A stretch of 64,000 nucleotides of DNA from a virus (taxonomy: Duplodnaviria; Heunggongvirae; Uroviricota; Caudoviricetes). The stretch lies in IMG/VR virus record IMGVR_UViG_2671180890_000004; one strand, 5' to 3'. The notes under the pieces were generated by a model. It did no database searches and was not told where the DNA came from. It saw only the letters and a program-made list of their open reading frames with translations. Numbering within the stretch: position 1 is the stretch's first letter; the number at the start of each line of letters is the position of its first letter. Positions 1-64,000 of the stretch are shown piece by piece. The position numbers were made by a program, and so were the translations under genes.

Positions 1-275
1 ACACGCTCCCCGTTAACCAGCCTCCCCGGTTCTTCGACGAATACATTCTGACACCGGAAAATAAAGCTGAGCACGAAGAGATCAAAGCGGCGTTGTTCCG
101 GGAAATCAGGAAGATTGCTGAAATGCAACTGGGGGGCGGGCTGGACAGAGTGATGGCGAGAGGAGAATGGGAGTCGCTGTTTGAAAGAGTTTCCCCGGAA
201 TTACTTCCCCTCGCACTGGCTATCGGGATTATGCAGACAGCGGATAAACCTCACTTACGTTCATTAAACACGTAA
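1..275 (+). CDS. 3' end of an unidentified gene (partial; reading frame open from window start)
   Basis: Frame is open from position 3 to the stop at 273-275; no recognisable motif. Product unknown. Confidence 0.3.
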   Translation, partial: TLPVNQPPRFFDEYILTPENKAEHEEIKAALFREIRKIAEMQLGGGLDRVMARGEWESLFERVSPELLPLALAIGIMQTADKPHLRSLNT

Positions 276-655
276 CGCATAATCCGGGATACGCATTCAG
301 CGATGACTGCATTTTCACCGGTTTTTACTGCATCCAGAAGTGACTCTTTAAATGGTGCGGGCCGGGGCTGCAGAAGGGTCGGCGTGGCATTGAGCAGACG
401 GAGCGTTTTTTCCGTGAGGACGACATCAGCCGCTCCCACAGCCAGCAACTGAGAGTAACGAATATAGCTGTTATCCCGAAGCCATATCAGCGTATCAATA
501 AAATACCGGCACTTTTTCTGGTCGTGATCAACCTGGTCCGGGATATCGAAAAAACCAGAATAAATCAAAACCTGAGGTGCCGGATGCGTGTTCAGTAATC
601 GGCAGAATATTTTGCCGGTGAGTGCATAAAAATCATCATTTAAGGAGTGCATCAT
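251..655 (-). CDS. hypothetical protein (134 aa)
   Basis: ORF only; its start codon overlaps the divergent start of the 654..869 ORF, so the true start or reality of this gene is doubtful. Confidence 0.25.
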   Translation of the reverse strand: MMHSLNDDFYALTGKIFCRLLNTHPAPQVLIYSGFFDIPDQVDHDQKKCRYFIDTLIWLRDNSYIRYSQLLAVGAADVVLTEKTLRLLNATPTLLQPRPAPFKESLLDAVKTGENAVIAECVSRIMRYVFNERK

Positions 656-869
656 GAATCCCCGATTAACGTTAACAGAACATCAGCGCCGTGCTGAAGC
701 AGTGAACAATGTTCTGGAAGATATTATCCGGTTACATCGCGGAGAACTGAGTGTCTGTCGTGCCGCTTTTCATTTTCAGGGAATACAAAAGCAGTTTGAT
801 ACTTCTGTTTTTGCAGAAGGTATTACTTATGCCCTGGACCGGATAAGGTCAGAAAATCGCCCCGGATAA
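654..869 (+). CDS. hypothetical protein (71 aa)
   Basis: ATG at 654 preceded by AAGGAG at 642-647; followed by an 11-bp perfect-stem hairpin at 926-956. Confidence 0.35.
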   Translation: MNPRLTLTEHQRRAEAVNNVLEDIIRLHRGELSVCRAAFHFQGIQKQFDTSVFAEGITYALDRIRSENRPG

Positions 870-1060
870 TCCCTAAACCACATTAACAGAAATCCCACTA
901 TCCCTGCCGCATCATGAAAGAACGACCAGCCCGGTGCTTCGGACCCACCGGGCTGGCCATCGTCCCACAGAAGTGGCTGTGAGCCGACCGAGGTTCAGTC
1001 AGTCTCGCGAGACCAGACTAGCCTGCCATATTTTTAATAATTGTAAAAGGCTTACAGATT

Positions 1061-1825
1061 ATGAAAATGAAGACATTACCCATCGTTCCATGGATTGGTG
1101 GCAAACGTCGCCTGGCAAAACACATCCTGCCGCTGTTTCCGGCGCATGAATGTTATGTGGAGCCGTTTTGTGGGGCAGCAGCGCTCTATTTTCTTAAGAC
1201 ACCCGGCAAGATCGAAGTCATCAATGATATCAACGGTGAACTGGTGAATCTGTACCGGGTGGTAAAGCATCACCTGGAAGAATTTGTCCGCCAGTTCAAA
1301 TGGGCGCTGGTCAGCCGTCAGATCTACAAATGGCTGCAGATCACCCCGGAAGAAACACTGACGGATATCCAGCGTGCGGCACGGTTCTACTACCTTCAGA
1401 AGCAGGCGTTTGGCGGCAAGGTGGCAGAGCACAGCTTCGGTACCTCCACCACATCCCCGCCACGCTTCAACCTGCTGCGTATTGAAGAAGAACTGTCAGC
1501 AGCACACCTGCGGCTTTCCAGAACAGTCATAGAACACATGGACTGGCAACAGTGCATTGAGCGTTATGATCGTCCGCACACACTGTTCTACTGCGACCCA
1601 CCGTACCTGGGTACGGAAGGCTATGGTGTGGATTTTCCTGAAGGGAACTACTCGCGGCTGGCAGAGCTGGCCCGGTGCATCAGAGGAAAAATGATAATTT
1701 CGGTGAACGATATCCCACAGATGCGCGAGGTGTTCACTGGACTGAACATACAGACAGTGAACATCAACTACAGTCTGGCGGGGAAATCTACGCCGCGCCG
1801 TGAACTGGTAATCTGCAACTTCTGA
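1061..1825 (+). CDS. DNA adenine methyltransferase, Dam/D12 class
   Basis: N-terminal PIVPWIGGKRRL AdoMet-binding motif and catalytic DPPY motif (FYCDPPYLG) in the order typical of Dam-family enzymes. Confidence 0.8.
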   Translation: MKMKTLPIVPWIGGKRRLAKHILPLFPAHECYVEPFCGAAALYFLKTPGKIEVINDINGELVNLYRVVKHHLEEFVRQFKWALVSRQIYKWLQITPEETLTDIQRAARFYYLQKQAFGGKVAEHSFGTSTTSPPRFNLLRIEEELSAAHLRLSRTVIEHMDWQQCIERYDRPHTLFYCDPPYLGTEGYGVDFPEGNYSRLAELARCIRGKMIISVNDIPQMREVFTGLNIQTVNINYSLAGKSTPRRELVICNF

Positions 1826-1855
1826 AACAAAACCGGAAAGCACAATGCTTTCCGG
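1824..1855 (-). terminator. rho-independent terminator downstream of the minus-strand repressor gene
   Basis: Stem CCGGAAAGC / GCTTTCCGG at 1833-1855; the U-tract is on the minus strand (A-run 1824-1832). Confidence 0.4.
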
Positions 1856-1941
1856 TAAACCAAACAACTTCCACTATGTCACTGGCGATGTTTTCTGAAA
1901 GCATCCAGATCAACCACCTGTCCTTTGTGTCCAGGTCAAAA

Positions 1942-2280
1942 TCAGCCTGCGAGTTTGCTTGGTTTGGGTTGAATGAAGACTTTGCCGACCTCAAGAATTG
2001 CCCTCCGTTGTTCGGGGCTCATTTCGTCGAATGCATCCATTAACTCTTTCTTTTCTTGTGACACATAAGGTGCAACAACAGGCTGACTCCGCACCCCAGT
2101 AACTACATACAAAATATCTACACCGATTTCTGATAGTGCAGATAACTGCACTGCAGTAGGAGAAGTGCGATCTTTTTCCCAATCAATGAAAGTTCTCTTT
2201 GCCACACCTATAGCATCAGCCAACCCTTGCTGTGTAAGAGATAGACGCTCTCTTTCTTCTTTAATACGTAACCCGATCAT
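1942..2280 (-). CDS. XRE-family HTH repressor (phage c-repressor analogue)
   Basis: HTH segment LSLTQQGLADAIGVAKRTFIDWEKD; divergent from the ner-like gene as in Mu. Start chosen at the internal Met (MIGLRIKEERERL). Confidence 0.55.
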   Translation of the reverse strand: MIGLRIKEERERLSLTQQGLADAIGVAKRTFIDWEKDRTSPTAVQLSALSEIGVDILYVVTGVRSQPVVAPYVSQEKKELMDAFDEMSPEQRRAILEVGKVFIQPKPSKLAG

Positions 2281-2304
2281 GTGAGTTTTTCTGCACTCTT
2301 TAAG

Positions 2305-2333
2305 TTGACTGGTGAGGTAATCTGCACCATAAT
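2305..2333 (+). promoter_or_regulatory. candidate sigma70 early promoter (TTGACT-17-CATAAT) driving ner/A/B
   Basis: TTGACT at 2305-2310, 17-nt spacer, CATAAT at 2328-2333, ~50 nt upstream of the ner start. Confidence 0.3.
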
Positions 2334-2380
2334 CTATCACACATAAGGCAAACATCATTGCATCAACAAAGGAGACAACG

Positions 2381-2569
2381 ATGACTGCAGAACAAGTCAA
2401 AGCTCTCTTCCGCCAGCGCGGGATCACTTTCACCCGCTGGGCAGAAGAAAACGGCTACAACCGCAATGAGGTATACCGCGTTCTCAATGGGCAGACCAAA
2501 GCCCGTTACGGTAAATCCCATGAAATCGCCGTGAAGTTGGGGCTGAAATCAACAGCTCAGGCAGCCTGA
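2381..2569 (+). CDS. ner: Ner-like DNA-binding protein
   Basis: 62-aa protein with Ner-family features, positioned between the repressor and the transposase; AGGAG RBS upstream. Confidence 0.65.
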   Translation: MTAEQVKALFRQRGITFTRWAEENGYNRNEVYRVLNGQTKARYGKSHEIAVKLGLKSTAQAA

Positions 2570-2615
2570 AGATTTTGAGTCTTTGTAAAAGGTTATCACA
2601 TATCGCAAAAGAGGT

Positions 2616-2930
2616 ATGCAGATGAGTAAGACGAATGTTTCAAGCTCCGGCAGTCGCATCCTCCGGGTACTCAAAGCGCTGCGCGGTCATGCCCTGAACG
2701 GTATTTCCAACGGTGAACTGGCGGCAGCACTGCACGAGTCACCGGCAAACATCAACCGGGCACTCAACACCCTCATTGAAGAAGGGTTGGCCCTGAAACT
2801 GGAAAACGGGCGTTTCGCGCCGGGCATCCAGTTACTGCAGATCGCTATGGCCCACAGTAACGAGATGGCACGTGCACAGGATCGCATTAACGAAATCAAC
2901 CAACGTGTCATTTCAGGTAGTCGTTTGTAA
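2616..2930 (+). CDS. winged-helix DNA-binding protein
   Basis: wHTH-like segment ISNGELAAALHESPANINRALNTLIEEGLA. Confidence 0.45.
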   Translation: MQMSKTNVSSSGSRILRVLKALRGHALNGISNGELAAALHESPANINRALNTLIEEGLALKLENGRFAPGIQLLQIAMAHSNEMARAQDRINEINQRVISGSRL

Positions 2931-2940
2931 GGAGTAATAA

Positions 2941-3852
2941 ATGGGACGCACCAAATCACCGATTAACACTGAACTGAACGCCGAGGTACCGCTGTCGGAT
3001 GATCTCAATGTCAGTCTGAACGCCATGACACAGCATCGTATGGAGATCATGCAGCAGTTTGGCGATGGTCAGCCCTATGAGCGTGATCGCATAGTTCATG
3101 AGGCTCGGTTTTATATGGCACAGAGCGCTGAGGCCATGCTGGAAGCAGGTAAACGACTTATTATTCTCAAAGAAAATGAACCTCACGGGGACTTTGTTGG
3201 AATTGTAGAAGAACAACTTGGTCTGCATGTGCGCGCAGCACAACGAATGATGAAAGCATCTTTGAAATACCTTTCACCAAAACTAGAGCCAAAAGCGACA
3301 ACGTTGTCGCTTTTAGGTAAGGCAAAATTATTTGAACTTGTTGCTGAAGATGACGACGACCTTGCTGAACTGGCCGACGGTGGCACAGTTGCCGGACTGA
3401 CGCTTGACGATGTTGATCGCATGTCAGTACGTGAATTGCGTCAGGCCCTGCGCGAAGCGCGCGAAACCAACGCAGCACAACAGCGCGTACTCGCCGACAA
3501 AAATGAAAAAATAGACTCACTCTCCACCAGACTGGAGAAGAAATCCCGTATTCAGCCACCTGAGCCTGATGAAGAGGTGAAGAAACTGCGGGCAGAAGTG
3601 ACCGCGTTAGCGGTTGAGGCGGAATCTGCCATCGCCGTTCGACTGTCCAGCGCTTTTGAGACGCTGTGCGCATATTGTGCTGAAAACATGATTGATACCC
3701 CCAGAGACTTCATGGCGGGCCTGGTCTGTCAACTGGAAAGCACAGCGCGTAGCCTGCGCTCCACATTTGACCTGCCGGACGAGCCAACAGGCAATGCAGC
3801 GCCTTCATGGCTGACTGAGCCGACGCCACAGATTAACGGGCTGGAGGCATAA
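2941..3852 (+). CDS. hypothetical phage protein (303 aa)
   Basis: ORF with AAGGAG RBS immediately upstream of the transposase gene; acidic, coiled-coil-rich. Confidence 0.5.
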   Translation: MGRTKSPINTELNAEVPLSDDLNVSLNAMTQHRMEIMQQFGDGQPYERDRIVHEARFYMAQSAEAMLEAGKRLIILKENEPHGDFVGIVEEQLGLHVRAAQRMMKASLKYLSPKLEPKATTLSLLGKAKLFELVAEDDDDLAELADGGTVAGLTLDDVDRMSVRELRQALREARETNAAQQRVLADKNEKIDSLSTRLEKKSRIQPPEPDEEVKKLRAEVTALAVEAESAIAVRLSSAFETLCAYCAENMIDTPRDFMAGLVCQLESTARSLRSTFDLPDEPTGNAAPSWLTEPTPQINGLEA

Positions 3853-3855
3853 CCA

Positions 3856-5625
3856 ATGAATGCTGCCCTGACTGAACGACTGGTTTATGTCGCCCGCGCG
3901 GCACGTGACGCGGGGCATGGTAAACGCGGCGCAGTATACGACGCTGCCTGTGCTGAACTTGGCATGTCCCGCGCCACTCTGCTGCGCAGGCTGAAGGAGG
4001 TATCTGTGACTGATAAACGCAAAAAACGCGCCGATGCCGGGCGCAGCGCCCTGACCCGCGACGAAGCCGCGCTGATATCTGCCACACTGCGTGAGGCCAC
4101 CCGCAAGAACGGTAAGCGTCTCTATTCCATCGCGGATGCAGTGGAAACCCTGCGGGCTAACGGCTTTATATCCGCAGGCAGAACAGATGAAACCACCGGT
4201 GAGTTTTTCCCGTTGTCCGAAGATGCCATCAGCCGAGCCCTGCGTAACTATGGCCTGCACCCGGAACAACTGGATGCCCCTGCGCCGCATACCGAAGTGG
4301 CCAGTCTGCATCCCAATCATGTCTGGCAGATTGACGCCTCACTCTGCACGCTTTACTACCTGAGCAATGGACATAAAGGGCTGCAGGTGATGGACAGCGC
4401 GAAGTTCTACAAGAACAAGCCCGCTAACCTTGCCCGTATCGCCAGTGACCGCGTGTGGAGTTACGAGATTACCGACCATGCCAGCGGCTGGATTTACGTT
4501 GAGTATGTGACGGGCGCGGAATCAGGTGAGAACCTGTGTTCTGTGCTTATCAACGCCATGCAGGAGCGTGGCGGCGCAGACGTGCTGCACGGTGTGCCGA
4601 AAATACTCTATCTCGACCCCGGCTCGGCAAACACCGCGGGTATGACGAAAAACATGTGCCGCTCACTGGGCATCGACCTGATAGCGCACAAGCCGCATAA
4701 CGCCCGCGCCACCGGACAGGTGGAAAAGGCGCGGGACATTATCGAACGCAAGCTGGAGCCGGGTCTGAAGTTCCGGCCGGTTCACAGTCTGGAAGAACTC
4801 AACGCGCTGGCCGCGAAATGGCGCAGCCACTTTAACGCCACGGCTGTTCACAGCCGCCACGGTAAAACCCGCACGGATATCTGGCTGAAGATTACTGCTG
4901 AGCAGCTGAAAAAAGCGCCTTCCGTTGAGGTATGTCGTGAACTGGCTGTGGCGGCACCAGAACTCCGCAAAGTCACGCCAAAACTTCGTGTCTCGTTCCG
5001 GGGCACTGAATTTGACGTATCAACGGTACCGGGCGTACTGGTTGGTGAAAAACTGATGATTACCCGTAACCCGTGGCGCAGCGATGTGGCACAGGTGGTT
5101 CTGACCGGTGAGGACGGCCACGAGACGTTCTTCCTGGTCGAAGAGGTCAGAAAGAACGAGTTTGGCTTTGCTGAAGGCGCGGCGGTATTTGGCGAAAGTT
5201 ACAAAGCCCTGCCGGAAACCCCGGCGCAGATGGCGGCAAAAGAAACCGAAGCGCTGGTCACCGGTACAGACAACGCCGCAGATGCAGCTGCCGCACGCAA
5301 GGCGAAGGCGCTGCCGTTCGGCGGGCGGCTTGACCCGTATAAACATATCGACGACACCACACTTCCGGCCTATATGCCGAAGCGTGGTCAGGCCTCTGAC
5401 GTACGCGGGCCGCGCACTGAACAACGTCCCATGACTTATGTGGAGGCCGCGAAAGCCCTGCGCGATAAGTTCAGCGCCAACGGCTTTACCTGGACGCCGG
5501 AACATTACCGCCAGTTAACGGCACAGTATCCGGACGGCGTACCGGAAGCCGCACTGGATGAAGTCATGGCCACGCTGACCACGCCGGCCCGCAGCAGCGT
5601 TATCAGTATTGTTAACGGCAACTGA
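3856..5625 (+). CDS. Mu-family DDE transposase (A protein)
   Basis: Catalytic-core signatures in MuA-like context and spacing: WQIDASL, YLDPGSANT, GQVEKARD. GGAGG RBS upstream. Confidence 0.85.
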   Translation: MNAALTERLVYVARAARDAGHGKRGAVYDAACAELGMSRATLLRRLKEVSVTDKRKKRADAGRSALTRDEAALISATLREATRKNGKRLYSIADAVETLRANGFISAGRTDETTGEFFPLSEDAISRALRNYGLHPEQLDAPAPHTEVASLHPNHVWQIDASLCTLYYLSNGHKGLQVMDSAKFYKNKPANLARIASDRVWSYEITDHASGWIYVEYVTGAESGENLCSVLINAMQERGGADVLHGVPKILYLDPGSANTAGMTKNMCRSLGIDLIAHKPHNARATGQVEKARDIIERKLEPGLKFRPVHSLEELNALAAKWRSHFNATAVHSRHGKTRTDIWLKITAEQLKKAPSVEVCRELAVAAPELRKVTPKLRVSFRGTEFDVSTVPGVLVGEKLMITRNPWRSDVAQVVLTGEDGHETFFLVEEVRKNEFGFAEGAAVFGESYKALPETPAQMAAKETEALVTGTDNAADAAAARKAKALPFGGRLDPYKHIDDTTLPAYMPKRGQASDVRGPRTEQRPMTYVEAAKALRDKFSANGFTWTPEHYRQLTAQYPDGVPEAALDEVMATLTTPARSSVISIVNGN

Positions 5626-5635
5626 GGAGGGAAAC

Positions 5636-6802
5636 ATGCTGGTACTGAAGCAGCAACTGAAAGAAGCCCGTATTCCACAGGCGGTGGTGGCGAGAGCTGT
5701 CGATGTTTCTGAGGCCACGCTGGCCCAGATTGTGAATCATAACGCGTGGCCCCGCACCAGCCCCGGAGAAGTGCGCCGGCGTCTTGCGTCCTGGCTGGAA
5801 AGTCAGGGGATTGATACAACGAAGAGTTTTGATGCTGTACAGGGCGCGGCCACGCCCCGTACAGCGGGTACCACAGATAAAACGAGCCTCAGTGAGGAAG
5901 AGAATATGTTACTCAAAAAACAGGTGTTATTTCCAGCAACCAAAAAAGCGTTTGGTCTTTTCCGTGACCCGTTCGCCGACGAAGCCATGCAGGGTTCTGA
6001 TGATGTGTTCACCACCCCGGATATTCGCTACGTGCGTGAGGCGTTGTACCAGACAGCCCGTCATGGTGGGTTTATGGCCGTCATCGGTGAGTCCGGTGCG
6101 GGTAAATCCACGCTGCGCCGCGACCTGACTGAACGTATCAACCGCGAGAATGCGCCGGTAATTGTTATCGAGCCATACATCATCGCTATGGAAGACAACG
6201 ATGTGAAAGGGAAAACCCTGAAGGCAGCAGCGATTGCCGAAGCCATTATCAGTACCATCGCACCACTGGAAAGCATCAGACGCAGTCAGGACGCCCGCTT
6301 TCGCCAGTTGCATCGCGTCCTGAAAGACAGCAGCCAGGCGGGGTTCAGCCACGTTCTGGTGATTGAGGAGGCCCACAGTCTGCCCATTCCGACACTGAAA
6401 CACCTCAAACGCTTTTTTGAGCTGGAGTCCGGTTTCAAAAAACTGCTGTCCATCGTGCTGATTGGCCAGCCGGAACTGGCGACAAAACTGTCTGAACGCA
6501 ATATGGAAGTCCGTGAAGTCGTTCAGCGCTGTGAGGTGGTCGAACTTCTGCCTCTGGACAATAACCTTGAAGAGTTTCTGACGTTCAAACTGCAACGGGC
6601 CGGTAAACAACTGACGGACATTATGGACGCCAGCGCAGTGGATGCCATACGTGCCCGCCTGAGCAATCCGGGAAGTCATCGTAAAAATATGGTCAGCCTG
6701 CTGTATCCGCTGGCCGTCAGTAACCTGGTAATAGCCGCCATGAATCTGGCCGCTGAAATCGGGGTTCCACAGGTCAACGCTGACGTTGTCAAAGGGGTTT
6801 AA
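5636..6802 (+). CDS. MuB-like transposition ATPase (AAA+)
   Basis: Walker A GESGAGKST and Walker B VLVIEEAH; located directly after the transposase. Confidence 0.8.
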   Translation: MLVLKQQLKEARIPQAVVARAVDVSEATLAQIVNHNAWPRTSPGEVRRRLASWLESQGIDTTKSFDAVQGAATPRTAGTTDKTSLSEEENMLLKKQVLFPATKKAFGLFRDPFADEAMQGSDDVFTTPDIRYVREALYQTARHGGFMAVIGESGAGKSTLRRDLTERINRENAPVIVIEPYIIAMEDNDVKGKTLKAAAIAEAIISTIAPLESIRRSQDARFRQLHRVLKDSSQAGFSHVLVIEEAHSLPIPTLKHLKRFFELESGFKKLLSIVLIGQPELATKLSERNMEVREVVQRCEVVELLPLDNNLEEFLTFKLQRAGKQLTDIMDASAVDAIRARLSNPGSHRKNMVSLLYPLAVSNLVIAAMNLAAEIGVPQVNADVVKGV

Positions 6803-6804
6803 TA

Positions 6805-7074
6805 ATGAAATCCACCACAGGTATCAACCAGCAAATCAGCAAAGTGCAGTCAGCCATTATGGCGCTTAAGGCGACGAACACGGATGTACAAAGCATCACC
6901 ATCAGGGGTAACAAACCTGTCATCCGCGTTTCCCGGAGTGCGCATTGCATGCGCATGCTTGAGCAGGGAAAGGCCTGTTATCTGTATACCGGTCATGACC
7001 ACAGGGGACATTTCCGTCAGGGCGTTTTCGAACTGCACGGCTGTCGCGTCGTGTGGCCGGAATCTTTGTGGTAA
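6805..7074 (+). CDS. hypothetical early-region protein
   Basis: ORF in the semi-essential region between B and gam. Confidence 0.45.
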   Translation: MKSTTGINQQISKVQSAIMALKATNTDVQSITIRGNKPVIRVSRSAHCMRMLEQGKACYLYTGHDHRGHFRQGVFELHGCRVVWPESLW

Positions 7075-7101
7075 TCAGCACAACAGGAGGAGTCATAAAA
7101 T

Positions 7102-7632
7102 ATGGCAAAAAGTACAAAAGGGGCAAAACGTATCAAAGCCGCAGCAGCACTCTGGGTGCCGGGGACACGCGAAGAGGTCATTGAGGGAATCAGACTGCTT
7201 GGTGACGCGCAACGTGAACTGGTCAGGGCTGAAACAGAAATGAATGACACCATTGGCGACATCACCGCACGTTATGCCCCGCTCACCGAGAGCCTGAAAA
7301 AACGCATGGCCGAACTGCAGTCCGGTATTCAGACATGGTGTGAGGCACACCGTGATGAACTGACCGGCAACGGGAAGGTGAAGTTCGCTAACCTCACCAC
7401 CGGCGAGGTGCAGTGGCGAAACCGTCCGCCGTCAGTCAGTATCCGTGGGGCGGATAATGTTATTGAATTACTGAGACGTCTGGGGCTTGAGCGCTTTATC
7501 CGTGTAAAGGAGGAAATAAATAAAGACGCCATCCTGAATGAAAAGGACGCCGTGAAAAATATTCCCGGTATTACCATAAAAAGTGATATTGAGGATTTTT
7601 CAATAATTCCTTTTGAGCAGAATGTGCAGTAA
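7102..7632 (+). CDS. gam: host-nuclease inhibitor Gam (Mu Gam family)
   Basis: Strong recalled similarity to Mu Gam, e.g. RPPSVSIRG...LGLERFIR...GITIKSDIEDFSIIPFEQ. Confidence 0.8.
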   Translation: MAKSTKGAKRIKAAAALWVPGTREEVIEGIRLLGDAQRELVRAETEMNDTIGDITARYAPLTESLKKRMAELQSGIQTWCEAHRDELTGNGKVKFANLTTGEVQWRNRPPSVSIRGADNVIELLRRLGLERFIRVKEEINKDAILNEKDAVKNIPGITIKSDIEDFSIIPFEQNVQ

Positions 7633-7728
7633 AAACAGCATATAAGCTATTTAAAACAGCCTTTTCTTTTTTATTCCGGCATCAGCGCCGTGGGCTTCTG
7701 CACGCCGGAAACAGAGGAGAATTAAATC

Positions 7729-7923
7729 ATGATATTTAAATGTATTCAGTGCGAGAGGGATATAACAGCCCTGCGTTTTCACAGCGCCATCGCCGTGATG
7801 TCCGGTAAGTACCACGTACCTGCAGTACGCGTCACCCTGGTCTGTCCGTACTGCAGTCAGCATTTTTCGGCAGACGTGCCCGTCATGGAATTCTCCCGCC
7901 CTGACAGGGAGGACTCGCAATGA
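7729..7923 (+). CDS. small Cys-rich (zinc-ribbon-like) protein
   Basis: CxxC...CPYC cysteine pairs in a 64-aa ORF. Confidence 0.4.
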   Translation: MIFKCIQCERDITALRFHSAIAVMSGKYHVPAVRVTLVCPYCSQHFSADVPVMEFSRPDREDSQ

Positions 7924-8192
7924 TTACCCCACAGGAAGCACGACAGCGCACCCGAACCCTTGTTGAACACTATGTCAACGAGTGTGAATGCCGCGACCTC
8001 ACCGATGTGAAGCACGTCCTGACGGCGCTAATCAGCATGACCGCTCAGGCCATTGTGGCGACCAACGGAAAGGCGGCTGCCCTGCAGGTACTGGTGAACA
8101 CACTCACCCACACGGCAGAGCACGATGTGCCGTACCGGATGGAAACCACTGCAGAAGGCGGCCTGAACATCACCGTCGACCGGAAACACTGA
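7920..8192 (+). CDS. hypothetical protein
   Basis: ORF with start overlapping the upstream stop (coupled). Confidence 0.4.
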   Translation: MITPQEARQRTRTLVEHYVNECECRDLTDVKHVLTALISMTAQAIVATNGKAAALQVLVNTLTHTAEHDVPYRMETTAEGGLNITVDRKH

Positions 8193-8201
8193 GGGCGCGG
8201 C

Positions 8202-8507
8202 ATGACACGGAACACCGAACTCACCCGCACCGCCCTCTACCGTCTGGCCCTGCAGCGTTTCGGGCCGGACGCACAGGCCCTGAAACTGACAGAAGAGGCC
8301 GCTGAACTGGCGGCCAGTGCCGCCCGCAACCTGAACGGACAGGGCAGCGAAAGTGACCTCGCGGCAGAGCTGGCAGACGTGGAAATCATGACAGAGCAGC
8401 TGCGCCTTCAGGGAATGGACCGGCTGATTGACTTCCACAAACAGAAAAAACTGGAACGCCTTGCCGCACGGCTGGGCGTCATGTACACCGGAGATACTGA
8501 ACAATGA
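8202..8507 (+). CDS. MazG-like nucleotide pyrophosphohydrolase domain protein
   Basis: EEAAELAA...ELADVEIM helix pair typical of MazG/NTP-PPase. Confidence 0.45.
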   Translation: MTRNTELTRTALYRLALQRFGPDAQALKLTEEAAELAASAARNLNGQGSESDLAAELADVEIMTEQLRLQGMDRLIDFHKQKKLERLAARLGVMYTGDTEQ

Positions 8508-9187
8508 CAGACCAGGATAAACACATTGAGAAACTGAAAAAGTTGCTGGCGCTGGCCGCATCCGGCAACCCTCACGAGGCCGCTCTGGCACTGCGCCGTG
8601 CCCGTAAACTGATGGATGTTCACGGCATCACACATTCCGACATCGCCATGAGTGATATTGATGAAACCATCAGTCACTACTGGCCGACAGGCAGCCTCCG
8701 TCCACCGCGCTACATGCTGGGCCTGATGAACATCATCCGCGAGGCATTTGGTGTTAACTCCATCATTCACCCCGGCACATATCCGGGTGTGGGGTTCTAC
8801 GGCAACCGGGAACGGGCTGCACTGGCTGCGTACACCTGGGAAGTGCTGGCCCGCCAGCTGAAAAAGGCGCGTCAGCAATATATCAGCGCACAGAACAAAA
8901 GAATAAAAACTGCCACCCGTACCAGCCGTGGTGACCAGTTTGCTGAAGGCTGGGTGCTGGCCGTTATCAGTGAAATACAGTCCTTCGCCCTGACCGATGA
9001 CGAACGTGAACTGATGCAGCAGTGGCTGGAACATAAATACCCGCAGACGCAAACCACCAGGGCGCGTAAACCGGGAAGAAGCCGCAATGGCGACGCCTCG
9101 CGCTATGCGGGGTTTCTTGAAGGGCAGAACGTCAGACTGCACCGCCCGGTCAGTGGGCAGGAACAACAGAAACTGGAGGCCAGATGA
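8504..9187 (+). CDS. DUF2786-like phage protein
   Basis: N-terminal KLKKLLALAASGNPHEAALALRRARKLM signature. Confidence 0.5.
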   Translation: MTDQDKHIEKLKKLLALAASGNPHEAALALRRARKLMDVHGITHSDIAMSDIDETISHYWPTGSLRPPRYMLGLMNIIREAFGVNSIIHPGTYPGVGFYGNRERAALAAYTWEVLARQLKKARQQYISAQNKRIKTATRTSRGDQFAEGWVLAVISEIQSFALTDDERELMQQWLEHKYPQTQTTRARKPGRSRNGDASRYAGFLEGQNVRLHRPVSGQEQQKLEAR

Positions 9188-9414
9188 TTACGCTATCAGG
9201 TAAAAGCCGGAAATTAAAAGCCTGCCGAATATCTGCCAGATACCTTTTTGCCCGCGCCTTTTTTAAGAACGTCAGGCCGGGGATCACAATTGGTGTTATT
9301 GCCGGACGCGAACAGGTTGAAAAATACATGTCAGGTGCATGGTGGAATAACGACCCTGTCATTGCTGCCCGTAATATTCATATCAGTTGGGGGGATATTC
9401 AGAATGACGGCTGA
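9184..9414 (+). CDS. hypothetical protein
   Basis: ORF with overlapping stop/start on both sides. Confidence 0.3.
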   Translation: MITLSGKSRKLKACRISARYLFARAFFKNVRPGITIGVIAGREQVEKYMSGAWWNNDPVIAARNIHISWGDIQNDG

Positions 9415-9619
9415 ATCTGTTGTATGTGCCCTGTTCTGGTATTGTTTTGTCGGTTGGTGTACTGCTGAACTGCACCGCCGTTCAGGGTTTTATTCACGTT
9501 ACAGTGGTGCTGGCTACTGGATTAGCTGGTCGGTGATGTTCCTGTGCTGGCCTGTGGCGCTTCCTTTATATGTCGATTATATCGGTGGCGCAGGTAAAAG
9601 GAGCAACGATGATGACTAA
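9404..9619 (+). CDS. small membrane protein
   Basis: Two hydrophobic helices (VVCALFWYCFVGW, WSVMFLCWPVALPLYV). Confidence 0.35.
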   Translation: MTAESVVCALFWYCFVGWCTAELHRRSGFYSRYSGAGYWISWSVMFLCWPVALPLYVDYIGGAGKRSNDDD

Positions 9620-10061
9620 ACAACGTCTTATCCAGCTCATTCATATTGCCCGTAATGAACTGGGTATGGATGAAGACACCTACCGCCAGATGTTACAGGG
9701 GCTGACCGGTAAAGCCTCAACCAAAGGAATGGATACCACACAACTAAACTGCGTGCTGGAATCCATGAAAAGGAAAGGCTTTCGCGTTAAGCCTGCCGGA
9801 AAAGCCAGCTCCGGTTTACCGCTGGATAACCATCCGCAGTCCAGGAAAATCCGTGCGCTATGGCTTGAAATGGCTGCTGCCGGCATTGTTCGTGACCGTT
9901 CAGAAAATGCATTAGCGCGGTGGATCAAGCGGGAAACGGGCATCAGCGCCCTGCGCTGGCTCAGTACTGAACAGGCAAGCAGTGTTATTGAGAAACTGAA
10001 GAAGTGGCAGCGCAGAGCTGCGGGAGTCAAACATGAGCGACCTGAATCAGTTTCGAAGTAA
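9609..10061 (+). CDS. gemA: GemA-like protein (Mu gp16 family)
   Basis: Size and position immediately upstream of mor; AAGGAG RBS. Confidence 0.55.
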   Translation: MMTKQRLIQLIHIARNELGMDEDTYRQMLQGLTGKASTKGMDTTQLNCVLESMKRKGFRVKPAGKASSGLPLDNHPQSRKIRALWLEMAAAGIVRDRSENALARWIKRETGISALRWLSTEQASSVIEKLKKWQRRAAGVKHERPESVSK

Positions 10062-10431
10062 AGGGCCGGAACTCCTGGTGGAGCTGGCACAGCATACCTC
10101 TGAGACCGTTCGCGAGATTATTGATATTGAGCCCGCAATTGCCGACCAGATTGGTCAGGCCGTCGCGAACCGAATGATGCAGGTCTGGGGCGGGCAAAAC
10201 GTTTATTTCCCGATGGGCATGGTATGGAAGGTCAGTCAGCGCGACCGGGAAATCTTCAGGGAGTTTAACGGACGCAACCACCACGAACTGGCCCGCAAGT
10301 TTGGTGTTTCGCTTCAGTGGGTCTACAGCGTGGTTAAGCGGGTCAGAAAAGAAGAACTGGATCGGATGCAGGGCAGGTTGTTTGATGAAGATCTGCCAGA
10401 GGAGACGAAAGACGTTAACAAATCCAGATAA
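10033..10431 (+). CDS. mor: Mor-family middle-operon transcription activator
   Basis: C-terminal HTH (HELARKFGVSLQWVYSVVKRVRK) and position after gemA. Confidence 0.7.
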   Translation: MSDLNQFRSKGPELLVELAQHTSETVREIIDIEPAIADQIGQAVANRMMQVWGGQNVYFPMGMVWKVSQRDREIFREFNGRNHHELARKFGVSLQWVYSVVKRVRKEELDRMQGRLFDEDLPEETKDVNKSR

Positions 10432-10476
10432 TTCCTGCTTGTTAAAGTCCTTTCAAAAATCTCCTTATTGTATAAA

Positions 10477-10507
10477 AGCACGGTAGACCCCTTACCGTGC
10501 TTTTTTT
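10477..10507 (+). terminator. rho-independent terminator after mor
   Basis: Stem GCACGGTA / TACCGTGC followed by T7. Confidence 0.6.
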
Positions 10508-10545
10508 ATGCTCTCTCTTTAGTATTCAGGATGCAGGGAGAAAAT

Positions 10546-11178
10546 ATGTTTGACGTTTCGTTGTTAAATCTGCCATGGGCAACACTGGTGACCCTGACCA
10601 GTGGCTATATTGGGTATTTTATTGCGAATGTGGGACTGAAGGATCACCACAAGCCCATTGAGGTGACTTTTTCTTCGCTGATTTTTGGCCTGACAGCAAT
10701 GATGGCTTACCAGGCTGTTATGTGGGCAGGTCTGAATGCCTGGCTGGCAACACCACCAGCACTTCTGTGTGCCCTTACATGCGGTGCGTGGTGGCGCAGG
10801 TACGGTCGCAAATGGATGTACAGATTACTGTGGAATAATGATATTTCATGGTCTGACGATACCAGCTCAGCATGGCAGGCAATGTTTGATCAAACAGGCT
10901 TCAGCGTTACCGAGGTCAGAGTGATTCTTCGCGATGGTTCCGGTATGATGTCACGGCTGCCAGGGAACTTTGAAGAGTGGCCTAACGGTCCGTTTACCCT
11001 GGGGAATAAAGGCGATATGGTTCTTTACGTCACGCACAGCAGCCCTTCAGGCAGTAACGAATGGGAAGAGTATAAAGGCGTGGTTGATAAGTACTGGGGA
11101 GCTCTGGCAACCTATATTCCAGCAGATCAGATTGCCAGAGTGGAGATCAGGCGCGTTCGTGCAACGAACGATGAATGA
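10546..11178 (+). CDS. membrane protein with C-terminal soluble domain
   Basis: ATG at 10546 with GGGAGA RBS; three or four N-terminal hydrophobic helices. Last gene before the gabP junction. Confidence 0.45.
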   Translation: MFDVSLLNLPWATLVTLTSGYIGYFIANVGLKDHHKPIEVTFSSLIFGLTAMMAYQAVMWAGLNAWLATPPALLCALTCGAWWRRYGRKWMYRLLWNNDISWSDDTSSAWQAMFDQTGFSVTEVRVILRDGSGMMSRLPGNFEEWPNGPFTLGNKGDMVLYVTHSSPSGSNEWEEYKGVVDKYWGALATYIPADQIARVEIRRVRATNDE

Positions 11179-11526
11179 TGTTTATTTTTTCCCTGGGGCA
11201 GGGGCTGCCGGCATAGTGGTTTTATTGGCAGAGGAAGACGATTCTCCTTTTCTACCGGAATCGCGCTCGAACGTCACGATGTGCTTGCTTTTGGGCTTTT
11301 CTGAGTAATCCAGGCTATCATGCTTATTGTTTTGAGTAGTCATTGGAATCATCCTTTTTGTTGCGGGTCATGTTTCAGCAAACTCGATTCTAAGTTGCCA
11401 GGAAGGATGATTTCAATGCCCGACTTATCTATCGTATAGCGGAAAAGAATTTCAGTTCTGTTCACCAGAACCCATGTTAACCCACTCCAATTCGTTATTT
11501 ATCTCACGGATCCCCCTTCATTTATC

Positions 11527-11913
11527 TCATGTCTGATCAGGAATGCCTGGAACCCATGAGTGCAGGATCATGGCGGCGATGTTGGCTTCAAGTGGGATAA
11601 CCAGTACCCAAAACCACCAGTACAACCAGCCGATGGTATAGCCCGCCCAGCGGCCAATGGCTTTATCGGCATAGGTGGAAAACGAACCGGTATCGGGCGT
11701 GGCAACCGCCATTTCCGCCAACATCCGCATAATCATAACCACCAGTAATCCGGCGAACAGATAGGCCAGTAATACCGCCGGGCCCGCTTCGGCGATGGCG
11801 ACGCTGGAACCGACAAACAGACTTGCGCCGATAACACCGGCAATAGACAACATGGTGACGTGGCGTGACTTCAGCCCGCCGCCTAACTCATGTGGTTGCG
11901 ATGATTGCCCCAT
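11527..11913 (-). pseudogene. gabP: gabP, truncated GABA permease (N-terminal ~125 codons only)
   Basis: Near-identical to the E. coli GabP N-terminus up to ...HSWVPGIP, then diverges (DQT-stop); the remaining ~340 codons are absent from the window. Confidence 0.85.
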
Positions 11914-12149
11914 CCTGAATCCTCTCGAAAGTGTGTCACTTGGGAGAGCGCCCCGACATTTCCCGCGTCGGGTCACGCGTTTAATTGTTATTGGTTCTTT
12001 TTGCCGGAGAGCGGCTCCGCCTTATCCGGCCGACATAGATTTATTCCTGTTCACGTACAGATTGTCGGATGCGGCGTAAACGCCTTATCCGACCTGGATT
12101 CTCGTAGGCCGGACAAGCCGCAAAGCGTCGCCTCCGGCATGGTGCGGTG

Positions 12150-13436
12150 CTACAGCTTCGCCTCAGCAAAACACTGGCTGATGATCTCCAGACCCTGACG
12201 GATCTGAGCGTCTTCAATGGTGAGCGGTACAAGGATGCGCAGCACGTTGTAATACGGGCCGCAGGAGAGAAGAATCAGACCCTTATCGCGGGCGCGTGCC
12301 ACGATCTCGGCGGTGAGTTTTGCGTCCGGTTTGCTGTGATCGCCATCTTCAAACAGCTCGATGGCGATCATCGCCCCCAGACCGCGTACGTCGCCGATCT
12401 CCGGGTGTTTTTCGGCTATCGCCAGCAATCCGTCTTTCAGCTTCTGCCCCAGAACGTTGGCTTTTTGCAGCAGATTTTCCTGCTCGAACACCTTCAACAC
12501 TTCCAGCGCCGCTACGCAGGCAATCGGGTTACCGGCATAGGTGCCACCCAGTCCGCCCGGTGCGACGGCGTCCATCACTTCCGCGCGCCCGGTGACGCCC
12601 GCCAGCGGGAAACCGCCTGCGATCGATTTCGCAAAGGTGGTGAGATCTGGTGCCACGCCCATTTGCTCCATCGCAAACAGCGTGCCGGTACGCCCTGCGC
12701 CGCTCTGCACTTCATCGGCAATCAGCATGATCCCGTGCTCGTCACACAGCGCGCGTAAACGCTGCATAAAGGCTGGCGTCGCGGCGTAGAAACCGCCTTC
12801 GCCCTGAACGGGCTCAATCACGATGGCGGCGATATCTTCCGGCGCGGCGTCATTTTTGAAGATCCGGTGGATGCTGGCGATAGCGTCATCCTCGCTTATG
12901 CCGTGCAGCGGGCAAGGATAAAGCGCGCGATAAACATGACCCGGCATCAGCCCCATGCCCGCAGAGTACGGATTCACCTTGCCGGTCAGCGCCAGCGTGT
13001 AATGCGTGCGCCCGTGATACGCACCGCTAAAGGCGATAGTACCGCTACGTTTAGTGGCGGCGCGGGCGATTTTCACCGCATTTTCCACCGCTTCGGAACC
13101 GGTCGTAACCAGCAGAGTTTTCTTGGCAAAATCGCCCGGCACCTTCTGATTCATAATCTCGCACAGCTCCAGATACGGCTCGTAGGCCAGCACCTGGAAG
13201 CAGGTGTGCGACAGTTTTTTCAATTGCGCTTCCACCGCCGCAACCACTTTCGGATGCAGGTGCCCGGTATTGAGCACCGCAATCCCGCCCGCGAAATCAA
13301 GATACTCACGGCCTTCAACGTCCCACACCCGGCAGTTTTCCGCGCGGTCAGCGAAAATCGGGTGAATTTGCCCAACGCCACGGGGAATCGCCTGACTGCG
13401 GCGCTGCATTAACTCTTTATTGCTGATCATTCGCAT
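12150..13436 (-). CDS. gabT: 4-aminobutyrate aminotransferase
   Basis: Full-length match to E. coli GabT (recalled). Confidence 0.95.
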   Translation of the reverse strand: MRMISNKELMQRRSQAIPRGVGQIHPIFADRAENCRVWDVEGREYLDFAGGIAVLNTGHLHPKVVAAVEAQLKKLSHTCFQVLAYEPYLELCEIMNQKVPGDFAKKTLLVTTGSEAVENAVKIARAATKRSGTIAFSGAYHGRTHYTLALTGKVNPYSAGMGLMPGHVYRALYPCPLHGISEDDAIASIHRIFKNDAAPEDIAAIVIEPVQGEGGFYAATPAFMQRLRALCDEHGIMLIADEVQSGAGRTGTLFAMEQMGVAPDLTTFAKSIAGGFPLAGVTGRAEVMDAVAPGGLGGTYAGNPIACVAALEVLKVFEQENLLQKANVLGQKLKDGLLAIAEKHPEIGDVRGLGAMIAIELFEDGDHSKPDAKLTAEIVARARDKGLILLSCGPYYNVLRILVPLTIEDAQIRQGLEIISQCFAEAKL

Positions 13437-13443
13437 TCTCCAG

Positions 13444-14892
13444 TTAAAGACCGATGCACATATATTTGATTTCTAAGTAATCTTCGATGCCATACTTCGA
13501 ACCTTCACGACCCAGACCCGAGGCTTTAATGCCGCCGAACGGGGCCACTTCATTGGAAATAATGCCGGTGTTGATGCCGATGATGCCGTACTCCAGTGCT
13601 TCGCCCACGCGGAAGACGCGGCTTAAATCACGGGCGTAGAAATAGGCTGCAAGTCCAAATTCGGTGTCATTGGCTTGCGCAATCACATCGGCTTCATCTT
13701 TAAAACGGAACAGCGGGGCGAGGGGGCCAAACGTCTCTTCTTTCGACACTTTGGCGTTAGCCGGAACGTCTACCAGAATGGTCGGCTGGAAGAAGTTACC
13801 GCCGCGTTCATGTGCTTTACCGCCGCAAACCACGCGCGCGCCTTTCTCCAGCGCATCAGCAATATGCTCTTCCACTTTTGCTACCGCTTTTTCATCGATC
13901 AACGGCCCGATGGTGACGCCTTTCTCCAGCCCGTCGCCGATGTGCAGTTTGCTCACCGCCTGCTGCAATTTTTCGGCAAAGCGGTCATACACGCTGTCCT
14001 GCACATACAGGCGGTTGGCGCAGACGCAGGTTTGCCCGGCGTTACGGAATTTCGAGGCCAGCGCGCCTTCCACGGCTTTATCGAGATCGGCATCGTCAAA
14101 GACAATAAACGGTGCGTTGCCGCCCAGCTCCAGCGACACTTTTTTGATGTCTTTCGCGCACTGTTCCATTAACTGACGGCCAATTTCGGTCGAGCCGGTA
14201 AACGACAGCTTGCGCACCAGCGGGTTGCTGGTCAGTTCGTTACCGACCGCGCCCGCCGAACCGGTGACCACGTTAAACACGCCAGCCGGAACGCCCGCGC
14301 GAATCGCCAGTTCTGCCAGCGCCAGCGCAGAGAACGGCGTCTGACTGGCGGGCTTCAGCACCATGGTGCAGCCAGCCGCCAGCGCCGGACCAGCTTTACG
14401 GGTAATCATCGCCGCCGGGAAGTTCCATGGCGTGATAGCCGCGGTGACGCCAATCGGCTGCTTGATCACAATCAGGCGTTTATCGGCCTGATGACCGGGA
14501 ATGGTGTCGCCATAAATACGTTTGCCTTCTTCAGCAAACCACTCAATAAATGAGGCGGCGTAGCTGATTTCGCCTTTCGCTTCAGCCAGTGGTTTGCCCT
14601 GTTCGAGGGTCATCAGGCGCGCTAAATCGTCCTGATGCTCCATCATTAAATTGAACCAGTTGCGCAGAATGTTGGCGCGTTCTTTGGCAGTGAGCGCACG
14701 CCAGGCGGGCAGGGCGCGGCTGGCGGCGTCGATAGCGGCGCGGGTTTCATCAGCGCCCATTTTCGGCACGCTACCCAGCTTGTCGCCGTTCGCCGGATTG
14801 GTGACGTCGATGACCTCGCCATTGTTGGCGTCCAGCCATTCCCCGTTAATCAACGCCTGCTGGCGGAATAAGTTACTGTCGTTAAGTTTCAT
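13444..14892 (-). CDS. gabD: succinate-semialdehyde dehydrogenase
   Basis: Full-length match to E. coli GabD (482 aa). Confidence 0.95.
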   Translation of the reverse strand: MKLNDSNLFRQQALINGEWLDANNGEVIDVTNPANGDKLGSVPKMGADETRAAIDAASRALPAWRALTAKERANILRNWFNLMMEHQDDLARLMTLEQGKPLAEAKGEISYAASFIEWFAEEGKRIYGDTIPGHQADKRLIVIKQPIGVTAAITPWNFPAAMITRKAGPALAAGCTMVLKPASQTPFSALALAELAIRAGVPAGVFNVVTGSAGAVGNELTSNPLVRKLSFTGSTEIGRQLMEQCAKDIKKVSLELGGNAPFIVFDDADLDKAVEGALASKFRNAGQTCVCANRLYVQDSVYDRFAEKLQQAVSKLHIGDGLEKGVTIGPLIDEKAVAKVEEHIADALEKGARVVCGGKAHERGGNFFQPTILVDVPANAKVSKEETFGPLAPLFRFKDEADVIAQANDTEFGLAAYFYARDLSRVFRVGEALEYGIIGINTGIISNEVAPFGGIKASGLGREGSKYGIEDYLEIKYMCIGL

Positions 14893-14917
14893 CGCTACAT
14901 CCTGTTTTCAAAGGTTA

Positions 14918-16183
14918 TTAATTAAATGCGGCGTGTAAGGCATCCACACTACGTGCCGCTCGCAGCGTGCGTCCGGGGTTACTCTGGCTTGCCAACAGCG
15001 TTTGTACCTTGCTGACAATATGCGCACCAATAGGAATTGCTGATGTCGCTGCCGGGGAGGGCGCATTACAGGTGTGGATCGTGCGCGGGGTGGTGACAAA
15101 CAGAAAATCGTCAATCAGCTTGCCGTCCGGCGATACCGCCTGCGCCCGCACACCGGGGGGCCAGGGCTGGAGATCGCTTAACGAAAGCCGGGGACAATAC
15201 TTTTGCACCAGCCGCAGATAGCCGCTTTTGCACAGCGAGTTTTTCATCTCGCCCAGTCCTGAGCGTAGATGGTTTTGCAGCACCCGGCGAATCCCCGACG
15301 AGCCTAAAATCTCCAGCGTGTCACTAAATGAGAAGTCGCGCTTGCGGTAGCCTTCGCGTTTGAAAGCCAGCACCGCGTTTGGCCCGACGGTCACGCTGCC
15401 GTCGATCATGCGGGTGAGATGCACGCCCAAAAACGGCATTGCCGGGTCGGGAATGGGGTAAATCAGGTGGTTAACAATCTGGTTATGCTCTGGCGCAAGG
15501 CGGAAATACTCGCCGCGGAACGGGCAGATAATAAAGCCCGGTTCGAGGCCGAGCATTTTCACCAGCCGGTCAGCCATCAGCCCGGAACAACTAATCAGCG
15601 TCGATGCTTCATATTCACCGCCCTGACGGGTACGTATCACCACGCCGTTTTTATGCTCACTGAGGGCGCTGACTTCGGCGTTATAAATAATCTCACCACC
15701 TCTGGCCTGGAAGATTTTTGCCATCGCCGCCGTCACTTCGCGGTAGCTGACAATGCCGCTGGACGGCACAAAAATGCCGCCAAGCCCGGTGATATTCGGT
15801 TCACGCTCGCGCAGCTCCTCGGCGTTTAACCACTCGCGCTCGATCCCGTTTGCCGCCGTGCGTTTCCATAACGCATTCATCCGTTCCATTTCGAGTTCAG
15901 ACGTGGCGACCAGCATCTTGCCGCAGTTGTCGTAGCGAATGCCGTTTTGATCGCAAAAGACTTTAGTGGCGCGGTTCCCCGCCAGGCAAAACTGCGTCTT
16001 CAGGCTACCGGGCGTGTAATAGACTCCGGCATGGATCACGCCGCTGTTGTGGCCCGTCTGGTGACAGGCAGGGCCGGACTCTTTTTCCAGCAACGCAATG
16101 CGGGCGTCAGGATAGATATCAATCAGTTGCATGGCGGTCGACATGCCGATGATGCCGCCGCCAATAATCACAAAATCATACAT
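14918..16183 (-). CDS. lhgO: L-2-hydroxyglutarate oxidase/dehydrogenase
   Basis: Start at MYDFVIIGGG (FAD-binding GxGxxG); matches E. coli LhgO (422 aa). Confidence 0.9.
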   Translation of the reverse strand: MYDFVIIGGGIIGMSTAMQLIDIYPDARIALLEKESGPACHQTGHNSGVIHAGVYYTPGSLKTQFCLAGNRATKVFCDQNGIRYDNCGKMLVATSELEMERMNALWKRTAANGIEREWLNAEELREREPNITGLGGIFVPSSGIVSYREVTAAMAKIFQARGGEIIYNAEVSALSEHKNGVVIRTRQGGEYEASTLISCSGLMADRLVKMLGLEPGFIICPFRGEYFRLAPEHNQIVNHLIYPIPDPAMPFLGVHLTRMIDGSVTVGPNAVLAFKREGYRKRDFSFSDTLEILGSSGIRRVLQNHLRSGLGEMKNSLCKSGYLRLVQKYCPRLSLSDLQPWPPGVRAQAVSPDGKLIDDFLFVTTPRTIHTCNAPSPAATSAIPIGAHIVSKVQTLLASQSNPGRTLRAARSVDALHAAFN

Positions 16184-16202
16184 CCGCTCAATTCCTTTGC
16201 GC

Positions 16203-17279
<1,077 letters not shown>

Positions 17280-17708
17280 TTACATATTGTTTTCTTATTG
17301 TGATCAAAAACAGCAAATTAATAACAAGTAATGTGAGGGATAAGAATTGGGTTGAAAGGAAATGAATAATTAAAACAATATATTAAGTGTGCTTATACTC
17401 TTTTTCGAACTGGTGGCATTTGTTTAAATGCTATTTAAACTGCTTTTTCAGAGTTCAACTTACTGAGTTCCGTGTCGACTAATGTGAGTAAGATCAATCG
17501 CATCCAACCTATGTTACTTGATGGCATCGATAACAATATTAATGAACATACAGATTCCGGGAAGGCTGGCTATGGGGGCAAATTATTCTCTTTCTGGAAA
17601 CGGGTAAATAACAGTGACCATTTGTCGAGAAGCTGATACTGAGCTGAGGGATACTGTATATGTCTGGACTGTAATTGGATGAATTCTATTCAGGGCGGGT
17701 CAGGACCA

Positions 17709-17735
17709 ATAAAAAAGCCCGCATCAGCGGGCTTT
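17709..17735 (-). terminator. rho-independent terminator (minus strand)
   Basis: Stem AAGCCCGC / GCGGGCTT; the U-tract is on the minus strand (A-run 17710-17716). Confidence 0.4.
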
Positions 17736-17863
17736 AATGTCATAGGGAGTCGCGACTCCGTTGCGTATCCTTTTTTGTCTCCTCACCGTCTGGTCGGTGT
17801 CCTGCTGAGACTTATAACTTCCTGTTTTTGTTGGTGTAGTCCTTACACCGTCCAATCATTATT

Positions 17864-17890
17864 TGGTGGAGCTGGCGGGAGTTGAACCCG
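17864..17890 (-). other. ssrA: 27-bp copy of the 3' end of ssrA (tmRNA): prophage attachment-site core
   Basis: TGGTGGAGCTGGCGGGAGTTGAACCCG is the reverse complement of the ssrA 3' terminus; sequence beyond it is not ssrA, so this is an att repeat, not a gene. Confidence 0.7.
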
Positions 17891-18321
17891 TGTCCATAGT
17901 TATGTAATTCATTGAATTTAAATAGCCAAATATTGTTGATTTTACACGCGGCTCTTTTGCGGAACTTTTTCTGTCCTGTTACTGTCTTACTATTTATTTT
18001 AAAATAGTTTCATTTGGAATTAATGGTTTGTGGTTGCAGTTTCGGAGATAGATAGCATTTTTTGCTAAAAAATATTTTTATAAAAAATGTGTGTAAAAAT
18101 GATGTTATGCACAGATTTATACACAGAGGCTTTGTAATAAACCAGATTATTTTGGATAAGTTTGTTTTTTTGTGATTTGTCAACAATATTATTGACTCTT
18201 GTTACTAAAGTGAGTGTTTTCTAAGGTGGCCAGAAGTTGTCCCTTCATGTAATCTTATTAGCCATAAAGAACAAAAAATAATTCAACATCATTACCAACT
18301 ATTTGTAAGATAAGGTTTTTA

Positions 18322-19137
18322 ATGTTGCAGCCAGCAAAAAAAGCATCAGTTATTAGCGCGCGGCTAACTAAATACCTCAAAGATGGAGTGAGGATTGATG
18401 ACTTTAGCTTTAGAAGGATGTTACGTGAGATTGAAGCACTTAGAGATCCTGTCTCTGAGGACTATCTTTTAGCGTTGGTCTATGGTGCACATGGTCAAGT
18501 GAATGAGGCGATAGGCTTCTTTGAGCGTTCCTTGCAGGTATGCCATAATGAGGTTGTTGCAAAGAATTTTCTTGTTTTCTTGTCAGATTACGGTACGTTG
18601 AAGAAAAGCTTTGAAACAAGCATTAAGCTTGCTGAAAGCTTCATATCCCCGTTTATTTATCTTCAAGCTTATGAAAACTCCCTCTTTATGGGGAAGATGG
18701 CGTTGGCGGAGAAGTATTTCCAGTCATACTCTAAATTGTTCGGAGATAAGGAGCCTGAAAAAATGGACAACCATCTTGATGAAGTTGTTTCCCAGGTCGA
18801 ATCCTTTAAGCAACGTGCCGATCTTTCTGGTTTAGAATATGAACTTATTTTCAATAATGTAGCCAATGTCATGGATTCTCAGAAGGTTCATCTTTCGGGA
18901 ATGCGTTTTTATAATATTTCGGAAGAGAAAGTGAATGCGATTGTATTCATGACAAAGTCTTCTGATGCTGAACAAATCGCTGATATGAATATTGAGCTTG
19001 CTTTTTCAATGGCTGAGCACGATTGTTTAGTCGGTAAAGATTTTGCTGTTTGGTTTGAATGTAAAGACACACATATTGAGCAGAATGCTATCTCCGAATT
19101 AGGTCTGATTACCCGGAGGGTTGCACATGCCGGTTAA
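18322..19137 (+). CDS. hypothetical cargo protein (271 aa), first gene of att-int cassette
   Basis: AT-rich ORF between the att core and int; no motif recognised. Confidence 0.5.
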   Translation: MLQPAKKASVISARLTKYLKDGVRIDDFSFRRMLREIEALRDPVSEDYLLALVYGAHGQVNEAIGFFERSLQVCHNEVVAKNFLVFLSDYGTLKKSFETSIKLAESFISPFIYLQAYENSLFMGKMALAEKYFQSYSKLFGDKEPEKMDNHLDEVVSQVESFKQRADLSGLEYELIFNNVANVMDSQKVHLSGMRFYNISEEKVNAIVFMTKSSDAEQIADMNIELAFSMAEHDCLVGKDFAVWFECKDTHIEQNAISELGLITRRVAHAG

Positions 19138-19510
19138 TAGTCAAGATTTTCTCGGTTTTGCAAAAGACTGTCATCAACGTAATGACGAAATCGGCTATCG
19201 AAATGCTATAGCAAGATCCTACTATGGCGCTTACCATCATGTCTTGCCTTGTATGGTAAACGGGCCGAAAGACAGTCATCAGGGGCTAATCAATTATTTG
19301 CAGGGCGATGCTTCAAGAGGAAGTGAAGTATATGAAGCTAGATATCTAAAAGGGATTAGTTTTATCCTGAGTCAACTTAAAGCTCAGAGGATTGTTGCAG
19401 ACTATCGACTTGATCAATCGGTCACTTCTAAACAGTCTGAAGTTGCGATTCTAACAACTGAGAGGCTCTTTGCTAAGTGTACGGAAATGCTTAAATCGAG
19501 AGCCTCCTAA
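19127..19510 (+). CDS. hypothetical cargo protein (~128 aa), coupled to upstream gene
   Basis: ATG at 19127 with GGAGGG RBS, overlapping the upstream stop by 11 nt; contains an R-x6-H segment (RSYYGAYHH) that could be HEPN-like (speculative). Confidence 0.45.
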   Translation: MPVNSQDFLGFAKDCHQRNDEIGYRNAIARSYYGAYHHVLPCMVNGPKDSHQGLINYLQGDASRGSEVYEARYLKGISFILSQLKAQRIVADYRLDQSVTSKQSEVAILTTERLFAKCTEMLKSRAS

Positions 19511-19517
19511 TTGATAA

Positions 19518-19539
19518 AGCCACTTAAGTGGCTTTTTTT
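19518..19539. terminator. bidirectional terminator between cargo operon and int
   Basis: Stem AGCCACTT / AAGTGGCT followed by T7. Confidence 0.5.
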
Positions 19540-20696
19540 GTGATATTGCTGGTCGTATTACCGTCATATTCCTTTAAATATGAACCATAATGACGAAATA
19601 ACATTTCCGGCCCTTTATGCCCCATTTGAGCTGCAAGCCAAAACAGGTTTGCTCCCCGGCTGATATGGCGGGTGGCGAATGTATGCCTAGTTTGATATGG
19701 ATTTCTGTAACGAATACCTGCTTTTCGCAATGTTGGCACCCATGCTTTTTTCCTGATTGCATCAGCACTTGCCCAGGGCTTATTGGTCTTTGGATCTTCA
19801 AAGACAGTAGCATCCTTCATGAATGTAAATGGCTTCTGATTTATCAGCGCCAACATTGCTTCTTCAGTCAGTTCAACTTTACGGGTACCGGCTTTTGTCT
19901 TTGTCCCTTTGATAACACCGACAACACTTGCGCTCTGGACATGGGCAGTTTTTCCAACAAAGTCGATATCACGCCATCGAAGGGCACATAATTCAGAACT
20001 ACGCAGGCCTGTATGTATAGCGAACCGGAACAGATTTTCCCATTGTTTTTTTCCGGCTGCTGCTAGTAATGCATCAACTTCTGCTGGTGATAGCGGATCA
20101 ACCACGTAGCTGCTTTCTGCTTCTGACTTATCACTTTGGTAGCGCGAAGCAGTTACCAACGATACGGGGTTAATTTGAAGTACCCCATCGGTTACGGCTT
20201 CATCAAGTGCTGACCGCAGGAAAGATAACTGGTTGCGAATTGTTTTTAAGGTCGTTTTCTGGCTTTGAATCCACGCTTTCAGGATTGCTGGTGTTAATTC
20301 ACTTGCAGGGCAAATGTGGAGTGAGGCTAACGCACTACGGCATTTTTTATAACCACCAATCGTAGAGGGTGAAAGTTTTCTTGTTTCGCAGATTTCAAGA
20401 TATTCGTCCAGGTACATCTTTACCGTTTTGCCTGCAGCAGCATTACCAAAAATTTTCAAACGAGCAGAACGGGGAAAATATTCTGCATAAATGAATGTTC
20501 CCCTTTCGATCTTATTATGGATTTCGCCGAGTGTACGCTCGGCGTATTTAATGTTCTTTGGTGTTACTTCCAGATTGGAAAGCGGCTCACGACATCTAAC
20601 TCCTTTGTAGGTGAAAGTTATATTGATCGTTTCTCCCTGGCGGTGTTTCCTGATTGTTACGCCGCGCGGTAGTTTGAGCAGTTTTGTCTGGCCCAT
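19524..20696 (-). CDS. int: tyrosine recombinase (phage integrase)
   Basis: C-terminal catalytic region with conserved R (LRSSELCALRWRD), HxxR (HTFATRH) and tyrosine near LFRHYGSY; adjacent to the att core. Confidence 0.85.
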   Translation of the reverse strand: MGQTKLLKLPRGVTIRKHRQGETINITFTYKGVRCREPLSNLEVTPKNIKYAERTLGEIHNKIERGTFIYAEYFPRSARLKIFGNAAAGKTVKMYLDEYLEICETRKLSPSTIGGYKKCRSALASLHICPASELTPAILKAWIQSQKTTLKTIRNQLSFLRSALDEAVTDGVLQINPVSLVTASRYQSDKSEAESSYVVDPLSPAEVDALLAAAGKKQWENLFRFAIHTGLRSSELCALRWRDIDFVGKTAHVQSASVVGVIKGTKTKAGTRKVELTEEAMLALINQKPFTFMKDATVFEDPKTNKPWASADAIRKKAWVPTLRKAGIRYRNPYQTRHTFATRHISRGANLFWLAAQMGHKGPEMLFRHYGSYLKEYDGNTTSNITKKAT

Positions 20697-20902
20697 TTTG
20701 CAACCTCACTAAGATCAATCCACCTCTCCTTAACGCCTTCAACCTTTAAAACCTGAACACCTTCACGCCAAACACCGCGCTGTACACGTTTGTTTATTGC
20801 TTCAGGAGTTTCGCCAGTTTCTTTGCAATAAGTTGAGATAGGAACACAATCGAGGTTCAGCATACGTTTCTCCATTATCCCGTCTGCACACGGGAGCAAC
20901 AT
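20657..20902 (-). CDS. xis: excisionase-like DNA-binding protein
   Basis: Small basic protein overlapping the int start; likely true start at MEKRM (20875) with AGGAG-like RBS. Confidence 0.6.
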   Translation of the reverse strand: MLLPCADGIMEKRMLNLDCVPISTYCKETGETPEAINKRVQRGVWREGVQVLKVEGVKERWIDLSEVAKWARQNCSNYRAA

Positions 20903-20904
20903 TA

Positions 20905-21795
20905 TTAACGAATAGTGTCGTTACTTTGAAGTACAGCAAATGCCATTAATACTTCTAAAGTATATCTTCTATAAAATTTAACAAAACCAACATAGAAAAC
21001 ATAGACGAAGAAAAAGCTAAGCATTATTGAAAGTAAACTATAAAGATAATCACTATGAGTACATAATCGATAAATAAAGGTTGGAACTGATACCCAAAAT
21101 GAAATTATAAAGATTAAACATATGTTTCTGCAAAAACCATATAATGCAACATAGTTTTGAATTTTTGTTTGATGTTGTTTTGAAAACTCATAAACATAAT
21201 GATATGCCAATCTGAAGAGATCATCATCAAGTCCGTTTTTATCTTGTAATAATTGGCGATTTGTTATGAACTTTTTCTCATAACCTTCTTTGATCATTAA
21301 CCATGTTGTATTAGCTAAATGAAATGGTAGAGATTGAGAATAACATAGTTTTTGTGTTATAAAATCCCATAGTATTATTGGACATAATACGCATTTGATT
21401 ATGCGATTCTTTATTTTTGTTTTTTTATCAGCGCTTCTCTCATCGCATGATGGGCTACAAATGCTTTCTGAGGTATCTATCAATTTTTTAAATAGATATT
21501 TGGAAGGATATCCTAATTCTTTATTCATGTATTTTTCGATAAAAAATGCTGACGTGATAGAAATAAAATGTCCAGCTATATAAGATATAATAACTATTGA
21601 AGCGTAGTTCAAAATGCCAAAGATTTGACTTTGACCTCTGAGCAATTCACTTAAGTCAATAACAATATCTAGATCGAATGTCAAACCACAGAAATACATT
21701 AATAGGATGAAAAAACCACCTGGTATTAAATATCCAAGAAAGTCATAGAATGAGAATGGATTTTGATTCATTGTTGCTCTCCAATAATTTTTCAA
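20905..21795 (-). CDS. polytopic membrane protein (296 aa), AT-rich cargo
   Basis: Very AT-rich codon usage; several predicted TM helices; immediately upstream of xis in the leftward operon. Confidence 0.5.
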   Translation of the reverse strand: MKNYWRATMNQNPFSFYDFLGYLIPGGFFILLMYFCGLTFDLDIVIDLSELLRGQSQIFGILNYASIVIISYIAGHFISITSAFFIEKYMNKELGYPSKYLFKKLIDTSESICSPSCDERSADKKTKIKNRIIKCVLCPIILWDFITQKLCYSQSLPFHLANTTWLMIKEGYEKKFITNRQLLQDKNGLDDDLFRLAYHYVYEFSKQHQTKIQNYVALYGFCRNICLIFIISFWVSVPTFIYRLCTHSDYLYSLLSIMLSFFFVYVFYVGFVKFYRRYTLEVLMAFAVLQSNDTIR

Positions 21796-21879
21796 TTTGT
21801 AATATAACCTATATCTATATGTTAATAAATTACTTATATGTTCTTTTATGGCAGAGTTTGAATTCGTACGTGCTGATTT

Positions 21880-22431
21880 TTACGACTCAGTTAACTCTTT
21901 AAAGCGTTCCATAAACATCCCATAGGTATGGCCTGGCGACAGTGGAATAACTTTGAACATCTCTGTTGCCGGGATACCTTCCAGTACGGGCCAGAAAGAG
22001 CCATCATCAAGCCCGAGATCGCGGCGTTCGGTTGCCAGCATGATGAGATCGGCATATTTCACGGGCGTACTCATAACCGGGGGTAACCCGTATTTCTCAC
22101 GGATTACGGCGTCTATTTTTTCTTCCATCCGTTTATAGTCAGGAAGAAGGCGTTTCAGTGGCGCCGGGATGTCCTGGCAATACGCTTCTGTTGCATCATG
22201 CATTAACGCTTCAAAAGCAAATTCCTGCGGTACCAGTTGGCTGCAAAGCACCGCATGTTGGGCGACGCTGTAGAAATGTGAAAGATGTCCTGCAAAGCGA
22301 CAGATATTTGAAAGAGAAACCGCGATATCGTTAATAACGATGTCGTCTTTATTTATCCTGTCATAATAAAAATGCTTCCCGGAAAAAGTTTTAATAAATG
22401 ACATTTTGTTCTCCACGTATATGCGCTGCAC
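21880..22431 (-). CDS. HD-domain phosphohydrolase (YfbR/YfdR-like 5'-deoxynucleotidase family)
   Basis: H...HD motif (RFAGHLSH...ALMHDATEAY). Confidence 0.55.
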   Translation of the reverse strand: MQRIYVENKMSFIKTFSGKHFYYDRINKDDIVINDIAVSLSNICRFAGHLSHFYSVAQHAVLCSQLVPQEFAFEALMHDATEAYCQDIPAPLKRLLPDYKRMEEKIDAVIREKYGLPPVMSTPVKYADLIMLATERRDLGLDDGSFWPVLEGIPATEMFKVIPLSPGHTYGMFMERFKELTES

Positions 22432-22531
22432 CGCGCTGAATTCTGGTAAAAGAAAGCCCTCACCATCCGGCGATTATTGAGTCAATTACGTTTCCATAAA
22501 TGCCCCCGCAGGGGCATTTGCAGTAATGAAA

Positions 22532-23356
22532 TCAGGCGGTAAAAGTACCAATAAAGGTTTCTACTTTGCTGTCCTTGAATTTCTCAACAAGCAGATCACG
22601 AAATTCGTTAGCCATTTCTTCCTGCACTGCTTCCAGCTGAATAATGCGCAGAACCAGTACAGGACGATCGCCAGTGATAATGCTGAGGCGTAATTTAAAC
22701 GGACGTTCTTTCAGGCCTTCAAACGGAACGCATTTAAATTCAAATGTCACTGGCATAATATCTTTGGTCTTCGCTTCGACAGACTCCATCAGGGAGCGTT
22801 TGCCGCTGAAGTCATTGTCTTCAAAATCAGCGGTCTGGTTTGCTTCAATCGTGATTTTACGGACTGCCGCAGCCGCTTTTGTTGCCTGAATGACATCACC
22901 ATTAGCATCAAAGCCCACAAGGTAGTCGGCCCAGTCTTCAATCCATTCTGCCAGTGACTTCTGGGAGTTACGCTCGCCGTTAACAGACAACAGAGCAGAG
23001 AACGGTGCTGTCTTTTTCAGTTTGAGAGTGGCGGTGTTATCTGCGTGACCAGGCTCATCAATAGTACCCAGGTTAAGCACACTGACGGCACGCATATTAT
23101 CGGCATCGATAAAGCAGCGGGTGCCTTCATCCGCAAGATCTTTAGAATAACGGGTAAAGTCATCGATGCTGGCAGTGGAAAGCGCACCACGGAAACGGAA
23201 GCGATTTAAATTAAATTTTTCCAGATCATGAATGCGGAAATTTTCAGGTAATGCCACTGCGTCGGCACCAATCTTACTGATAATTTCATTAACACCCTGA
23301 GCAGAAATAAGGGCATGGATTTGATTAATTGCGGTTGCGTCTAAGTTCTGAGACAT
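22532..23356 (-). CDS. hypothetical early-left protein (274 aa)
   Basis: ORF only; tentative recollection of YfdQ-like prophage proteins, unverified. Confidence 0.45.
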
Positions 23357-23421
23357 AATAAGTCCTCACTATATAAAGATATTCAGTGATGAGATAAATA
23401 ATCAGTTAATTAAGAACGATA

Positions 23422-23784
23422 TTAATGACCTGCTGCGCGGAGTTTTCCGTCAGGTTCACCGGCAAGAGTCAGTAATTGTCCCTGGTCTTCCTGCAGAATA
23501 GTCAGGCGACCACCGCGATTGACATACATCGGCGTTTCGGTGGTGTCTTCTTCGGAAATTTTCCCGCGGTTAGTCGGACGAACATATGAGAGTTTGTGTT
23601 TTATTTTCACACGGTTCTCATCAAACGGTTCGATTTCCAGGTTGAGCGAGACCTTACCTTTGGTTTTCGTGTTCATCACACCGGAAGCGACTTCACTGAG
23701 AACTGCGCCGATTTTGGTTTCAAATACGCCGCCGTCCAGCTCCCCGATAAATTCCTGCACGTTGGTACTGCGTTCGCTAGCCAT
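23422..23784 (-). CDS. hypothetical protein (120 aa)
   Basis: Start at MASERSTN with AGGAG RBS 8 nt upstream. Confidence 0.45.
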   Translation of the reverse strand: MASERSTNVQEFIGELDGGVFETKIGAVLSEVASGVMNTKTKGKVSLNLEIEPFDENRVKIKHKLSYVRPTNRGKISEEDTTETPMYVNRGGRLTILQEDQGQLLTLAGEPDGKLRAAGH

Positions 23785-24384
23785 TTTGCTGCTCCTCATC
23801 ATATCGACCCTGCAAGGCCGATTAGTTTCTCCACAAAACAGAGAAGAACACCTGCGGTGGCAGCCGCCCCGGTGGATTGGGTTATGAGCCCGTCGTCCGG
23901 TGATGCTCTTCTCTGTTTTGTAAAAAGAGCGGTACCAGCCGGAAGCAAGGGTAGAAGCTGGTACCGCCAGGACTACACACAGCATAAAGTTGTGGTGCCG
24001 GGTGCCTCCCGGTGCCTGGCGAAGGTTGCACACCAGGCGGGTGGGTATCCACAGAAGGTCGACTGTCAGCCTCAACCTTAACCCGCGTGCGCTGAGCCGC
24101 ATTCACCACAACGCTAAGGATTCTCTCAGGTTGAAAATACTTAGCTGTTATGTGCCTGTCTTTTCACCACTTCAGGCTCGGTGGTATCCTTTTAAGCCCG
24201 TATACATAAAAGGAAAATCAAATGACTTTTGATGAAAAAGAACTTGATAATGCAATTAATAAAATCATCGTAACGTCGCTCTTTTCCTGTCTCAGCGACA
24301 CTCAGCAAAAACAGTTCTACGAATCGGCTTTCAACATGATCGAGCGTTGTTGTTTCTGCGATGCCGACGAGTTACCTGAAAAAA

Positions 24385-24681
24385 TCAGGAAACAGTTGGC
24401 TGATGCTCTTCGAGTGCGACTTTCTGACCAATTTTCTGAAATGTGCTCTCCGAATTTGGACAAATAGAAAAAGGCCATTTCCATTCAGGGTCTGATGGAA
24501 ATACTTCAGCCTGTTCCAAAGCACGGCGTAAAGAGAACACAACTCCAGCCATAATCTGATGTTTCCCATTGGTCCAGCTATCGCCGCTCTGATCTACAGG
24601 GGCGGCTATGTCGTATGACCAAACGACTTCACAGTTATTGTTTAAAATCTGGACTTTCATTTCATACACCTGCTTTAACAT
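24385..24681 (-). CDS. small hypothetical protein (possible first gene of leftward early operon)
   Basis: ORF only; overlaps a plus-strand ORF (24222..24467), so one of the two is probably spurious. Confidence 0.3.
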   Translation of the reverse strand: MLKQVYEMKVQILNNNCEVVWSYDIAAPVDQSGDSWTNGKHQIMAGVVFSLRRALEQAEVFPSDPEWKWPFSICPNSESTFQKIGQKVALEEHQPTVS

Positions 24682-24817
24682 GAGTGCCTAGTGGCACAAC
24701 ATGACTCAACGAATCATCCTGGACTTCATATGCCCCAGGCGGCTACTTCGTGGGCGTCCTGCCTGTTCGTTGTTTCGCTTAGGTACATTATGTATCTCAA
24801 GGGTACATTGTCAAGTA

Positions 24818-24840
24818 TAAAAAAACCTGCCGAAGCAGGT
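24818..24840 (-). terminator. rho-independent terminator after the repressor gene
   Basis: Stem ACCTGC / GCAGGT with the U-tract on the minus strand. Confidence 0.5.
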
Positions 24841-24853
24841 TCATAAACATTGA

Positions 24854-25528
24854 TTAGGCTTTGATTTTGTATCTTCTTGGTTTTCCTGAGAAAATCACTG
24901 TACCAATTATAGAGCAATTACCGTTGATCTTAATGTAAGGCTCAGGCCAGTTTGGGTTTAACGCTTTGAGATAACGCTGTGTCCCATCTTCTATCAACCT
25001 TTTGAAGGTGGTTTCACCTGTATCGTGCATCAATGCAATAACGTCGTCACCGTGGCAGGCAGGTACTTCAGGATCGACAAAAATCATGTCTCCCGGGCGG
25101 TACTCATCAATCATTGAATCACCTATCACCCGCAAGATATAAGTCATTTCCCCACAGGGTACAGGGCAGGGATACGTTTCTGCTGTGCTCAAATCAACCT
25201 CAGAATATCCAACTTCTTTCCATGCTCCGGCCTGTACCCATGATATGACAGGGACTAATGTGATTTGTTTATTAGTGATTGAAACATCAGGTTTTTTTGT
25301 GATGTTCGTTGTCTGGTGTTCTTGATCGAGCCATCCGACAGGCAGGTCGAAACATTTTTCGATGTGTCGTGCCATGCTGTCACCGATATTTTTAGTAGCA
25401 CCATCTCCCATAAATCTGCTGGTCTGGGTTGGCTCGCGATCAATCATAGTGGCAAAGGAAGAATTCCCGCCAACACCATCTCTCAGTTTTCTGGCGTTAG
25501 ACCGCCGGATGTCATGGATTGTTTTCAT
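24854..25528 (-). CDS. cI: CI-like repressor (HTH + S24 LexA-like peptidase)
   Basis: C-terminal S24 motif VIGDSM and a Lys-containing partner region; divergent from the cro-like gene. Confidence 0.8.
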   Translation of the reverse strand: MKTIHDIRRSNARKLRDGVGGNSSFATMIDREPTQTSRFMGDGATKNIGDSMARHIEKCFDLPVGWLDQEHQTTNITKKPDVSITNKQITLVPVISWVQAGAWKEVGYSEVDLSTAETYPCPVPCGEMTYILRVIGDSMIDEYRPGDMIFVDPEVPACHGDDVIALMHDTGETTFKRLIEDGTQRYLKALNPNWPEPYIKINGNCSIIGTVIFSGKPRRYKIKA

Positions 25529-25543
25529 AACGAAATTAAAACC

Positions 25544-25564
25544 CTTGTACCGTTAAGGTACAAG
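25544..25564. promoter_or_regulatory. operator-like perfect palindrome in the cI-cro intergenic region
   Basis: CTTGTACC-gttaa-GGTACAAG; a second palindrome AATATGTA-n9-TACATATT at 25592-25616 overlaps the cro RBS. Confidence 0.45.
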
Positions 25565-25618
25565 TATCTTGAAGGTTCATTTCAATCATGTAATATGTAT
25601 ACCGGAGGTACATATTGT

Positions 25619-25819
25619 ATGAAAGCGTATTGGGACTCTTTAACCAAAGAACAGCAGGGCGAGTTGGCCGGAAAAGTTGGCTCAACACCTGGCTACTTAC
25701 GGCTGGTTTTCAATGGCTATAAAAAAGCCAGTTTTGTGCTGGCTAAAAAACTTGAGCAATGCACGTCAGGTGCAATTACGAAATCTGACTTAAGACCGGA
25801 TATCTATCCGAAAGATTAG
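25619..25819 (+). CDS. cro: Cro-like HTH regulator
   Basis: 66-aa ORF with GGAGG RBS, divergent from the repressor. Confidence 0.65.
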   Translation: MKAYWDSLTKEQQGELAGKVGSTPGYLRLVFNGYKKASFVLAKKLEQCTSGAITKSDLRPDIYPKD

Positions 25820-25850
25820 CAGAACACTTTCAATTTTTAACCACAGAACG

Positions 25851-26414
25851 ATGAGGCTAATCGTGGGTAAGCATCACTGGAAAATAGAAAAACAGCCTGA
25901 GTGGTACGTGAAAGCTGTCAGAAAAACTATCGCGGCGTTGCCGGGGGGTTACGCTGAAGCGGCTGACTGGCTCGATGTAACAGAAAACGCTTTATTCAAC
26001 CGCCTTCGTGCAGATGGCGATCAGATTTTCCCGCTGGGATGGGCAATGGTTTTACAGCGTGCTGGTGGCACTCACTTCATTGCTGATGCTGTGGCGCAGT
26101 CTGCAAATGGCGTCTTTGTGTCTCTTCCTGACGTCGAGGATGTGGACAACGCCGATATCAACCAGCGCCTGCTGGAAGTCATTGAACAGATTGGCAGTTA
26201 TTCCAGACAGATTCGTTCAGCAATCGAAGACGGTGTAGTGGAACCGCATGAGAAGACAGCAATTAACGACGAGCTGTATCTCTCAATTTCGAAGCTGCAG
26301 GAGCATGCAGCACTGGTCTACAAAATCTTTTGCATTTCAGAAAGTAATGACGCCCGCGAGTGTGCAGCTCCGGGCGCCGTGGCGTGTCGTGACTGTGGAG
26401 AAACTAACGCATGA
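25851..26414 (+). CDS. hypothetical early regulator (187 aa)
   Basis: Position equivalent to cII/YdaT-like genes; no firm motif. Confidence 0.4.
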
Positions 26415-26769
26415 ACAGTTTAACAACACACTACCGTCGCTCGCAACTGATTGCGCTTCCTGTACCGGGTGGAAAAGCGAAGATGGAGTATTGCTATGCA
26501 GTTAATGTACCAGGTGACAGGGAAATTGTAACCCACAGCTTTGCTGAGTGGGCTGTGGGTGATTTCAACCGGCAGAAGGAGACAGTCCTTTGCGAGAAGT
26601 TAACCGCTGGTTCAAAGATCACTACGGAGTGCCCGTCAGAGTCATTCGTTGGGAGCCGGAAACACAACGGGTTATCTACCTCCGCGAAGGCTATGAGCAT
26701 GAGTGCTTCAGCCCGCTCGAACAGTTTCGTCGTAAATTCAGGGAAATAGAGGTCGGTCATGAGCACTAA
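26411..26769 (+). pseudogene. hypothetical gene with apparent frameshift
   Basis: Protein-like translation switches from frame 2 (26411-~26600) to frame 1 (~26590-26769); the annotated frame-2 tail is low-complexity. Confidence 0.3.
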
Positions 26770-27700
26770 ATTAACCGGCTATGTATGGGATGGTTGCGCA
26801 GCGTCAGGCATGAAATTATCCAGCGTGGCAATTATGGCCCGCCTGGCTGATTTCAGTAATGACGAAGGTGTGTGCTGGCCATCAATTGAAACCATTGCCC
26901 GCCAGATTGGCGCGGGGATGAGTACCGTCAGAACGGCTATCGCACGGCTGGAAGCAGAAGGCTGGCTAACGCGTAAGGCGCGTCGCCAGGGTAACCGCAA
27001 TGCGTCGAATGTTTATCAGCTTAACGTTGCGAAGCTTCAGGCAGCGGCATTTTCTCAACTGTCAGATTCTGACCCGTCAAAATCTGACGCATCAAAATCT
27101 GACCCGTCAAAATTTGATGCGTCGAAATCTGGTAAAAAAGCGGGTTTTCACCCGTCAGAATCTGGCGGGGATCCGTCAGTAAAATCAAAACATGATCCGT
27201 CAGATAAAAAACCTTCTCGTCCGGACGCTTCGCAACCGGACACGCAGACGGCTGAACAGGATTTTTTAACTCGCCATCCTGATGCGGTTGTATTCAGCCC
27301 TAAAAAGCGCCAGTGGGGGACGCAGGATGATTTGACCTGCGCACAGTGGCTCTGGAAAAAAATCATCGCCCTGTACGAGCAGGCTGCCGAATGTGACGGC
27401 GAGGTGGTTCGTCCCAAAGAACCGAACTGGACAGCCTGGGCAAACGAAATTCGCCTGATGTGTGTGCAGGATGGTCGTACTCACAAACAAATCTGCGAGA
27501 TGTACAGCCGCGTCAGCCGCGATCCGTTCTGGTGCCGTAACGTGCTCAGCCCGTCGAAGCTGCGGGAAAAATGGGATGAGCTTTCCCTGCGCTTATCGCC
27601 GTCCGTAAGCACGTACACCGAAAAACGCGAAGACCCGTACTTCAAATCCAGTTACGACAACGTGGACTACAGCCAGATCCCGGCAGGATTCAGGGGGTGA
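26759..27700 (+). CDS. replication initiation protein (lambda O-like), contains ori iterons
   Basis: N-terminal HTH region (SVAIMARLADFSNDEGVCWPSIETIARQIG) and internal iterons coding a DxSKSD repeat. Confidence 0.75.
   Translation: MSTKLTGYVWDGCAASGMKLSSVAIMARLADFSNDEGVCWPSIETIARQIGAGMSTVRTAIARLEAEGWLTRKARRQGNRNASNVYQLNVAKLQAAAFSQLSDSDPSKSDASKSDPSKFDASKSGKKAGFHPSESGGDPSVKSKHDPSDKKPSRPDASQPDTQTAEQDFLTRHPDAVVFSPKKRQWGTQDDLTCAQWLWKKIIALYEQAAECDGEVVRPKEPNWTAWANEIRLMCVQDGRTHKQICEMYSRVSRDPFWCRNVLSPSKLREKWDELSLRLSPSVSTYTEKREDPYFKSSYDNVDYSQIPAGFRG
27062..27133. repeat. origin iterons (four to five ~15-bp direct repeats, CGTCAAAATCTGACG-like) followed by an A-rich tract
   Basis: Directly visible tandem units at 27074, 27090, 27104 and 27120. 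Confidence 0.7.
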
Positions 27701-28191
27701 TCATGAGTCTGTTAAATGACGTTCAGAAATTCATTGAAGCCCATCCGGGGTGTACTTCCGGAGACATTGCGGATGCTTTTGCAGGTTACTCACGGCAGCG
27801 CGTTCTGCAGTCTGCAAGCAAGTTACGTCAGAGTGGGCGTGTGGCTCACCGTTGTGAAGGAGATACACGCAGACATTTTCCGCGCCTGACTGAGAGAGCG
27901 CAGGAACCGGAACCACAACCAGTTCGAGAAACCAGATCTGTGCGCAATTTCTATGTCGGCACTAACGATCCTCGGGTGATTTTGTGCCTGACCCGCCAGG
28001 CGGAAGAACTGGAGTCCAGGGGCTTATACCGTCGTGCTGCAACCGTGTGGATGGCGGCATTCCGTGAAAGCCACTCCCAGCCAGAACGAAACAATTTTCT
28101 GGCGCGTCGTGAGCGGTGCTTACGGAAAAGCAGCAAGCGCGCTGCATCGGGTGAAGAGTGGTATCTGTCAGGGAATTACGTGGGGGCTTAA
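27697..28191 (+). CDS. hypothetical protein (164 aa)
   Basis: ORF coupled to the O-like gene. Confidence 0.4.
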   Translation: MIMSLLNDVQKFIEAHPGCTSGDIADAFAGYSRQRVLQSASKLRQSGRVAHRCEGDTRRHFPRLTERAQEPEPQPVRETRSVRNFYVGTNDPRVILCLTRQAEELESRGLYRRAATVWMAAFRESHSQPERNNFLARRERCLRKSSKRAASGEEWYLSGNYVGA

Positions 28192-28844
28192 TGAGTAATA
28201 AATATTGCCAGGCGCTGGTGGAACTGCGGAACAAACCAGCCCATGAACTGAAGGAAGTGGGCGATCAGTGGCGCACGCCGGACAACATTTTCTGGGGAAT
28301 TAACACCCTGTTTGGCCCGTTTGTTCTGGATCTGTTTACTGACGGTGATAACGCCAAATGTGCCGCGTATTACACGGCGGAAGATAACGCGCTGGCGCAT
28401 GACTGGTCAGAACGTCTTGCGGAGCTTAAAGGTGCTGCCTTTGGTAATCCCCCATACAGCCGCGCCAGTCAGCATGAGGGGCAATACATCACCGGCATGC
28501 GTTACATCATGAAACATGCCAGTGCCATGCGTGATAAGGGCGGGCGCTATGTTTTCCTGATCAAAGCGGCCACCAGCGAAGTGTGGTGGCCGGAAGATGC
28601 AGATCATATTGCTTTTATTCGCGGGCGTATTGGTTTTGAACTGCCTGCCTGGTTTATACCGAAGGACGAGAAGCAGGTGCCGACAGGCGCTTTCTTCGCT
28701 GGTGCTATTGCTGTTTTCGACAAGACCTGGAAGGGACCGGCAATCAGCTACATCGGGCGTGATGAACTTGAGGCATGTGGTGAGGCGTTTCTGGCGCAGG
28801 TTCGCCAGCAGGCGGAAAAACTGGTCAGGGAGATGGCGGCATGA
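28191..28844 (+). CDS. phage N6-adenine DNA methyltransferase
   Basis: NPPY catalytic motif (GNPPYS); start at MSNKYCQ. Confidence 0.7.
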   Translation: MSNKYCQALVELRNKPAHELKEVGDQWRTPDNIFWGINTLFGPFVLDLFTDGDNAKCAAYYTAEDNALAHDWSERLAELKGAAFGNPPYSRASQHEGQYITGMRYIMKHASAMRDKGGRYVFLIKAATSEVWWPEDADHIAFIRGRIGFELPAWFIPKDEKQVPTGAFFAGAIAVFDKTWKGPAISYIGRDELEACGEAFLAQVRQQAEKLVREMAA

Positions 28845-29167
28845 CGACGTTAACTCAATGCCAGCAGCAGGTGCTGGATATGCTGATTTCTTACCAGAAA
28901 GAACGTGGCTTCCCGCCAACCAATCAGGAGGTGGCAACCATGCTGGGATACCGTTCAGTGAATGCAGCGGTGGAACATCTTCGCGCACTGGAGAAAAAAG
29001 GCGTCATCACGATAAAGCGTGGCGTGGCCCGGGGTATCACTCTTCATACCGCGGTGAAGGACGACGACAGCGAGGCGGTCGGGATTATCCGCTCACTGCT
29101 TGCCGGTGAGGAAAACGCCAGGCTGCGTGCAACCCACTGGTTACATGAGAGAGGCCTGAAAGTATGA
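28841..29167 (+). CDS. LexA-N-terminal-like winged-helix DNA-binding protein
   Basis: LTQCQQQVLDMLISYQKERGFPPTNQEVATMLGYRSVNAAVEHLRALEKKG resembles the LexA DNA-binding domain. Confidence 0.5.
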   Translation: MTTLTQCQQQVLDMLISYQKERGFPPTNQEVATMLGYRSVNAAVEHLRALEKKGVITIKRGVARGITLHTAVKDDDSEAVGIIRSLLAGEENARLRATHWLHERGLKV

Positions 29168-29553
29168 AGCTGATCCTGCCTTTCCCGCCCAGCGTGAACA
29201 CGTACTGGCGACACCCCAACAAAGGGGCGTTTGCAGGTAAGAGCCTGATAAGCGCGGCGGGGCGAAAATTCCAGAGCGCGGCGTGCGCAGCAATAGTTGA
29301 GCAGTTACGTCGTCTGCCGAAACCAACGTCGGCACCTGCTTCAGTGGAGATCGTGTTGTTTCCTCCGGATAACCGGATCCGCGATCTGGACAACTATAAC
29401 AAGGCGCTGTTTGACGCCCTGACCCACGCGGGTGTGTGGGAAGACGACAGTCAGGTGAAAAGAATGCTGGTGGAGTGGGGACCGGTTATCCCGGAAGGGA
29501 AGGTCGAGATCACTATCAGTAAGTACGAGAAAACGGCGGGTGCAGCCGCCTGA
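29164..29553 (+). CDS. rusA: Holliday-junction resolvase RusA
   Basis: RusA-like pattern including RDLDNYNKALFDALT. Confidence 0.8.
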   Translation: MKLILPFPPSVNTYWRHPNKGAFAGKSLISAAGRKFQSAACAAIVEQLRRLPKPTSAPASVEIVLFPPDNRIRDLDNYNKALFDALTHAGVWEDDSQVKRMLVEWGPVIPEGKVEITISKYEKTAGAAA

Positions 29554-29572
29554 TTAAGAGGAGAAACGAAGT

Positions 29573-30382
29573 ATGAATAATCTGATGGTCATTGATGGTA
29601 TTGAAGTTCGTCGTGATGCTTATGGGCGTTACAGCCTGAACGATCTGCATCGCGCTGCAGTAGCATCTGGTGCAAATGCCAGAACCAAGGAGCCGGGAAA
29701 GTTTCTTTCCAGCCAACAAACTGTTGAGCTTGTTCATGAATTGACCAACACCCAGAATTTGGGTGTTGACCCGGTGAGTGTGATTCATGGGGGAAATGAA
29801 CGGGGAACGTATGTCTGCAAGGAACTGGTGTATGCCTATGCAATGTGGATCAGCCCGTCATTCCATCTGAAGGTGATCCGTACTTTCGATATGGTAACCA
29901 GCGCACCGGAAAAATTATCCGGACAGGCTGCTGACAAGATGCAGGCTGGCGTGATCCTGCTGGACTTTATGCGCCGGGAGTTAAACCTGTCTAACTCTTC
30001 AGTGCTTGGTGCCTGTCAGAAACTCCAGGAGGCTGTTGGCTTACCGAATCTGGCACCGCGCTATGCCATTGATGCTCCTGCTGACGCGCCTGATGGCTCA
30101 AGCCGCCCCACGCTATCATTGAGTGCACTGCTGAAGCAGTATGGTATCCGCCTGACAGCTAATCAGGCATATCACCAGATGGCGAAGCTGGGGATCGTTG
30201 AACAACGTGAACGATACAGCCGCACTGCGATTAACAACATCAAAAAATTCTGGTCGCTGACGGCGAAAGGCTGCATGTTCGGCAAGAACATCACCAGTCC
30301 CGCAAATCCGCGCGAGACGCAGCCGCATTTCTTCGAATCCCGATTCCCTGAGCTGTTAAAGCTGCTCGATACCGTTCATTGA
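29573..30382 (+). CDS. KilA-N domain protein
   Basis: N-terminal KilA-N-like region (VIDGIEVRRDAYGRYSLNDLHRA). Confidence 0.55.
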   Translation: MNNLMVIDGIEVRRDAYGRYSLNDLHRAAVASGANARTKEPGKFLSSQQTVELVHELTNTQNLGVDPVSVIHGGNERGTYVCKELVYAYAMWISPSFHLKVIRTFDMVTSAPEKLSGQAADKMQAGVILLDFMRRELNLSNSSVLGACQKLQEAVGLPNLAPRYAIDAPADAPDGSSRPTLSLSALLKQYGIRLTANQAYHQMAKLGIVEQRERYSRTAINNIKKFWSLTAKGCMFGKNITSPANPRETQPHFFESRFPELLKLLDTVH

Positions 30383-30383
30383 G

Positions 30384-31379
30384 GTGACCGTGAGAGCACT
30401 ACTGACCCCTGAAATTGCCCCGCGTATGGGGATCGTATTGTTCAGACCAGGTTCAGAGCTGATGCCCTTGTTTATGCAGGGGCGTGTCTTGCTGGAGCCT
30501 GAGCCGGAACGTTATTCATCTTTCGCCAGTGGTGCCGTTCCGGCGGCATCACAACCGCTGGCGGATGATCCTGCCGTTCGGGCCGTGTTCCGCAATGAGG
30601 CAGTGATCCGTCGTGCTGGTGGCGTGGAATGTCTTGAAAGCTGGTTACTTCGTGAAAAAGGCTGCCAGTGGCCTCATTCCGACTGGCACAGCGAGAACAT
30701 GACAACAATGCGACACGCTCCGGGCGCAATCCGTTTGTGCTGGCACTGCGATAACCAGCTGCGCGATCAGTTCACGGAACGGCTGGAATCAATGGCAACG
30801 GATAACAGTGCCCGCTGGGTGTTGTCTGTTGTGCGTCGGGATCTCGGTTTTGATGATAGTCACGTTGTGACAATGCCGGAACTGTGCTGGTGGCTGATTC
30901 GTAATGATCTGGCGGATGCCTTACCGGAAAGTGCAGCCCGTAAGGCACTGAGATTACCGAAGCCTGTTGTGCCGTCTGTTACCCGGGAAAGTGACCTTAT
31001 GCCTTCGGTTCCTGCCACCAGCATCATCCAGGATAAGGCGAAAAAGGTGCTGGCGCTGAAAGTGGATCCGGAGTCGCCGGAGTCTTTTATGTTACGCCCC
31101 AAACGTCGCCGCTGGGTTAATGAAAAGTACACGCGATGGGTTAAGACGCAGCCGTGCGCATGTTGTGGAAAACCTGCTGATGATCCCCACCACCTGATAG
31201 GTCACGGTCAGGGTGGAATGGCTACAAAAGCGCATGACCTCTTTGTGTTGCCTTTGTGCAGAAAGCATCACGACGAGCTGCATGCGGATACCGTGGCATT
31301 TGAAGAGAAGTATGGCTCCCAGCTGGAGCTGATATTTCGTTTTATCGATCGTGCACTGGCAATTGGCGTACTGGCCTGA
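30384..31379 (+). CDS. DUF968-family phage protein
   Basis: C-terminal Cys/His cluster (QPCACCGK...HHLIGHG...CRKHHDELH). Confidence 0.55.
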   Translation: MTVRALLTPEIAPRMGIVLFRPGSELMPLFMQGRVLLEPEPERYSSFASGAVPAASQPLADDPAVRAVFRNEAVIRRAGGVECLESWLLREKGCQWPHSDWHSENMTTMRHAPGAIRLCWHCDNQLRDQFTERLESMATDNSARWVLSVVRRDLGFDDSHVVTMPELCWWLIRNDLADALPESAARKALRLPKPVVPSVTRESDLMPSVPATSIIQDKAKKVLALKVDPESPESFMLRPKRRRWVNEKYTRWVKTQPCACCGKPADDPHHLIGHGQGGMATKAHDLFVLPLCRKHHDELHADTVAFEEKYGSQLELIFRFIDRALAIGVLA

Positions 31380-31381
31380 TT

Positions 31382-31738
31382 TTGTGGAGAAAGTTGATGC
31401 GTGATATGTATGAAGTATTGGACCGCTGGGGTGCATGGGCTGCAGCAGATAACAGTGGTGTGGACTGGCAGCCTGTTGCTGCAGGGTTTAAAGGTTTACT
31501 ACCTCATGGAAAGAAAACACGCCAACAATGCGATGATGATGAAGGAATCATGATTGACAGCTGTGTTGCGCGATTGCGGAAATATAAGCCCGAAGAGTAT
31601 GAGTTGGTTATTGCTCATTTTGTTATCGGCATCTCACTAAGAACTATTGCAAAGAAGCAGAAGTGTTCTGATGGGACAATAAGAAAAGAGTTGCAAACAG
31701 CTCTTGGTTTTCTGGATGGTGTGCTTTCAATGTTGTAA
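31382..31738 (+). CDS. late-gene antiterminator Q (QuuD/Q21 type)
   Basis: MRDMYEVLDRWGAWAA...WQPVAAGFKGL...CDDDEG matches the QuuD-type Q family (recalled); likely start at 31397. Confidence 0.7.
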   Translation: MWRKLMRDMYEVLDRWGAWAAADNSGVDWQPVAAGFKGLLPHGKKTRQQCDDDEGIMIDSCVARLRKYKPEEYELVIAHFVIGISLRTIAKKQKCSDGTIRKELQTALGFLDGVLSML

Positions 31739-31742
31739 TATT

Positions 31743-31766
31743 AGGGGGGATTACCCCCCTTTTTTT
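31743..31766 (+). terminator. rho-independent terminator immediately after Q
   Basis: Stem GGGGGG-atta-CCCCCC followed by T7. Confidence 0.7.
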
Positions 31767-32299
31767 CTCTGTTGCTTTAATAAAATTTTAATATTTTGTC
31801 TGATTATGATGAGGCAATGTAATAAAAGAAATACCGTTAGTATTGCAAGCCATACGCAAAATAAGCATGCATATAAATTAGTTGAAAGCCCAATAGTGAA
31901 TTGTGCAATTGCTGTTGTGATAGAACATAATATTGATGTATTAATAAATGAGGATAAATTGTCTAAAGGTTTATAAAGTACACTATCATTGATTTTGTCA
32001 ATAGGTATACCAGTGGCAATGCTATAAATTTCCTTATATTCCTGAGTTGCAAAAACCTTATCGCGTAAATTTATTATGACAAAGGTATGCAGGCTCAATA
32101 AAAATGAGCCCACGGAAATAAAACCGGAGAAGAGATAGCCTCGTAAGTTTTTATGATAAAAATCAAAAAAGTTAACACTTACTTTAGGTGTGTTTCTGTA
32201 CAATAGGTAAAGTGCAAGCAATGCCAGGATCGAGAATGCAAGCAGTGTAAGGTACTGATACCTCAATCTTTTATTTATTAGCCATTCATATAAAGGCAT
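31751..32299 (-). CDS. four-TM membrane protein (182 aa), second gene of AT-rich cassette
   Basis: Four hydrophobic helices; overlaps the upstream gene by 14 nt; very AT-rich. Confidence 0.6.
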   Translation of the reverse strand: MPLYEWLINKRLRYQYLTLLAFSILALLALYLLYRNTPKVSVNFFDFYHKNLRGYLFSGFISVGSFLLSLHTFVIINLRDKVFATQEYKEIYSIATGIPIDKINDSVLYKPLDNLSSFINTSILCSITTAIAQFTIGLSTNLYACLFCVWLAILTVFLLLHCLIIIRQNIKILLKQQRKKGG

Positions 32300-33212
32300 T
32301 TTTATTCGTCCCGTTCAGCATTTCTTCTTTTATCATATCAAAAACAGGGTTTGTTGTATAATTATCGTTTGTCAATCCATTGACTTTATCGGCAATTATA
32401 TCGAAATCGTATGTTTCAAAAAAAACAGGGCAGTTCATAAAATCAATGGTTTTTTCTATTCCTGCATGGTTTACTGCAATAACCTGTGCTTTAGCAACTC
32501 CACTCATAGAATTATAAATATTTGAAAGATTCTGAGATAGTTGTTGCACTTTTGTTCTGTCGCTAGAATTAAAATTCATATCTATTGTGGTGGTGTTAAC
32601 AAATTGTTCAAGCGCAGTCATTGGTCCACCTTTAAAATCTATATAATTAAATTTAAAGCTTGTGCTTTTAATCTCTTTGAATTGACATAAAACACTCTGA
32701 ATGTTGTTTTTATTTGTCATAAGGCTGAAAGTCAGTCTTTCTTTGTATTTTTTATTTATTGCAGTTACTTCTTTTTGTTTTGGTTTATCACCAAGTTTTT
32801 TTATTTCTTCTTTATTTTGATTTCTGATAAATTCATTACTTATTGTTTCTAAATGAGAAAAGAGAGTGTTCAGACTGCATGAACCGTGGTGATACATATA
32901 GAGACCAGAAAGATTAGATTTTTTAATTAAGAAAAAGTTGAAATTAGCAAGTTTGTCACTTCCTTGAAGATCTTCAATTTTAAGCTGGAATTTACCATCA
33001 ACAAATTGCGACTTACAGTTCTTTTTTTGGTTTCTGAATGTGACAACTAATCCATAATAGAAATCATTCACATCCGAAATGAGAATTTTACGAGTATAGT
33101 CTGTGCGACTGTGTTCTCTGTTTGATGCGTTGATAAAAGCATTCATTACGTCAACGGTATTAATATTTTTGTTATTGTTATTTATTGTAAATCCTATGCT
33201 TCTAACTTTCAT
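32286..33212 (-). CDS. hypothetical protein (308 aa), first gene of AT-rich cassette
   Basis: Asn/Lys-rich, AT-rich ORF with no recognised motif; convergent with Q. Confidence 0.6.
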   Translation of the reverse strand: MKVRSIGFTINNNNKNINTVDVMNAFINASNREHSRTDYTRKILISDVNDFYYGLVVTFRNQKKNCKSQFVDGKFQLKIEDLQGSDKLANFNFFLIKKSNLSGLYMYHHGSCSLNTLFSHLETISNEFIRNQNKEEIKKLGDKPKQKEVTAINKKYKERLTFSLMTNKNNIQSVLCQFKEIKSTSFKFNYIDFKGGPMTALEQFVNTTTIDMNFNSSDRTKVQQLSQNLSNIYNSMSGVAKAQVIAVNHAGIEKTIDFMNCPVFFETYDFDIIADKVNGLTNDNYTTNPVFDMIKEEMLNGTNKNAFI

Positions 33213-33477
33213 GTGTATTCCAGGACCGACTAAAGATAGCGAGAATGGGGACGCATAGTTTATAAAAATCCTAACGCGTACGCAAAAAGTATTATATCGT
33301 GTTAAGAGTGGTTACTTCGCCACACAACTTAAACCCGCCGCTGAGCGGTTTTTTTGTACCTGTAAACCTTGTGCAGTACAGTAAACACGCTGGTGGTCGT
33401 GAATACTGGCTTTTTATCTTGCTGGCTTTTTAGACAAGAGTTATTGGTATGTCATGTTAACCAGAAGGGAAAAGACA

Positions 33478-33680
33478 TGCTAAAACAGCAAGATATGACA
33501 GAAACCGCCGCCGCAGTCCTTCATTTCTTACCTGCTGACAAGTGGGTAACGCCACGCATGATGACGAGAACTACCGGAGTAAGCGAAGCCCGGTGCCAGT
33601 TAATACTGACTCAGTTAGTTCTGGCGGGTCTGGCGAAGGATAACGGCGGGTACGGGAATAAATTCAGACGCTGCCAGTAA
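33478..33680 (+). CDS. small winged-helix DNA-binding protein
   Basis: 67-aa ORF with AAGGGA RBS; helix-turn-helix-like VSEARCQLILTQLVLAGLA. Confidence 0.4.
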
Positions 33681-33830
33681 TGGCGGTTTCCTGCTGTGAA
33701 AATGGGCGGCTGGTGGGTGTTGGTAGCACCTGCCAGCCATTCGCTCATGCTTACTGGTCACAAGCGAACCACGGCCCACTGCTTTAGCGCAAAAGCAGAG
33801 TGAGCCTACCAGAGTTACGCTTACTGATCC

Positions 33831-34883
33831 ATGAAAAATACTGTAAAAATAAACAGTGTTGATTTAATCAACGCTGATTGCCTGCATTTTATTCAGTCCC
33901 TGCCTGATGATTCCATTGACCTGATTGTTACCGATCCGCCTTACTTCAAGGTGAAACCCAACGGTTGGGACAATCAGTGGAAAGGGGACGAAGATTACCT
34001 TAAGTGGCTGGACCACTGTCTGGCCCAGTTCTGGCGGGTGTTGAAACCTGCCGGAAGCCTTTACCTGTTCTGTGGGCATCGCCTGGCATCTGATATTGAG
34101 ATCATGATGCGTGAACGTTTCAACGTGCTTAACCATATCATCTGGGCGAAGCCGTCCGGACGTTGGAATGGGTGTAATAAAGAAAGTCTGCGCGCATATT
34201 TTCCTGCCACAGAGCGCGTTCTGTTTGCTGAACATTACCAGGGGCCATATCGCGGCAAAAGTGACGGCTATGCGGCAAAAGAAAGGGAACTCAAACAGCA
34301 CATAATGGCACCGCTGATATCGTATTTCAGGGATGCTCGTGCCGAACTGGGTATAACGGCAAAACAAATTGCCGAAGCCACAGGTAAGAAAAATATGGTT
34401 TCCCACTGGTTTGGTGCCAGTCAGTGGCAGTTGCCGAATGAGGCTGACTATCGGAAGTTACAGGCACTGTTTTCCCGTATAGCGGCAGAGAAGTTTCAGG
34501 AACAACAACTGGAACAACCACACCACCAGCTGGTGGCATCTTATGATTCACTGAATCGCAAATATTCTGAATTGCTGGATGAGTTTAAATCTCTCCGGCG
34601 CTATTTCTCCGTATCAGTCTCCGTGCCTTATACCGATGTCTGGATGCATAAACCCGTTCAGTTCTACCCGGGTAAACATCCGTGTGAGAAACCAGTGGAT
34701 ATGCTCAGGCAAATAATCAATGCCAGTAGTCGACCTGGTGATCTGGTTGCTGATTTTTTTATGGGATCCGGTTCCACAATAAAAGCAGCAATGGCGCTGG
34801 GGCGTCGGGCCTTAGGTGTTGAGCTTGAGTCAGAGCGGTTTAACCAGACAGTGAAAGAGATAAACGAGCTGGTGGGGAAATAA
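33831..34883 (+). CDS. orphan DNA methyltransferase (N6-adenine/N4-cytosine, beta class)
   Basis: Catalytic TDPPYF near the N-terminus and AdoMet motif DFFMGSGST near the C-terminus. Confidence 0.8.
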
Positions 34884-34889
34884 TCTGGT

Positions 34890-34915
34890 GGCCACGTCAG
34901 GTGGCCTTTTTATTT
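34890..34915 (+). terminator. rho-independent terminator between methylase and holin
   Basis: Stem GGCCAC / GTGGCC followed by a T-run. Confidence 0.5.
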
Positions 34916-34950
34916 CCATTACACAGCACCCGCATCTGCGAGGTGGGGTT

Positions 34951-35166
34951 ATGAAATCCATGGATAAGTTAACAACGGGTGTCGCCTATGGCACCTCAGC
35001 AGGTAGTGCCGGGTACTGGTTTTTACAGTTGCTCGATAAAGTCACGCCCTCACAGTGGGCGGCAATAGGTGTGCTGGGTAGTCTGGTATTTGGCCTGCTG
35101 ACGTACCTGACAAACCTTTATTTCAAGATTAAAGAAGATAAGCGCAAGGCTGCGAGAGGTGAATAA
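34951..35166 (+). CDS. pinholin (phage 21 S21-type, dual-start)
   Basis: MKSMDK dual-start motif and near-identity to S21 (recalled). Confidence 0.85.
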
Positions 35167-35663
35167 TGCCTCCATCATTACGAAAAGCAGTTGCTGCTGC
35201 TATTGGTGGCGGAGCAATTGCTATAGCATCAGTGTTAATCACTGGCCCAAGTGGTGACGATGGCCTGGAAGGTGTCAGTTACATACCATACAAAGATATC
35301 GTTGGCGTATGGACTGTATGTCACGGACACACCGGAAAAGACATCATGCTCGGTAAAACGTATACCGAAGCAGAATGCAAAGCCCTCCTGAATAAAGACC
35401 TTGCCACGGTTGCCAGACAAATTAACCCGTACATCAAAGTCGATATACCGGAAACAACGCGCGGCGCTCTTTACTCGTTCGTCTACAACGTGGGTGCTGG
35501 CAATTTCAGAACATCGACGCTTCTTCGCAAAATAAACCAGGGCGATATCAAAGGCGCATGTGACCAGCTACGTCGCTGGATATACGCTGGCGGTAAGCAA
35601 TGGAAAGGCCTGATGACTCGTCGTGAGATTGAGCGTGAAGTCTGTTTGTGGGGGCAACAATGA
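35166..35663 (+). CDS. SAR endolysin (phage 21 R21-type lysozyme)
   Basis: Gly/Ala-rich N-terminal signal-anchor-release helix followed by a lysozyme domain. Confidence 0.85.
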
Positions 35664-36127
35664 GCAGAGTAACCGCGATTATCTCCGCTCTGGTTATCTG
35701 CATCATCGTCTGCCTGTCGTGGGCGGTCAATCATTACCGTGATAACGCCATCGCCTACAAAGAACAGCGAGATAAAAAAGTCAGTGAGCTGAAGGAGGCG
35801 ACCGCCACCATTACTGACATGCAGCAGCGCCAGCGTTCTGCTGATGCACTCGATGCTAAATACACGAAGGAGTTAGCTGATGCGAAAGCTAAAAATGATG
35901 CTCTTCGGCGCAAGCTTGATAATGGTGGTCGGGTGTTCGTCAAAGGAAAATGCCCTGTGCCATCCTCAGCCGAAACCTCCAGCGCCTCCGGCATGGGCAA
36001 TGATGCCACCGTCGAACTCTCTCCAGTTGCTGGACGAAACGTTCTCGGTATCCGGGACGGAATTATCCGCGACCAAACAGCACTGAGAACGCTTCAGGAA
36101 TACATCAGGACGCAATGCCTTCGATGA
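35660..36127 (+). CDS. i-spanin Rz
   Basis: N-terminal TM helix then coiled-coil; follows the endolysin. Confidence 0.75.
35880..36086 (+). CDS. o-spanin Rz1 (lipoprotein embedded in Rz in the +1 frame)
   Basis: Lipobox VVGCSS and Pro-rich mature region, nested within Rz. Confidence 0.7.
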
Positions 36128-36301
36128 TAGCGATAATTTTACTCATCATCCTTCACATCTGGCTCTGTAGACAGGATGGTGATCACTTCTGGAGTGAATC
36201 CAGATTAAACATCTCATTGCTGATGCTTGATATTGAGCATCTTGCGCGCGGTAAGGGGCTGCGTTGAGATAAGAGCCAGTCATTACAAATACCAGGATTT
36301 A

Positions 36302-36325
36302 GCCTCGCATTCGCGGGGCTTTTTA
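36302..36325 (+). terminator. rho-independent terminator after the lysis cassette
   Basis: Stem GCCTCGC / GCGGGGC followed by T5. Confidence 0.5.
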
Positions 36326-36749
36326 TTGCCATTACAAAAGCCACTCCCTACAGAGTGGCTTTGATAATGGCTTATACCCTACACGGGATAGCTTAACTGA
36401 TATCCCTTTTAACGGATAAAGGTATTCAAGCCTGACACATCATGCGCTGTATCGTCGCCGTATTCCCGTATTAACAGAGACCGTAGCCCGACGGGGAACT
36501 CCTTCTGCGCGAGTGTGCGGGAATAATCAAAAACGATGCACACCGGGTTTTTACCGCGTTTATGGTTCGCGGGTTTGTCCCTCATGCTCGCCAGTCCTGT
36601 GCGGGGGTGGAAGAAACAGGACACTTACACAGATTCTTGTGGGCGCGATGCTATGCCTTTCTGGATTATCCCGATGCCATTCATGCAAGGCGTTGTATCA
36701 GACGTTCGTCAGAGCTGTCAGGCTGACGGGTCCTCCCGGTGGGGTGGCC

Positions 36750-36800
36750 TGCCACGGGGCGGGAGCGTCGCGGGAAAAGGCTAGTTTTTGAAATTTCATT
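36750..36800. other. candidate cos site (cosN-like)
   Basis: GGGGCGGGAGCGTCGCGGG resembles lambda cosN GGGCGGCGACCTCGCGGG (recalled); lies just upstream of the terminase small-subunit gene. Confidence 0.4.
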
Positions 36801-36942
36801 CGTCATCACCACTACTGTAATGCATTGATATTACATTGGTTTTATTTTTATGGTGTCGATTTTGATTGTTTTTTGTTCATCACTAACACCGTTTGCCTAA
36901 AGTTGTTCGCAAGATGCATGTTTAAAACATTCTGGAGCGGGT

Positions 36943-37437
36943 ATGGATCGAGAGTTAAAAAATCTGACGCTGAATATCAGTCAACTGGCGGCACTGTCAG
37001 GTGTACATCGCCAGACTGCTGCGGCAAGGCTGCAAAATCTACCCGTTGCAGGGGGGCATGAAAGCAACCTCAAGCTTTATCGGGTGGTTGATATTGTGTC
37101 GGCATTTCTGGCATTACCACCGCCGGTTGCAGAAGGCGAAATGGACGCGCATGAGCGCAAAGCCTGGTATCAGTCTGAACGTGAGCGTCTTAAGTTCGAA
37201 CAGGAAACGGCGCAACTCATTCCGGCCAGTGATGTCAGACGGGAGTTTGCCATCTGGGCAAAAGCGGTCGTGCAGGTGCTGGAGACATTACCGGATATTC
37301 TGGAACGTGACTGCGGTCTGCAGCCTGCCGCTGTGAGCCGTGTTCAGTCCATTATTGATGATCTGCGCGATCAGATAGCCCTGCGGGTGACCGAAGCAGG
37401 TGCGGATGATGAGGAGGAATTACAGCAGGAGGAGTAA
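36943..37437 (+). CDS. terminase small subunit (Nu1-like)
   Basis: N-terminal wHTH (LNISQLAALSGVHRQTAAARL) and position before terminase large subunit. Confidence 0.7.
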   Translation: MDRELKNLTLNISQLAALSGVHRQTAAARLQNLPVAGGHESNLKLYRVVDIVSAFLALPPPVAEGEMDAHERKAWYQSERERLKFEQETAQLIPASDVRREFAIWAKAVVQVLETLPDILERDCGLQPAAVSRVQSIIDDLRDQIALRVTEAGADDEEELQQEE

Positions 37438-39539
37438 TGCTGAATCAGGAAACCGCAAAGGCAGCACGAACCGATTCAGGTTATATCCTTCGCGCACCGA
37501 GGCGAATGCGGGTTGCTGATGCCGTTGCTCAGTATATGCGGGTGCCCATGGGGGCAGGGAACTCAGTCCCGTGGGATCCGCTGGTGGCACCGTATGTTAT
37601 TGAGCCGATGAACTGCCTGGCCTCGCGTGAATACGACGCAGTGATATTTGTTGGCCCGGCACGAACCGGCAAGACTATCGGCCTGATTGACGGCTGGGTG
37701 ATTTACAACGTGATTTGCGATCCTGCTGATATGCTGATCATTCAGATGACGGAGGAAAAAGCCCGCGAACACTCCAAAAAACGACTCGCCAGAACGTTTC
37801 GCGTCAGCCCGGAAGTGGTCAGTCGCCTGAGTCCGAACAAAAATGACAACAACGTTTATGACAGAACATTCCTTGCTGGTAACTACCTGAAAATCGGCTG
37901 GCCGTCAGTCAATATCATGTCCTCATCAGATTATAAATGCGTCGCGCTGACGGATTATGACCGTTTTCCGGAAGATATTGATGGCGAGGGGGATGCTTTC
38001 TCTCTTGCCTCAAAACGTACCACAACATTTATGTCCAGTGGTATGACGCTGGTGGAGAGTTCCCCCGGCAGGGATGTGAAGGATGTGAAATGGCGACGGA
38101 CTTCACCGCATGAGGCTCCACCAACCACGGGGATACTGTCGCTCTATAACCGTGGCGATCGCCGTCGCTGGTACTGGCCCTGTCCACACTGTGGTGAGTA
38201 TTTTCAGCCCTGCGGCGATGTGGTTGCTGGTTTCCGTGATATTGCCGATCCCGTGCTGGCAAGTGAGGCGGCTTATATTCAGTGTCCTTCCTGTTCAGGA
38301 CGGATTATGCCTGAACAAAAACGTGAGCTGAACGGACGTGGGGTCTGGTTGCGGGATGGTGAATCCATCAATGCGGATGGTAGTCGTTATGGTGATCCCC
38401 GACGCTCACGTATTGCGTCATTCTGGATGGAGGGTCCGGCAGCTGCTTACCAGACACTCTCGCAACTCGTTTACAAACTGCTTACTGCAGAACAGGAATA
38501 CGAGACAACCGGAAGTGAAGAAACACTCAGGGCGGTTATCAATACTGACTGGGGATTACCTTATCTTCCCCGCGCCAGCATGGAGCAACGAAAAAGTGAA
38601 CTGCTTGAGCAGCGGGCAGAGCCAGTTCCTTCCCGCAGTGTGCCGGATGGCGTTAATTTCCTTGTGGCGACAGTGGATGTGCAGGCGGGACGTCATCGCC
38701 GTTTTGTGGTTCAGGTAACGGGCTATGGCAGCCGTGGCGAACGCTGGATTATTGATCGTTACAACATCACGCAGTCATTGCGCGGTGACAGCGACGGGGA
38801 GAGCCAGCGAATTGATCCGGCCAGCTATCCGGAAGACTGGGATGTCCTGCTGACGGATGTTTTTCATAAAAGCTGGCCGCTGGCCTCCGATCCTTCTCAA
38901 CAAATGCGACTGATGGCAATGGCGGTGGACTCCGGCGGTGAAGACGGGGTCACTGATAATGCCTATAAATTCTGGCGTCGTTGCCGTCGTGATGGCCTTG
39001 GTAAACGTATTTACCTGTTTAAGGGCGACAGCATCCGGCGCGCAAAACTGATCACCCGTACATTCCCTGATAACACCGGACGAACGGGCCGACGGGCGCA
39101 GGCCGCAGGTGATGTGCCGCTCTGGCTTCTTCAGACGGATGCCCTGAAAGACCGGGTGAATAACGCGTTATGGCGTGACTCGCCAGGTCCCGGCTATGTG
39201 CATTTTCCTGACTGGCTGGGGAGCTGGTTTTACGACGAACTGACGTATGAAGAGCGGAGCAGTGACGGGAAATGGAGTAAGCCGGGGCGCGGTGCCAACG
39301 AAGCCTTTGACCTGATGGTGTATGCCGAGGCTCTGGTCATTCTGCATGGATACGAAAAGATCCGCTGGCCGGATGTACCGGAATGGGCGAGCCGGGAAAC
39401 CTGGCTGGAGTGTGTCCCGGACAGTACCGAACCGTCACCCTCACCGGAACCGGTATCCACGCCTGTTAAAAAACAAAAACGGAAGAAAACAGTAACTGAC
39501 GATGTTAACCCCTGGCTGACTTCCGGAGGATGGTTATGA
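37437..39539 (+). CDS. terminase large subunit (lambda gpA family)
   Basis: Walker A-like VGPARTGKT and gpA-like WYWPCPHCGE zinc-binding segment. Confidence 0.9.
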   Translation: MLNQETAKAARTDSGYILRAPRRMRVADAVAQYMRVPMGAGNSVPWDPLVAPYVIEPMNCLASREYDAVIFVGPARTGKTIGLIDGWVIYNVICDPADMLIIQMTEEKAREHSKKRLARTFRVSPEVVSRLSPNKNDNNVYDRTFLAGNYLKIGWPSVNIMSSSDYKCVALTDYDRFPEDIDGEGDAFSLASKRTTTFMSSGMTLVESSPGRDVKDVKWRRTSPHEAPPTTGILSLYNRGDRRRWYWPCPHCGEYFQPCGDVVAGFRDIADPVLASEAAYIQCPSCSGRIMPEQKRELNGRGVWLRDGESINADGSRYGDPRRSRIASFWMEGPAAAYQTLSQLVYKLLTAEQEYETTGSEETLRAVINTDWGLPYLPRASMEQRKSELLEQRAEPVPSRSVPDGVNFLVATVDVQAGRHRRFVVQVTGYGSRGERWIIDRYNITQSLRGDSDGESQRIDPASYPEDWDVLLTDVFHKSWPLASDPSQQMRLMAMAVDSGGEDGVTDNAYKFWRRCRRDGLGKRIYLFKGDSIRRAKLITRTFPDNTGRTGRRAQAAGDVPLWLLQTDALKDRVNNALWRDSPGPGYVHFPDWLGSWFYDELTYEERSSDGKWSKPGRGANEAFDLMVYAEALVILHGYEKIRWPDVPEWASRETWLECVPDSTEPSPSPEPVSTPVKKQKRKKTVTDDVNPWLTSGGWL

Positions 39540-39748
39540 ACCAGAATGATATCGAAGCCATGATTCAGCGTTATACGGAAGCTGAAATGGCGGTGCTGGA
39601 CGGAAAATCCGTCACCTTTAATGGTCAGCAGATGACCATGGAAAACTTATCTGAGATCCGGCAGGGACGGCAGGAGTGGGAGCGCCGCCTTGCGGCTCTG
39701 ATTACACGACGACGGGGGCATCCCGGGTACCGGCTGGCGAGGTTCTGA
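39530..39748 (+). CDS. head-tail joining protein (gpW-like)
   Basis: Size and position between terminase and portal. Confidence 0.7.
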   Translation: MVMNQNDIEAMIQRYTEAEMAVLDGKSVTFNGQQMTMENLSEIRQGRQEWERRLAALITRRRGHPGYRLARF

Positions 39749-41256
39749 TGGCAATTCTTGATGATGTGATTGGCGTTTTTTCACCAGGATGGAAAGCGGC
39801 AAGGCTGCGTTCCCGTGCGGTGATCCTGGCTTATGAGGCCGTAAAAACGACGCGGACACACAAAGCCCGGCGGGAAAACCGAACTGCCGACCAGTTAAGC
39901 CAGTACGGGGCCGTGTCGTTACGTGAGCAGGCCCGTTACCTTGATAACAACCACGATCTGGTCATTGGTGTATTTGACAAGCTGGAAGAACGGGTGGTGG
40001 GGAAAAACGGGATTATTGTCGAGCCACATCCGGTATTACGCAATGGGGCCATTGCCCGTGACCTGGCTGCGGAGATTCGCACCCGATGGAGTGAATGGTC
40101 TGTCAGCCCGGAAGTCACCGGGCAGTTTACCCGTCCGATGCTGGAACGTCTGATGCTGCGTACCTGGCTGCGCGATGGTGAGGTGTTTGCCCAGATGGTT
40201 TCCGGGCGCATAAACAGCCTGACGCCTTCTGCCGGTGTTCATTTCTGGCTGGAGGCACTTGAGCCGGACTTTATTCCCATGACCAGTGATGAGAGCAACA
40301 GGCTGAATCAGGGCGTGTTTGTTGATGACTGGGGGCGTCCCGAAAAATATCTGGTGTATAAAAGTCGTCCTGTATCCGGACGGCAGATGGAAACCAAAGA
40401 AGTGGATGCAGAGCGAATGCTGCATCTTAAATTTGTTCGCCGTCTGCACCAGATGCGCGGGACGTCTTTATTGTCCGGTGTACTGATCCGCCTCAGTGCC
40501 CTGAAAGAGTATGAAGATTCTGAGCTGACTGCAGCAAGGATCGCCGCTGCTCTGGGGATGTACATCCGCAAAGGCGACGGGCAGAGCTATGAACCGGATG
40601 GTAATGGCAGCAAGGATAAGGAACGCGAGCTTACCATTCAGCCAGGCATTATTTACGACGATCTGAAACCCGGAGAAGAAATCGGAATGGTGAAGTCGGA
40701 TCGTCCCAATCCTAACCTTGAAACTTTTCGTAATGGTCAGTTGCGTGCAGTGGCGGCTGGCAGTCGTCTGAGTTTTTCCAGTACAGCGCGCAACTATAAC
40801 GGCACTTACAGCGCCCAGCGTCAGGAGCTGGTTGAATCCACTGATGGCTACCTGATCCTGCAGGACTGGTTTATTGGTGCCGTCACCCGCCCGATGTACC
40901 GTGCCTGGCTGAAACAGGCTGTGGCATCCGGTGTTATCAGGCTACCCCGCGATCTTGACCGTTCTTCACTGTATACCGCGGTGTATTCCGGACCGGTGAT
41001 GCCGTGGATTGACCCTGTTAAGGAGGCTGAGGCCTGGAAAATCCAGATTCGTGGTGGAGCGGCGACAGAATCAGACTGGGTACGTGCTGGTGGTCGTAAT
41101 CCGGATGATGTCAAACGTCGGCGCAAGGCCGAAATTGATGAAAACCGCAAGCTGGATCTGGTATTTGATACCGATCCGGCCAGTGATAAAGGAGGCAGCA
41201 GTGCCGCAACGAAACGACAGGAGCCGCAGCACATCGACGACCAGTCCGAAGAATAA
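39748..41256 (+). CDS. portal protein (lambda gpB family)
   Basis: ATG overlaps the W stop (TGATG); size and order. Confidence 0.8.
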   Translation: MAILDDVIGVFSPGWKAARLRSRAVILAYEAVKTTRTHKARRENRTADQLSQYGAVSLREQARYLDNNHDLVIGVFDKLEERVVGKNGIIVEPHPVLRNGAIARDLAAEIRTRWSEWSVSPEVTGQFTRPMLERLMLRTWLRDGEVFAQMVSGRINSLTPSAGVHFWLEALEPDFIPMTSDESNRLNQGVFVDDWGRPEKYLVYKSRPVSGRQMETKEVDAERMLHLKFVRRLHQMRGTSLLSGVLIRLSALKEYEDSELTAARIAAALGMYIRKGDGQSYEPDGNGSKDKERELTIQPGIIYDDLKPGEEIGMVKSDRPNPNLETFRNGQLRAVAAGSRLSFSSTARNYNGTYSAQRQELVESTDGYLILQDWFIGAVTRPMYRAWLKQAVASGVIRLPRDLDRSSLYTAVYSGPVMPWIDPVKEAEAWKIQIRGGAATESDWVRAGGRNPDDVKRRRKAEIDENRKLDLVFDTDPASDKGGSSAATKRQEPQHIDDQSEE

Positions 41257-41269
41257 TTCCTGGTTCAGG

Positions 41270-43228
41270 ATGCAGGCTGGTCACCAGAGTGACGCGGATA
41301 TTTATATTTATGACGAGATTGGTTTCTGGGGTGTTACAGCGAAGCAGTTTATCAGTGATCTGAATGCACTGGGCGATATCACCCACATTAATCTCCATAT
41401 CAATTCACCGGGTGGCGATGTCTTTGAAGGCATCGCCATTTTTAATGCACTGAAAACACATGGTGCGTCCATTACCGTTTATGTCGACGGTGTGGCGGCG
41501 TCAATGGCGTCGGTCATTGCGATGGTGGGAAACCCGGTCATTATGCCGGAAAACACCTTCATGATGATTCATAAACCATTTGGCTTTACGGGCGGTGATG
41601 CGGAGGACATGCGCACCTATGCCGACCTGCTCGATAAGGTTGAGGCGGTTCTGTTACCCGCTTATGCACAGAAAACCGGGAAAACCACCGATGAAATTGC
41701 TGCCATGCTGGCGGATGAGACCTGGATGTCCGGTGCCGAATGTCTGGCACAGGGATTTGCTGATCAGGTGACGCCAGCCGTTAAGGCAATGGCATGTATT
41801 CAGTCAAAACGTACAGAGGAATTTAAAAAGATGCCGGAATCCATTCGAAACATGATTACTCCGCCACGCAACAGTGCTCCACGCGTACAGGATGATGAAC
41901 CTGCAGCCTCCCGGACGCCAGTGCAGGCAGCAGCACCCGTGGTGGATGAAAACAGCATCCGTGCGCAGGTACTGGCAGAGCAAAAAGCGCGTGTAAACGG
42001 TATTAATGATCTGTTTGCCATGTTTGGCGGGCGTTATCAGACGCTGCAGGCTCAGTGTCTTGCCGATCCTGAATGTTCGCTGGAGCAGGCCCGCGAAAAG
42101 CTGTTGAACGAGATGGGGCGCGAGTCCACGCCATCCAATAAAAATACCCCGGCTCATATTTATGCCGGTAACGGTAATTTTGTGGGGGACGGGATCCGCC
42201 AGGCGCTGATGGCGCGTGCCGGATTTGAAAAAACCGAACGTGATAATGTCTACAACGGGATGACCCTGCGTGAATATGCCCGTATGTCACTGACTGAACG
42301 GGGTATTGGGGTTTCCAGTTATAACCCGATGCAGATGGTCGGTGCGGCGTTCACACACAGTACGTCTGACTTCGGTAATATTCTGCTGGATGTTGCGAAC
42401 AAAGCCATTCTGCAGGGCTGGGAAGATGCCCCTGAAACCTATGAACAGTGGACGCGGAAAGGTCAGTTGTCTGATTTTAAAATTGCCCATCGTGTGGGTA
42501 TGGGGGGCTTCAGTGCTCTGCGTCAGGTGCGTGAAGGGGCGGAATATAAATACGTCACCACCGGAGATAAACAGGCCACTATTGCACTGGCGACCTATGG
42601 CGAGCTGTTCAGTATCACCCGTCAGGCCATTATCAATGATGATCTGAATATGCTGACCGATGTCCCGATGAAACTGGGCCGTGCGGCGAAATCCACTATT
42701 GCCGATCTGGTTTATGCCATTCTGACGTCTAACCCGAAAATCTCCACAGATAATGTAAGTCTGTTCGATAAAGCGAAACATGCAAACGTACTGGAGAGCG
42801 CTGCAATGGACGTGGCATCGCTGGATAAAGCCCGCCAGTTGATGCGCGTTCAGAAAGAGGGGGAGCGTCATCTGAATATTCGTCCTGCGTTCGTACTGGT
42901 ACCGACGGCGATGGAGTCTGTTGCTAACCAGGTCATTCGCTCCTCAAGTGTCAAGGGGGCTGACATTAACGCCGGTATTATTAACCCGGTGAAAGATTTT
43001 GCGACCGTTATTGCAGAGCCTCGTCTTGATGATAACAGCCAGACCACCTTCTACCTGGCTGCGTCAAAAGGCTCCGATACGATTGAAGTGGCTTATCTCA
43101 ACGGTGTGGATACGCCATATATTGATCAGATGGAGGGCTTCAGTGTGGATGGCGTGACAACGAAAGTGCGTATTGACGCCGGTGTCGCGCCAGTTGATCA
43201 CCGTGGTCTGGTGAAATGTACGGCGTAA
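41270..43228 (+). CDS. prohead protease (S49/ClpP-like) fused to major capsid protein
   Basis: N-terminal ClpP/S49-like region (IYIYDEIGFWGV...INSPGGDVFEG...ASMASVIAM) with a long C-terminal capsid-like domain. Confidence 0.7.
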   Translation: MQAGHQSDADIYIYDEIGFWGVTAKQFISDLNALGDITHINLHINSPGGDVFEGIAIFNALKTHGASITVYVDGVAASMASVIAMVGNPVIMPENTFMMIHKPFGFTGGDAEDMRTYADLLDKVEAVLLPAYAQKTGKTTDEIAAMLADETWMSGAECLAQGFADQVTPAVKAMACIQSKRTEEFKKMPESIRNMITPPRNSAPRVQDDEPAASRTPVQAAAPVVDENSIRAQVLAEQKARVNGINDLFAMFGGRYQTLQAQCLADPECSLEQAREKLLNEMGRESTPSNKNTPAHIYAGNGNFVGDGIRQALMARAGFEKTERDNVYNGMTLREYARMSLTERGIGVSSYNPMQMVGAAFTHSTSDFGNILLDVANKAILQGWEDAPETYEQWTRKGQLSDFKIAHRVGMGGFSALRQVREGAEYKYVTTGDKQATIALATYGELFSITRQAIINDDLNMLTDVPMKLGRAAKSTIADLVYAILTSNPKISTDNVSLFDKAKHANVLESAAMDVASLDKARQLMRVQKEGERHLNIRPAFVLVPTAMESVANQVIRSSSVKGADINAGIINPVKDFATVIAEPRLDDNSQTTFYLAASKGSDTIEVAYLNGVDTPYIDQMEGFSVDGVTTKVRIDAGVAPVDHRGLVKCTA

Positions 43229-43251
43229 ACGTCGCAGACAACAACTCTGAT

Positions 43252-43271
43252 GGCCCGTAAGGGCTTTTTTT
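43252..43271 (+). terminator. weak terminator-like hairpin plus T7 after the capsid gene
   Basis: Short stem GCCC / GGGC followed by T7. Confidence 0.35.
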
Positions 43272-43314
43272 GTACCTGAAATCAGCCCCTGAACGGGGCT
43301 GTGCGGAGACAGTT

Positions 43315-43638
43315 ATGGCAAAGAATTTTGTAGAAGAAGGAAAAACGGTGGCGATTGTTGCCAGTGCAGCCATCAGCAGCGGAGATCTGGTGCAGGTGGG
43401 TGATGTTTTTGCGGTGGCGCTGACCGATATTCCACAGGGTGAAACAGGCGACGGCATGACCGAAGGTGTGTTTATGCTGCCTAAGCTGAAAACGGATGAT
43501 ATGAAAACGGGTAAGAAGGTTTATCTGAAGTCCGGAAAAGTTCAGCTGACTAACAGCGGCTCTGATCCGCTGGTCGGGGTTGTCTGGGCAGATGCCGGAA
43601 CCAGTGCAGAAGAAGTGCCGGTAAAACTCAATGTCTGA
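43315..43638 (+). CDS. head decoration / DUF2190-like protein
   Basis: Start at MAKNF with GGAGA RBS; position after the capsid gene. Confidence 0.45.
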   Translation: MAKNFVEEGKTVAIVASAAISSGDLVQVGDVFAVALTDIPQGETGDGMTEGVFMLPKLKTDDMKTGKKVYLKSGKVQLTNSGSDPLVGVVWADAGTSAEEVPVKLNV

Positions 43639-43906
43639 TCCCTTTTCCCGGCTGGCAGCGCGTATGGATGCGATCACGGTCAGAAAGATGGGAAAGACAG
43701 CCTCGATTAATGATGTCGATATGACTGTGATCCCGGGAGAAACACTGGCAGAGCTGAATGCTCTGTCCGGACCTGCGGTCTCTCTGGTGGTGTTTTCTTC
43801 GGGATACCGCCCACGGCGCGGGGATCGCGTTGTTTATGACGGACAACAATGGACGGTCACACGGCATGAACGCTTTAACGGTAAGCCAATGATCTTTATT
43901 GAGTAA
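43631..43906 (+). CDS. head completion/head-tail connector protein
   Basis: Size and position. Confidence 0.45.
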   Translation: MSDPFSRLAARMDAITVRKMGKTASINDVDMTVIPGETLAELNALSGPAVSLVVFSSGYRPRRGDRVVYDGQQWTVTRHERFNGKPMIFIE

Positions 43907-43917
43907 AGAGGTGTGGG

Positions 43918-44496
43918 ATGAAGGGGCTTGAGAATGCCATCCGCAATCTGAACAGCCTTGATACCCGTATGGTGCCACAGGCCAGCGCATGGGCGATAAA
44001 CCGTGTGGCACAGAAAGCGGTCTCGGTTGCCACCCGGCAGGTTGCCGGGAATACCGTTGCGGGAGATAACCAGGTGAAAGGGATCCCCCTGAAACTGGTA
44101 CGTCAGCGTGTCCGGGTGTTTAAAGCCAGTCCGTCAGGAAAAATGACGGCCAGGATCCGCGTTAACCGGGGCAATCTGCCCGCCATTAAGCTGGGGACAG
44201 CCCGGGTCAGACTGGCCCGGCGTGGTGGAAAACTGCAGTACCGTGGCAGCGTGCTGAAGGTGGGTAAATATCTTTTCCGGGATGCGTTTATTCAGCAACT
44301 GGCGAATGGTCGCTGGCATGTGATGCGACGTATTGATGGCAAAAATCGTTACCCCATTGATGTGGTGAAAATCCCGCTGTCCGGGCCGCTGACACAGGCA
44401 TTTGAAGATGCCCGCGACCACATCATTGCTGCGGAAATGCCGAAACAGCTGGGGTATGCACTGAAACAACAACTGAGGTTATGGCTGACCCGATGA
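43918..44496 (+). CDS. minor tail protein Z-like
   Basis: Size, position and gene order relative to U and V. Confidence 0.6.
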   Translation: MKGLENAIRNLNSLDTRMVPQASAWAINRVAQKAVSVATRQVAGNTVAGDNQVKGIPLKLVRQRVRVFKASPSGKMTARIRVNRGNLPAIKLGTARVRLARRGGKLQYRGSVLKVGKYLFRDAFIQQLANGRWHVMRRIDGKNRYPIDVVKIPLSGPLTQAFEDARDHIIAAEMPKQLGYALKQQLRLWLTR

Positions 44497-44894
44497 ACCG
44501 ACATACACAAATCCGCCAGGCCGTACTGGCACGCCTTCGGGAACAGTGTGGAGACAGCGCCACATTTTTTGACGGGCTTCCGGCATTTATTGATGCGCAG
44601 GAACTGCCTGCCGTGGCGGTGTGGCTGAGTGATGCTCAGTACACCGGAAAAATGACGGATGAAGATGACTGGCAGGCTGTTCTGCATATTGCCGTCTTCA
44701 TCCGGGCACAGGCACCGGATTCAGAGCTGGATATGTGGATGGAGAGCACCATTTTCCCTGCCCTGAATGATATACCGGCACTTTCCGGACTCATCGACAC
44801 CCTGATCCCACTCGGTTTTAACTATCAACGTGATAATGAGATGGCCACCTGGGCGATGGCGGAAATCACGTACCAGATCACGTACACGAATTAA
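44481..44894 (+). CDS. minor tail protein U-like
   Basis: Size and position immediately upstream of the major tail protein. Confidence 0.6.
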   Translation: MADPMNRHTQIRQAVLARLREQCGDSATFFDGLPAFIDAQELPAVAVWLSDAQYTGKMTDEDDWQAVLHIAVFIRAQAPDSELDMWMESTIFPALNDIPALSGLIDTLIPLGFNYQRDNEMATWAMAEITYQITYTN

Positions 44895-44904
44895 GGAGGT
44901 GGTA

Positions 44905-45648
44905 ATGACCACACCAAATCCACTGGCAAAGACGAAAGGTGCGGGGACGACGTTCTGGATGTATACCGGCAACGGCGATGCGTTTGCGAACCCTTTGTCG
45001 GACACTGACTGGCTGCGTCTTGCGATGGTGAAGGATCTGCAACCTGGCGAAATGACCGCTGATGCAGAAGATGACACTTATCTCGATGATGAAGATGCAG
45101 ACTGGAAAACGACAACCCAGGGGCAGAAATCCGTTGGTGATACTTCGGCGACGCTGGCCTGGCGTCCGGGTGACAGCGGGCAGAAAAAACTGGTTCAGTT
45201 GTTCGACTCCGGTGAAGTCTGCGCGTTTCGTATCAAATATCCCAACGGCACTGTTGATGTTTTCCGTGGCTGGCTGAGCTCACTGGGTAAAACCATTGCC
45301 TCAAAAGACGTGATGACCCGCACAGTGAAAATCAGCGGTGTTGGGCGTCCGTATCTGGCAGAGGAAGGCACTGAAACAGTGAGCGTTACCGGGCTGACGG
45401 TGGCACCGGCATCTGCCAGTGTAAAAGTGGGAGCAACCACCACGCTGACCTTTACAGTAAAACCTGACGGAGCCAGTGACAAAGCGATCAGCGTGCATTC
45501 GACAGATCCACAGACTGCCACGGTGACCCTGAACGGGCTTGTGGCCACGGTGAAAGGCGTGAAGCAGGGCAGTGTCAGCATTGTGGGCATGACTTCTGAC
45601 GGCGATTTTGTGGCAGTGGCTACGGTGGCTGTCAGCGCCGCAGGTTAA
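44905..45648 (+). CDS. major tail protein V-like with C-terminal Ig-like domain
   Basis: AGGAGG RBS; C-terminal Ig-like (Big_2) segment VSVTGLTVAPASASVKVGATTTLTFTVKPDGASD. Confidence 0.75.
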   Translation: MTTPNPLAKTKGAGTTFWMYTGNGDAFANPLSDTDWLRLAMVKDLQPGEMTADAEDDTYLDDEDADWKTTTQGQKSVGDTSATLAWRPGDSGQKKLVQLFDSGEVCAFRIKYPNGTVDVFRGWLSSLGKTIASKDVMTRTVKISGVGRPYLAEEGTETVSVTGLTVAPASASVKVGATTTLTFTVKPDGASDKAISVHSTDPQTATVTLNGLVATVKGVKQGSVSIVGMTSDGDFVAVATVAVSAAG

Positions 45649-45705
45649 CAGGACGATACTCATCATTTGCCCCGGTTATCAGGGGCTTTTTTGCAGGTGG
45701 AGAAC

Positions 45706-46095
45706 ATGATGTTTCTGAAACAGGGCACGTTTAATTATGAAAAGCAGTCCGTGGTGCTCAGTGAGCTGTCCGGGCTGCAGAGAATTGAATATCTGGCGTT
45801 TGTTCAGCAGCGAACGGCAAAGTTTGATGCCGAAGAGGGAGAACTGCCGGAGGCTGAACGACAGATTGCTTTTCTGCGGATGGGGATGGATATCAATGCC
45901 TGGCTGGTTTCCCGCTCACTGTGGAATGCGGAACAGTCTCAGGATGTTGAGACGCTTTGCGCATCCGTTATTACAACATGGTCGTATGATGCCCTGGGAG
46001 CGGGGGCGGAGATGGTTCTGTCGCTGAGCGGTATGGGAGCCATTGAGAATGCCGGGGATTTGGAGCATGAGGTGCTGACGCCGGAAAAGTCCTGA
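45706..46095 (+). CDS. tail assembly chaperone G
   Basis: Position before the tape measure; followed by an ORF in the -1 frame. Confidence 0.7.
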   Translation: MMFLKQGTFNYEKQSVVLSELSGLQRIEYLAFVQQRTAKFDAEEGELPEAERQIAFLRMGMDINAWLVSRSLWNAEQSQDVETLCASVITTWSYDALGAGAEMVLSLSGMGAIENAGDLEHEVLTPEKS

Positions 46096-46103
46096 CGCGG
46101 GAA

Positions 46104-46433
46104 ATGCAGTTTGTCATGCGGCTTGCCCGGGAGTTCCGGCGGGCAGACTGGCGGCGGATGCTGTCGGAAATGTCGGCCACTGAGCTTGGTGAGTGGGGCG
46201 ATTATTTCCGGATGCAGAGCTTCAGTGATGTGTGGATGGATGCGCAGTTTGCCTCGCTGAAGGCATTGATCGTGAGAATGGTGTCCGGCAGCAGTGATGC
46301 TGCGGTGGCTGATTTCAGCCTTTTACCGGAAGAGAACGGGATACCGGAGCGAACGGACGAAGAACTGATGCATCTTGGGGAAGGTATTTCCGGAGGTGTG
46401 CGTTATGGACCAGATAGCCAACCTGGTCATTGA
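46104..46433 (+). CDS. tail assembly chaperone T segment (expected to be made as a G-T fusion by -1 frameshift)
   Basis: Frame is -1 relative to G and open from 46080; candidate slip site GGAAAAG at 46083-46089. Confidence 0.6.
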   Translation: MQFVMRLAREFRRADWRRMLSEMSATELGEWGDYFRMQSFSDVWMDAQFASLKALIVRMVSGSSDAAVADFSLLPEENGIPERTDEELMHLGEGISGGVRYGPDSQPGH

Positions 46434-49400
46434 TTTGGGGATTGATGCGGCAGAGTTTAAAAATGAAATTCCCCGTATCAAAAACCTTCTGAATGGTGCA
46501 GCCAGCGATGCAGAACGGTCTTCTGCCCGTATGCAGCGTTTTATGGAGCGTCAGACTCAGGCCGCCCGGCAGACAATGCAGGCGGCGTCTTCGGCTGCAA
46601 CAGCCGCATCCGTCCATGCGCAGACGGTGGAGAAGAGCGCACAGGCTCATGAACGCATGGCCCGCGAGGTGGAGCAAACCCGCCAGCGTATGGAGGCACT
46701 GAGCCAGAAAATGCGCGAGGAACAGGCGCAGGCCATGGCTCTGGCGGAGGCTCAGGATAAAGCGGCTGCCGCGTTTTATCGTCAGATTGACAGTGTGAAA
46801 CAGGCCAGTGCGGGGTTGCAGGAATTACAGCGTATTCAGCAGCAGATCCGACAGGCCAGAAACAGTGGCGGGATTGGTCAGCAGGATTATCTGGCGCTGA
46901 TTTCTGAGGTTACGGCGAAAACCCGTGTTCTTACGCAGGCTGAGGCAGAGGCTACCCGACAGAAAGTGGCGTTTATCCGTCAGCTTAAAGAGCAGGCAAC
47001 CCGCCAGAATCTTTCTTCTTCTGAGTTGCTTCGTGCCAGGGCTGCCCAGCTGGGGGTAAGCAGTGCTGCAGAAGTGTATATCCGCAAAATGGAGCGGGCA
47101 GGAAAAGCCACGCATTCGCTGGGTCTGAAAAGTGCAGCGGCCCGCCAGGAGATAGGCGTTCTGATAGGTGAACTGGCCCGCGGCAATTTAGGGGCGCTGA
47201 GGGGATCCGGGATAACGCTGGCTAACCGTGCCGGATGGATAGACACACTGATGTCACCGAAAGGCATGATGCTGGGCGGGGTTATTGGCGGTATTACCGC
47301 GGCCGTCTATGGTCTGGGTAAAGCCTGGTATGACGGTCAGAAGGAGGGGGAAGAATTTAACCGCCAGCTGTCGCTGACGGGGCATTATGCCGGAGTCACT
47401 GCCGGGCAGCTGTGGACGCTCAGTCGTGCTATTTCCGGGAATGGTATCACGCAACATGCTGCAGCCGGTGCGCTGGCTCAGGTGGTGGGGAGTGGTGCAT
47501 TTCGTGGAAACGATATCGGTATGGTGGCGAGAGCTGCCGCACAGATGGAGCGATCGGTTGGCCAGTCGATCAGCGATACCATAAATCAGTTTAAGCGGCT
47601 GAAGGATGATCCTGTAAATGCCGCGAAGGCTCTGGACAATGAGCTGCATTTTCTTACTGCCACTCAGCTTGAGCAGATACGCATCCTTGGAGAGCAGGGG
47701 CGGTCCAGTGATGCGGCACGGATAGCCATGTCTGCACTGGCAGAGGAAACCGGTCGGCGTACTGCGGATATTGATAATAACCTCAATGCGCTGGGTAGTA
47801 CGCTGCAAACCTTGTCTGACTGGTGGAAGCAGTTCTGGGATGCGGCCATGAATATTGGTCGTGAAGATTCGCTGGATGCGCAGATTGCCACTTTGCAGGA
47901 GAAAGTATCGCGGGCGAAAAGACTCCCCTGGACGGCATCATCTTCTCAGGTTGAATACGATCAGCAGCGTCTTAACGAGCTTCAGGAGAAAAAACGCCAG
48001 AAGGATTTGCAGGATGCAAAAGAGCAGGCAGAGCGGAATTATCAGGAGCAACAGAAACGCCGTAATGCTGAAAATGCTGCACTGAACCGGATGAATGAAA
48101 CGGAAGCAGCACGACATCAGCGTGAAATTGCGCGTATTAATGCCATGCAGTACGCCGATCAGGCTGTCAGGGATGCGGCGATACAACGTGAAAATGAACG
48201 TTACGAGAAAGCCCTGGCATCCGGTAAGAAAAAAACACGCGAAACCCGTAATGATGAGGCCACCCGGTTATTGCTGCAGTACAGCCAGCAACAGGCACAG
48301 GTGGAAGGACAGATTGCTGCTGCCAGACAGTCAGCAGGCATTGCCACTGACAGGATGACAGAAGCGCATAAACAGCTTCTGGCTCTGCAGCAGCGCATCA
48401 GCGACCTGGACGGGAAAAAACTGACGGCAGATGAAAAGAGTGTGCTGGCCCGTAAAGATGAACTGATTCAGGCACTGACGCTGCTGGATGTAAAACAGCA
48501 GGAGCTTCAGAAACAGACGGCACTCAACGATCTGAAGAAAAAAACAATTCAGCTGACCAGTCAACTGGCTGAAGAAGAGCGCGCTCAGCGTCAGCAACAT
48601 GACCTGGATATCGCCACGGTGGGTATGGGTGATCAGCAGCGGCAGCGATATCAGGTACAACTGAGCCTTCGCCAGAAATACCAGCAACAGCTGGAGCAGT
48701 TGAGGCGGGATAGTGAGCAGAAAGGGACATATAACACGGATGACTACAGAAAGGCCGAGCAGGCGCTGACGGAGAGCCTGAACAGGCAACTGAATGAGAA
48801 TCGCCGTTACTGGCAACAGCTTGAAATTGCTCAGGGTAACTGGAAAAACGGTGCCATGCGGGCGTTTCAGAATTTCACGGCAGATGCGGATAATGCGGCA
48901 GGAACAGCAGAACAGGTGTTCTCGTCAGCTTTCAGCAACATGGGAAATGGCCTGGCAACTTTTGTCACTACCGGCAAACTCAACTTCAAATCCTTCACCT
49001 CTTCGGTGCTGTCAGATATGGCGAAAATCCTGGCGCAGGCAACCATGATGAAATCGATAAAAGGGATTGGCAGTGTACTGGGATTTGATCTCAGCAGCCT
49101 TTCCCTGAATGCCAATGGGGGATTTATCAGTCTGCTGATTTGAGTCGTTACAGTGGCACGGTGGTTAACCGTCCGACGTTTTTTGCTTTTGCAAAAGGCG
49201 CGGGTGTGATGGGGGAAGCTGGACCTGAAGCCATTCTGCCACTGCGTCGTGGTGCTGACGGTAAGCTGGGGGTTGTGGCGGATATTGGTGGTTCAGGTAT
49301 GGCGATGTTTGCCCCGCAGTACAACATCGAGATCAATAACGATGGCACGAACGGGCAGATAGGTCCGGCTGCCCTGAAGGTGGTTTATGACCTCGGGAAA

Positions 49401-49469
49401 AAAGCGGCAGCGGACTTTATGCAACAGCAGGCCCGTGATGGTGGTCGGTTAAGTGGAGCATATCGGTAA
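46405..49469 (+). pseudogene. tape measure protein H, split by an apparent 1-nt frameshift near 49117-49140
   Basis: N-part 46405..49143 and C-part 49140..49469 (lambda H-like ...NNDGTNGQIGPAALK... C-terminus) are in different frames. Confidence 0.7.
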
Positions 49470-49798
49470 TGGAGACGTTTCACTGGAAAGTGCGCCCGGA
49501 TATGAATGTGGTATCAGAGCCGAAAGTGGTGACAGTGAAGCTGGGCGATGGTTATGAACAGCGTCGTGCGGCGGGACTGAATAACCAGTTGTCGACTTAC
49601 AGCGTGACGATACGTGTTCGTAAATGTGAACACCCATCTTTAAAAGCCTTTCTGGAACGGCACGGTGGCGTCCGCGCATTTCAGTGGACGCCACCTTATG
49701 ACTGGAAGCCGATCAGGGTGGTTTGTCGTAAATGGTCGGCAAGCGTGGGGGCGCTGTGGGTAACCATAACGGCAGATTTTGAACAGGTCGTGGCATAG
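49469..49798 (+). CDS. minor tail protein M
   Basis: Similarity to lambda M (GDGYEQR...GGVRAFQWTPPY). Confidence 0.8.
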   Translation: METFHWKVRPDMNVVSEPKVVTVKLGDGYEQRRAAGLNNQLSTYSVTIRVRKCEHPSLKAFLERHGGVRAFQWTPPYDWKPIRVVCRKWSASVGALWVTITADFEQVVA

Positions 49799-49804
49799 GA
49801 GGCC

Positions 49805-50506
49805 ATGATGCAGGATATTCCACAGGAAACACATCATGAGACGACACGCCTCACTCAGTCAGCCCAGGTGGTGCTCTGGGAAATCGATCTGACAGAGGTC
49901 GGTGGTGAACGTTATTTTTTCTGTAATGAGCAGAACGAAAAAGGTGAGCCGGTCACCTGGCAGGGGCGGCAGTATCAGGCATACCCCATTCAGGGGACAG
50001 GATTTGAACTGAACGGCAAGGGCAGTGCTGCCCGTCCGACACTGACGGTTTCTAACCTGCACGGTATGGTCACCGGTATGGCGGAAGATCTGCAGAGTCT
50101 GGTCGGCGGAACGGTGGTCCGGCGTAAGGTTTACGCCCGTTTTCTGGATGCGGTGAACTTCGTCAACGGAAACAGTGATGCCGACCCGGAGCAGGAGGTG
50201 ATCAGCCGCTGGCGCATCGAGCAGTGCAGTGAACTGAGTGCGGTCAGTGCTTCTTTTGTACTGTCCACGCCGACGGAAACGGACGGTGCTGTTTTTCCGG
50301 GGCGTATCATGCTGGCCAACACCTGCACCTGGACCTATCGCGGTGATGAGTGCGGTTATAACGGTCCGGCTGTCGCGGATGAATATGACCAGCCGACGTC
50401 CGATATCACGAAGGATAAATGCAGCAAATGCCTGAGCGGCTGTAAGTTTCGCAATAACGTCGGCAACTTTGGCGGTTACCTTTCCATTAACAAACTTTCG
50501 CAGTAA
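49805..50506 (+). CDS. minor tail protein L
   Basis: Lambda L-like; C-terminal Cys cluster (CSKCLSGCKF). Confidence 0.8.
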   Translation: MMQDIPQETHHETTRLTQSAQVVLWEIDLTEVGGERYFFCNEQNEKGEPVTWQGRQYQAYPIQGTGFELNGKGSAARPTLTVSNLHGMVTGMAEDLQSLVGGTVVRRKVYARFLDAVNFVNGNSDADPEQEVISRWRIEQCSELSAVSASFVLSTPTETDGAVFPGRIMLANTCTWTYRGDECGYNGPAVADEYDQPTSDITKDKCSKCLSGCKFRNNVGNFGGYLSINKLSQ

Positions 50507-50511
50507 ATCCC

Positions 50512-51255
50512 ATGACAGAGACAGAATCAGCGATTCTGGCGCACGCCCGGCGATGTGCGCCAGCGGAGTCGTGCGGCTTCGTGGTGAGAATGCCGGAGGG
50601 AGAAAGATATTTTCCCTGCGTGAATATCTCCGGTGAGCCGGAGGCGTATTTCCGGATGGCTCCGGAGGACTGGCTGCGGGCAGAAATGCAGGGTGAGATT
50701 GTGGCGCTGGTCCACAGTCACCCCGGTGGTCTGCCCTGGCTGAGTGAGGCCGATCGGCGGCTGCAGGTGCAGAGTGATTTGCCGTGGTGGCTGGTCTGCC
50801 GCGGGGCGATTCACAAGTTCCGCTGTGTGCCACATCTTACCGGGCGGCGCTTTGAGCACGGGGTGACGGACTGTTACACGCTGTTCCGGGATGCATACCA
50901 TCTGGCGGGAATTGAGATGCCGGATTTTCATCGCGGAGATGACTGGTGGCGTAACGGCCAGAATCTCTATCTTGACAATATGGAGGCGACTGGTTTTTAC
51001 CGTGTCGCACTGACAGAGGCGCAGCCGGGCGATGTGCTGCTGTGCTGTTTTGGTTCATCGGTGCCGAATCATGCCGCCATTTACTGTGGTGATGGCGAGC
51101 TGCTGCACCATATTCCTGAACAACTGAGCAAACGAGAGAGGTATACCGACAAATGGCAGCGACGCACACACTCCCTCTGGCGTCACCGGGCATGGCGCGC
51201 ATCTGCCTTTACGGGGATTTGCAACGATTTGGCCGCCGCATCGACCTTCGTGTGA
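50512..51255 (+). CDS. tail assembly protein K (MPN/JAB plus NlpC/P60)
   Basis: JAMM-like HSHP motif (VALVHSHPGG) and lambda order. Confidence 0.75.
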   Translation: MTETESAILAHARRCAPAESCGFVVRMPEGERYFPCVNISGEPEAYFRMAPEDWLRAEMQGEIVALVHSHPGGLPWLSEADRRLQVQSDLPWWLVCRGAIHKFRCVPHLTGRRFEHGVTDCYTLFRDAYHLAGIEMPDFHRGDDWWRNGQNLYLDNMEATGFYRVALTEAQPGDVLLCCFGSSVPNHAAIYCGDGELLHHIPEQLSKRERYTDKWQRRTHSLWRHRAWRASAFTGICNDLAAASTFV

Positions 51256-51800
51256 AAACGGGGGCTGAAGCCATCCGGGCGCTGGCCACACAGCTTCCGT
51301 CGTTTCGCCAGAAACTGAATGAGGGCTGGTATCAGGTGCGCATTGCCGGGCGTGATGCAGGCGAAAATGAATTATCTGCCCGTCTTAATGAGCCGCTGGA
51401 AAATGGTGCCGTGATTCACATCGTGCCGCGTATGGCGGGAGCTAAAAGTGGCGGTGTGTTTCAGGTGGTGCTGGGGGCGGCGCTGATTGCGGTGGCATGG
51501 TGGAACCCTGTGGGCTGGCTGGGTGCTGCGGCTGTATCGGGCATGTATGCGGCAGGGGCCAGTATGATCCTGGGTGGTGTGGCCCAGATGCTGGCACCGA
51601 AAGCCAGGACGCCCACGGCAGCCAGTACAGATAACGGCAAACAGAACACCTATTTCTCCTCACTGGATAACATGGTTGCTCAGGGCAATGTTCTGCCTGT
51701 TCTGTACGGTGAAATGCGTGTGGGGTCGCGGGTGGTTTCTCAGGAGATCAGCACGGCAGACGAAGGTGACGGTGGTCAGGTTGTGGTGATTGGTCGCTGA
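51153..51800 (+). CDS. tail assembly protein I
   Basis: Lambda I-like C-terminus (NGKQNTYFSSLDNMVAQGNVLPVLYGEMRVGSRVVSQEIS); the 5' end overlaps K, so the true start is probably internal. Confidence 0.7.
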   Translation: MAATHTLPLASPGMARICLYGDLQRFGRRIDLRVKTGAEAIRALATQLPSFRQKLNEGWYQVRIAGRDAGENELSARLNEPLENGAVIHIVPRMAGAKSGGVFQVVLGAALIAVAWWNPVGWLGAAAVSGMYAAGASMILGGVAQMLAPKARTPTAASTDNGKQNTYFSSLDNMVAQGNVLPVLYGEMRVGSRVVSQEISTADEGDGGQVVVIGR

Positions 51801-51821
51801 TGCAAAATGTTTTATGTGAAA

Positions 51822-51842
51822 CCGCCTGCGGGCGGTTTTGTC
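51822..51842 (+). terminator. terminator-like hairpin after I
   Basis: Stem ACCGCC / GGCGGT followed by TTTTG. Confidence 0.35.
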
Positions 51843-51860
51843 GTTTATGGAGCATGACGA

Positions 51861-54800
51861 ATGGGTAAAGGCAGCAGTAAGGGGCATACCCCGCGCGAAG
51901 CGAAGGACAACCTGAAGTCCACGCAGTTGCTGAGTGTGATCGATGCCATCAGCGAAGGGCCGGTTGAAGGTCCGGTGGATGGGTTAAAAAGCGTGCTGCT
52001 GAACAGTACGCCGGTGCTGGACAGTGAGGGGAATACCAATATCTCCGGTGTCACGGTGGTGTTCCGGGCAGGTGAGCAGGAGCAGACTCCGCCGGAGGGG
52101 TTTGAATCCTCCGGTTCCGAGACGGTGCTGGGTACGGAAGTGAAATACGACACGCCGATCACCCGGACCATTACGTCGGCAAACATCGACCGACTGCGCT
52201 TTACCTTCGGTGTGCAGGCACTGGTGGAAACCACTTCAAAGGGTGACCGGAATCCGTCGGAAGTCCGCCTGCTGGTTCAGATACAACGTAACGGTGGCTG
52301 GGTGACGGAAAAAGACATCACCATTAAAGGCAAAACCACCTCGCAGTATCTGGCCTCGGTGGTGGTGGATAACCTGCCGCCGCGCCCGTTTAATATCCGG
52401 ATGCGCAGGATGACGCCGGACAGCACCACAGACCAGCTGCAGAACAAAACGCTCTGGTCGTCATACACCGAAATCATCGATGTGAAACAGTGCTACCCGA
52501 ATACGGCACTGGTCGGCGTACAGGTGGATTCGGAGCAGTTCGGCAGCCAGCAGGTGAGCCGTAATTATCATCTTCGCGGGCGCATTCTGCAGGTGCCGTC
52601 GAACTATAACCCGCAGACGCGGCAATACAGCGGTATCTGGGACGGAACGTTTAAGCCAGCATACAGCAACAACATGGCCTGGTGTCTGTGGGATATGCTG
52701 ACCCATCCGCGCTACGGCATGGGGAAACGTCTTGGTGCGGCGGATGTGGACAAATGGGCGCTGTATGTCATCGGCCAGCATTGCGATCAGTCGGTGCCGG
52801 ACGGTTTTGGCGGCACGGAGCCGCGCATCACCTGTAATGCGTACCTGACCACACAGCGCAAGGCGTGGGATGTGCTCAGTGATTTCTGCTCTGCGATGCG
52901 CTGTATGCCGGTATGGAACGGGCAGACGCTGACGTTCGTGCAGGACCGACCGTCGGATAAGGTGTGGACCTATAACCGCAGTAATGTGGTGATGCCGGAT
53001 GATGGTGCGCCGTTCCGCTACAGCTTCAGCGCCCTGAAGGACCGCCATAATGCCGTTGAGGTGAACTGGATTGACCCGAATAACGGCTGGGAGACGGCGA
53101 CAGAGCTTGTGGAGGACACGCAGGCCATTGCCCGTTACGGTCGTAACGTCACGAAGATGGATGCTTTTGGCTGTACCAGCCGGGGGCAGGCACACCGCGC
53201 CGGGCTGTGGCTGATTAAAACAGAACTGCTGGAAACGCAGACCGTGGACTTCAGCGTGGGTGCCGAAGGGCTTCGCCATGTACCGGGCGATGTCATTGAA
53301 ATCTGCGATGATGACTATGCCGGTATCCGCACCGGCGGGCGCGTGCTGGCGGTAAACAGCCAGACCCGGACGCTGACGCTCGACCGTGAAATCACGCTGC
53401 CATCTTCCGGCACCACGCTGATAAGCCTGGTTGACGGGCAGGGGAGTCCGGTCAGCGTGGAGGTTCAGTCCGTCACCGACGGCGTGAAGGTGAAAGTGAG
53501 CCGTGTTCCTGACGGCGTTGCTGAATACAGCGTATGGGGGCTGAAGCTGCCGACGTTGCGCCAGCGCCTGTTCCGCTGCGTGAGTATCCGTGAGAACGAC
53601 GACGGCACGTATGCCATCACCGCCGTGCAGCATGTACCGGAAAAAGAGGCCATCGTGGATAACGGGGCGCACTTTGACGGCGACCAGAGCGGCACGGTAA
53701 ATGGTGTCACGCCGCCAGCGGTGCAGCACCTGACCGCAGAAGTCACCGCAGACAGCGGGGAATACCAGGTGCTGGCGCGCTGGGACACGCCGAAGGTGGT
53801 GAAGGGCGTGAGCTTCCTGCTTCGCCTGACCGTGGCAGCGGATGACGGCCGTGAGCGGCTGGTCAGCACGGCCCGGACGACGGAAACCACTTACCGCTTC
53901 ACACAACTGGCTCTGGGGAACTACAGGCTGACAGTCCGGGCAGTAAATGCGTGGGGCAGCAGGGCGATCCGGCGTCGGTATCGTTCCGGATTGCCGCACC
54001 GGCAGCGCCGTCGCGGATTGAGCTGACGCCGGGCTATTTTCAGATAACCGCCACGCCGCATCTTGCGGTTTATGACCCGACGGTACAGTTTGAGTTCTGG
54101 TTCTCGGAAAAACGGATTGCGGATATCAGGCAGGTTGAAACCAGCGCGCGTTATCTTGGTACGGCACTGTACTGGATAGCCGCCAGTATCAATATCAAAC
54201 CGGGCCATGATTATTATTTTTACGTTCGCAGTGTGAACACCGTTGGCAAATCGGCATTCGTGGAGGCTGTCGGTCAGCCGAGTGATGATGCATCAGGCTA
54301 TCTGGATTTTTTCAAAGGCGAGATAGGGAAAACCCATCTGGCTCAGGAGCTGTGGACGCAGATTGATAACGGTCAGCTTGCGCCTGACCTGACTGAAATC
54401 AGGACGTCCATAACGGATGTCAGCAATGAAATAACACAGACCGTCAATAAGAAACTGGAAGACCAGAGTGCAGCGATCCAGCAGATACAGAAGGTTCAGG
54501 TTGATACAAATAATAACCTGAACAGCATGTGGGCAGTGAAGCTGCAGCAGATGCAGGACGGACGCCTTTATATTGCGGGTATCGGTGCCGGTATTGAGAA
54601 CACCCCTGACGGCATGCAGAGTCAGGTGCTGCTGGCAGCAGACAGGATTGCGATGATTAATCCTGCGAATGGCAACACAAAGCCGATGTTTGTTGGTCAG
54701 GGCGATCAGATATTCATGAATGAAGTGTTCCTGAAACGCCTGACGGCCCCCACCATTACCAGCGGCGGTAATCCTCCGGCATTTTCCCTGACATCAGACG

Positions 54801-55357
54801 GGAGACTGACGGCGAAAAATGCGGATATCAGTGGCAGTGTGAATGCGAACTCAGGAACGCTCAACAATGTCACGATTAACCAGAACTGTACGATTAAGGG
54901 CATGCTGGAGGCGACCCAGGTCAGAGGAGATTTCGTTAAAGCTGTATCAAAAGCCTTCCCGAAAAAAGTCGGTACGTGGGGTAACACGGAAACACCAAAC
55001 GGTACGGTTACAGTCACCATCAGCGATGATCATAACTTTGACCGCCAGATTATTATTCCGCCCATTATTTTTAACGGTATAGCGTATGACGCTCCGGGGA
55101 GCGGAAATAACCCGGGAGGCACGCGATACACGGGTTATGGTTTTGAAGTTCGCAAAAACGGCGTATTAATCGCATCCAGAGAAACTAAAGGGGCCATTCC
55201 CGGTAGTTACAGTGCAGTTATTGATATGCCTAGTGGTGGTGGTAGCGTCACTCTGGAGTTTAAGATTTTCCAGAAAGGCAATCAGGGGGCAGGCAATATC
55301 ACCGACTGTACGGTGATTGTGACCAAAAAAGCGGCTTCCGGCATCAGTATTCGTTGA
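51861..55357 (+). pseudogene. host-specificity (central tail fibre) protein J, split by a 1-nt deletion at ~53953-53956
   Basis: N-part 51861..54026 ends ...AVNAWG then goes out of frame; C-part 53951..55357 continues the lambda J sequence ([28 protein letters not shown]...) in the -1 frame. Confidence 0.8.
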
Positions 55358-55380
55358 AATATTTATAACCCCAATAAATG

Positions 55381-55406
55381 GCGTCAGGAATGACGCCTTT
55401 TTTATT
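55381..55406 (+). terminator. rho-independent terminator after J
   Basis: Stem GGCGTC / GACGCC followed by a T-run. Confidence 0.45.
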
Positions 55407-55427
55407 GCAGAAAAGCGAGAGGTAATT

Positions 55428-56027
55428 ATGCGTAAAGTTTGTGCCGCCATTTTGTCCGCAGCCATTTGTCTGGCCGTATCCGGTGCGCCTGCATGGGCGT
55501 CTGAACATCAGTCCACGCTGAGCGCGGGGTATCTTCATGCCCGGACCAACGTTCCCGGCAGTGATGATCTGAACGGGATTAACGTGAAATACCGTTATGA
55601 GTTTACGGATACGCTGGGGCTGGTGACGTCATTCAGCTATGCAGGAGACAAGAATCGCCAGCTGACCCATTACAGCGATACTCGCTGGCATGAAGATTCC
55701 GTTCGTAACCGCTGGTTCAGCGTAATGGCGGGGCCGTCTGTGCGCGTGAATGAATGGTTCAGCGCGTATGCGATGGCGGGTGTGGCTTACAGCCGTGTGT
55801 CGACTTTCTCCGGGGATTATCTCCGCGTAACTGACAACAAGGGGAAAACGCACGATGTGCTGATCGGAAGTGATGACGGTCGCCACAGCAACACGTCTCT
55901 GGCGTGGGGGGCTGGCGTGCAGTTTAACCCGACCGAATCCGTGGCCGTTGATGTCGCTTATGAAGGTTCCGGCAGTGGCGACTGGCGCACTGACGGTTTC
56001 ATCGTGGGTGTCGGTTATAAATTCTGA
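55428..56027 (+). CDS. lom: outer-membrane protein Lom (Ail/Lom/PagC family)
   Basis: Signal peptide and beta-barrel-like alternating pattern ending in a C-terminal aromatic (GYKF). Confidence 0.85.
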   Translation: MRKVCAAILSAAICLAVSGAPAWASEHQSTLSAGYLHARTNVPGSDDLNGINVKYRYEFTDTLGLVTSFSYAGDKNRQLTHYSDTRWHEDSVRNRWFSVMAGPSVRVNEWFSAYAMAGVAYSRVSTFSGDYLRVTDNKGKTHDVLIGSDDGRHSNTSLAWGAGVQFNPTESVAVDVAYEGSGSGDWRTDGFIVGVGYKF

Positions 56028-56052
56028 TTAGCCAGGTAACACAGTGTTATGA

Positions 56053-56080
56053 CAGCCCGCCGGTTCAGGCGGGCTTTTTT
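56053..56080 (+). terminator. rho-independent terminator after lom
   Basis: Stem GCCCGCC / GGCGGGC followed by T6. Confidence 0.6.
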
Positions 56081-56091
56081 GTGGGGTGAAT

Positions 56092-59000
56092 ATGGCAGTA
56101 AAGATTTCAGGTGTACTGAAAGACGGCACAGGAAAACCGGTACAGAACTGCACAATCCAGCTGAAAGCAAAACGTAACAGCACCACGGTGGTGGTGAACA
56201 CGCTGGCCTCAGAAAATCCGGATGAAGCCGGGCGTTACAGCATGGACGTTGAGTACGGTCAGTACAGCGTTATTCTGTTGGTGGAAGGATTCCCGCCGTC
56301 ACATGCCGGGACCATCACCGTGTATGAAGATTCCCGACCCGGTACGCTGAATGATTTTCTCGGTGCCATGACGGAGGATGATGCCCGTCCGGAGGCTCTG
56401 CGCCGTTTTGAACTGATGGTGGAAGAGGTGACGCGTAACGCGTCCGCGGTGGCACAGAACACGGCAGCCGCGAAGAAGTCAGCCAGTGATGCCGGCACAT
56501 CTGCCCGTGAGGCGGCAACCCATGCGACTGATGCTGCAGGCTCAGCGCGTGCAGCCAGCACGTCAGCCGGACAGGCCGCGACTTCGGCTCAGGAGGCGTC
56601 TTCCAGCGCAGGAACGGCATCAACAAAGGCCACTGAAGCATCAAAAAGTGCTGCCGCTGCAGAGTCCTCAAAAAGCGCGGCGGCCACCAGTGCCGGTGCG
56701 GCGAAAACGTCAGAAACGAATGCTGCAGCGTCACAAAAATCAGCAGCCACTTCTGCATCCACTGCGACGACGAAAGCGTCAGAAGCCGCCACTTCAGCCA
56801 GAGATGCGGCGGCCTCCAAAGAGGCGGCAAAATCATCAGAAACGAACGCCTCCACAAGCGCCAGCAGTGCAGCCTCCTCGGCAACGGCGGCAGGAAATTC
56901 CGTGAAGGCGGCAAAAACGTCCGAGACGAATGCCAGGTCTTCTGAAACGGCAGCGGAACAGAGCGCCTCAGCTGCGGCAGACTCTGAGACAGCAGCTGCA
57001 TCATCGGCCCGTGAGGCGTCCATTAAGGCAGAGGAGGCAGCAGTCAGTGCCACCGCCGCCGGAAAATCGGCAGAAAGTGCCGCATCGTCTGCTTCAACAG
57101 CCACAACGAAGGCTGGCGAAGCCACTGAACAGGCCAGCGCAGCAGCGAGGTCTGCTTCCGCAGCGAAGACATCCGAGACGAACGCGAAAGCGTCGGAAAC
57201 CAGCGCAGAATCCTCAAAAACGGCTGCCGCATCGTCCGCCAGTTCGGCGGCGTCATCGGCATCATCGGCGTCTGCTTCAAAAGATGAGGCGACCAGACAA
57301 GCGTCCGCAGCGAAGGGCAGCGCCACGACAGCATCCACGAAGGCGACAGAGGCAGCTGGCAGTGCGACGGCGGCAGCACAGAGCAAAAGTACGGCGGAAT
57401 CCGCGGCAACGCGCGCCGAGACAGCGGCAAAACGGGCAGAGGATATTGCATCCGCCGTGGCGCTTGAGGATGCAAGTACGACGAAAAAGGGGATAGTACA
57501 GCTCAGCAGTGCGACCAACAGTACGTCTGAAACGCTGGCGGCAACGCCAAAGGCAGTAAAATCAGCCTATGACAATGCAGAGAAACGTCTGCAGAAAGAC
57601 CAGAACGGCGCTGATATACCCGATAAGGGACGCTTCCTGAACAACATTAACGCGGTCAGTAAAACAGACTTTGCTGATAAGCGTGGTATGCGTTATGTGC
57701 GGGTTAACGCTCCTGCAGGTGCAACATCTGGAAAATATTACCCTGTTGTTGTTATGCGTTCTGCTGGCTCAGTAAGCGAACTGGCATCAAGGGTCATTAT
57801 CACCACGGCAACGCGAACCGCAGGCGATCCGATGAATAACTGCGAGTTTAACGGGTTTGTTATGCCTGGTGGCTGGACTGACAGGGGGCGTTATGCTTAT
57901 GGAATGTTCTGGCAATATCAAAACAATGAACGAGCCATCCACTCAATAATGATGAGTAATAAGGGCGATGATTTGCGCTCTGTGTTCTATGTTGATGGCG
58001 CTGCTTTCCCTGTTTTTGCGTTTATCGAAGATGGCCTGTCAATATCCGCACCTGGTGCTGATCTCGTTGTTAATGATACGACCTATAAGTTTGGGGCAAC
58101 AAATCCAGCGACTGAATGTATCGCGGCGGACGTTATCCTTGATTTTAAGAGTGGGCGTGGTTTTTATGAGTCTCATTCGTTAATCGTTAACGATAACTTG
58201 TCGTGCAAAAAACTTTTTGCCACAGACGAAATTGTAGCGCGTGGTGGTAATCAGATTCGAATGATAGGTGGGGAGTATGGTGCATTATGGCGTAATGATG
58301 GCGCTAAAACTTACCTGCTGCTTACCAATCAAGGTGATGTTTATGGTGGCTGGAATACATTAAGACCGTTTGCTATTGATAACGCAACCGGCGAACTGGT
58401 TATTGGAACCAAACTGTCCGCAAGTCTGAACGGTAATGCATTAACAGCAACAAAGCTGCAAACGCCAAGACTGGTTTCTGGGGTTGAGTTTGATGGTTCC
58501 AGAGATATTACTTTAACCGCTGCGCATGTTGCTGCTTTTGCCAGAAGAGCAACGGATACGTATGCCGATGCGGATGGGGGCGTTCCCTGGAATGCCGAAT
58601 CAGGCGCTTACAATGTCACTCGCTCTGGCGACAGCTATATTCTGGTTAACTTCTATACCGGAGTCGGAAGTTGCCGGACATTGCAGATGAAGGCGCATTA
58701 CAGAAATGGAGGTCTGTTCTACCGTTCCTCAAGAGATGGCTATGGTTTTGAGGAAGGCTGGGCAGAAGTTTATACCTCGAAAAATCTTCCACCAGAAAGC
58801 TACCCAGTCGGCGCACCAATCCCGTGGCCATCAGATACCGTTCCGTCTGGTTATGCCCTGATGCAGGGGCAGACTTTTGACAAATCTGCTTACCCGAAAC
58901 TTGCAGCCGCTTATCCGTCAGGCGTGATCCCTGATATGCGTGGCTGGACGATTAAGGGCAAACCTGCCAGTGGTCGGGCCGTATTGTCTCAGGAACAGGA

Positions 59001-59490
59001 CGGTATTAAATCGCACACCCACAGCGCCAGCGCATCCAGTACGGATTTGGGGACGAAAACCACATCGTCGTTTGATTACGGCACTAAATCCACGAATAAC
59101 ACTGGTGCGCATACCCATAGTTTAAGTGGCAGCACGAATGCAGCTGGTAATCACAGCCATAGAGATGGCCGTCGATTTAACCCCAGTGTTTTTAAAGATA
59201 CTTATCAATATGGTTATACAAGCTCAGGTCAAAATACCTGGGGTGTACAAGGCTCAGTAGGTATGTCTACGGGGTGGTTAGCGAATACCAGTACAGATGG
59301 TAATCATAGCCATTCACTGTCCGGCACAGCAGCATCTGCAGGTGCACACGCGCATACTGTCGGTATTGGTGCTCATACGCACTCCGTTGCGATTGGTTCA
59401 CATGGACACACCATCACCGTTAACGCTGCTGGTAACGCGGAAAACACCGTCAAAAACATCGCATTTAACTATATTGTGAGGCTTGCATAA
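56092..59490 (+). CDS. stf: side tail fibre protein (Stf-like) with Ala/Ser-rich repeats
   Basis: Long Ala/Ser/Thr repeat region and His-rich GxHxH repeats near the C-terminus. Confidence 0.8.
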
Positions 59491-60074
59491 TGGCATTCAG
59501 AATGAGTGAACAAGCACGGACCATAAAAATTTATAATCTGCTGGCCGGAACTAATGAATTTATTGGTGAAGGTGACGCATATATTCCGCCTCATACAGGT
59601 CTGCCAGCAAACAGTACCGATATTGCACCACCAGATATTCCGGCAGGCTTCGTGGCTGTTTTCAACAGTGATGAGGCATCGTGGCATCTCGTTGAAGACC
59701 ATCGGGGTAAAACGGTTTATGACGTGGCTTCCGGCGACGCGTTATTTATTTCTGAACTCGGTCCGTTACCGGAAAATGTTACCTGGTTGTCGCCGGGAGG
59801 GGAATATCAGAAGTGGAACGGCACAGCCTGGGTGAAGGATACGGAAGCAGAAAAACTGTTCCGGATCCGGGAGGCAGAAGAAACAAAAAACAGCCTGATG
59901 CAGGTAGCCAGTGAGCATATTGCGCCACTTCAGGATGCTGTAGATCTGGAAATCGCAACGGAGGAAGAAACCTCATTGCTGGAAGCCTGGAAAAAGTATC
60001 GGGTGTTGCTGAACCGTGTTGATACATCAACTGCACCGGATATTGAGTGGCCAGAAGAACCAGACACCGTGTAA
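59490..60074 (+). CDS. tfa: tail fibre assembly protein
   Basis: Size and position after stf. Confidence 0.75.
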
Positions 60075-60076
60075 GC

Positions 60077-60124
60077 AAAAAAGAAAAACCGCAGACACGA
60101 CGTATGCATGACGTGCTGCGGTTT
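60077..60124. terminator. long hairpin between tfa and the GIY-YIG gene
   Basis: Stem AAACCGCAG...CTGCGGTTT with an A-run on the plus side (U-tract on the minus strand). Confidence 0.4.
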
Positions 60125-60143
60125 ATGCTTATCACTTAAAGAC

Positions 60144-60962
<819 letters not shown>

Positions 60963-61323
60963 TCATTGCAAGGGCTCACAACCAGTAGTGTTGAGAAAAC
61001 CATCGGAGAAATGAGGCTAAGCCTTTGAATTTACATAGTACAAAAAAGATACTTTTCCTCATAATGTGAGCTAATTTTATGTTTCGTTTGATGATTGGAC
61101 CGGTCTCGAAAACCGTAGACACATAGTATGCGTTAATTTATGAACAAACTACTTGTCTGCTGTTTTTCTGTCATTAGTCGTATATAGAATGATTCTCTAT
61201 GCCTAACAAAGCATCACCAGTGCTAGATTACGTTGTAGTCACTGTTTAAATATCCAGATAAAACATTTCCTTCTGGGTTGAATGAGTGATAAAGTTTCAC
61301 CCATTAGACCCCTTGGAGGAATT

Positions 61324-62757
61324 ATGTCTGAATTTGAAGTGTTGGCACAGCATCTGCTGAAGGAAGCCGAGGCGGAAGAAAAGCTGCGACAGGAAAATGA
61401 TAAAAAGCTTATCGAGAAAGTGCTGGAAATCTATGATCAGAAGTATGTGGCTGAATTACTGAGAAAAGTCGGAAAAAATGAGTGGAGCCGTGAAACCATT
61501 AACCGCTGGATTAATGGCAAGTGTTTACCAAAATCGTTGACTTCAGTAGAAGAGTCTCTTCTGCGTAAGATGCTACCAGAACCACCTGCAAACCATCCGG
61601 AATATGCTTTCCGCTTCATTGACTTATTTGCTGGAATTGGAGGGATACGGAAAGGTTTTGAGGCCATTGGAGGCCAGTGTGTTTTTACCAGTGAATGGAA
61701 TAAAGATGCTGTGCGTACATACAAGGCCAACTGGTTTAACGATGAACAGGTGCATAAATTCAATCTCGATATTCGGGAAGTCACGCTGAGTGATAAAACC
61801 GATGTATTGGAAACGGATGCTTATGCATATATTGATGAGCATGTGCCGGATCATGATGTGCTTCTTGCGGGGTTCCCGTGCCAGCCATTTAGCCTTGCTG
61901 GTGTTAGTAAGAAAAACTCACTTGGTCGTGCGCATGGTTTTGAATGTGAAGCACAAGGAACACTTTTTTTTGACGTGGCACGTATTATACGAGCAAAAAA
62001 ACCGGCAATTTTTGTGCTGGAAAATGTCAAAAATCTGAAGAGCCATGATAAGGGTAAAACTTTCAAAGTCATTATGGAGACCCTTGACGAGCTGGGCTAC
62101 GAAGTTGCCGATGCTGCAGAAATGGGAAAAAACGATCCAAAGATTATCGATGGGAAGCATTTTTTGCCTCAGCATCGTGAACGTATTGTTCTGGTCGGAT
62201 TTAGACGAGATCTGAATATTCACAAGGGGTTTACCTTGCGTGATATCAGTCGTTTTTATCCGGAACACCGCCCATCATTTGGTGAATTGCTGGAGCCTGT
62301 AGTCGACAGTAAATATATACTTACGCCAAAACTATGGGAGTACCTTTATAACTACGCCAAAAAGCATGCAGCCAAGGGGAATGGTTTTGGCTTTGGGTTG
62401 GTCAATCCTGAGAATAAGGAAAGCATTGCACGCACACTTTCTGCCAGATATCACAAAGACGGATCAGAAATTCTTATTGATCGTGGTTGGGATATGGCAA
62501 CGGGAGAGGCTGACTTTATGAATGAGAGTAATCAGGCTCGTCGACCACGCAGGCTGACTCCCCGAGAGTGCGCACGCCTTATGGGATTTGAAAAACCTGG
62601 AGGGAAACCATTCCGTATTCCGGTTTCAGATACTCAGTCATATCGGCAGTTCGGTAACTCAGTTGTGGTGCCAGTATTTGAAGCTGTTGCCAGACTTCTG
62701 GAACCCTATATCCTCAAAGCTGTTTCTGCTGATGCTGGTAAGACTGGGCAGCCTTGA
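61324..62757 (+). CDS. DNA cytosine-5 methyltransferase, Dcm/M.EcoRII family (CCWGG)
   Basis: C5-MTase motifs [27 protein letters not shown] and high recalled similarity to Dcm/M.EcoRII; GGAGGA RBS at start MSEFEV. Confidence 0.85.
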
Positions 62758-62763
62758 GAACAT

Positions 62764-62786
62764 CTCCCGGCCTTTTAAGCCGGGAG
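62764..62786. terminator. bidirectional terminator between convergent M and R genes
   Basis: Stem CTCCCGGC / GCCGGGAG with a cttttaa loop. Confidence 0.5.
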
Positions 62787-62791
62787 TCAGC

Positions 62792-64000
62792 CTATGATAG
62801 TTCAGCGTAAAGCTCTATCAGCTCAGTAATGAATGCTCCGAGCGTTATTAATTCTTCTCTAACTGCTTCTGGGTATTTTTTATGTAAAGTTGATGGTACA
62901 ACGAGTCTGACACCCGCATCTTTCATTTCTCGGTATTGTGCTGAAGAAACACCTTCTTGCAGTGTAAATAAATGTACCTGATGGATTTTATCTGCTTCAT
63001 TCAGTATCTGACGCCAGCGATCTTTGCAGGTGGTCTTTACTGCCAGCATACGTAAGTTTTCTACAGGAAATTCAACGTTATGATATGCCTCTGCTGAAGG
63101 AAACAGGAAATCTGGTTTTTTATTACCTTCAGTAACTGCCTGAGTGGAGAAATGCCGTAGTCCGTGCTCGATAAAAAGCTTCTCTAGGTGAAGTTCAAGT
63201 GATTTGCCTGCCCTTGATTTACGTCGATTACTGACAGAGTTGGCTAATGCAATAAACTCATCTACAGAATCGAATCCTTTCTTAATAATATCAAGAACAT
63301 GTAATTCCTCGACGAGTAGAAAAATATCATACTCGACACGCCGACGGTCAATCAGTTGCTCATCTGGATCCTTGGAGTTTTTAGCATAATGGCCAGCAGC
63401 ATATTGAATAATTTCGTTTCCAGAAGGAAAACGCTTCTTCCAGTCTTCAGGAATAACATATTTATGATTTACTGGAGTTTGCTGAAGAGACAATCCGCCC
63501 AAAATTTGTCCGGCAGGGCCGGAAATTAGGGTTCCAGGTATGATTTCGCCAATAGCAGACTCGATGATATCCTCTTCATCGGGATTGACGCAGACCCATA
63601 TATCTACCTCGGAACAGTCAGTGTTCTGTTCGTTTAACCTGAAAGCAAGAATTGTGAGGGCTCCTGTATTTTCAGGGTTCTGTAATGGACTTCCTCTCCC
63701 CCAGCGCGTAATTCTTTTTTCGTTTCGGGTCTTACCAAAATAACGGTTGTTGTAATAAATTGCGCGTGCTTGGGTATCAGGGCAATCATGGGATGATACA
63801 TGCGCAGTAAGGAAGACTGAAGGGTTCAGTTCGCGAGTATGATTGATAGATGGAAAAAGCTTTTCAACGATATTTGAGGGGATATAAAGTCCGACCTGAT
63901 GGCCACCTGTTGCGCCTGTGTCGTTTGCAGAAAGGCGTTTGATGTAGATAAAGTAATTCCCGCTTGCGATATCAAGCAGCCAGTTATGAAAAACCGACAT
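62792..64000 (-). CDS. EcoRII-like type II restriction endonuclease
   Basis: Recalled near-identity to R.EcoRII along its length; convergent with a Dcm-family methylase; start codon is the last three bases of the window. Confidence 0.75.
   Translation of the reverse strand: MSVFHNWLLDIASGNYFIYIKRLSANDTGATGGHQVGLYIPSNIVEKLFPSINHTRELNPSVFLTAHVSSHDCPDTQARAIYYNNRYFGKTRNEKRITRWGRGSPLQNPENTGALTILAFRLNEQNTDCSEVDIWVCVNPDEEDIIESAIGEIIPGTLISGPAGQILGGLSLQQTPVNHKYVIPEDWKKRFPSGNEIIQYAAGHYAKNSKDPDEQLIDRRRVEYDIFLLVEELHVLDIIKKGFDSVDEFIALANSVSNRRKSRAGKSLELHLEKLFIEHGLRHFSTQAVTEGNKKPDFLFPSAEAYHNVEFPVENLRMLAVKTTCKDRWRQILNEADKIHQVHLFTLQEGVSSAQYREMKDAGVRLVVPSTLHKKYPEAVREELITLGAFITELIELYAELS

Follow-up and report, generated by a model that had tools for sequence, protein, structure and literature searches.

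Judging by its sequence, the window, by which we mean the whole stretch of 64,000 nucleotides that was analysed (IMG/VR record IMGVR_UViG_2671180890_000004), carries an SfV/e14-type lambdoid prophage of Escherichia coli; positions 23700-24300 match E. coli QA-1986 83 with 100% identity and Shigella phage SfV with 97.8%. According to the ORF list, SfV and RefSeq, the order on the minus strand is cI/ymfK, orf33/ymfJ-like, the RNA cassette that is the subject of this work, yfdP, yfdQ, yfdR, xis and int (Table 1). A preliminary description had singled out this segment as a GC-rich stretch with no convincing ORF, located between two small minus-strand genes inside the leftward early operon, and all of this is borne out. 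The two genes are orf33/ymfJ-like and yfdP, GC content is 0.545-0.585 at 23700-24199 compared with 0.355-0.49 in the left flank (23200-23799) and 0.38-0.455 in the right one (24100-24599), and the only frames crossing the segment are an in-frame upstream extension of yfdP and some short overlapping ones, none of them conserved. As for the operon, we located a near-consensus promoter (TTGACA-16-CATAAT, 24814-24787 minus, scoring 11/12 in the promoter scan) together with two operator-like sites, ATGTACCCTTGAGATACAT and ATGTACCTAAGCGAAACAA, of the types ATGTACC..GATACAT and TGTACC..GGTACA, that repeat the cro-adjacent operators at 25545-25563 and 25594-25614. Since promoter and operators at this place make up PL, the cassette is an untranslated stretch situated ca. 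560-990 nt into a repressor-controlled early-left transcript, after its first ORF. Neither the promoter scan nor reading of the sequence gave a convincing internal promoter upstream of the core described below, and a Pfam search found no match for orf33, YmfH or YfdP. An 81-aa ORF on the plus strand (24222-24467) overlaps orf33/ymfJ-like (24385-24681, minus), as ymfI and ymfJ do in the e14 element of K-12, and neither member of this pair has a Pfam match. Elsewhere in the window (59833-60031, plus strand) there is a full-length match to the Rfam family IS009 (RF02111; 229 bits, E 4e-56).

Table 1. Features of the early-left operon and of the RNA cassette, in window coordinates.
Feature	Position	Strand	Basis or remark
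cI/ymfK	25528-24854	-	ORF list; SfV and RefSeq gene order
cI terminator	24842-24823	-	Directly upstream of PL
Early-left promoter PL, overlapped by two operator-like sites	24814-24769	-	Promoter scan, operator repeats
orf33/ymfJ-like, which heads the PL operon and precedes the cassette	24681-24385	-	ORF list; orf33 in SfV, ymfJ in e14
Conserved leader hairpin GCCUG-N-CAGGC, then ACAUAACA	24178-24150	-	Folding; homologous stretches upstream of KilS (Rac) and of the core (phiES15)
Hairpin GCUAAGUAUUUUC...GAGAAUCCUUAGC abutting the core on its 5' side	24145-24113	-	Inverted repeat and folding
STnc100-family "type 2" core, 126 nt, five helices and a pseudoknot	24112-23987	-	Rfam, model R1, covariation
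Core P1	24112-24104 with 23997-23989	-	
Core P2	24100-24085	-	
Core P3	24084-24082 with 24041-24039	-	
Core P4	24038-24031 with 24021-24014	-	
Core P5	24012-23998	-	
Core pseudoknot	24079-24073 (AAGGUUG) with P4 loop 24028-24022 (CAACCUU)	-	
Unpaired stretch UAUGCUGUGUGUAGUCCU, candidate seed of the KilS-like sRNA	23986-23969	-	KilS identity, conservation
KilS/DicF-type intrinsic terminator (13-bp stem, 15-nt loop, CUUUUUA)	23968-23921	-	Inverted repeat; folding z = -4.6
Y-shaped module: 22-bp basal stem, arm A (tRNA-fMet-like stem-loop), variable arm B	23921-23833	-	Folding z = -6.7
CGGGCUCAUAACCC, tip of arm A	23892-23879	-	Identical to metY anticodon stem-loop
Inverted repeat ACAAAACAGAGAAGA.../...TCTTCTCTGTTTTGT	23833-23857 and 23897-23921		25 nt, 84% complementary
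Inverted repeat GCGGTACCAGC/GCTGGTACCGC	23929-23939 and 23957-23967		11 nt, 100% complementary
Inverted repeat CCGGGTGCCTCCCGG	23998-24012		
yfdP, first gene downstream of the cassette	23784-23422	-	ORF list; orf32 in SfV

The three inverted repeats listed in the preliminary description are all present in the sequence, although the spacing of ca. 75 bp given for ACAAAACAGAGAAGA and TCTTCTCTGTTTTGT did not hold, as 39 nt lie between the arms and 59 nt between the 14-mers that had been quoted. A further 9-bp long-range pair that was absent from that list joins GTTGTGGTG to CACCACAAC (23989-23997 and 24104-24112). Structure prediction on both strands of 24145-23825 gave z = -5.9 for the minus and -3.1 for the plus strand, that is, folding beyond chance and strand-specific, and the single modules reached z values of -3.1, -4.6, and -6.7 against shuffled sequence. 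The paired regions are kept in related prophages with compensatory changes, both in the helices of the core and, by comparison with Salmonella phage ST64B, in the terminator stem. The segment is a non-coding block made up of three folded RNA modules, all read on the minus strand, and each of them belongs to or stands near a described family. Just before the first module, ST64B, phiES15, and P1 have a different hairpin at the spot that abuts the core.

This stretch has been annotated as a gene before. The copy in the e14 element of K-12, which is 97.6% identical, appears as the CDS ymfH (b1142; record L234 5070-5381, equivalent to window 23799-24109), "hypothetical protein" calls lie over the segment in many RefSeq genomes, and in the window strain PGAP predicts a frameshifted pseudogene at 24109-23799. 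One could therefore take the segment for a protein gene (103 aa in K-12) or a decayed copy of one, a reading that we find scarcely credible. The frame is not conserved, there being in-frame stop codons in the translation of 24109-23799 and a 1-nt deletion of ymfH relative to the window, located in the loop of core helix P5. Substitutions inside helices are compensatory and indels are confined to loops. Besides, YmfH has no Pfam match, and the same core is found in many unrelated contexts with no spanning ORF. The stops, the frameshift, the P5-loop indel, the lack of any Pfam match and the compensatory changes together identify the ymfH ORF as an annotation artefact. A genome-wide screen (bioRxiv 10.1101/2020.06.22.160242) is reported to have picked up over-expressed "ymfH" as a trigger of the RcaT toxin of retron-Sen2; as the cloned stretch is the RNA cassette, this trigger could be RNA and not protein.

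The first module, a core of five helices, aligns with the Rfam family STnc100 (RF02076) over the full model (positions 1-206/206) with 45.1 bits (E 4.1e-8). An Rfam covariance scan had been named as a check of the segment, and its outcome depends on the cut-off: the permissive threshold returns this full-length STnc100, but the score lies below the gathering threshold of the family (47 bits) and the whole-window scan at that threshold leaves the segment unlisted. We collected core loci from viral contigs by their invariant 3' motif and by the 5' motif of the subtype seen in the window (>120 loci each) and distinguished two subtypes, type 1, which is Rfam-certified, and type 2 (P2 = GCGGCUnAGCGCACGC), to which the core of the window belongs. 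A covariance model (R1) made from 16 type-2 cores, with the window sequence left out, found the window with 90.0 bits (E 2.7e-26) as its sole match there, and scored 127 bits in the dicB leader of Qin, 119.5 in the kilR leader of Rac, 93 in ST64B and 75 in e14. It also retrieves the certified type-1 copies of records L010, L014, L024, and L026 at 54-66 bits, which ties type 1 and type 2 together. The core has in common with STnc100 the full-length model alignment, helices P1, P2, P4, and P5, the invariant GGUGAAU and CACCGGGAGGCACCCGGCACCA, a 3' terminator and its presence in prophages of Enterobacteriaceae. It differs in P2, which is GCGGCUCAGCGCACGC and not CCCCCUGUGCGGAGGGG, and in its place in the early-left operon, whereas STnc100 occurs among late genes, close to Q, stx or lysis genes. 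With these shared helices and invariant motifs, the core is homologous to the certified members. The family is known to be transcribed, with 11 transcribed copies in EDL933, one of them confirmed by Northern blot (PMC5331693); the Hfq-bound sRNA EcOnc27 (EcOnc27/sRNA103) overlaps an STnc100 copy (PMC12711010), and PasD has been described as STnc100-related (bioRxiv 10.64898/2026.05.13.724894). We found no function in the literature on the STnc100 family.

The fold of the core is well supported by covariation. When 18 type-2 cores were aligned with MAFFT, 94.6% of the cells of the proposed helices were paired vs. 30-39% with slid partners. Compensatory changes were seen in 15 of the 34 core pairs; P1, P4, and P5 covary, P4 in 7/8 of its pairs, and P5 is split 9:9 between G-C and U-A. 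The G-U pairs in P1 and P4 indicate that the folded strand is the minus one. Two stretches, GGUGAAU and GGAGGCACC, are conserved to an extreme degree. In addition, the stretch just 3' of P2/P3 pairs with the loop of P4 to form a pseudoknot that covaries in more than 15 variants, e.g., AAGGUUG/CAACCUU in the window, AAGGCUG/CAGCCUU in phiES15, CAGUUAA/UUAACUG in Qin, UGGUUAU/AUAACCA in P1, AGACUGACAAA/UUUGUCAGUCU in record L016, and CCAGUC/GACUGG and others in type 1. The gap between cognate and non-cognate duplex energies is modest (-11.4 vs. -8.4 kcal/mol) because many variants share CCAG/CUGG, and the list of covarying pairs is stronger evidence for the pseudoknot than these energies. We considered the core as a tRNA-like substrate of RNase P and set this idea aside; the topology is suggestive, but there is no D- or T-arm similarity, ARAGORN finds no tRNA and the ACCA forms part of the closing helix. 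Nor does any known riboswitch family match the segment in Rfam scans at gathering and permissive thresholds.

The second module (23986-23921) is, on sequence grounds, a near-identical homologue of the 3' half of KilS, the sRNA of the Rac prophage (K-12 b4833), and a more distant one of DicF of Qin. UGCUGUGUGUAGUCCUGGCGG, which comprises the seed and the start of the stem, is identical to KilS in 21/21 nt, and both continue into a large-loop terminator with a U-tract. The setting is also alike, i.e., the leader of an early operon downstream of the prophage repressor, with a type-2 core adjacent. The seed stretch is conserved in ST64B, phiES15, and the records L016 and L071, and the terminator stem covaries between the window phage and ST64B while its loop varies. 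However, the 5' part of KilS (GUGGGAGUGCGCCUCC...) is absent from the window, the loop of the terminator has another sequence, and the order is KilS, core, kilR in Rac vs. core, KilS-like module, Y-shaped module, yfdP here. In K-12, Hfq RIL-seq detected KilS and a Northern blot verified it, and it pairs with its yncL target (PMC8175672). With DicF the module shares a homologous terminator hairpin (UUGGCGGUAUCAG...CCGCCCUUUUU) and its embedding in an operon downstream of the repressor gene, the type-2 core of Qin being located between dicF and dicB, but the 5' seed is not the same. It cannot be assigned to the Rfam DicF family (RF00039), scoring 16.3 bits against a threshold of 48 (28.5 bits for the e14 copy). 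The ftsZ leader was tried as a target and discarded, as the duplex energy was z = +1.1 vs. shuffles while the DicF control recovered its known site.

Among the possibilities raised in the preliminary description were a regulatory RNA and a processed leader. Both are reasonable, with a close KilS homologue in the middle and a member of the STnc100 family in front. The explanation that we favor, and consider probable, is that the segment is a non-coding RNA cassette of the PL operon, where partial termination gives rise to an Hfq-type sRNA and read-through allows yfdP and the genes beyond to be expressed. Transcription would start at PL (ca. 24780, minus), pass through orf33 and then produce ca. 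600 nt of untranslated RNA with the three folded modules. Part of the transcripts would end at the large-loop terminator (ca. 23921), giving an Hfq-type sRNA that would base-pair with its targets in trans. We infer this partial termination, and with it the expression of the cassette and its dependence on Hfq, because the homologues KilS, DicF, and STnc100/EcOnc27/PasD are expressed and those tested are Hfq-associated. The sRNA might consist of core, seed and terminator (ca. 190-225 nt) or of a shorter processed 3' form, in either case with the conserved unpaired stretch of 17-18 nt as candidate seed, and the core would probably be a stable structured or host-factor-binding domain for the RNA attached to it. 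The remaining transcripts would carry the Y-shaped module and continue into yfdP, yfdQ, and yfdR and as far as xis and int. The long, perfect basal stem of this module would be a likely point of processing by RNase III. Several points count against this explanation: PL should be repressed in the lysogen and no convincing internal promoter was seen upstream of the core, the STnc100 score is slightly under the family cut-off and that for DicF far below its own, pairing with the ftsZ leader does not surpass that of shuffled sequences, and the conservation and spacing of the core fit another role better, as set out below.

The distribution of the core brings in a second explanation. In K-12 it is found in Qin between dicF and dicB, ending 33 nt before the start codon of dicB, in Rac between the sRNA gene kilS and kilR, and in e14 as ymfH. 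It precedes tciA, within the ban operon, in P1 and SJ46, kil in the Cronobacter phage phiES15, and a yfdP homologue in ST64B. Among the collected loci, type-2 cores either end 33-45 nt before the start of DicB, KilR or TciA-like genes or, as in the window, are followed by the terminator module. Type-1 cores are found in late regions, sometimes as tandem arrays next to tRNA genes, and at one inspected locus the core follows the late promoter downstream of Q and precedes the holin gene. The core could act mainly in cis, as a leader element governing the stability, processing or translation of the RNA that immediately follows it (as an insulator, a stabilizer after RNase cleavage, a place where a host factor binds or a sensor of the riboswitch kind), any sRNA being secondary. 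We rank such a cis-acting or factor-binding core as the main rival of the sRNA explanation and regard it as somewhat unlikely. The spacing before DicB (ca. 55 loci), KilR (ca. 9), TciA/TerB-like and other starts speaks for it, as do the A/U-rich, terminator-free linkers between core and start codon in the relatives, the type-1 copies in the late leader, and the combination of invariant junction nucleotides with a covarying pseudoknot, which is typical of RNAs that bind ligands or proteins. Moreover, a core so extremely conserved, and kept in relatives at a fixed 33-45 nt from start codons, is less easily seen as a simple scaffold of an sRNA than as an element that acts in cis or binds a factor. 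In the window, however, the core precedes a terminator and not a start codon, yfdP starting ca. 200 nt further on, and no known riboswitch family matches. Conserved anti-Shine-Dalgarno or anti-terminator pairings were not found either. A riboswitch-like competition between P4 and the terminator was considered and discarded; the 3' strand of P4 (CGCCAGG) could pair with the base of the terminator (CCUGGCG) in the window, but this pairing is weak in ST64B and phiES15 and poorly conserved.

Some observations on individual loci can be added here. Certified STnc100 copies are arrayed in tandem, with 3-4 units each, beside phage tRNA genes of late regions (L014 2265-3380; L023 342-1038). With one genome per species, the 5' motif turned up in Escherichia, Shigella, Citrobacter, and Enterobacter, and also in a handful of questionable metagenome bins. 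The type-2 5' motif occurs in L327, L331, L336, and L339, records labelled Pseudomonas schmalbachii and Veillonella, Collinsella, and Acutalibacteraceae bins, and these are probably contamination or mis-binned contigs of enterobacterial phages. In phage lambda (J02459 44844-44943, the late leader from tR' to S) the arrangement GUGCUCUUUCC-GUUGUGCUGAAU...CAGCACAAC shares its flanking string and closing helix with the type-2 core of record L092 but lacks the GGAGGCACC hairpin; by its sequence, this element may be a diverged relative of the core family. Salmonella phage ST64B also has, close to its regulator genes (L006 408-596), a C4 antisense RNA (79.7 bits) as well as isrK (64.3 bits). Finally, in Salmonella phage 118970_sal3 (L129 2400-2500) the T-arm-like strings GCTGGTTCGATTCCAGAC and GGTCCGTTCAATTCGGAC lie just upstream of the core and may be remnants of tRNAs, although ARAGORN detects no tRNA there.

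The third possibility raised in the preliminary description, a nut-like antitermination site, fared worse. By this account the segment would be nut-like (boxA/boxB plus N) or put-like (an RNA modifying RNA polymerase) and would permit read-through of terminators in the early-left operon. It is true that this is a promoter-proximal untranslated stretch in an operon with an intrinsic terminator, that the P5 hairpin has the size of a boxB (5 bp, 5-nt loop), that CGCUCUUUUUACAA after the terminator resembles a boxA and that type-1 relatives come directly after late promoters. Nevertheless, we consider this very improbable. The annotation of the operon contains no N-like gene, and orf33 has no Pfam match. 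The boxA-like string is in the window the U-tract of the terminator and in P1 the 3' arm of the Y-shaped module. The same applies to GAAUGCUCUUUCC, conserved just 5' of the core in P1, SJ46, sal3, and lambda, which resembles the boxA of rrn and which we examined as a boxA/nut candidate and rejected as the 3' arm of the Y-shaped module or of another flanking hairpin. Position with respect to terminators is also inconsistent among the relatives, since the core lies upstream of the KilS/DicF-type terminator in the window and downstream of it in Qin and Rac, and the tandem copies of late regions each have their own terminator. The put RNAs are ca. 70 nt long with two stem-loops (PMC9378689). The segment resembles put of HK022 and nut of lambda in being a structured RNA in the promoter-proximal untranslated part of a lambdoid early operon, but there is no similarity of sequence or model (positions 20000-32000 of HK022 gave no match to the family motifs or to R1), size and architecture are different, and there is no N protein.

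The last module, which in the favored explanation would be carried by the read-through transcripts, is Y-shaped and behaves as an independent unit. It is located 5' of the core in P1, follows a tRNA-Arg downstream of Q in Klebsiella phage GZ7, and travels with yfdP, in the absence of the core, in Stx2c phages and mEp460. More than 60 variants from phage contigs keep the architecture, with covariation in the basal stem and in the helix that supports arm A (CCGGG/CCCGG, CCUGUA/UACAGG, CUGUCUG/CGGGCAG, CUGAAUA/UAUUCAG). At its tip, arm A displays CGGGCUCAUAACCC as a stem of 3 bp with a 7-nt loop, and 14/14 nt are those of the anticodon stem-loop of metY, the initiator tRNA of E. coli, down to the three G-C pairs that characterize initiators; this is the sole match in the window, where 0.01 would be expected by chance. 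The conservation of this motif is partly owed to the way in which the variants were gathered, as the motif itself was the search pattern. Distant BLAST matches are also centered on the tip. The element is not a tRNA. It is part of a Y-shaped RNA whose basal stem has 22 bp, and it keeps only 3/5 bp of the anticodon stem, the lower two pairs being gone. ARAGORN finds no tRNA gene in the window, and the Rfam scans gave no tRNA match. In arm B a resemblance to tRNA-Arg(CCU) was considered and abandoned, being present in only a few variants.

From this likeness one might suppose that the module is a functional mimic of the anticodon arm of the initiator tRNA, acting as a decoy or site for a VapC-type tRNA-fMet nuclease, for MetRS or for the ribosomal P site. 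The VapC toxins of Shigella and Salmonella are said, in work of Winther and Gerdes from 2011, to cut tRNA-fMet in the anticodon loop. The identity with metY in a motif hardly expected by chance, its position at the tip of an arm with a covarying helix, in the region that distant BLAST matches retain, and the real tRNA genes that adjoin the module in some phages are all compatible with mimicry. Even so, a functional mimic appears decidedly unlikely to us, as the collection by motif inflates the apparent conservation, ARAGORN is negative and only part of the anticodon stem is kept, arm B is mostly not anticodon-like and the e14 copy has an altered loop.

Whatever the role of the single modules, the protein gene ymfH of K-12, a hypothetical protein or pseudogene in many RefSeq genomes, is reassigned here to three conserved RNA modules, and the fold of STnc100 gains a pseudoknot supported by covariation. 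STnc100/PasD/EcOnc27, KilS, and DicF, in turn, are brought together as pieces of a single modular system, which lambdoid and P1-like phages reshuffle. In the papers that we consulted there was no description of ymfH as an RNA, of the core pseudoknot, of the link between STnc100 and the leaders of dicB and kilR, or of the initiator-tRNA-like arm, the last of which is a concrete lead. Because dicB and kilR, which are cell-division inhibitor genes of K-12, have this core immediately in front of them, the function of the core is testable in a standard strain. A more far-reaching view, which we hold to be rather unlikely, takes the cassette as not just an sRNA gene but a group of structured RNAs of novel kinds aimed at the host. 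The core would be a dedicated sensor or factor-binding domain gating the expression of attached sRNAs and of lethal genes in prophages (dicB, kilR, kil, tciA, holins), and the Y-shaped module would truly mimic the anticodon arm of the initiator tRNA, as a decoy or site for a factor directed at tRNA-fMet (VapC-type). If this were true, K-12 would carry three unrecognised copies of a new class of regulatory RNA, namely the "ymfH" of e14 and the leaders of kilR and dicB.

Follow-up and report, generated by a model that had tools for sequence, protein, structure and literature searches.

Single-base G-run shortfalls split the tail genes H and J in the record of a lambda-like Escherichia coli prophage: a probable homopolymer-length error

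Gene content of the window and its relatives

The DNA analysed here, referred to as the window, is a single stretch of 64,000 nucleotides (nt). Its first segment (1-11543) is a Mu-like prophage with genes for a transposase, an ExeA/MuB-like protein, Gam and Mor, and is 99.98% identical to a prophage of FDAARGOS_1299 (two substitutions, no gap), where the element lies in sfaA. At approximately 11543/11544, the end of the Mu-like segment meets the inside of gabP, of which a 127-codon N-terminal stub is left (open reading frame [ORF] 11527-11910, minus strand). As the Mu-like end is inside the gene, the GABA permease appears to be insertionally disrupted. The segment that follows (11540-17895) carries the host genes gabP', gabT, gabD, lhgO and glaH/csiD, and shows one substitution and no gap in comparison to ST131 strain EC958 (HG941718.1). 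In EC958, no prophage genes separate this host segment from smpB, its immediate neighbour. Based on this match and on the smpB adjacency, the host is ST131-like and the lambda-like prophage of the window starts at approximately 17.9 kb.

The lambda-like prophage has the tail gene order U, V, G, T, H, M, L, K, I, J and is 97-99.6% identical to prophages of E. coli AR_0081 and AST81 and to phage mEp460. Past the tail-fibre assembly gene, the right end of the prophage (60144-64000) carries cargo: a GIY-YIG (LEM-3-like) gene on the minus strand, a DNA cytosine methyltransferase gene (61282-62757) and, also on the minus strand, an EcoRII-family restriction endonuclease gene that runs off the end of the window. 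This cargo is a restriction-modification module located next to ssrA.

The split reading frames of H and J

The gene located between the G/T tail-assembly chaperone genes and the M-L-K-I-J tail-tip genes is the tape-measure gene H, as it is colinear with its counterparts in AR_0081, AST81 and mEp460. In the window, H is divided between two frames of the plus strand. The N-terminal part (46405-49143; 912 codons, frame 0) begins at the ATG annotated as the H start in both AR_0081 and mEp460 (the listed ORF begins farther upstream, at TTG 46375) and ends '...SLNANGGFISLLI*' at a premature TGA codon (49141-49143). The remainder (49119-49469) lies in the -1 frame, which reads '...GIYQSADLSRYSGTVVNRPTFFAFAKGAGVMGEAGPEAILPLRRGADGKLGV...' around the break and stays open to 49469; within it, a 109-amino acid (aa) ORF is listed from TTG 49140 (49140-49469). 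The sequence of this frame, '...GIYQSADLSRYSGTVVNRPTFFAFAKGAGVMGEAGPEAILPLRRGADGKLGVVADIGG...GGRLSGAYR*', is the conserved tape-measure C-terminus. Upstream of the TGA, a run of five Gs (G5) occupies 49117-49121 (plus strand); the letters from 49110 to 49143 are tgccaatGGGGGatttatcagtctgctgatTTGA.

Both AR_0081 (WP_106023075.1) and mEp460 (AFM76050.1) encode the tape-measure protein in a 3,066-nt gene with the same gene order and 97-99.6% nucleotide identity, and H of AST81 is likewise a single ORF of this length. In these relatives the run has six Gs (G6) and H is one ORF of 1,021 aa, whereas the window has five Gs and two ORFs. Across the break, 141 nt of the window align with AR_0081 and mEp460 at 100% identity save for one gap, G5 against G6. 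Because the only gap falls inside the G run, the missing base belongs to the run and not merely to its vicinity, and adding one G to the run restores a single 1,021-aa ORF. The H lesion is thus one G short within the run. A sequence-only reading of this DNA had described the H stop, the continuation of the C-terminal sequence in the -1 frame from 49140 and the G5 run, and all three are borne out by the letters, the ORF list and the translations. It had also proposed a 1-nt deletion near the run, to be placed by alignment to intact lambda-like H genes: the size holds, and the alignment moves the site from near the run to within it.

The repaired H protein, as found in the sister assembly described below, has precomputed matches to PF06791 (TMP_2), PF24622 and PF09718 (Tape_meas_lam_C). 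PF06791 and PF09718 are also matched by a 912-aa homologue in the Logan contig of run SRR29354241. Lambda gpH (AAA96548.1, 853 aa) is homologous over most of its length (25% identity, E = 8e-49), although the H of the window is 168 aa longer, has a much diverged coiled-coil middle and, as recorded, is cut before the C-terminal segment. The last ~45 residues of intact H are nearly identical to the lambda gpH end: by BLASTP, H residues 977-1021 align with gpH 809-853, and in the window this segment is found only in the -1 frame, along with a helix homologous to gpH 818-849. Residues 818-842 of lambda gpH form a three-helix coiled coil that, within the lumen of the tail tip, rests on the gpI plug (PMC10721106). 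As the lost segment holds this gpI-seated helix, a real truncation would be disabling.

J, the tail-tip gene (51861-55357, plus strand), is broken in the same way. Its N-terminal part (51861-54026) is shortened to 721 codons by a second G-run shortfall, and its C-terminal part (53951-55357) continues in the -1 frame, so that J appears as ORFs of 721 and 468 aa. The run at 53953-53956 (plus strand) has four Gs (G4) where every relative examined has five, bearing out the J frameshift that had been proposed from the letters. The G4 allele was found in none of 4,286 matching E. coli genomes.

H and J are the only broken genes of the prophage. Between 36.7 and 57.6 kb, alignment with AR_0081 contains two gaps, the H run and the J run; two other 1-nt differences, seen against AST81 at 33470 and 34897, are intergenic. 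No gaps occur in 17864-26424 or 27625-33900 in comparison to QA-1986 83. Comparison of 17.9-64 kb with relatives revealed no frame-breaking indels besides those in H and J, and the prophage shows no decay beyond these two G runs. The window contains nine G/C runs of 6, 39 G/C runs of 5 and 22 A/T runs of 7-8; where a comparator exists, all of these agree in length except those in H and J. Since these runs agree, and since 1-11543 and 11540-17895 are free of gaps against near-identical genomes, a generally error-prone assembly is not evident.

H carries one further difference from its relatives. A 112-nt mosaic patch (48784-48895), lacking in mEp460 and AR_0081, differs from all other H genes examined by 17 substitutions, which produce nine conservative amino acid changes and are otherwise synonymous. 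Among complete E. coli genomes, matches to a 377-nt query across the patch did not exceed 95.8%. It has the look of a short stretch acquired by recombination from a tape-measure lineage that is as yet unsampled. Relaxed selection following the frameshift was considered as its source and rejected: the changes are conservative and partly synonymous, and an intact sister allele has them too, which makes this an ordinary mosaic patch.

An independent assembly and the alleles of the H run

The assembly that carries this intact allele is GCA_014081925.1. Three of its contigs match the window: contig 12 (DABNDR010000012.1; window 36405-50590, 14,187 nt) has no mismatches and one gap, G6 against G5 at 49117; contig 27 (window 50631-55392) has no mismatches and one gap, G5 against G4 at 53953; and contig 20 (window 55438-64000) is 100% identical, with neither mismatches nor gaps. 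Over 27.5 kb there are therefore zero substitutions and two indels, both of them G-run contractions in the window. Because the rare H patch is common to both, the assembly represents the same prophage lineage as the window and not a generic relative.

Exact look-ups gave matching results at the protein level. Repaired H (1,021 aa) is identical to HAL2037190.1 and repaired J (1,165 aa) to HAL2037718.1, both from GCA_014081925.1 and both tagged 'TPA' (NCBI third-party annotation). The truncated products, H of 912 aa (from the ATG) or 922 aa (from the TTG) and J of 721 aa, had no exact match in a collection of 15 billion proteins.

The sister contigs break at window positions 50591-50630 and 55393-55437, isolating K'-I-J as a 4.76-kb contig, which suggests that the sequences at these boundaries have further copies in that genome, such as in a second lambdoid prophage. 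As the window is unbroken through both positions, we infer that its own assembly was based on long reads. Look-ups of truncated gabP, gabT, a 271-aa ORF and a 313-aa ORF, made to see whether contig 12 shares the Mu-in-gabP junction, never returned DABNDR010000012.1, although that of gabT revealed the match of the host segment to EC958.

The two breaks in the window probably reflect homopolymer-length errors in the assembly. Both are length changes of a single base within a homopolymer, and an independent, otherwise identical assembly has the frame-restoring length at both runs. The main alternative, which we consider unlikely, is genuine slippage: a single G lost from the H G6 tract and a second from J, making H a pseudogene and the prophage tail-defective. 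In its favour, the G shortfall is truly present in the letters, G homopolymers are established hot spots of slippage, and the remainder of the window bears no sign of sloppy assembly; GCA_014081925.1 might also be a truly differing clone-mate rather than the same isolate. Against it, the 27.5 kb contain two frameshifts but no substitutions. In a repair-proficient strain, it would be very improbable for slippage to delete a base twice independently within 5 kb during a time too short for a single substitution to arise across the 27.5 kb.

The distribution of the H allele bears on both readings. Alleles were counted with a 124-nt query across the run, for which a 100% match denotes G5 and a 99.2% match denotes G6. 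Among near-identical complete E. coli genomes, approximately 1,283 of 1,286 have G6. The three with G5 (a share of ~0.2%) are 08-00022, O145 RM8995-C1 and O145 RM10425-C1. All 120 metagenome contigs returned have G6, as do the three matches in a scan of one genome per species (GTDB representatives) and phage mEp460, and the G5 allele matched no contigs in IMG/VR. One further G5 allele is found in the Logan (de Bruijn-graph) contig of run SRR29354241, which has another H haplotype and no further indel in 4.8 kb.

In the two G5 records inspected, 08-00022 (CP48_RS10810) and RM8995-C1 (DXE49_RS27045), the same G6-to-G5 change at the same run produces a 3,065-nt coding sequence that PGAP labels 'frameshifted'. 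Both differ from the window in H haplotype and in host lineage. The G5-bearing H genes are separated from one another by 26-77 substitutions; the change therefore arose, or was mis-called, several times independently. A literature search for how the other G5 genomes had been sequenced yielded only strain tables, and these name no platform for the strains concerned.

These recurrent alleles can be taken as support for genuine slippage, as they occur in four other assemblies on differing haplotypes and include the Logan contig with no other indel; if SRR29354241 is a short-read run, real G6-to-G5 mutations occur. Their pattern within clones points the other way. RM8995-C1 (G5) differs from its intact clone-mates RM8843-C1 and RM8988-C1 (both G6) by no mismatches in 11.9 kb and by one gap, at the H run, and RM10425-C1 has G5 where RM9872 has G6. 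Among those examined, G5 alleles are never shared within a clone: each is a single-genome event. A neutral prophage mutation is expected to pass to whole clones. Inheritance of the kind that decay predicts was seen neither in the sister assembly, which is intact, nor elsewhere, where G5 is confined to single genomes.

The 109-aa C-terminal ORF is present in three contigs, of which only the SRR29354241 contig has G5. The other two have G6: one has an internal H deletion, and the second, CP028772.1, has numerous indels, about 40 small ones across 6.9 kb of its tail genes. 08-00022 also carries a neighbouring 'frameshifted' prohead protease/capsid gene. The homologous prophage evidently contains many frameshifts in both the 08-00022 and the CP028772.1 record, which are examples of assembly-error pseudogenes in this gene cluster.

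The split could also be functional, either through a programmed -1 ribosomal frameshift that rescues H or through a phase-variable G tract that switches tail production. Full-length H would result from a -1 shift at any point of 49089-49140, the neighbouring G/T chaperone genes of phage lambda are a known site of programmed -1 frameshifting, and changes in H tract length recur in independent lineages. However, no X XXY YYZ slippery heptamer is present in this 52-nt rescue zone, and the two-ORF layout is not conserved: H is a single ORF in more than 99.7% of relatives (approximately 1,283 of 1,286 genomes and 120 of 120 contigs). Programmed frameshifting was rejected on these grounds. A phase-variable contingency locus was likewise rejected, as a 6-nt tract is generally too short for high-frequency phase variation and the off allele is never clonal and rare, accounting for ~0.2% of complete genomes and occurring in none of 120 metagenome contigs and in no viral contigs. 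We regard a functional split of either kind as extremely improbable.

Interpretation of the lesions and consequences for the prophage

We favour homopolymer error because the base-identical sister is intact at both genes, two indels are set against zero substitutions, the truncated products are absent from the protein collection and G5 alleles occur in single genomes only; the first three of these observations, the failure of clone-mates to share G5 and the lack of other decay in the prophage all weigh against slippage. The sequence-only reading had offered a choice between a decaying, non-inducible prophage and homopolymer sequencing errors. Of these, error is supported by the sister alleles (G6 and G5), by the differences between clone-mates and by the lack of any other broken gene, while decay is not, as only two G runs are affected.

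Under the error reading, H of this mEp460/lambda-like prophage would be biologically intact, in an ST131-like E. coli host and at a site beside ssrA-proximal sequence. The G6 run of H would have been under-called as G5 and the G5 run of J as G4; each under-call would introduce a -1 break, and in H one ORF of 1,021 aa would then appear as ORFs of 912 and 109 aa. It is the record, and not the organism, that would differ.

Errors of this type have been described in other bacterial assemblies. In the Polypolish report (PMC8812927), residual errors in long-read bacterial assemblies are described as mostly homopolymer-length errors that survive short-read polishing in repeats. The lesions in the window resemble these in being single-base homopolymer errors in multi-copy prophage genes that are corrected in an independent assembly, although their assignment to this class is one that we infer. 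Many database pseudogenes are assembly artefacts according to a second report (PMC11017572).

If the lesions are instead real, the 912-aa H would lack its last 109 aa, by which the tape measure is anchored in the tail tip; the segment lost includes the match to gpH 809-853, so the truncation would be disabling. Together with truncated J, such an H should block tail assembly while induction and lysis are unaffected, yielding tail-less, non-infectious heads. Induction, excision, replication and lysis do not depend on tail genes, whose loss would cost only the infectious particles. For this reason, the description of the prophage as non-inducible would not follow even from real lesions in H and J. 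With such lesions, the prophage would simply be one more tail-defective lysogen of a familiar kind. There is nothing new in either the error or the slippage reading, and the finding is ordinary either way.

A broader version of the slippage reading is that the G6 tract of H, and perhaps the G5 tract of J, is a genuine hot spot of mutation, where lambdoid prophages of E. coli forfeit tail production again and again in separate events. This would mean that the at least five independent occurrences of G5 (the window, 08-00022, RM8995-C1, RM10425-C1 and SRR29354241) are real and very recent. We consider both the hot spot and the reality of these occurrences quite improbable. If true, the tract would let prophage domestication begin quickly, or would act as a low-frequency switch that turns virion infectivity on and off.

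With homopolymer error as the preferred reading, the window is chiefly a caution. From the record alone, H and J would be called pseudogenes and the prophage 'defective', although an independent assembly of the same DNA has intact coding sequences for both. Several complete genomes in public databases show the H G6 tract as G5 and have the gene annotated as 'frameshifted'; such calls should be verified in the reads before intact prophages are counted.

Follow-up and report, generated by a model that had tools for sequence, protein, structure and literature searches.

Split tail genes J and H of a lambdoid prophage most likely reflect homopolymer undercalls in its assembly

The tail genes of the prophage and their two breaks

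The sequence analyzed here is a stretch of 64,000 nucleotides (IMG/VR record IMGVR_UViG_2671180890_000004), which is called the window in the following. It contains a lambdoid prophage that carries int, a repressor gene, Q, lysis, terminase, portal and capsid genes, a full tail gene set and the genes lom, stf and tfa. Downstream of H-M-L, the synteny K-I-J-lom-stf-tfa is present, and the whole order H-M-L-K-I-J-lom-stf-tfa is common to lambda and to prophages with homologues of gpJ (phiSTEC1575-Stx2k J, WP_061157894.1). The following features are relevant for the tail genes:

19524..20696, minus strand: integrase gene, one limit of the lambdoid prophage
46405..49143, plus strand: N-terminal ORF of the tape-measure gene H, 912 aa, truncated by a G-run contraction
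49117..49121, plus strand: run of five G in H, the second contraction site
49122..49469, plus strand: remainder of H in the -1 frame, with a stop codon that overlaps the ATG of gene M at 49469
51861..54026, plus strand: N-terminal ORF of J, 721 aa, of which about 698 residues are native J
53953..53956, plus strand: run of four G in J, a one-nucleotide contraction that shifts J to the -1 frame; the relatives examined have five G
53957..55357, plus strand: remainder of J in the -1 frame, listed as ORF 53951..55357 with 468 aa from a GTG
56092..59490: stf
59490..60074: tfa, the other limit of the prophage

The DNA at 53940-53962 reads GCAGTAAATGCGTGGGGCAGCAG and includes the four-G run at 53953-53956. 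In the original prediction, J had been described as split by the loss of one nucleotide in a G-run. This description is accurate, also in its coordinates, as the run consists of four G in the window and of five G in the relatives. The translation shows that the first J ORF leaves the native sequence after ...RAVNAWG and continues with 23 out-of-frame residues to the TGA at 54024-54026. The J-like sequence resumes in the -1 frame, as had also been noted (ORF listed from 53951), and runs to 55357. A continuous J frame, which comprises about 1130-1165 codons in the gpJ family, is absent in the window, where it is split at 53953-53956. The split is a deterministic feature of the sequence and not a statistical one. 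No internal stop codons are present in the remainder of J (53957..55357), which differs by a single amino acid from J of strain AST81. Addition of one G at 53953-53956 is sufficient to obtain an intact J of 1165 aa with no other defect. The protein repaired in this way matches WP_061157894.1 with 100% identity and is again one amino acid off the J protein of AST81.

Pfam analysis of the first J ORF identified FNIII-A_GpJ, Phage-tail_3 and 90 of the 104 positions of Ig_J. The second ORF contains Ig_J_second, Phage_Tail_Tip and the receptor-binding Ig_GpJ_C. Combined, the domains of both ORFs give the same series as the intact 1165-aa J of phiSTEC1575-Stx2k, and the order FNIII-A_GpJ, Phage-tail_3, Ig_J, Ig_J_second, Phage_Tail_Tip, Ig_GpJ_C is also that of the lambda gpJ family. 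The J protein of lambda is composed of hub domains, FNIII-1, FNIII-2, a helical shaft, a central straight fibre and a receptor-binding domain (PMC11101478; PMC10721106). From the position of the break within Ig_J and the roles of the lambda domains it follows that J is interrupted inside the last strand region of FNIII-1. In contrast to its gpJ relatives, which have an unbroken frame, J of the window loses its frame after residue 698 for lack of one G, a lesion common to no relative.

A second lesion, which had been overlooked in the original prediction, was found in H when every indel of the window was listed against AST81, QA-1986 83 and GCA_025988625.1. The run at 49117-49121 consists of five G in the window and of six G in all relatives and in the draft assembly GCA_014081925.1, so that it is likewise contracted by one base. 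Addition of one G at this position gives an H protein of 1021 aa with no other defect. Every other indel that separates the window from any one of the three relatives is also present in another relative. These remaining indels, being common to more than one relative, are therefore ordinary polymorphisms, and the indels private to the window within 64 kb are these two. Both are G-run contractions and each of them is located in an essential tail gene. The parts of J and H downstream of the breaks show neither accumulated stop codons nor unusual substitutions. Since no decay is visible 3' of either break, the lesions must be extremely young or they are not real.

Occurrence of the contracted runs in related genomes

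The J site was compared with homologous sequences. In a pairwise alignment with phiSTEC1575-Stx2k over 143 columns, the only difference is a single gap, which corresponds to four G versus five G. The best 30 phage records and the best 40 E. coli records all fit one extra base at this site. This comparison with homologous J genes, which had been proposed together with the original prediction, thus shows that the relatives have one more G and that it restores the frame. Among the complete E. coli genomes of RefSeq, a 71-mer centred on the J run was present in 5,694 copies, distributed over 3,414 of 5,426 genomes. None of these 5,694 copies has the four-G allele, the best match being 98.6%, i.e., a single gap. 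The 30-mer with four G also has no exact match in the GTDB representative genomes.

In IMG/VR, the 31-mer with five G occurs in at least 120 contigs and the 30-mer with four G in one contig. This contig, the only other four-G copy found in IMG/VR, IMGVR_UViG_2531839454_000013, belongs to a different prophage with 96.7% identity to the window. Over 14 kb (positions 1-14230), it shows 132 gap positions in comparison to the window, mostly one-base deletions, and therefore seems to be an error-laden assembly of low accuracy. Exact protein look-ups with the truncated J (721 aa) and the truncated H (912 aa) were both empty, so neither lesion is recorded as a called protein.

J fragments of another kind were observed in the E. 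coli assembly GCA_000492655.1. There, an intact I-J pair is preceded, at 4769-6103, by J fragments of 358 aa and 82 aa and by an additional I gene, a layout that suggests rearrangement or duplication of the tail-tip region. Genome L012, for which no J was called, was considered as another case of a J lesion, but its J type is too diverged for the blast comparison to be informative.

The exact repaired J and H proteins are both present in the public protein collection. The draft assembly GCA_014081925.1 encodes the repaired H on DABNDR010000012 and the repaired J on DABNDR010000027. Three contigs of this draft match the window at positions 36405-50590, 50631-55392 and 55438-64000, which amounts to 27,511 bases. 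Over these bases, no mismatch and only two differences were detected, both of them the G-run contractions described above. Contig 20 is 100.000% identical to window positions 55438-64000. The comparison covers 27.5 kb, from position 36405 rightward. For the sequence 5' of 36405, look-ups of several proteins (gpI, a 313-aa HTH protein, a 187-aa YmfL-like protein and a 112-aa protein) in GCA_014081925.1 returned entries that were too common or not recorded. With zero mismatches over 27,511 bases, the genome of the window and GCA_014081925.1 are indistinguishable, and thus belong to the same strain or clone. The draft may represent a clonal relative rather than the identical isolate.

The original prediction had concluded that a disrupted J would block the adsorption of released particles. 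This biological part is probably wrong, as GCA_014081925.1 has five G and an intact J that is exactly the repaired protein. An additional G that restores the frame had been named as the observation that would speak against a disrupted J, and such a G is in effect present in this independent assembly. The description of the split itself stands.

Possible origins of the two contractions

Three explanations were considered for the breaks. The first is that the gap is bypassed or even used by the phage, through a programmed -1 frameshift, transcriptional slippage, a restart at the GTG at 53951 or a phase-variable G tract. We regard this as highly improbable. Lambda-like phages do use a programmed -1 frameshift in G-T, and rejoining of the two J frames would require a shift in this same direction. 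However, a slippery heptamer of the type X_XXY_YYZ is present neither in the 172-nt overlap of the J frames nor in the 55-nt overlap of the H frames, and the same overlaps contain no A/T run of 7 nt or more. A GTG for a restart is available at 53951, but no Shine-Dalgarno motif was found in the 22 nt before it or before the TTG at 49140. Moreover, the break in J cuts inside a beta-sandwich domain, and the two-frame arrangement is not conserved, because all homologues examined keep a continuous frame. Recoding and re-initiation were rejected for lack of a slippery heptamer, a Shine-Dalgarno motif, a long A/T run and a conserved split.

Phase-variable loci are characterized by long tracts, usually of 7 nt or more, whose length is polymorphic among strains. 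If the G tracts of H and J were reversible slipped-strand switches, the prophage would be tail-less in most cells and only rare revertants would be infectious. This scenario appears extremely doubtful. The tracts of 4-5 nt are too short for efficient phase variation, and a J run of four G is absent from the thousands of copies examined (0 of 5,694). Phase variation was therefore rejected as very unlikely.

The second explanation is that neither split is biological and that the assembly of the window contains one homopolymer undercall in J and another one in H. Judged from the sequence comparisons, we consider this reading probable (about 0.8). According to it, a true run of five G in J would have been written as four G and a true run of six G in H as five G. 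With intact J (1165 aa) and H (1021 aa) proteins, the lambda-like tail gene set of the real prophage would then be complete. Of two otherwise indistinguishable assemblies, the window has the shorter G-run at both sites of difference, and the relatives side with the draft, a pattern that is characteristic of homopolymer undercalling. Within the 27.5 kb, 2 of about 30 G/C runs with a true length of at least five are contracted, in comparison to 0 of 103 A/T runs of at least five. We infer that the error lies in the window rather than in GCA_014081925.1 and that it was caused by the sequencing technology. The contigs of the draft end at repeats (50590/50631 and 55392/55438), whereas the window is continuous at these places, pointing to a long-read or finished assembly as its source.

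Long-read assemblies are reported to err mostly through false deletions in homopolymers of about 4-5 nt, by which genes become fragmented (PMC12007338). The window resembles assemblies with such errors, or those from 454 or Ion Torrent data, in its one-base contractions of short homopolymers and its apparent frameshifted pseudogenes. It also follows the long-read pattern in that the pseudogenes are missing from a short-read assembly of the same genome while nothing else differs. It departs from this error class in that only two events are found in 64 kb, both in G-runs. No homopolymer differences were observed in 8 kb of host genes or in the 11.5-kb Mu-like element of the window. A general excess of homopolymer errors is therefore not demonstrated by two differences in 64 kb.

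The third explanation is that real slipped-strand mutations produced both contractions very recently, so that the prophage would be freshly tail-defective. The sequence of the window as given carries both frameshifts, but if they were real, two independent indels would have to have occurred with zero substitutions in 27.5 kb in comparison to the nearest genome, although substitutions are normally more frequent than indels. Homopolymer runs are natural sites and genuine hot spots of slippage. The two changes, however, have the same direction and the same base type. As a counterpoint to the undercall reading, both lesions are located in prophage genes that are dispensable for the host, a class of genes in which true decay would likewise be expected; in a lysogen, no selection acts on prophage tail genes. 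The loss of the tail nevertheless gives the host no benefit that could select a double hit, and neither break is followed by decay downstream. Truncated or partial J entries are seen in other assemblies as well, e.g., the 358-aa and 82-aa fragments in GCA_000492655.1, but the J run with four G was found in no other genome of good quality. The position of the break, at 90 of 104 positions of Ig_J in Pfam, also fits a true loss of function, as a functional split is not expected there. Frameshifted J and H genes in an otherwise complete prophage would be typical of the way in which decay begins. In defective lambdoid prophages of E. coli, real decay is normally accompanied by substitutions, further lesions and sharing within a lineage, whereas the lesions of the window are unique, two in number, both located in G-runs and the sole differences from the sister genome. 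Taken together, we consider real frameshifts unlikely, and an undercall in both genes remains the preferred explanation.

Consequences for the prophage and adjacent elements

If homopolymer undercalling is the cause, the two pseudogenes are of no biological relevance. As nothing else distinguishes the window from an independent assembly over the bases compared, the prophage is to be regarded as probably intact and inducible. Neither J nor this kind of prophage is new, and the split is most probably an artefact of the assembly. The result is mainly useful for quality control, since it keeps an apparently complete lambdoid prophage from being labelled defective. Neither an artefact nor a real lesion would add anything new to phage biology.

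In lambda, J starts the initiator complex of tail assembly and H sets the tail length. If the lesions were real, J would be shortened by its C-terminal 40%, from the last strand of FNIII-1 through FNIII-2, the helical shaft and the central fibre to the receptor-binding domain. H would lack its C-terminal 116 aa, including, by analogy to lambda, the helix by which the protein docks onto the gpI plug of the tail tip. The C-terminal helix of lambda gpH sits in the lumen of the tip, on the gpI tripod (PMC10721106). Given the roles of J and H in lambda tail assembly, the double lesion would most likely result in no functional tails at all, which goes beyond a mere block of adsorption. Induction would lead to lysis and to filled heads, with no infectious particles. 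Such a prophage would be a textbook case of the onset of prophage decay, a process that is already well documented.

Additional genes were identified at the right end of the prophage, towards ssrA. This cargo consists of a LEM-3-like GIY-YIG gene (60144..60917, minus strand), a Dcm-type cytosine methyltransferase gene (61282..62757) and an EcoRII-like restriction endonuclease gene (62792..64000, minus strand), which is cut by the end of the window. The last two genes form an EcoRII-like restriction-modification pair.

The left part of the window (1-11543) is occupied by a Mu-like transposable prophage with genes for a transposase (3856..5625), an ExeA/MuB-like protein (5636..6802), Gam and Mor. 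It ends at 11543 within gabP, of which the first approximately 374 nt, on the minus strand and up to 11913, are kept. In comparison to FDAARGOS_1299, the element shows 2 substitutions and 0 gaps. The same element is found at different sites in other E. coli, for example beside a truncated sfaA in FDAARGOS_1299.

The stf gene (56092-59490, 1132 aa) is a rare allele, as the exact protein is recorded on only two contigs. The otherwise nearly identical AST81 prophage encodes an Stf of 986 aa that contains nothing corresponding to the segment at about 57573-58810, and this difference hints at a mosaic exchange within the fibre.

Follow-up and report, generated by a model that had tools for sequence, protein, structure and literature searches.

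[quoted passage not shown] The archetype resides on enterobacterial conjugative plasmids and consists of a C5-cytosine methyltransferase (M.EcoRII) and an endonuclease (R.EcoRII; PDB 1NA6, 3HQF, 3HQG), encoded by convergent genes with a short spacer between them and without a C-protein gene. Residues responsible for recognition and catalysis by the endonuclease have been described (PMC2770665), and the methyltransferase represses its own gene, according to the part of PMC12707154 that cites Som & Friedman (1994). The chromosomal methylase Dcm shields cells from being killed by EcoRII, and DNA that comes from dcm+ donors is spared EcoRII restriction (PMC3424554; PMC11602122). A further system of relevance here is CMoRE, also termed PD-T4-3, a single-gene type IV restriction system with a GIY-YIG nuclease that cleaves the 5hmC and glucosyl-hmC DNA of T-even phages (PMC12923530; bioRxiv 10.1101/2024.12.20.629700), DNA that evades conventional R-M through its cytosine modification (PMC12923530).

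The locus described here lies at the right-hand end of the window, the whole 64,000-nt stretch of DNA that was analysed, and contains a convergent pair of genes, M (61324-62757, forward strand, 477 aa) and R (62792-64000, reverse strand, 402 aa). The first-pass annotation had proposed an EcoRII-like CCWGG R-M pair, and this identification is upheld by domain architecture, by 86-91% identity to EcoRII-type proteins, by conserved functional residues and by locus context; the gene coordinates, orientations, convergent layout and endonuclease length of about 402 aa that it gave likewise agree with the open reading frames and with RefSeq starts. Homology searches for the pair covered PDB, Pfam, NCBIfam and PADLOC, and on these sequence comparisons the family membership of both proteins is far beyond chance.

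R is predicted to be an EcoRII-family restriction endonuclease of type IIE, with a B3-like effector domain at the N-terminus (EcoRII-N; PF09217, residues 16-163, E 4e-61) followed by a catalytic domain (EcoRII-C; PF09019, residues 227-391, E 2e-71). A phmmer comparison with crystallised R.EcoRII (1NA6) spans residues 1-401 (E 1e-242) at 86% identity over 401 aa, which places the endonuclease firmly among EcoRII relatives. Of the residues published as acting in catalysis, in recognition, in the base-flipping pocket or in the effector domain, all that were checked are kept (29/29; residue list from PMC2770665). The catalytic motif is undisrupted, with all four active-site residues present, where Glu271, Asp299, Lys324 and Glu337 in EcoRII numbering correspond to E269, D297, K322 and E335 in R. 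The CC:GG recognition triplet Lys328-Asp329-Arg330, together with Asn260, is identical, as is the flipped-base pocket formed by Arg222, Glu225, Tyr226, Phe229, Arg265 and Ala266. In the effector domain, the base contacts His36, Gln37, Arg94, Glu96 and Arg98 and the backbone contacts are also identical, at 15 of 15 residues. From this identity and these conserved residues, R is predicted to cleave CCWGG in a manner that needs a second, activating site. The start codon of R forms the final three bases of the window (read as cat on the forward strand) and coincides with the RefSeq start, so that, as already pointed out in the first-pass annotation, the promoter lies beyond the window; relative to plasmid R.EcoRII, R starts two codons later (402 versus 404 aa).

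M belongs to the M.EcoRII clade of C5-cytosine DNA methyltransferases and carries an N-terminal DNA_meth_N domain (PF18284, residues 28-84, E 7e-27) ahead of the catalytic domain (PF00145, E 4e-78), with further matches to PRK10458 in NCBIfam (927 bits) and to MTase_II in PADLOC (E 4e-230). The full conserved set of C5-methyltransferase motifs is there: I (FxGxG) at residue 102, IV (PCQ) at 185, VI (ENV) at 233, VIII (QxRxR) at 283, IX at 412 and X (GNSV) at 444. Its ATG is preceded by a GGAGG Shine-Dalgarno sequence at a distance of 5-6 nt, and while an in-frame alternative ATG at 61282 would give a 491-aa protein, RefSeq uses the 477-aa version in identical genomes. The identity of M is 91% to an M.EcoRII-type enzyme from a plasmid, where the endonuclease paired with that enzyme is itself 96.5% identical to 1NA6. 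Its identity to Dcm, with which it shares the PRK10458 subfamily and presumably the target site, is 69%. By region the two relatives separate more sharply: in the variable, target-recognition (TRD) region, identity to the plasmid enzyme is 94% against 65% to Dcm, and in the N-terminal domain it is 87% to the plasmid enzyme but only 33% to Dcm. The similarity of the TRD region indicates that M presumably targets the inner cytosine of CCWGG, and the DNA-binding, repressor-type extension at its N-terminus is predicted, by analogy with M.EcoRII, to serve in autoregulation. Unlike Dcm, which is an orphan with an overlapping vsr gene, M is paired with an endonuclease and is prophage-borne. The open reading frames of the window include no vsr-like frame overlapping the 3′ end of M, because R lies 34 bp downstream; these two features, and a separate dcm-like match in genomes that carry the pair, rule out M as an orphan Dcm with vsr.

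The arrangement of the two genes equals that of the plasmid EcoRII locus. The stop codons of M (TGA, 62755-62757) and R (TAG, 62792-62794) face each other across a gap of 34 bp, which therefore leaves no room for an extra open reading frame. Within the gap is a GC-rich hairpin with an 8-bp stem (62764-62786; CTCCCGGC, loop CTTTTAA, GCCGGGAG), and the first-pass annotation took this to be a shared bidirectional terminator. That claim does not stand, since a U-tract beside the stem is absent on both strands; the hairpin was not called by the terminator scan, and it folds at -20.6 and -20.4 kcal/mol with z-scores of only -1.9 and -1.5, so that a canonical intrinsic bidirectional terminator is rejected. 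Plasmid EcoRII keeps a hairpin at the equivalent place despite its diverged flanks. DNA homology to the plasmid locus runs from 61242 to the equivalent of window position 64068, with about 80% nucleotide identity over both coding and both upstream regions and with the intergenic hairpin included. Ahead of M the similarity ends after 82 bp and ahead of R after 68 bp, and the flanks beyond these limits are unrelated. The conserved 82 bp ahead of M (61242-61323, forward strand) contain the GGAGG sequence and an inverted repeat, CCAGA...TCTGG, and presumably hold the promoter and operator of M, as suggested by this conservation and by analogy with M.EcoRII autoregulation (PMC12707154). Neither M nor R is preceded by a sequence that a simple scan recognised as a consensus sigma-70 promoter. 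A terminator is located 84-108 bp upstream of the R start codon.

The pair is classically plasmid-borne and here chromosomal at a prophage end, as the first-pass annotation stated and as the plasmid homology and att repeats bear out. The prophage is a lambdoid element of about 46 kb, integrated in Escherichia coli at the 3′ end of ssrA, the tmRNA gene. Its attL-side repeat (17712-17895) consists of the last ~30 nt of ssrA (17866-17897, with one mismatch) and ~154 nt of downstream sequence, and matches another locus (L001, 23184-23367) at 92% identity over 185 bp, overlapping the annotated ssrA 3′ end there. A tRNA/tmRNA scan of the window made no call, because the ssrA fragment is too short. 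The attR partner repeat begins ~83 bp past the window end, and M and R thus sit between attL and attR, inside the prophage boundaries. Describing the pair as lying next to prophage cargo was therefore right as to the prophage location but an understatement, as the pair itself is cargo within the att boundaries, beside CMoRE. A circular 43.7-kb element (L003) was considered as the excised form of the prophage and rejected, as its structural module is a different one, with sheath and baseplate genes, and its integrase is only 22% identical.

Temperate phages carry accessory-gene ('moron') slots at their att-proximal ends. The R-M module fits this pattern in that it occupies a variable cargo slot (61132-64000, on to the equivalent of ~64065), which lies between the tail-fibre assembly gene and attR, has a GC content of 42.8% versus ~50% for the prophage, and differs in content between near-identical prophages. 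In a related ssrA prophage (L005), with 98-99% identity on both sides, the slot is filled instead by ImmA/IrrE, HTH and BRO-N genes. Where this locus differs from ordinary moron slots is that the block, with its relic ssrA-downstream sequence, recurs at 98% identity in unrelated myovirus-type prophages and at another chromosomal site. The left border of the block common to other prophages falls at 60086, inside a hairpin-forming inverted repeat (60072-60138) between the tail-fibre assembly gene, which ends at 60074, and CMoRE. A search for direct and inverted repeats around the cassette returned short, mostly chance matches, except for hairpin-like sequences at the module junctions. CCWGG occurs 93 times in the prophage, which is 0.70 of the Markov expectation and approximately equal to the base-composition expectation. 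No phage-specific avoidance of the site was found, with the flanking chromosome no richer in sites than the prophage; depletion is no greater in the prophage than in the chromosome, and there is therefore no compositional signature of selection by R.

Beside the R-M pair, on the reverse strand, is a gene for CMoRE/PD-T4-3 (60144-60917), which the first-pass annotation had missed. It matches the PADLOC PD-T4-3 model over its full length (E 7.6e-140), its product is ~97% identical, again over the full length, to the crystallised CMoRE of E. coli O157:H7 (PDB 9U75; also 9U7U), and the GIYxY-YIG tyrosines Y17, Y19 and Y31 are present in the translation, with no notable difference from the characterised protein. 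CMoRE is found without the R-M pair in ~750 genomes, and its linkage to the pair is therefore optional; given these genomes and plasmid EcoRII loci that lack CMoRE, it is rejected as an obligate part of the R-M unit. Other methyltransferases in the window are distributed differently from the three orphans previously assigned to the flanking prophage. Two do belong to it: a Dam-type N6-adenine methyltransferase (28158-28844, forward strand; PF05869, E 1e-45; PHROG 111) and an N6/N4 DNA methyltransferase (33831-34883, forward strand; PF01555, N6_N4_Mtase, E 1e-42; PHROG 67), the latter placed just upstream of the lysis genes and annotated in strain YF-1 as a 'site-specific DNA-methyltransferase' before essD/rrrD. 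The third, a D12-class enzyme (1061-1825), lies in a separate Mu-like prophage (window positions 1-11540) inserted in gabP. For annotation, the right end of the prophage is best described as a small island of defence genes, with the 'three orphan methylases' split over two prophages.

The distribution of the cassette is broad in E. coli. Identical or near-identical copies of M and R are present in about 243-262 complete genomes, and the block with CMoRE occurs in about 243 of the 5426 complete genomes; as phage-borne cargo, an EcoRII-type system is thus found in ~4-5% of them. Contigs with such copies number at least 1000, and the exact proteins already carry annotations as type II endonuclease and cytosine methylase on more than 1000 contigs; PADLOC recognises both. 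The EcoRII-type cassette is matched by 647 plasmid records. None of the sequences in the phage collection matched the cassette at the nucleotide level, and at the protein level only distant EcoRII-like genes of 38-40% identity appeared, one set by Burkholderia phage KL3 and the others by two fecal phage contigs. A dcm-like identity match occurs in 5366 of the 5426 genomes, and each of the 30 carrier genomes listed has a second, dcm-like match in addition to the cassette.

Taken as a whole, the locus, in which both open reading frames are intact, is very probably a functional EcoRII-type type II R-M system that recognises CCWGG and belongs to the accessory cargo of the lambdoid prophage at the ssrA 3′ end. 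By analogy with characterised EcoRII, M would methylate the inner cytosine in each strand of CCWGG at C5, while its N-terminal DNA-binding domain would repress the M promoter. R would be transcribed towards M from a promoter in the ~83 bp that follow the window end and separate its ATG from the strong terminator, which would shield R from ssrA read-through. The endonuclease itself would be an autoinhibited dimer, in which cleavage waits until the N-terminal effector domain has occupied an additional CCWGG site; only then would the C-terminal PD-(D/E)XK domain flip the central base pair out and cut. DNA whose sites are few or far apart would therefore escape. In combination with its neighbour, the pair could form a two-layer restriction island, where R cuts unmethylated CCWGG DNA and CMoRE cuts the hmC-modified DNA of T-even phages. 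Because every listed carrier genome also has a dcm-like match, the pair is probably unable to addict its host and would be able to restrict only DNA that arrives from dcm-negative sources. The 9-14% divergence of M and R from the archetype may have altered kinetics or regulation.

Other readings of the same genes place their value elsewhere. M and R could be mainly a selfish addiction module that stabilises the prophage by post-segregational killing, in place of a defence role; EcoRII is documented as such a killer (PMC3424554; PMC11602122), and the module is found in a mobile element and moves between prophages as a unit. Against this, the same papers report that chromosomal Dcm neutralises that killing, and with a dcm-like match in all 30 listed carriers and in nearly every complete genome, prophage loss should be harmless in most hosts. 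A defence hotspot agrees better with the presence alongside of CMoRE, a genuine anti-phage gene, and with the other cargo found in this slot in related prophages, and we consider addiction as the main function unlikely. Less likely again is that M is the useful gene, pre-methylating the 93 CCWGG sites of the phage against EcoRII-type restriction in new hosts, with R a passenger or silent. The number of sites and the two further orphan methyltransferases of the prophage do suggest methylation-based anti-restriction, EcoRII-type systems are common on enterobacterial plasmids, and plasmid-borne dcm-type methylases give ~2700-fold protection against EcoRII (PMC11602122). However, host Dcm already supplies CCWGG methylation in nearly all E. 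coli, and R is undisrupted, has lost none of its functional residues and accompanies M in ~243 genomes; an unused toxic nuclease gene would be expected to decay. That the specificity has drifted, for example to CCNGG as in the related Ecl18kI and SsoII, with no resulting redundancy with Dcm, is highly improbable: in its favour are the protein divergence of 9-14% and the detection of Ecl18kI and PspGI as distant relatives of R, but the match to these two is marginal (E about 1e-4). Further against it, K328-D329-R330, N260 and the pocket residues R222, E225, Y226, F229, R265 and A266 are all identical to EcoRII, as are the residues, Q37 among them, with which EcoRII-N reads the central T:A pair, and the M variable region is 94% identical to the plasmid methylase.

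Tentatively, the ~4.2-kb CMoRE-M-R block with its relic ssrA-downstream, att-derived sequence may be a portable two-layer restriction island, passed between unrelated lambdoid and myovirus-type temperate phages, possibly by accretion and capture at ssrA, and persisting in dcm+ E. coli. With the family long described, the locus has little discovery value, and its modest interest lies in phage-borne EcoRII-type cargo coupled to CMoRE in a slot that swaps its contents. If the portable island is real, its R-M half would neither addict the host nor restrict E. coli-grown DNA, which would imply another selected role, possibly the exclusion of DNA from dcm-negative donors, coverage of phage DNA that is replicating and not yet fully methylated, or a synergy with the CMoRE enzyme. 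In this respect, coexistence with the isospecific Dcm provides a natural setting in which to ask what purpose an R-M system serves when the host already covers its specificity.

The EcoRII-like restriction-modification pair named in the first-pass annotation is real and convergent. From the ORF listing and a direct reading of 60800-64000, the methyltransferase gene M occupies 61324-62757 on the plus strand (477 aa) and the endonuclease gene R occupies 62792-64000 on the minus strand (402 aa), with their stop codons 34 bp apart. An alternative in-frame ATG at 61282 would extend M to 491 aa, but the ATG at 61324 is preferred, as the sequence reading places a GGAGG ribosome-binding site 5-6 nt upstream of it. 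The R ATG is, as had been noted, the reverse complement of the final three bases of the window, and RefSeq uses the same start for each gene in identical genomes. [quoted passage not shown] Functional residues were taken from the EcoRII-DNA co-crystal paper (PMC2770665) and comprise the catalytic residues E271, D299, K324, and E337, the CC:GG readers K328, D329, R330, and N260, the base-flipping pocket R222, E225, Y226, F229, R265, and A266, and the effector-domain contacts of R.EcoRII; R is identical to EcoRII at all of them (29/29). Because of the 1NA6 match and these identities, R is an EcoRII relative with an unbroken catalytic motif, and neither objection foreseen in the annotation, an unrelated enzyme or a disrupted motif, applies.

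M carries DNA_meth_N and C5 DNA_methylase domains (Pfam), all of the C5 motifs I, IV, VI, VIII, IX, and X, and a match to the Dcm/PRK10458 subfamily (NCBIfam, 927 bits). Its identity is 69% to 3ME5, a Dcm-type enzyme of known crystal structure, and 91% to a plasmid EcoRII-type methylase whose partner endonuclease is itself 96.5% identical to 1NA6. The N-terminal regulatory domain of M shares 87% identity with the plasmid enzyme and only 33% with Dcm, while the variable, target-recognition region is 94% identical to the former and 65% to the latter. Since these region-wise identities favour the plasmid enzyme, M is placed by sequence in the M.EcoRII clade and not in that of the resident Dcm. 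By every criterion that sequence can address, the pair belongs to the EcoRII family and is no orphan Dcm, and CCWGG specificity and two-site activation are predicted from this membership; the Pfam domains, the 86-91% identities, the residues, and the locus context all support the original interpretation, with two minor corrections. The first of these concerns the gap between the genes, which holds a hairpin with an 8-bp GC stem (62764-62786) that had been read as a shared bidirectional terminator. Neither strand has a U-tract, the terminator scan does not report the hairpin, and its stability exceeds that of shuffled sequences only modestly (z -1.9 and -1.5). Plasmid EcoRII has a hairpin at the same place, although the flanking bases diverge, and the element is better described as a conserved hairpin with a putative function than as a canonical bidirectional intrinsic terminator.

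Many E. coli chromosomes carry the 3.1-kb R-M region at 100% identity. In that of strain YF-1, 235 bp separate the R start codon from the 3′ end of ssrA (tmRNA), beyond which come smpB and ratA. A 185-bp copy in the window (17712-17895) is 92% identical to YF-1 sequence that starts 83 bp past the R ATG and extends into the last ~30 nt of ssrA, and the two copies are the attL and attR repeats of a prophage inserted in ssrA. Between them lie the integrase (19524-20696), the repressor region, Q, and the lysis, terminase, head, tail, and tail-fibre genes; thus the pair, earlier described as next to prophage cargo, has a prophage setting but is inside the prophage, at its extreme right end. Homology to plasmid EcoRII runs from 61242 to window-equivalent 64068 (~80% nucleotide identity; 647 plasmid records matched), which, together with the att repeats, upholds the reading of a normally plasmid-type system residing on a chromosome at a prophage end. 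A strong canonical terminator on the minus strand, 84-108 bp upstream of the R ATG, stands between R and read-through from ssrA. The R promoter must be within the ~83 bp just past the window end, of which 68 bp have a conserved counterpart in plasmid EcoRII; no consensus promoter is detected in these ~83 bp, nor upstream of M.

Three orphan methyltransferases had been attributed to the flanking prophage, and the ssrA prophage does contain two of them, at 28158-28844 a Dam-type phage enzyme and at 33831-34883, immediately upstream of the lysis genes, an N6/N4 methylase. The third, a D12-class adenine methylase (1061-1825), belongs to the end of a separate, Mu-like transposable prophage (1-11540) with a DDE transposase, an ExeA/MuB-like ATPase, Gam, and Mor. 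This element is inserted in gabP, an insertion absent from all genomes among the best matches, and 100%-identical copies occupy different chromosomal sites in other strains, e.g. in sfaA. Elsewhere, a minus-strand two-gene unit (31751-33212; 182 and 308 aa) between the Q antiterminator region and the N6/N4 methylase, within a stretch (~31494-33294) unmatched in YF-1, lies where morons typically sit and could represent cargo not yet characterised; neither ORF has a match in Pfam or PADLOC, and the sole match of the 308-aa ORF is PHROG 2802 (unknown function). Two plus-strand ORFs (18322-19510; 271 and 129 aa) lie between attL and the integrase, at the opposite cargo end of the prophage; their only matches are to function-unknown PHROGs (17809, 5176), and neither Pfam nor PADLOC gives a match. 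YF-1 also has a ~10.7-kb island between glaH/csiD and attL (L002 11119-21795), containing an amylase pseudogene, tRNA-Ile, IS3, and a second integrase. The window lacks this island; there, homology on the glaH side ends at 17378, and the ssrA-end repeat starts ~330 bp further on, at 17712.

Adjoining the pair is a minus-strand gene for a 257-aa GIY-YIG protein (60144-60917), which was not recognised in the first-pass annotation as CMoRE. It has a full-length PADLOC match to PD-T4-3 (E 7.6e-140) and is ~97% identical to the crystallised E. coli O157:H7 CMoRE (PDB 9U75), while RefSeq calls it only a 'LEM-3-like GIY-YIG domain-containing protein' or 'hypothetical'. CMoRE, a modification-dependent endonuclease of type IV, degrades the 5hmC and glucosyl-hmC DNA of T-even phages, whose hypermodified DNA escapes conventional R-M systems (PMC12923530), and its activity extends to a native clinical isolate (bioRxiv 10.1101/2024.12.20.629700). 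Linkage to the R-M pair is optional, as ~750 genomes hold CMoRE without it.

Because a related lambdoid prophage at ssrA (L005) matches at 98-99% identity as far as 61131 and then from 64066 onward, yet carries ImmA/IrrE, HTH, and BRO-N genes in place of the pair, the interval from 61132 to ~64065 is identified by this comparison as an exchangeable cargo slot. The alternative cargo (L005 5043-7503) consists of two small hypothetical genes, an ImmA/IrrE metallopeptidase with an HTH protein, and a BRO-N protein, and could be another defence or regulatory module. The slot and its neighbour (60086-64000) have a GC content of 42.8%, against ~50% for the phage. A larger block, from 60086 to ~64262, includes CMoRE and ssrA-downstream-like sequence and recurs at 98% identity in a circular myovirus-type element of 43.7 kb (L003), whose integrase shares only 22% identity with that of the ssrA prophage in the window, and in myovirus-type prophages at ssrA (L008) and near paoCD (L009). 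In L003, decayed copies of the ssrA 3′ end and downstream sequence bracket the block (19096-19192 and 23165-23355; 72% and 89% identical to the YF-1 attR region), which hints that the CMoRE-M-R block was captured from an ssrA integration site. Related hairpins of the AAAACCGCAG...CTGCGGTTT type mark cargo-module junctions on both sides of CMoRE (window 60072-60138 and 61100-61170; L005 5020-5058; L003 19170-19215), and the breakpoint with prophages lacking the pair (61131/61132) falls within one such hairpin. These hairpins may serve both as terminators and as joints at which modules are exchanged by recombination. Of 5426 complete E. coli genomes, 243 have the full block and 128 the R-ssrA junction, and M at ≥99% identity gives 262 records.

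How the pair acts is inferred from the characterised EcoRII family. M would methylate C5 of the inner cytosine in CCWGG and would use its N-terminal domain to repress its own promoter, as summarised for M.EcoRII (PMC12707154). R would be an autoinhibited type IIE dimer, in which an additional CCWGG copy must first bind the N-terminal domain, whereupon the C-terminal domain would flip the central base pair and cleave, following the autoinhibition, two-site activation, and base flipping described for EcoRII (PMC2770665). CCWGG occurs 93 times in the prophage and 3 times in the cassette, with no avoidance in the prophage beyond the level in the chromosome; therefore, self-protection would rely on methylation. 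A second, dcm-like copy is present in 30/30 carrier genomes among the matches listed, and 5366/5426 complete E. coli genomes have a dcm-like identity match. Dcm neutralises EcoRII post-segregational killing (PMC3424554), and DNA from dcm+ donors is not restricted by EcoRII, with restriction of a plasmid without its own dcm-type methylase ~2700-fold higher from a dcm- donor (PMC11602122). Given the carriers' dcm-like copy and these published effects, it is likely that in natural hosts the R-M half keeps out only DNA of dcm-negative origin and does poorly as an addiction module.

The system, its family, and the exact proteins are already known from public annotation and defence-system libraries; R and M are each found on at least 1000 contigs, under the names 'type II restriction endonuclease' and 'DNA cytosine methyltransferase'. 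Where CMoRE is linked to the pair, the two restriction activities would be complementary, with R directed against unmethylated CCWGG DNA and CMoRE against T-even hypermodified DNA. We consider it a tentative and rather doubtful proposition that the block is a portable island with two layers of restriction, acquired by capture at ssrA, and that its role in dcm+ hosts is something other than addiction, and even if true its interest would be modest. Mildly new, in a descriptive sense, are the location in an ssrA prophage, the exchangeable slot, the coupling to CMoRE, and the block's spread across unrelated prophages.
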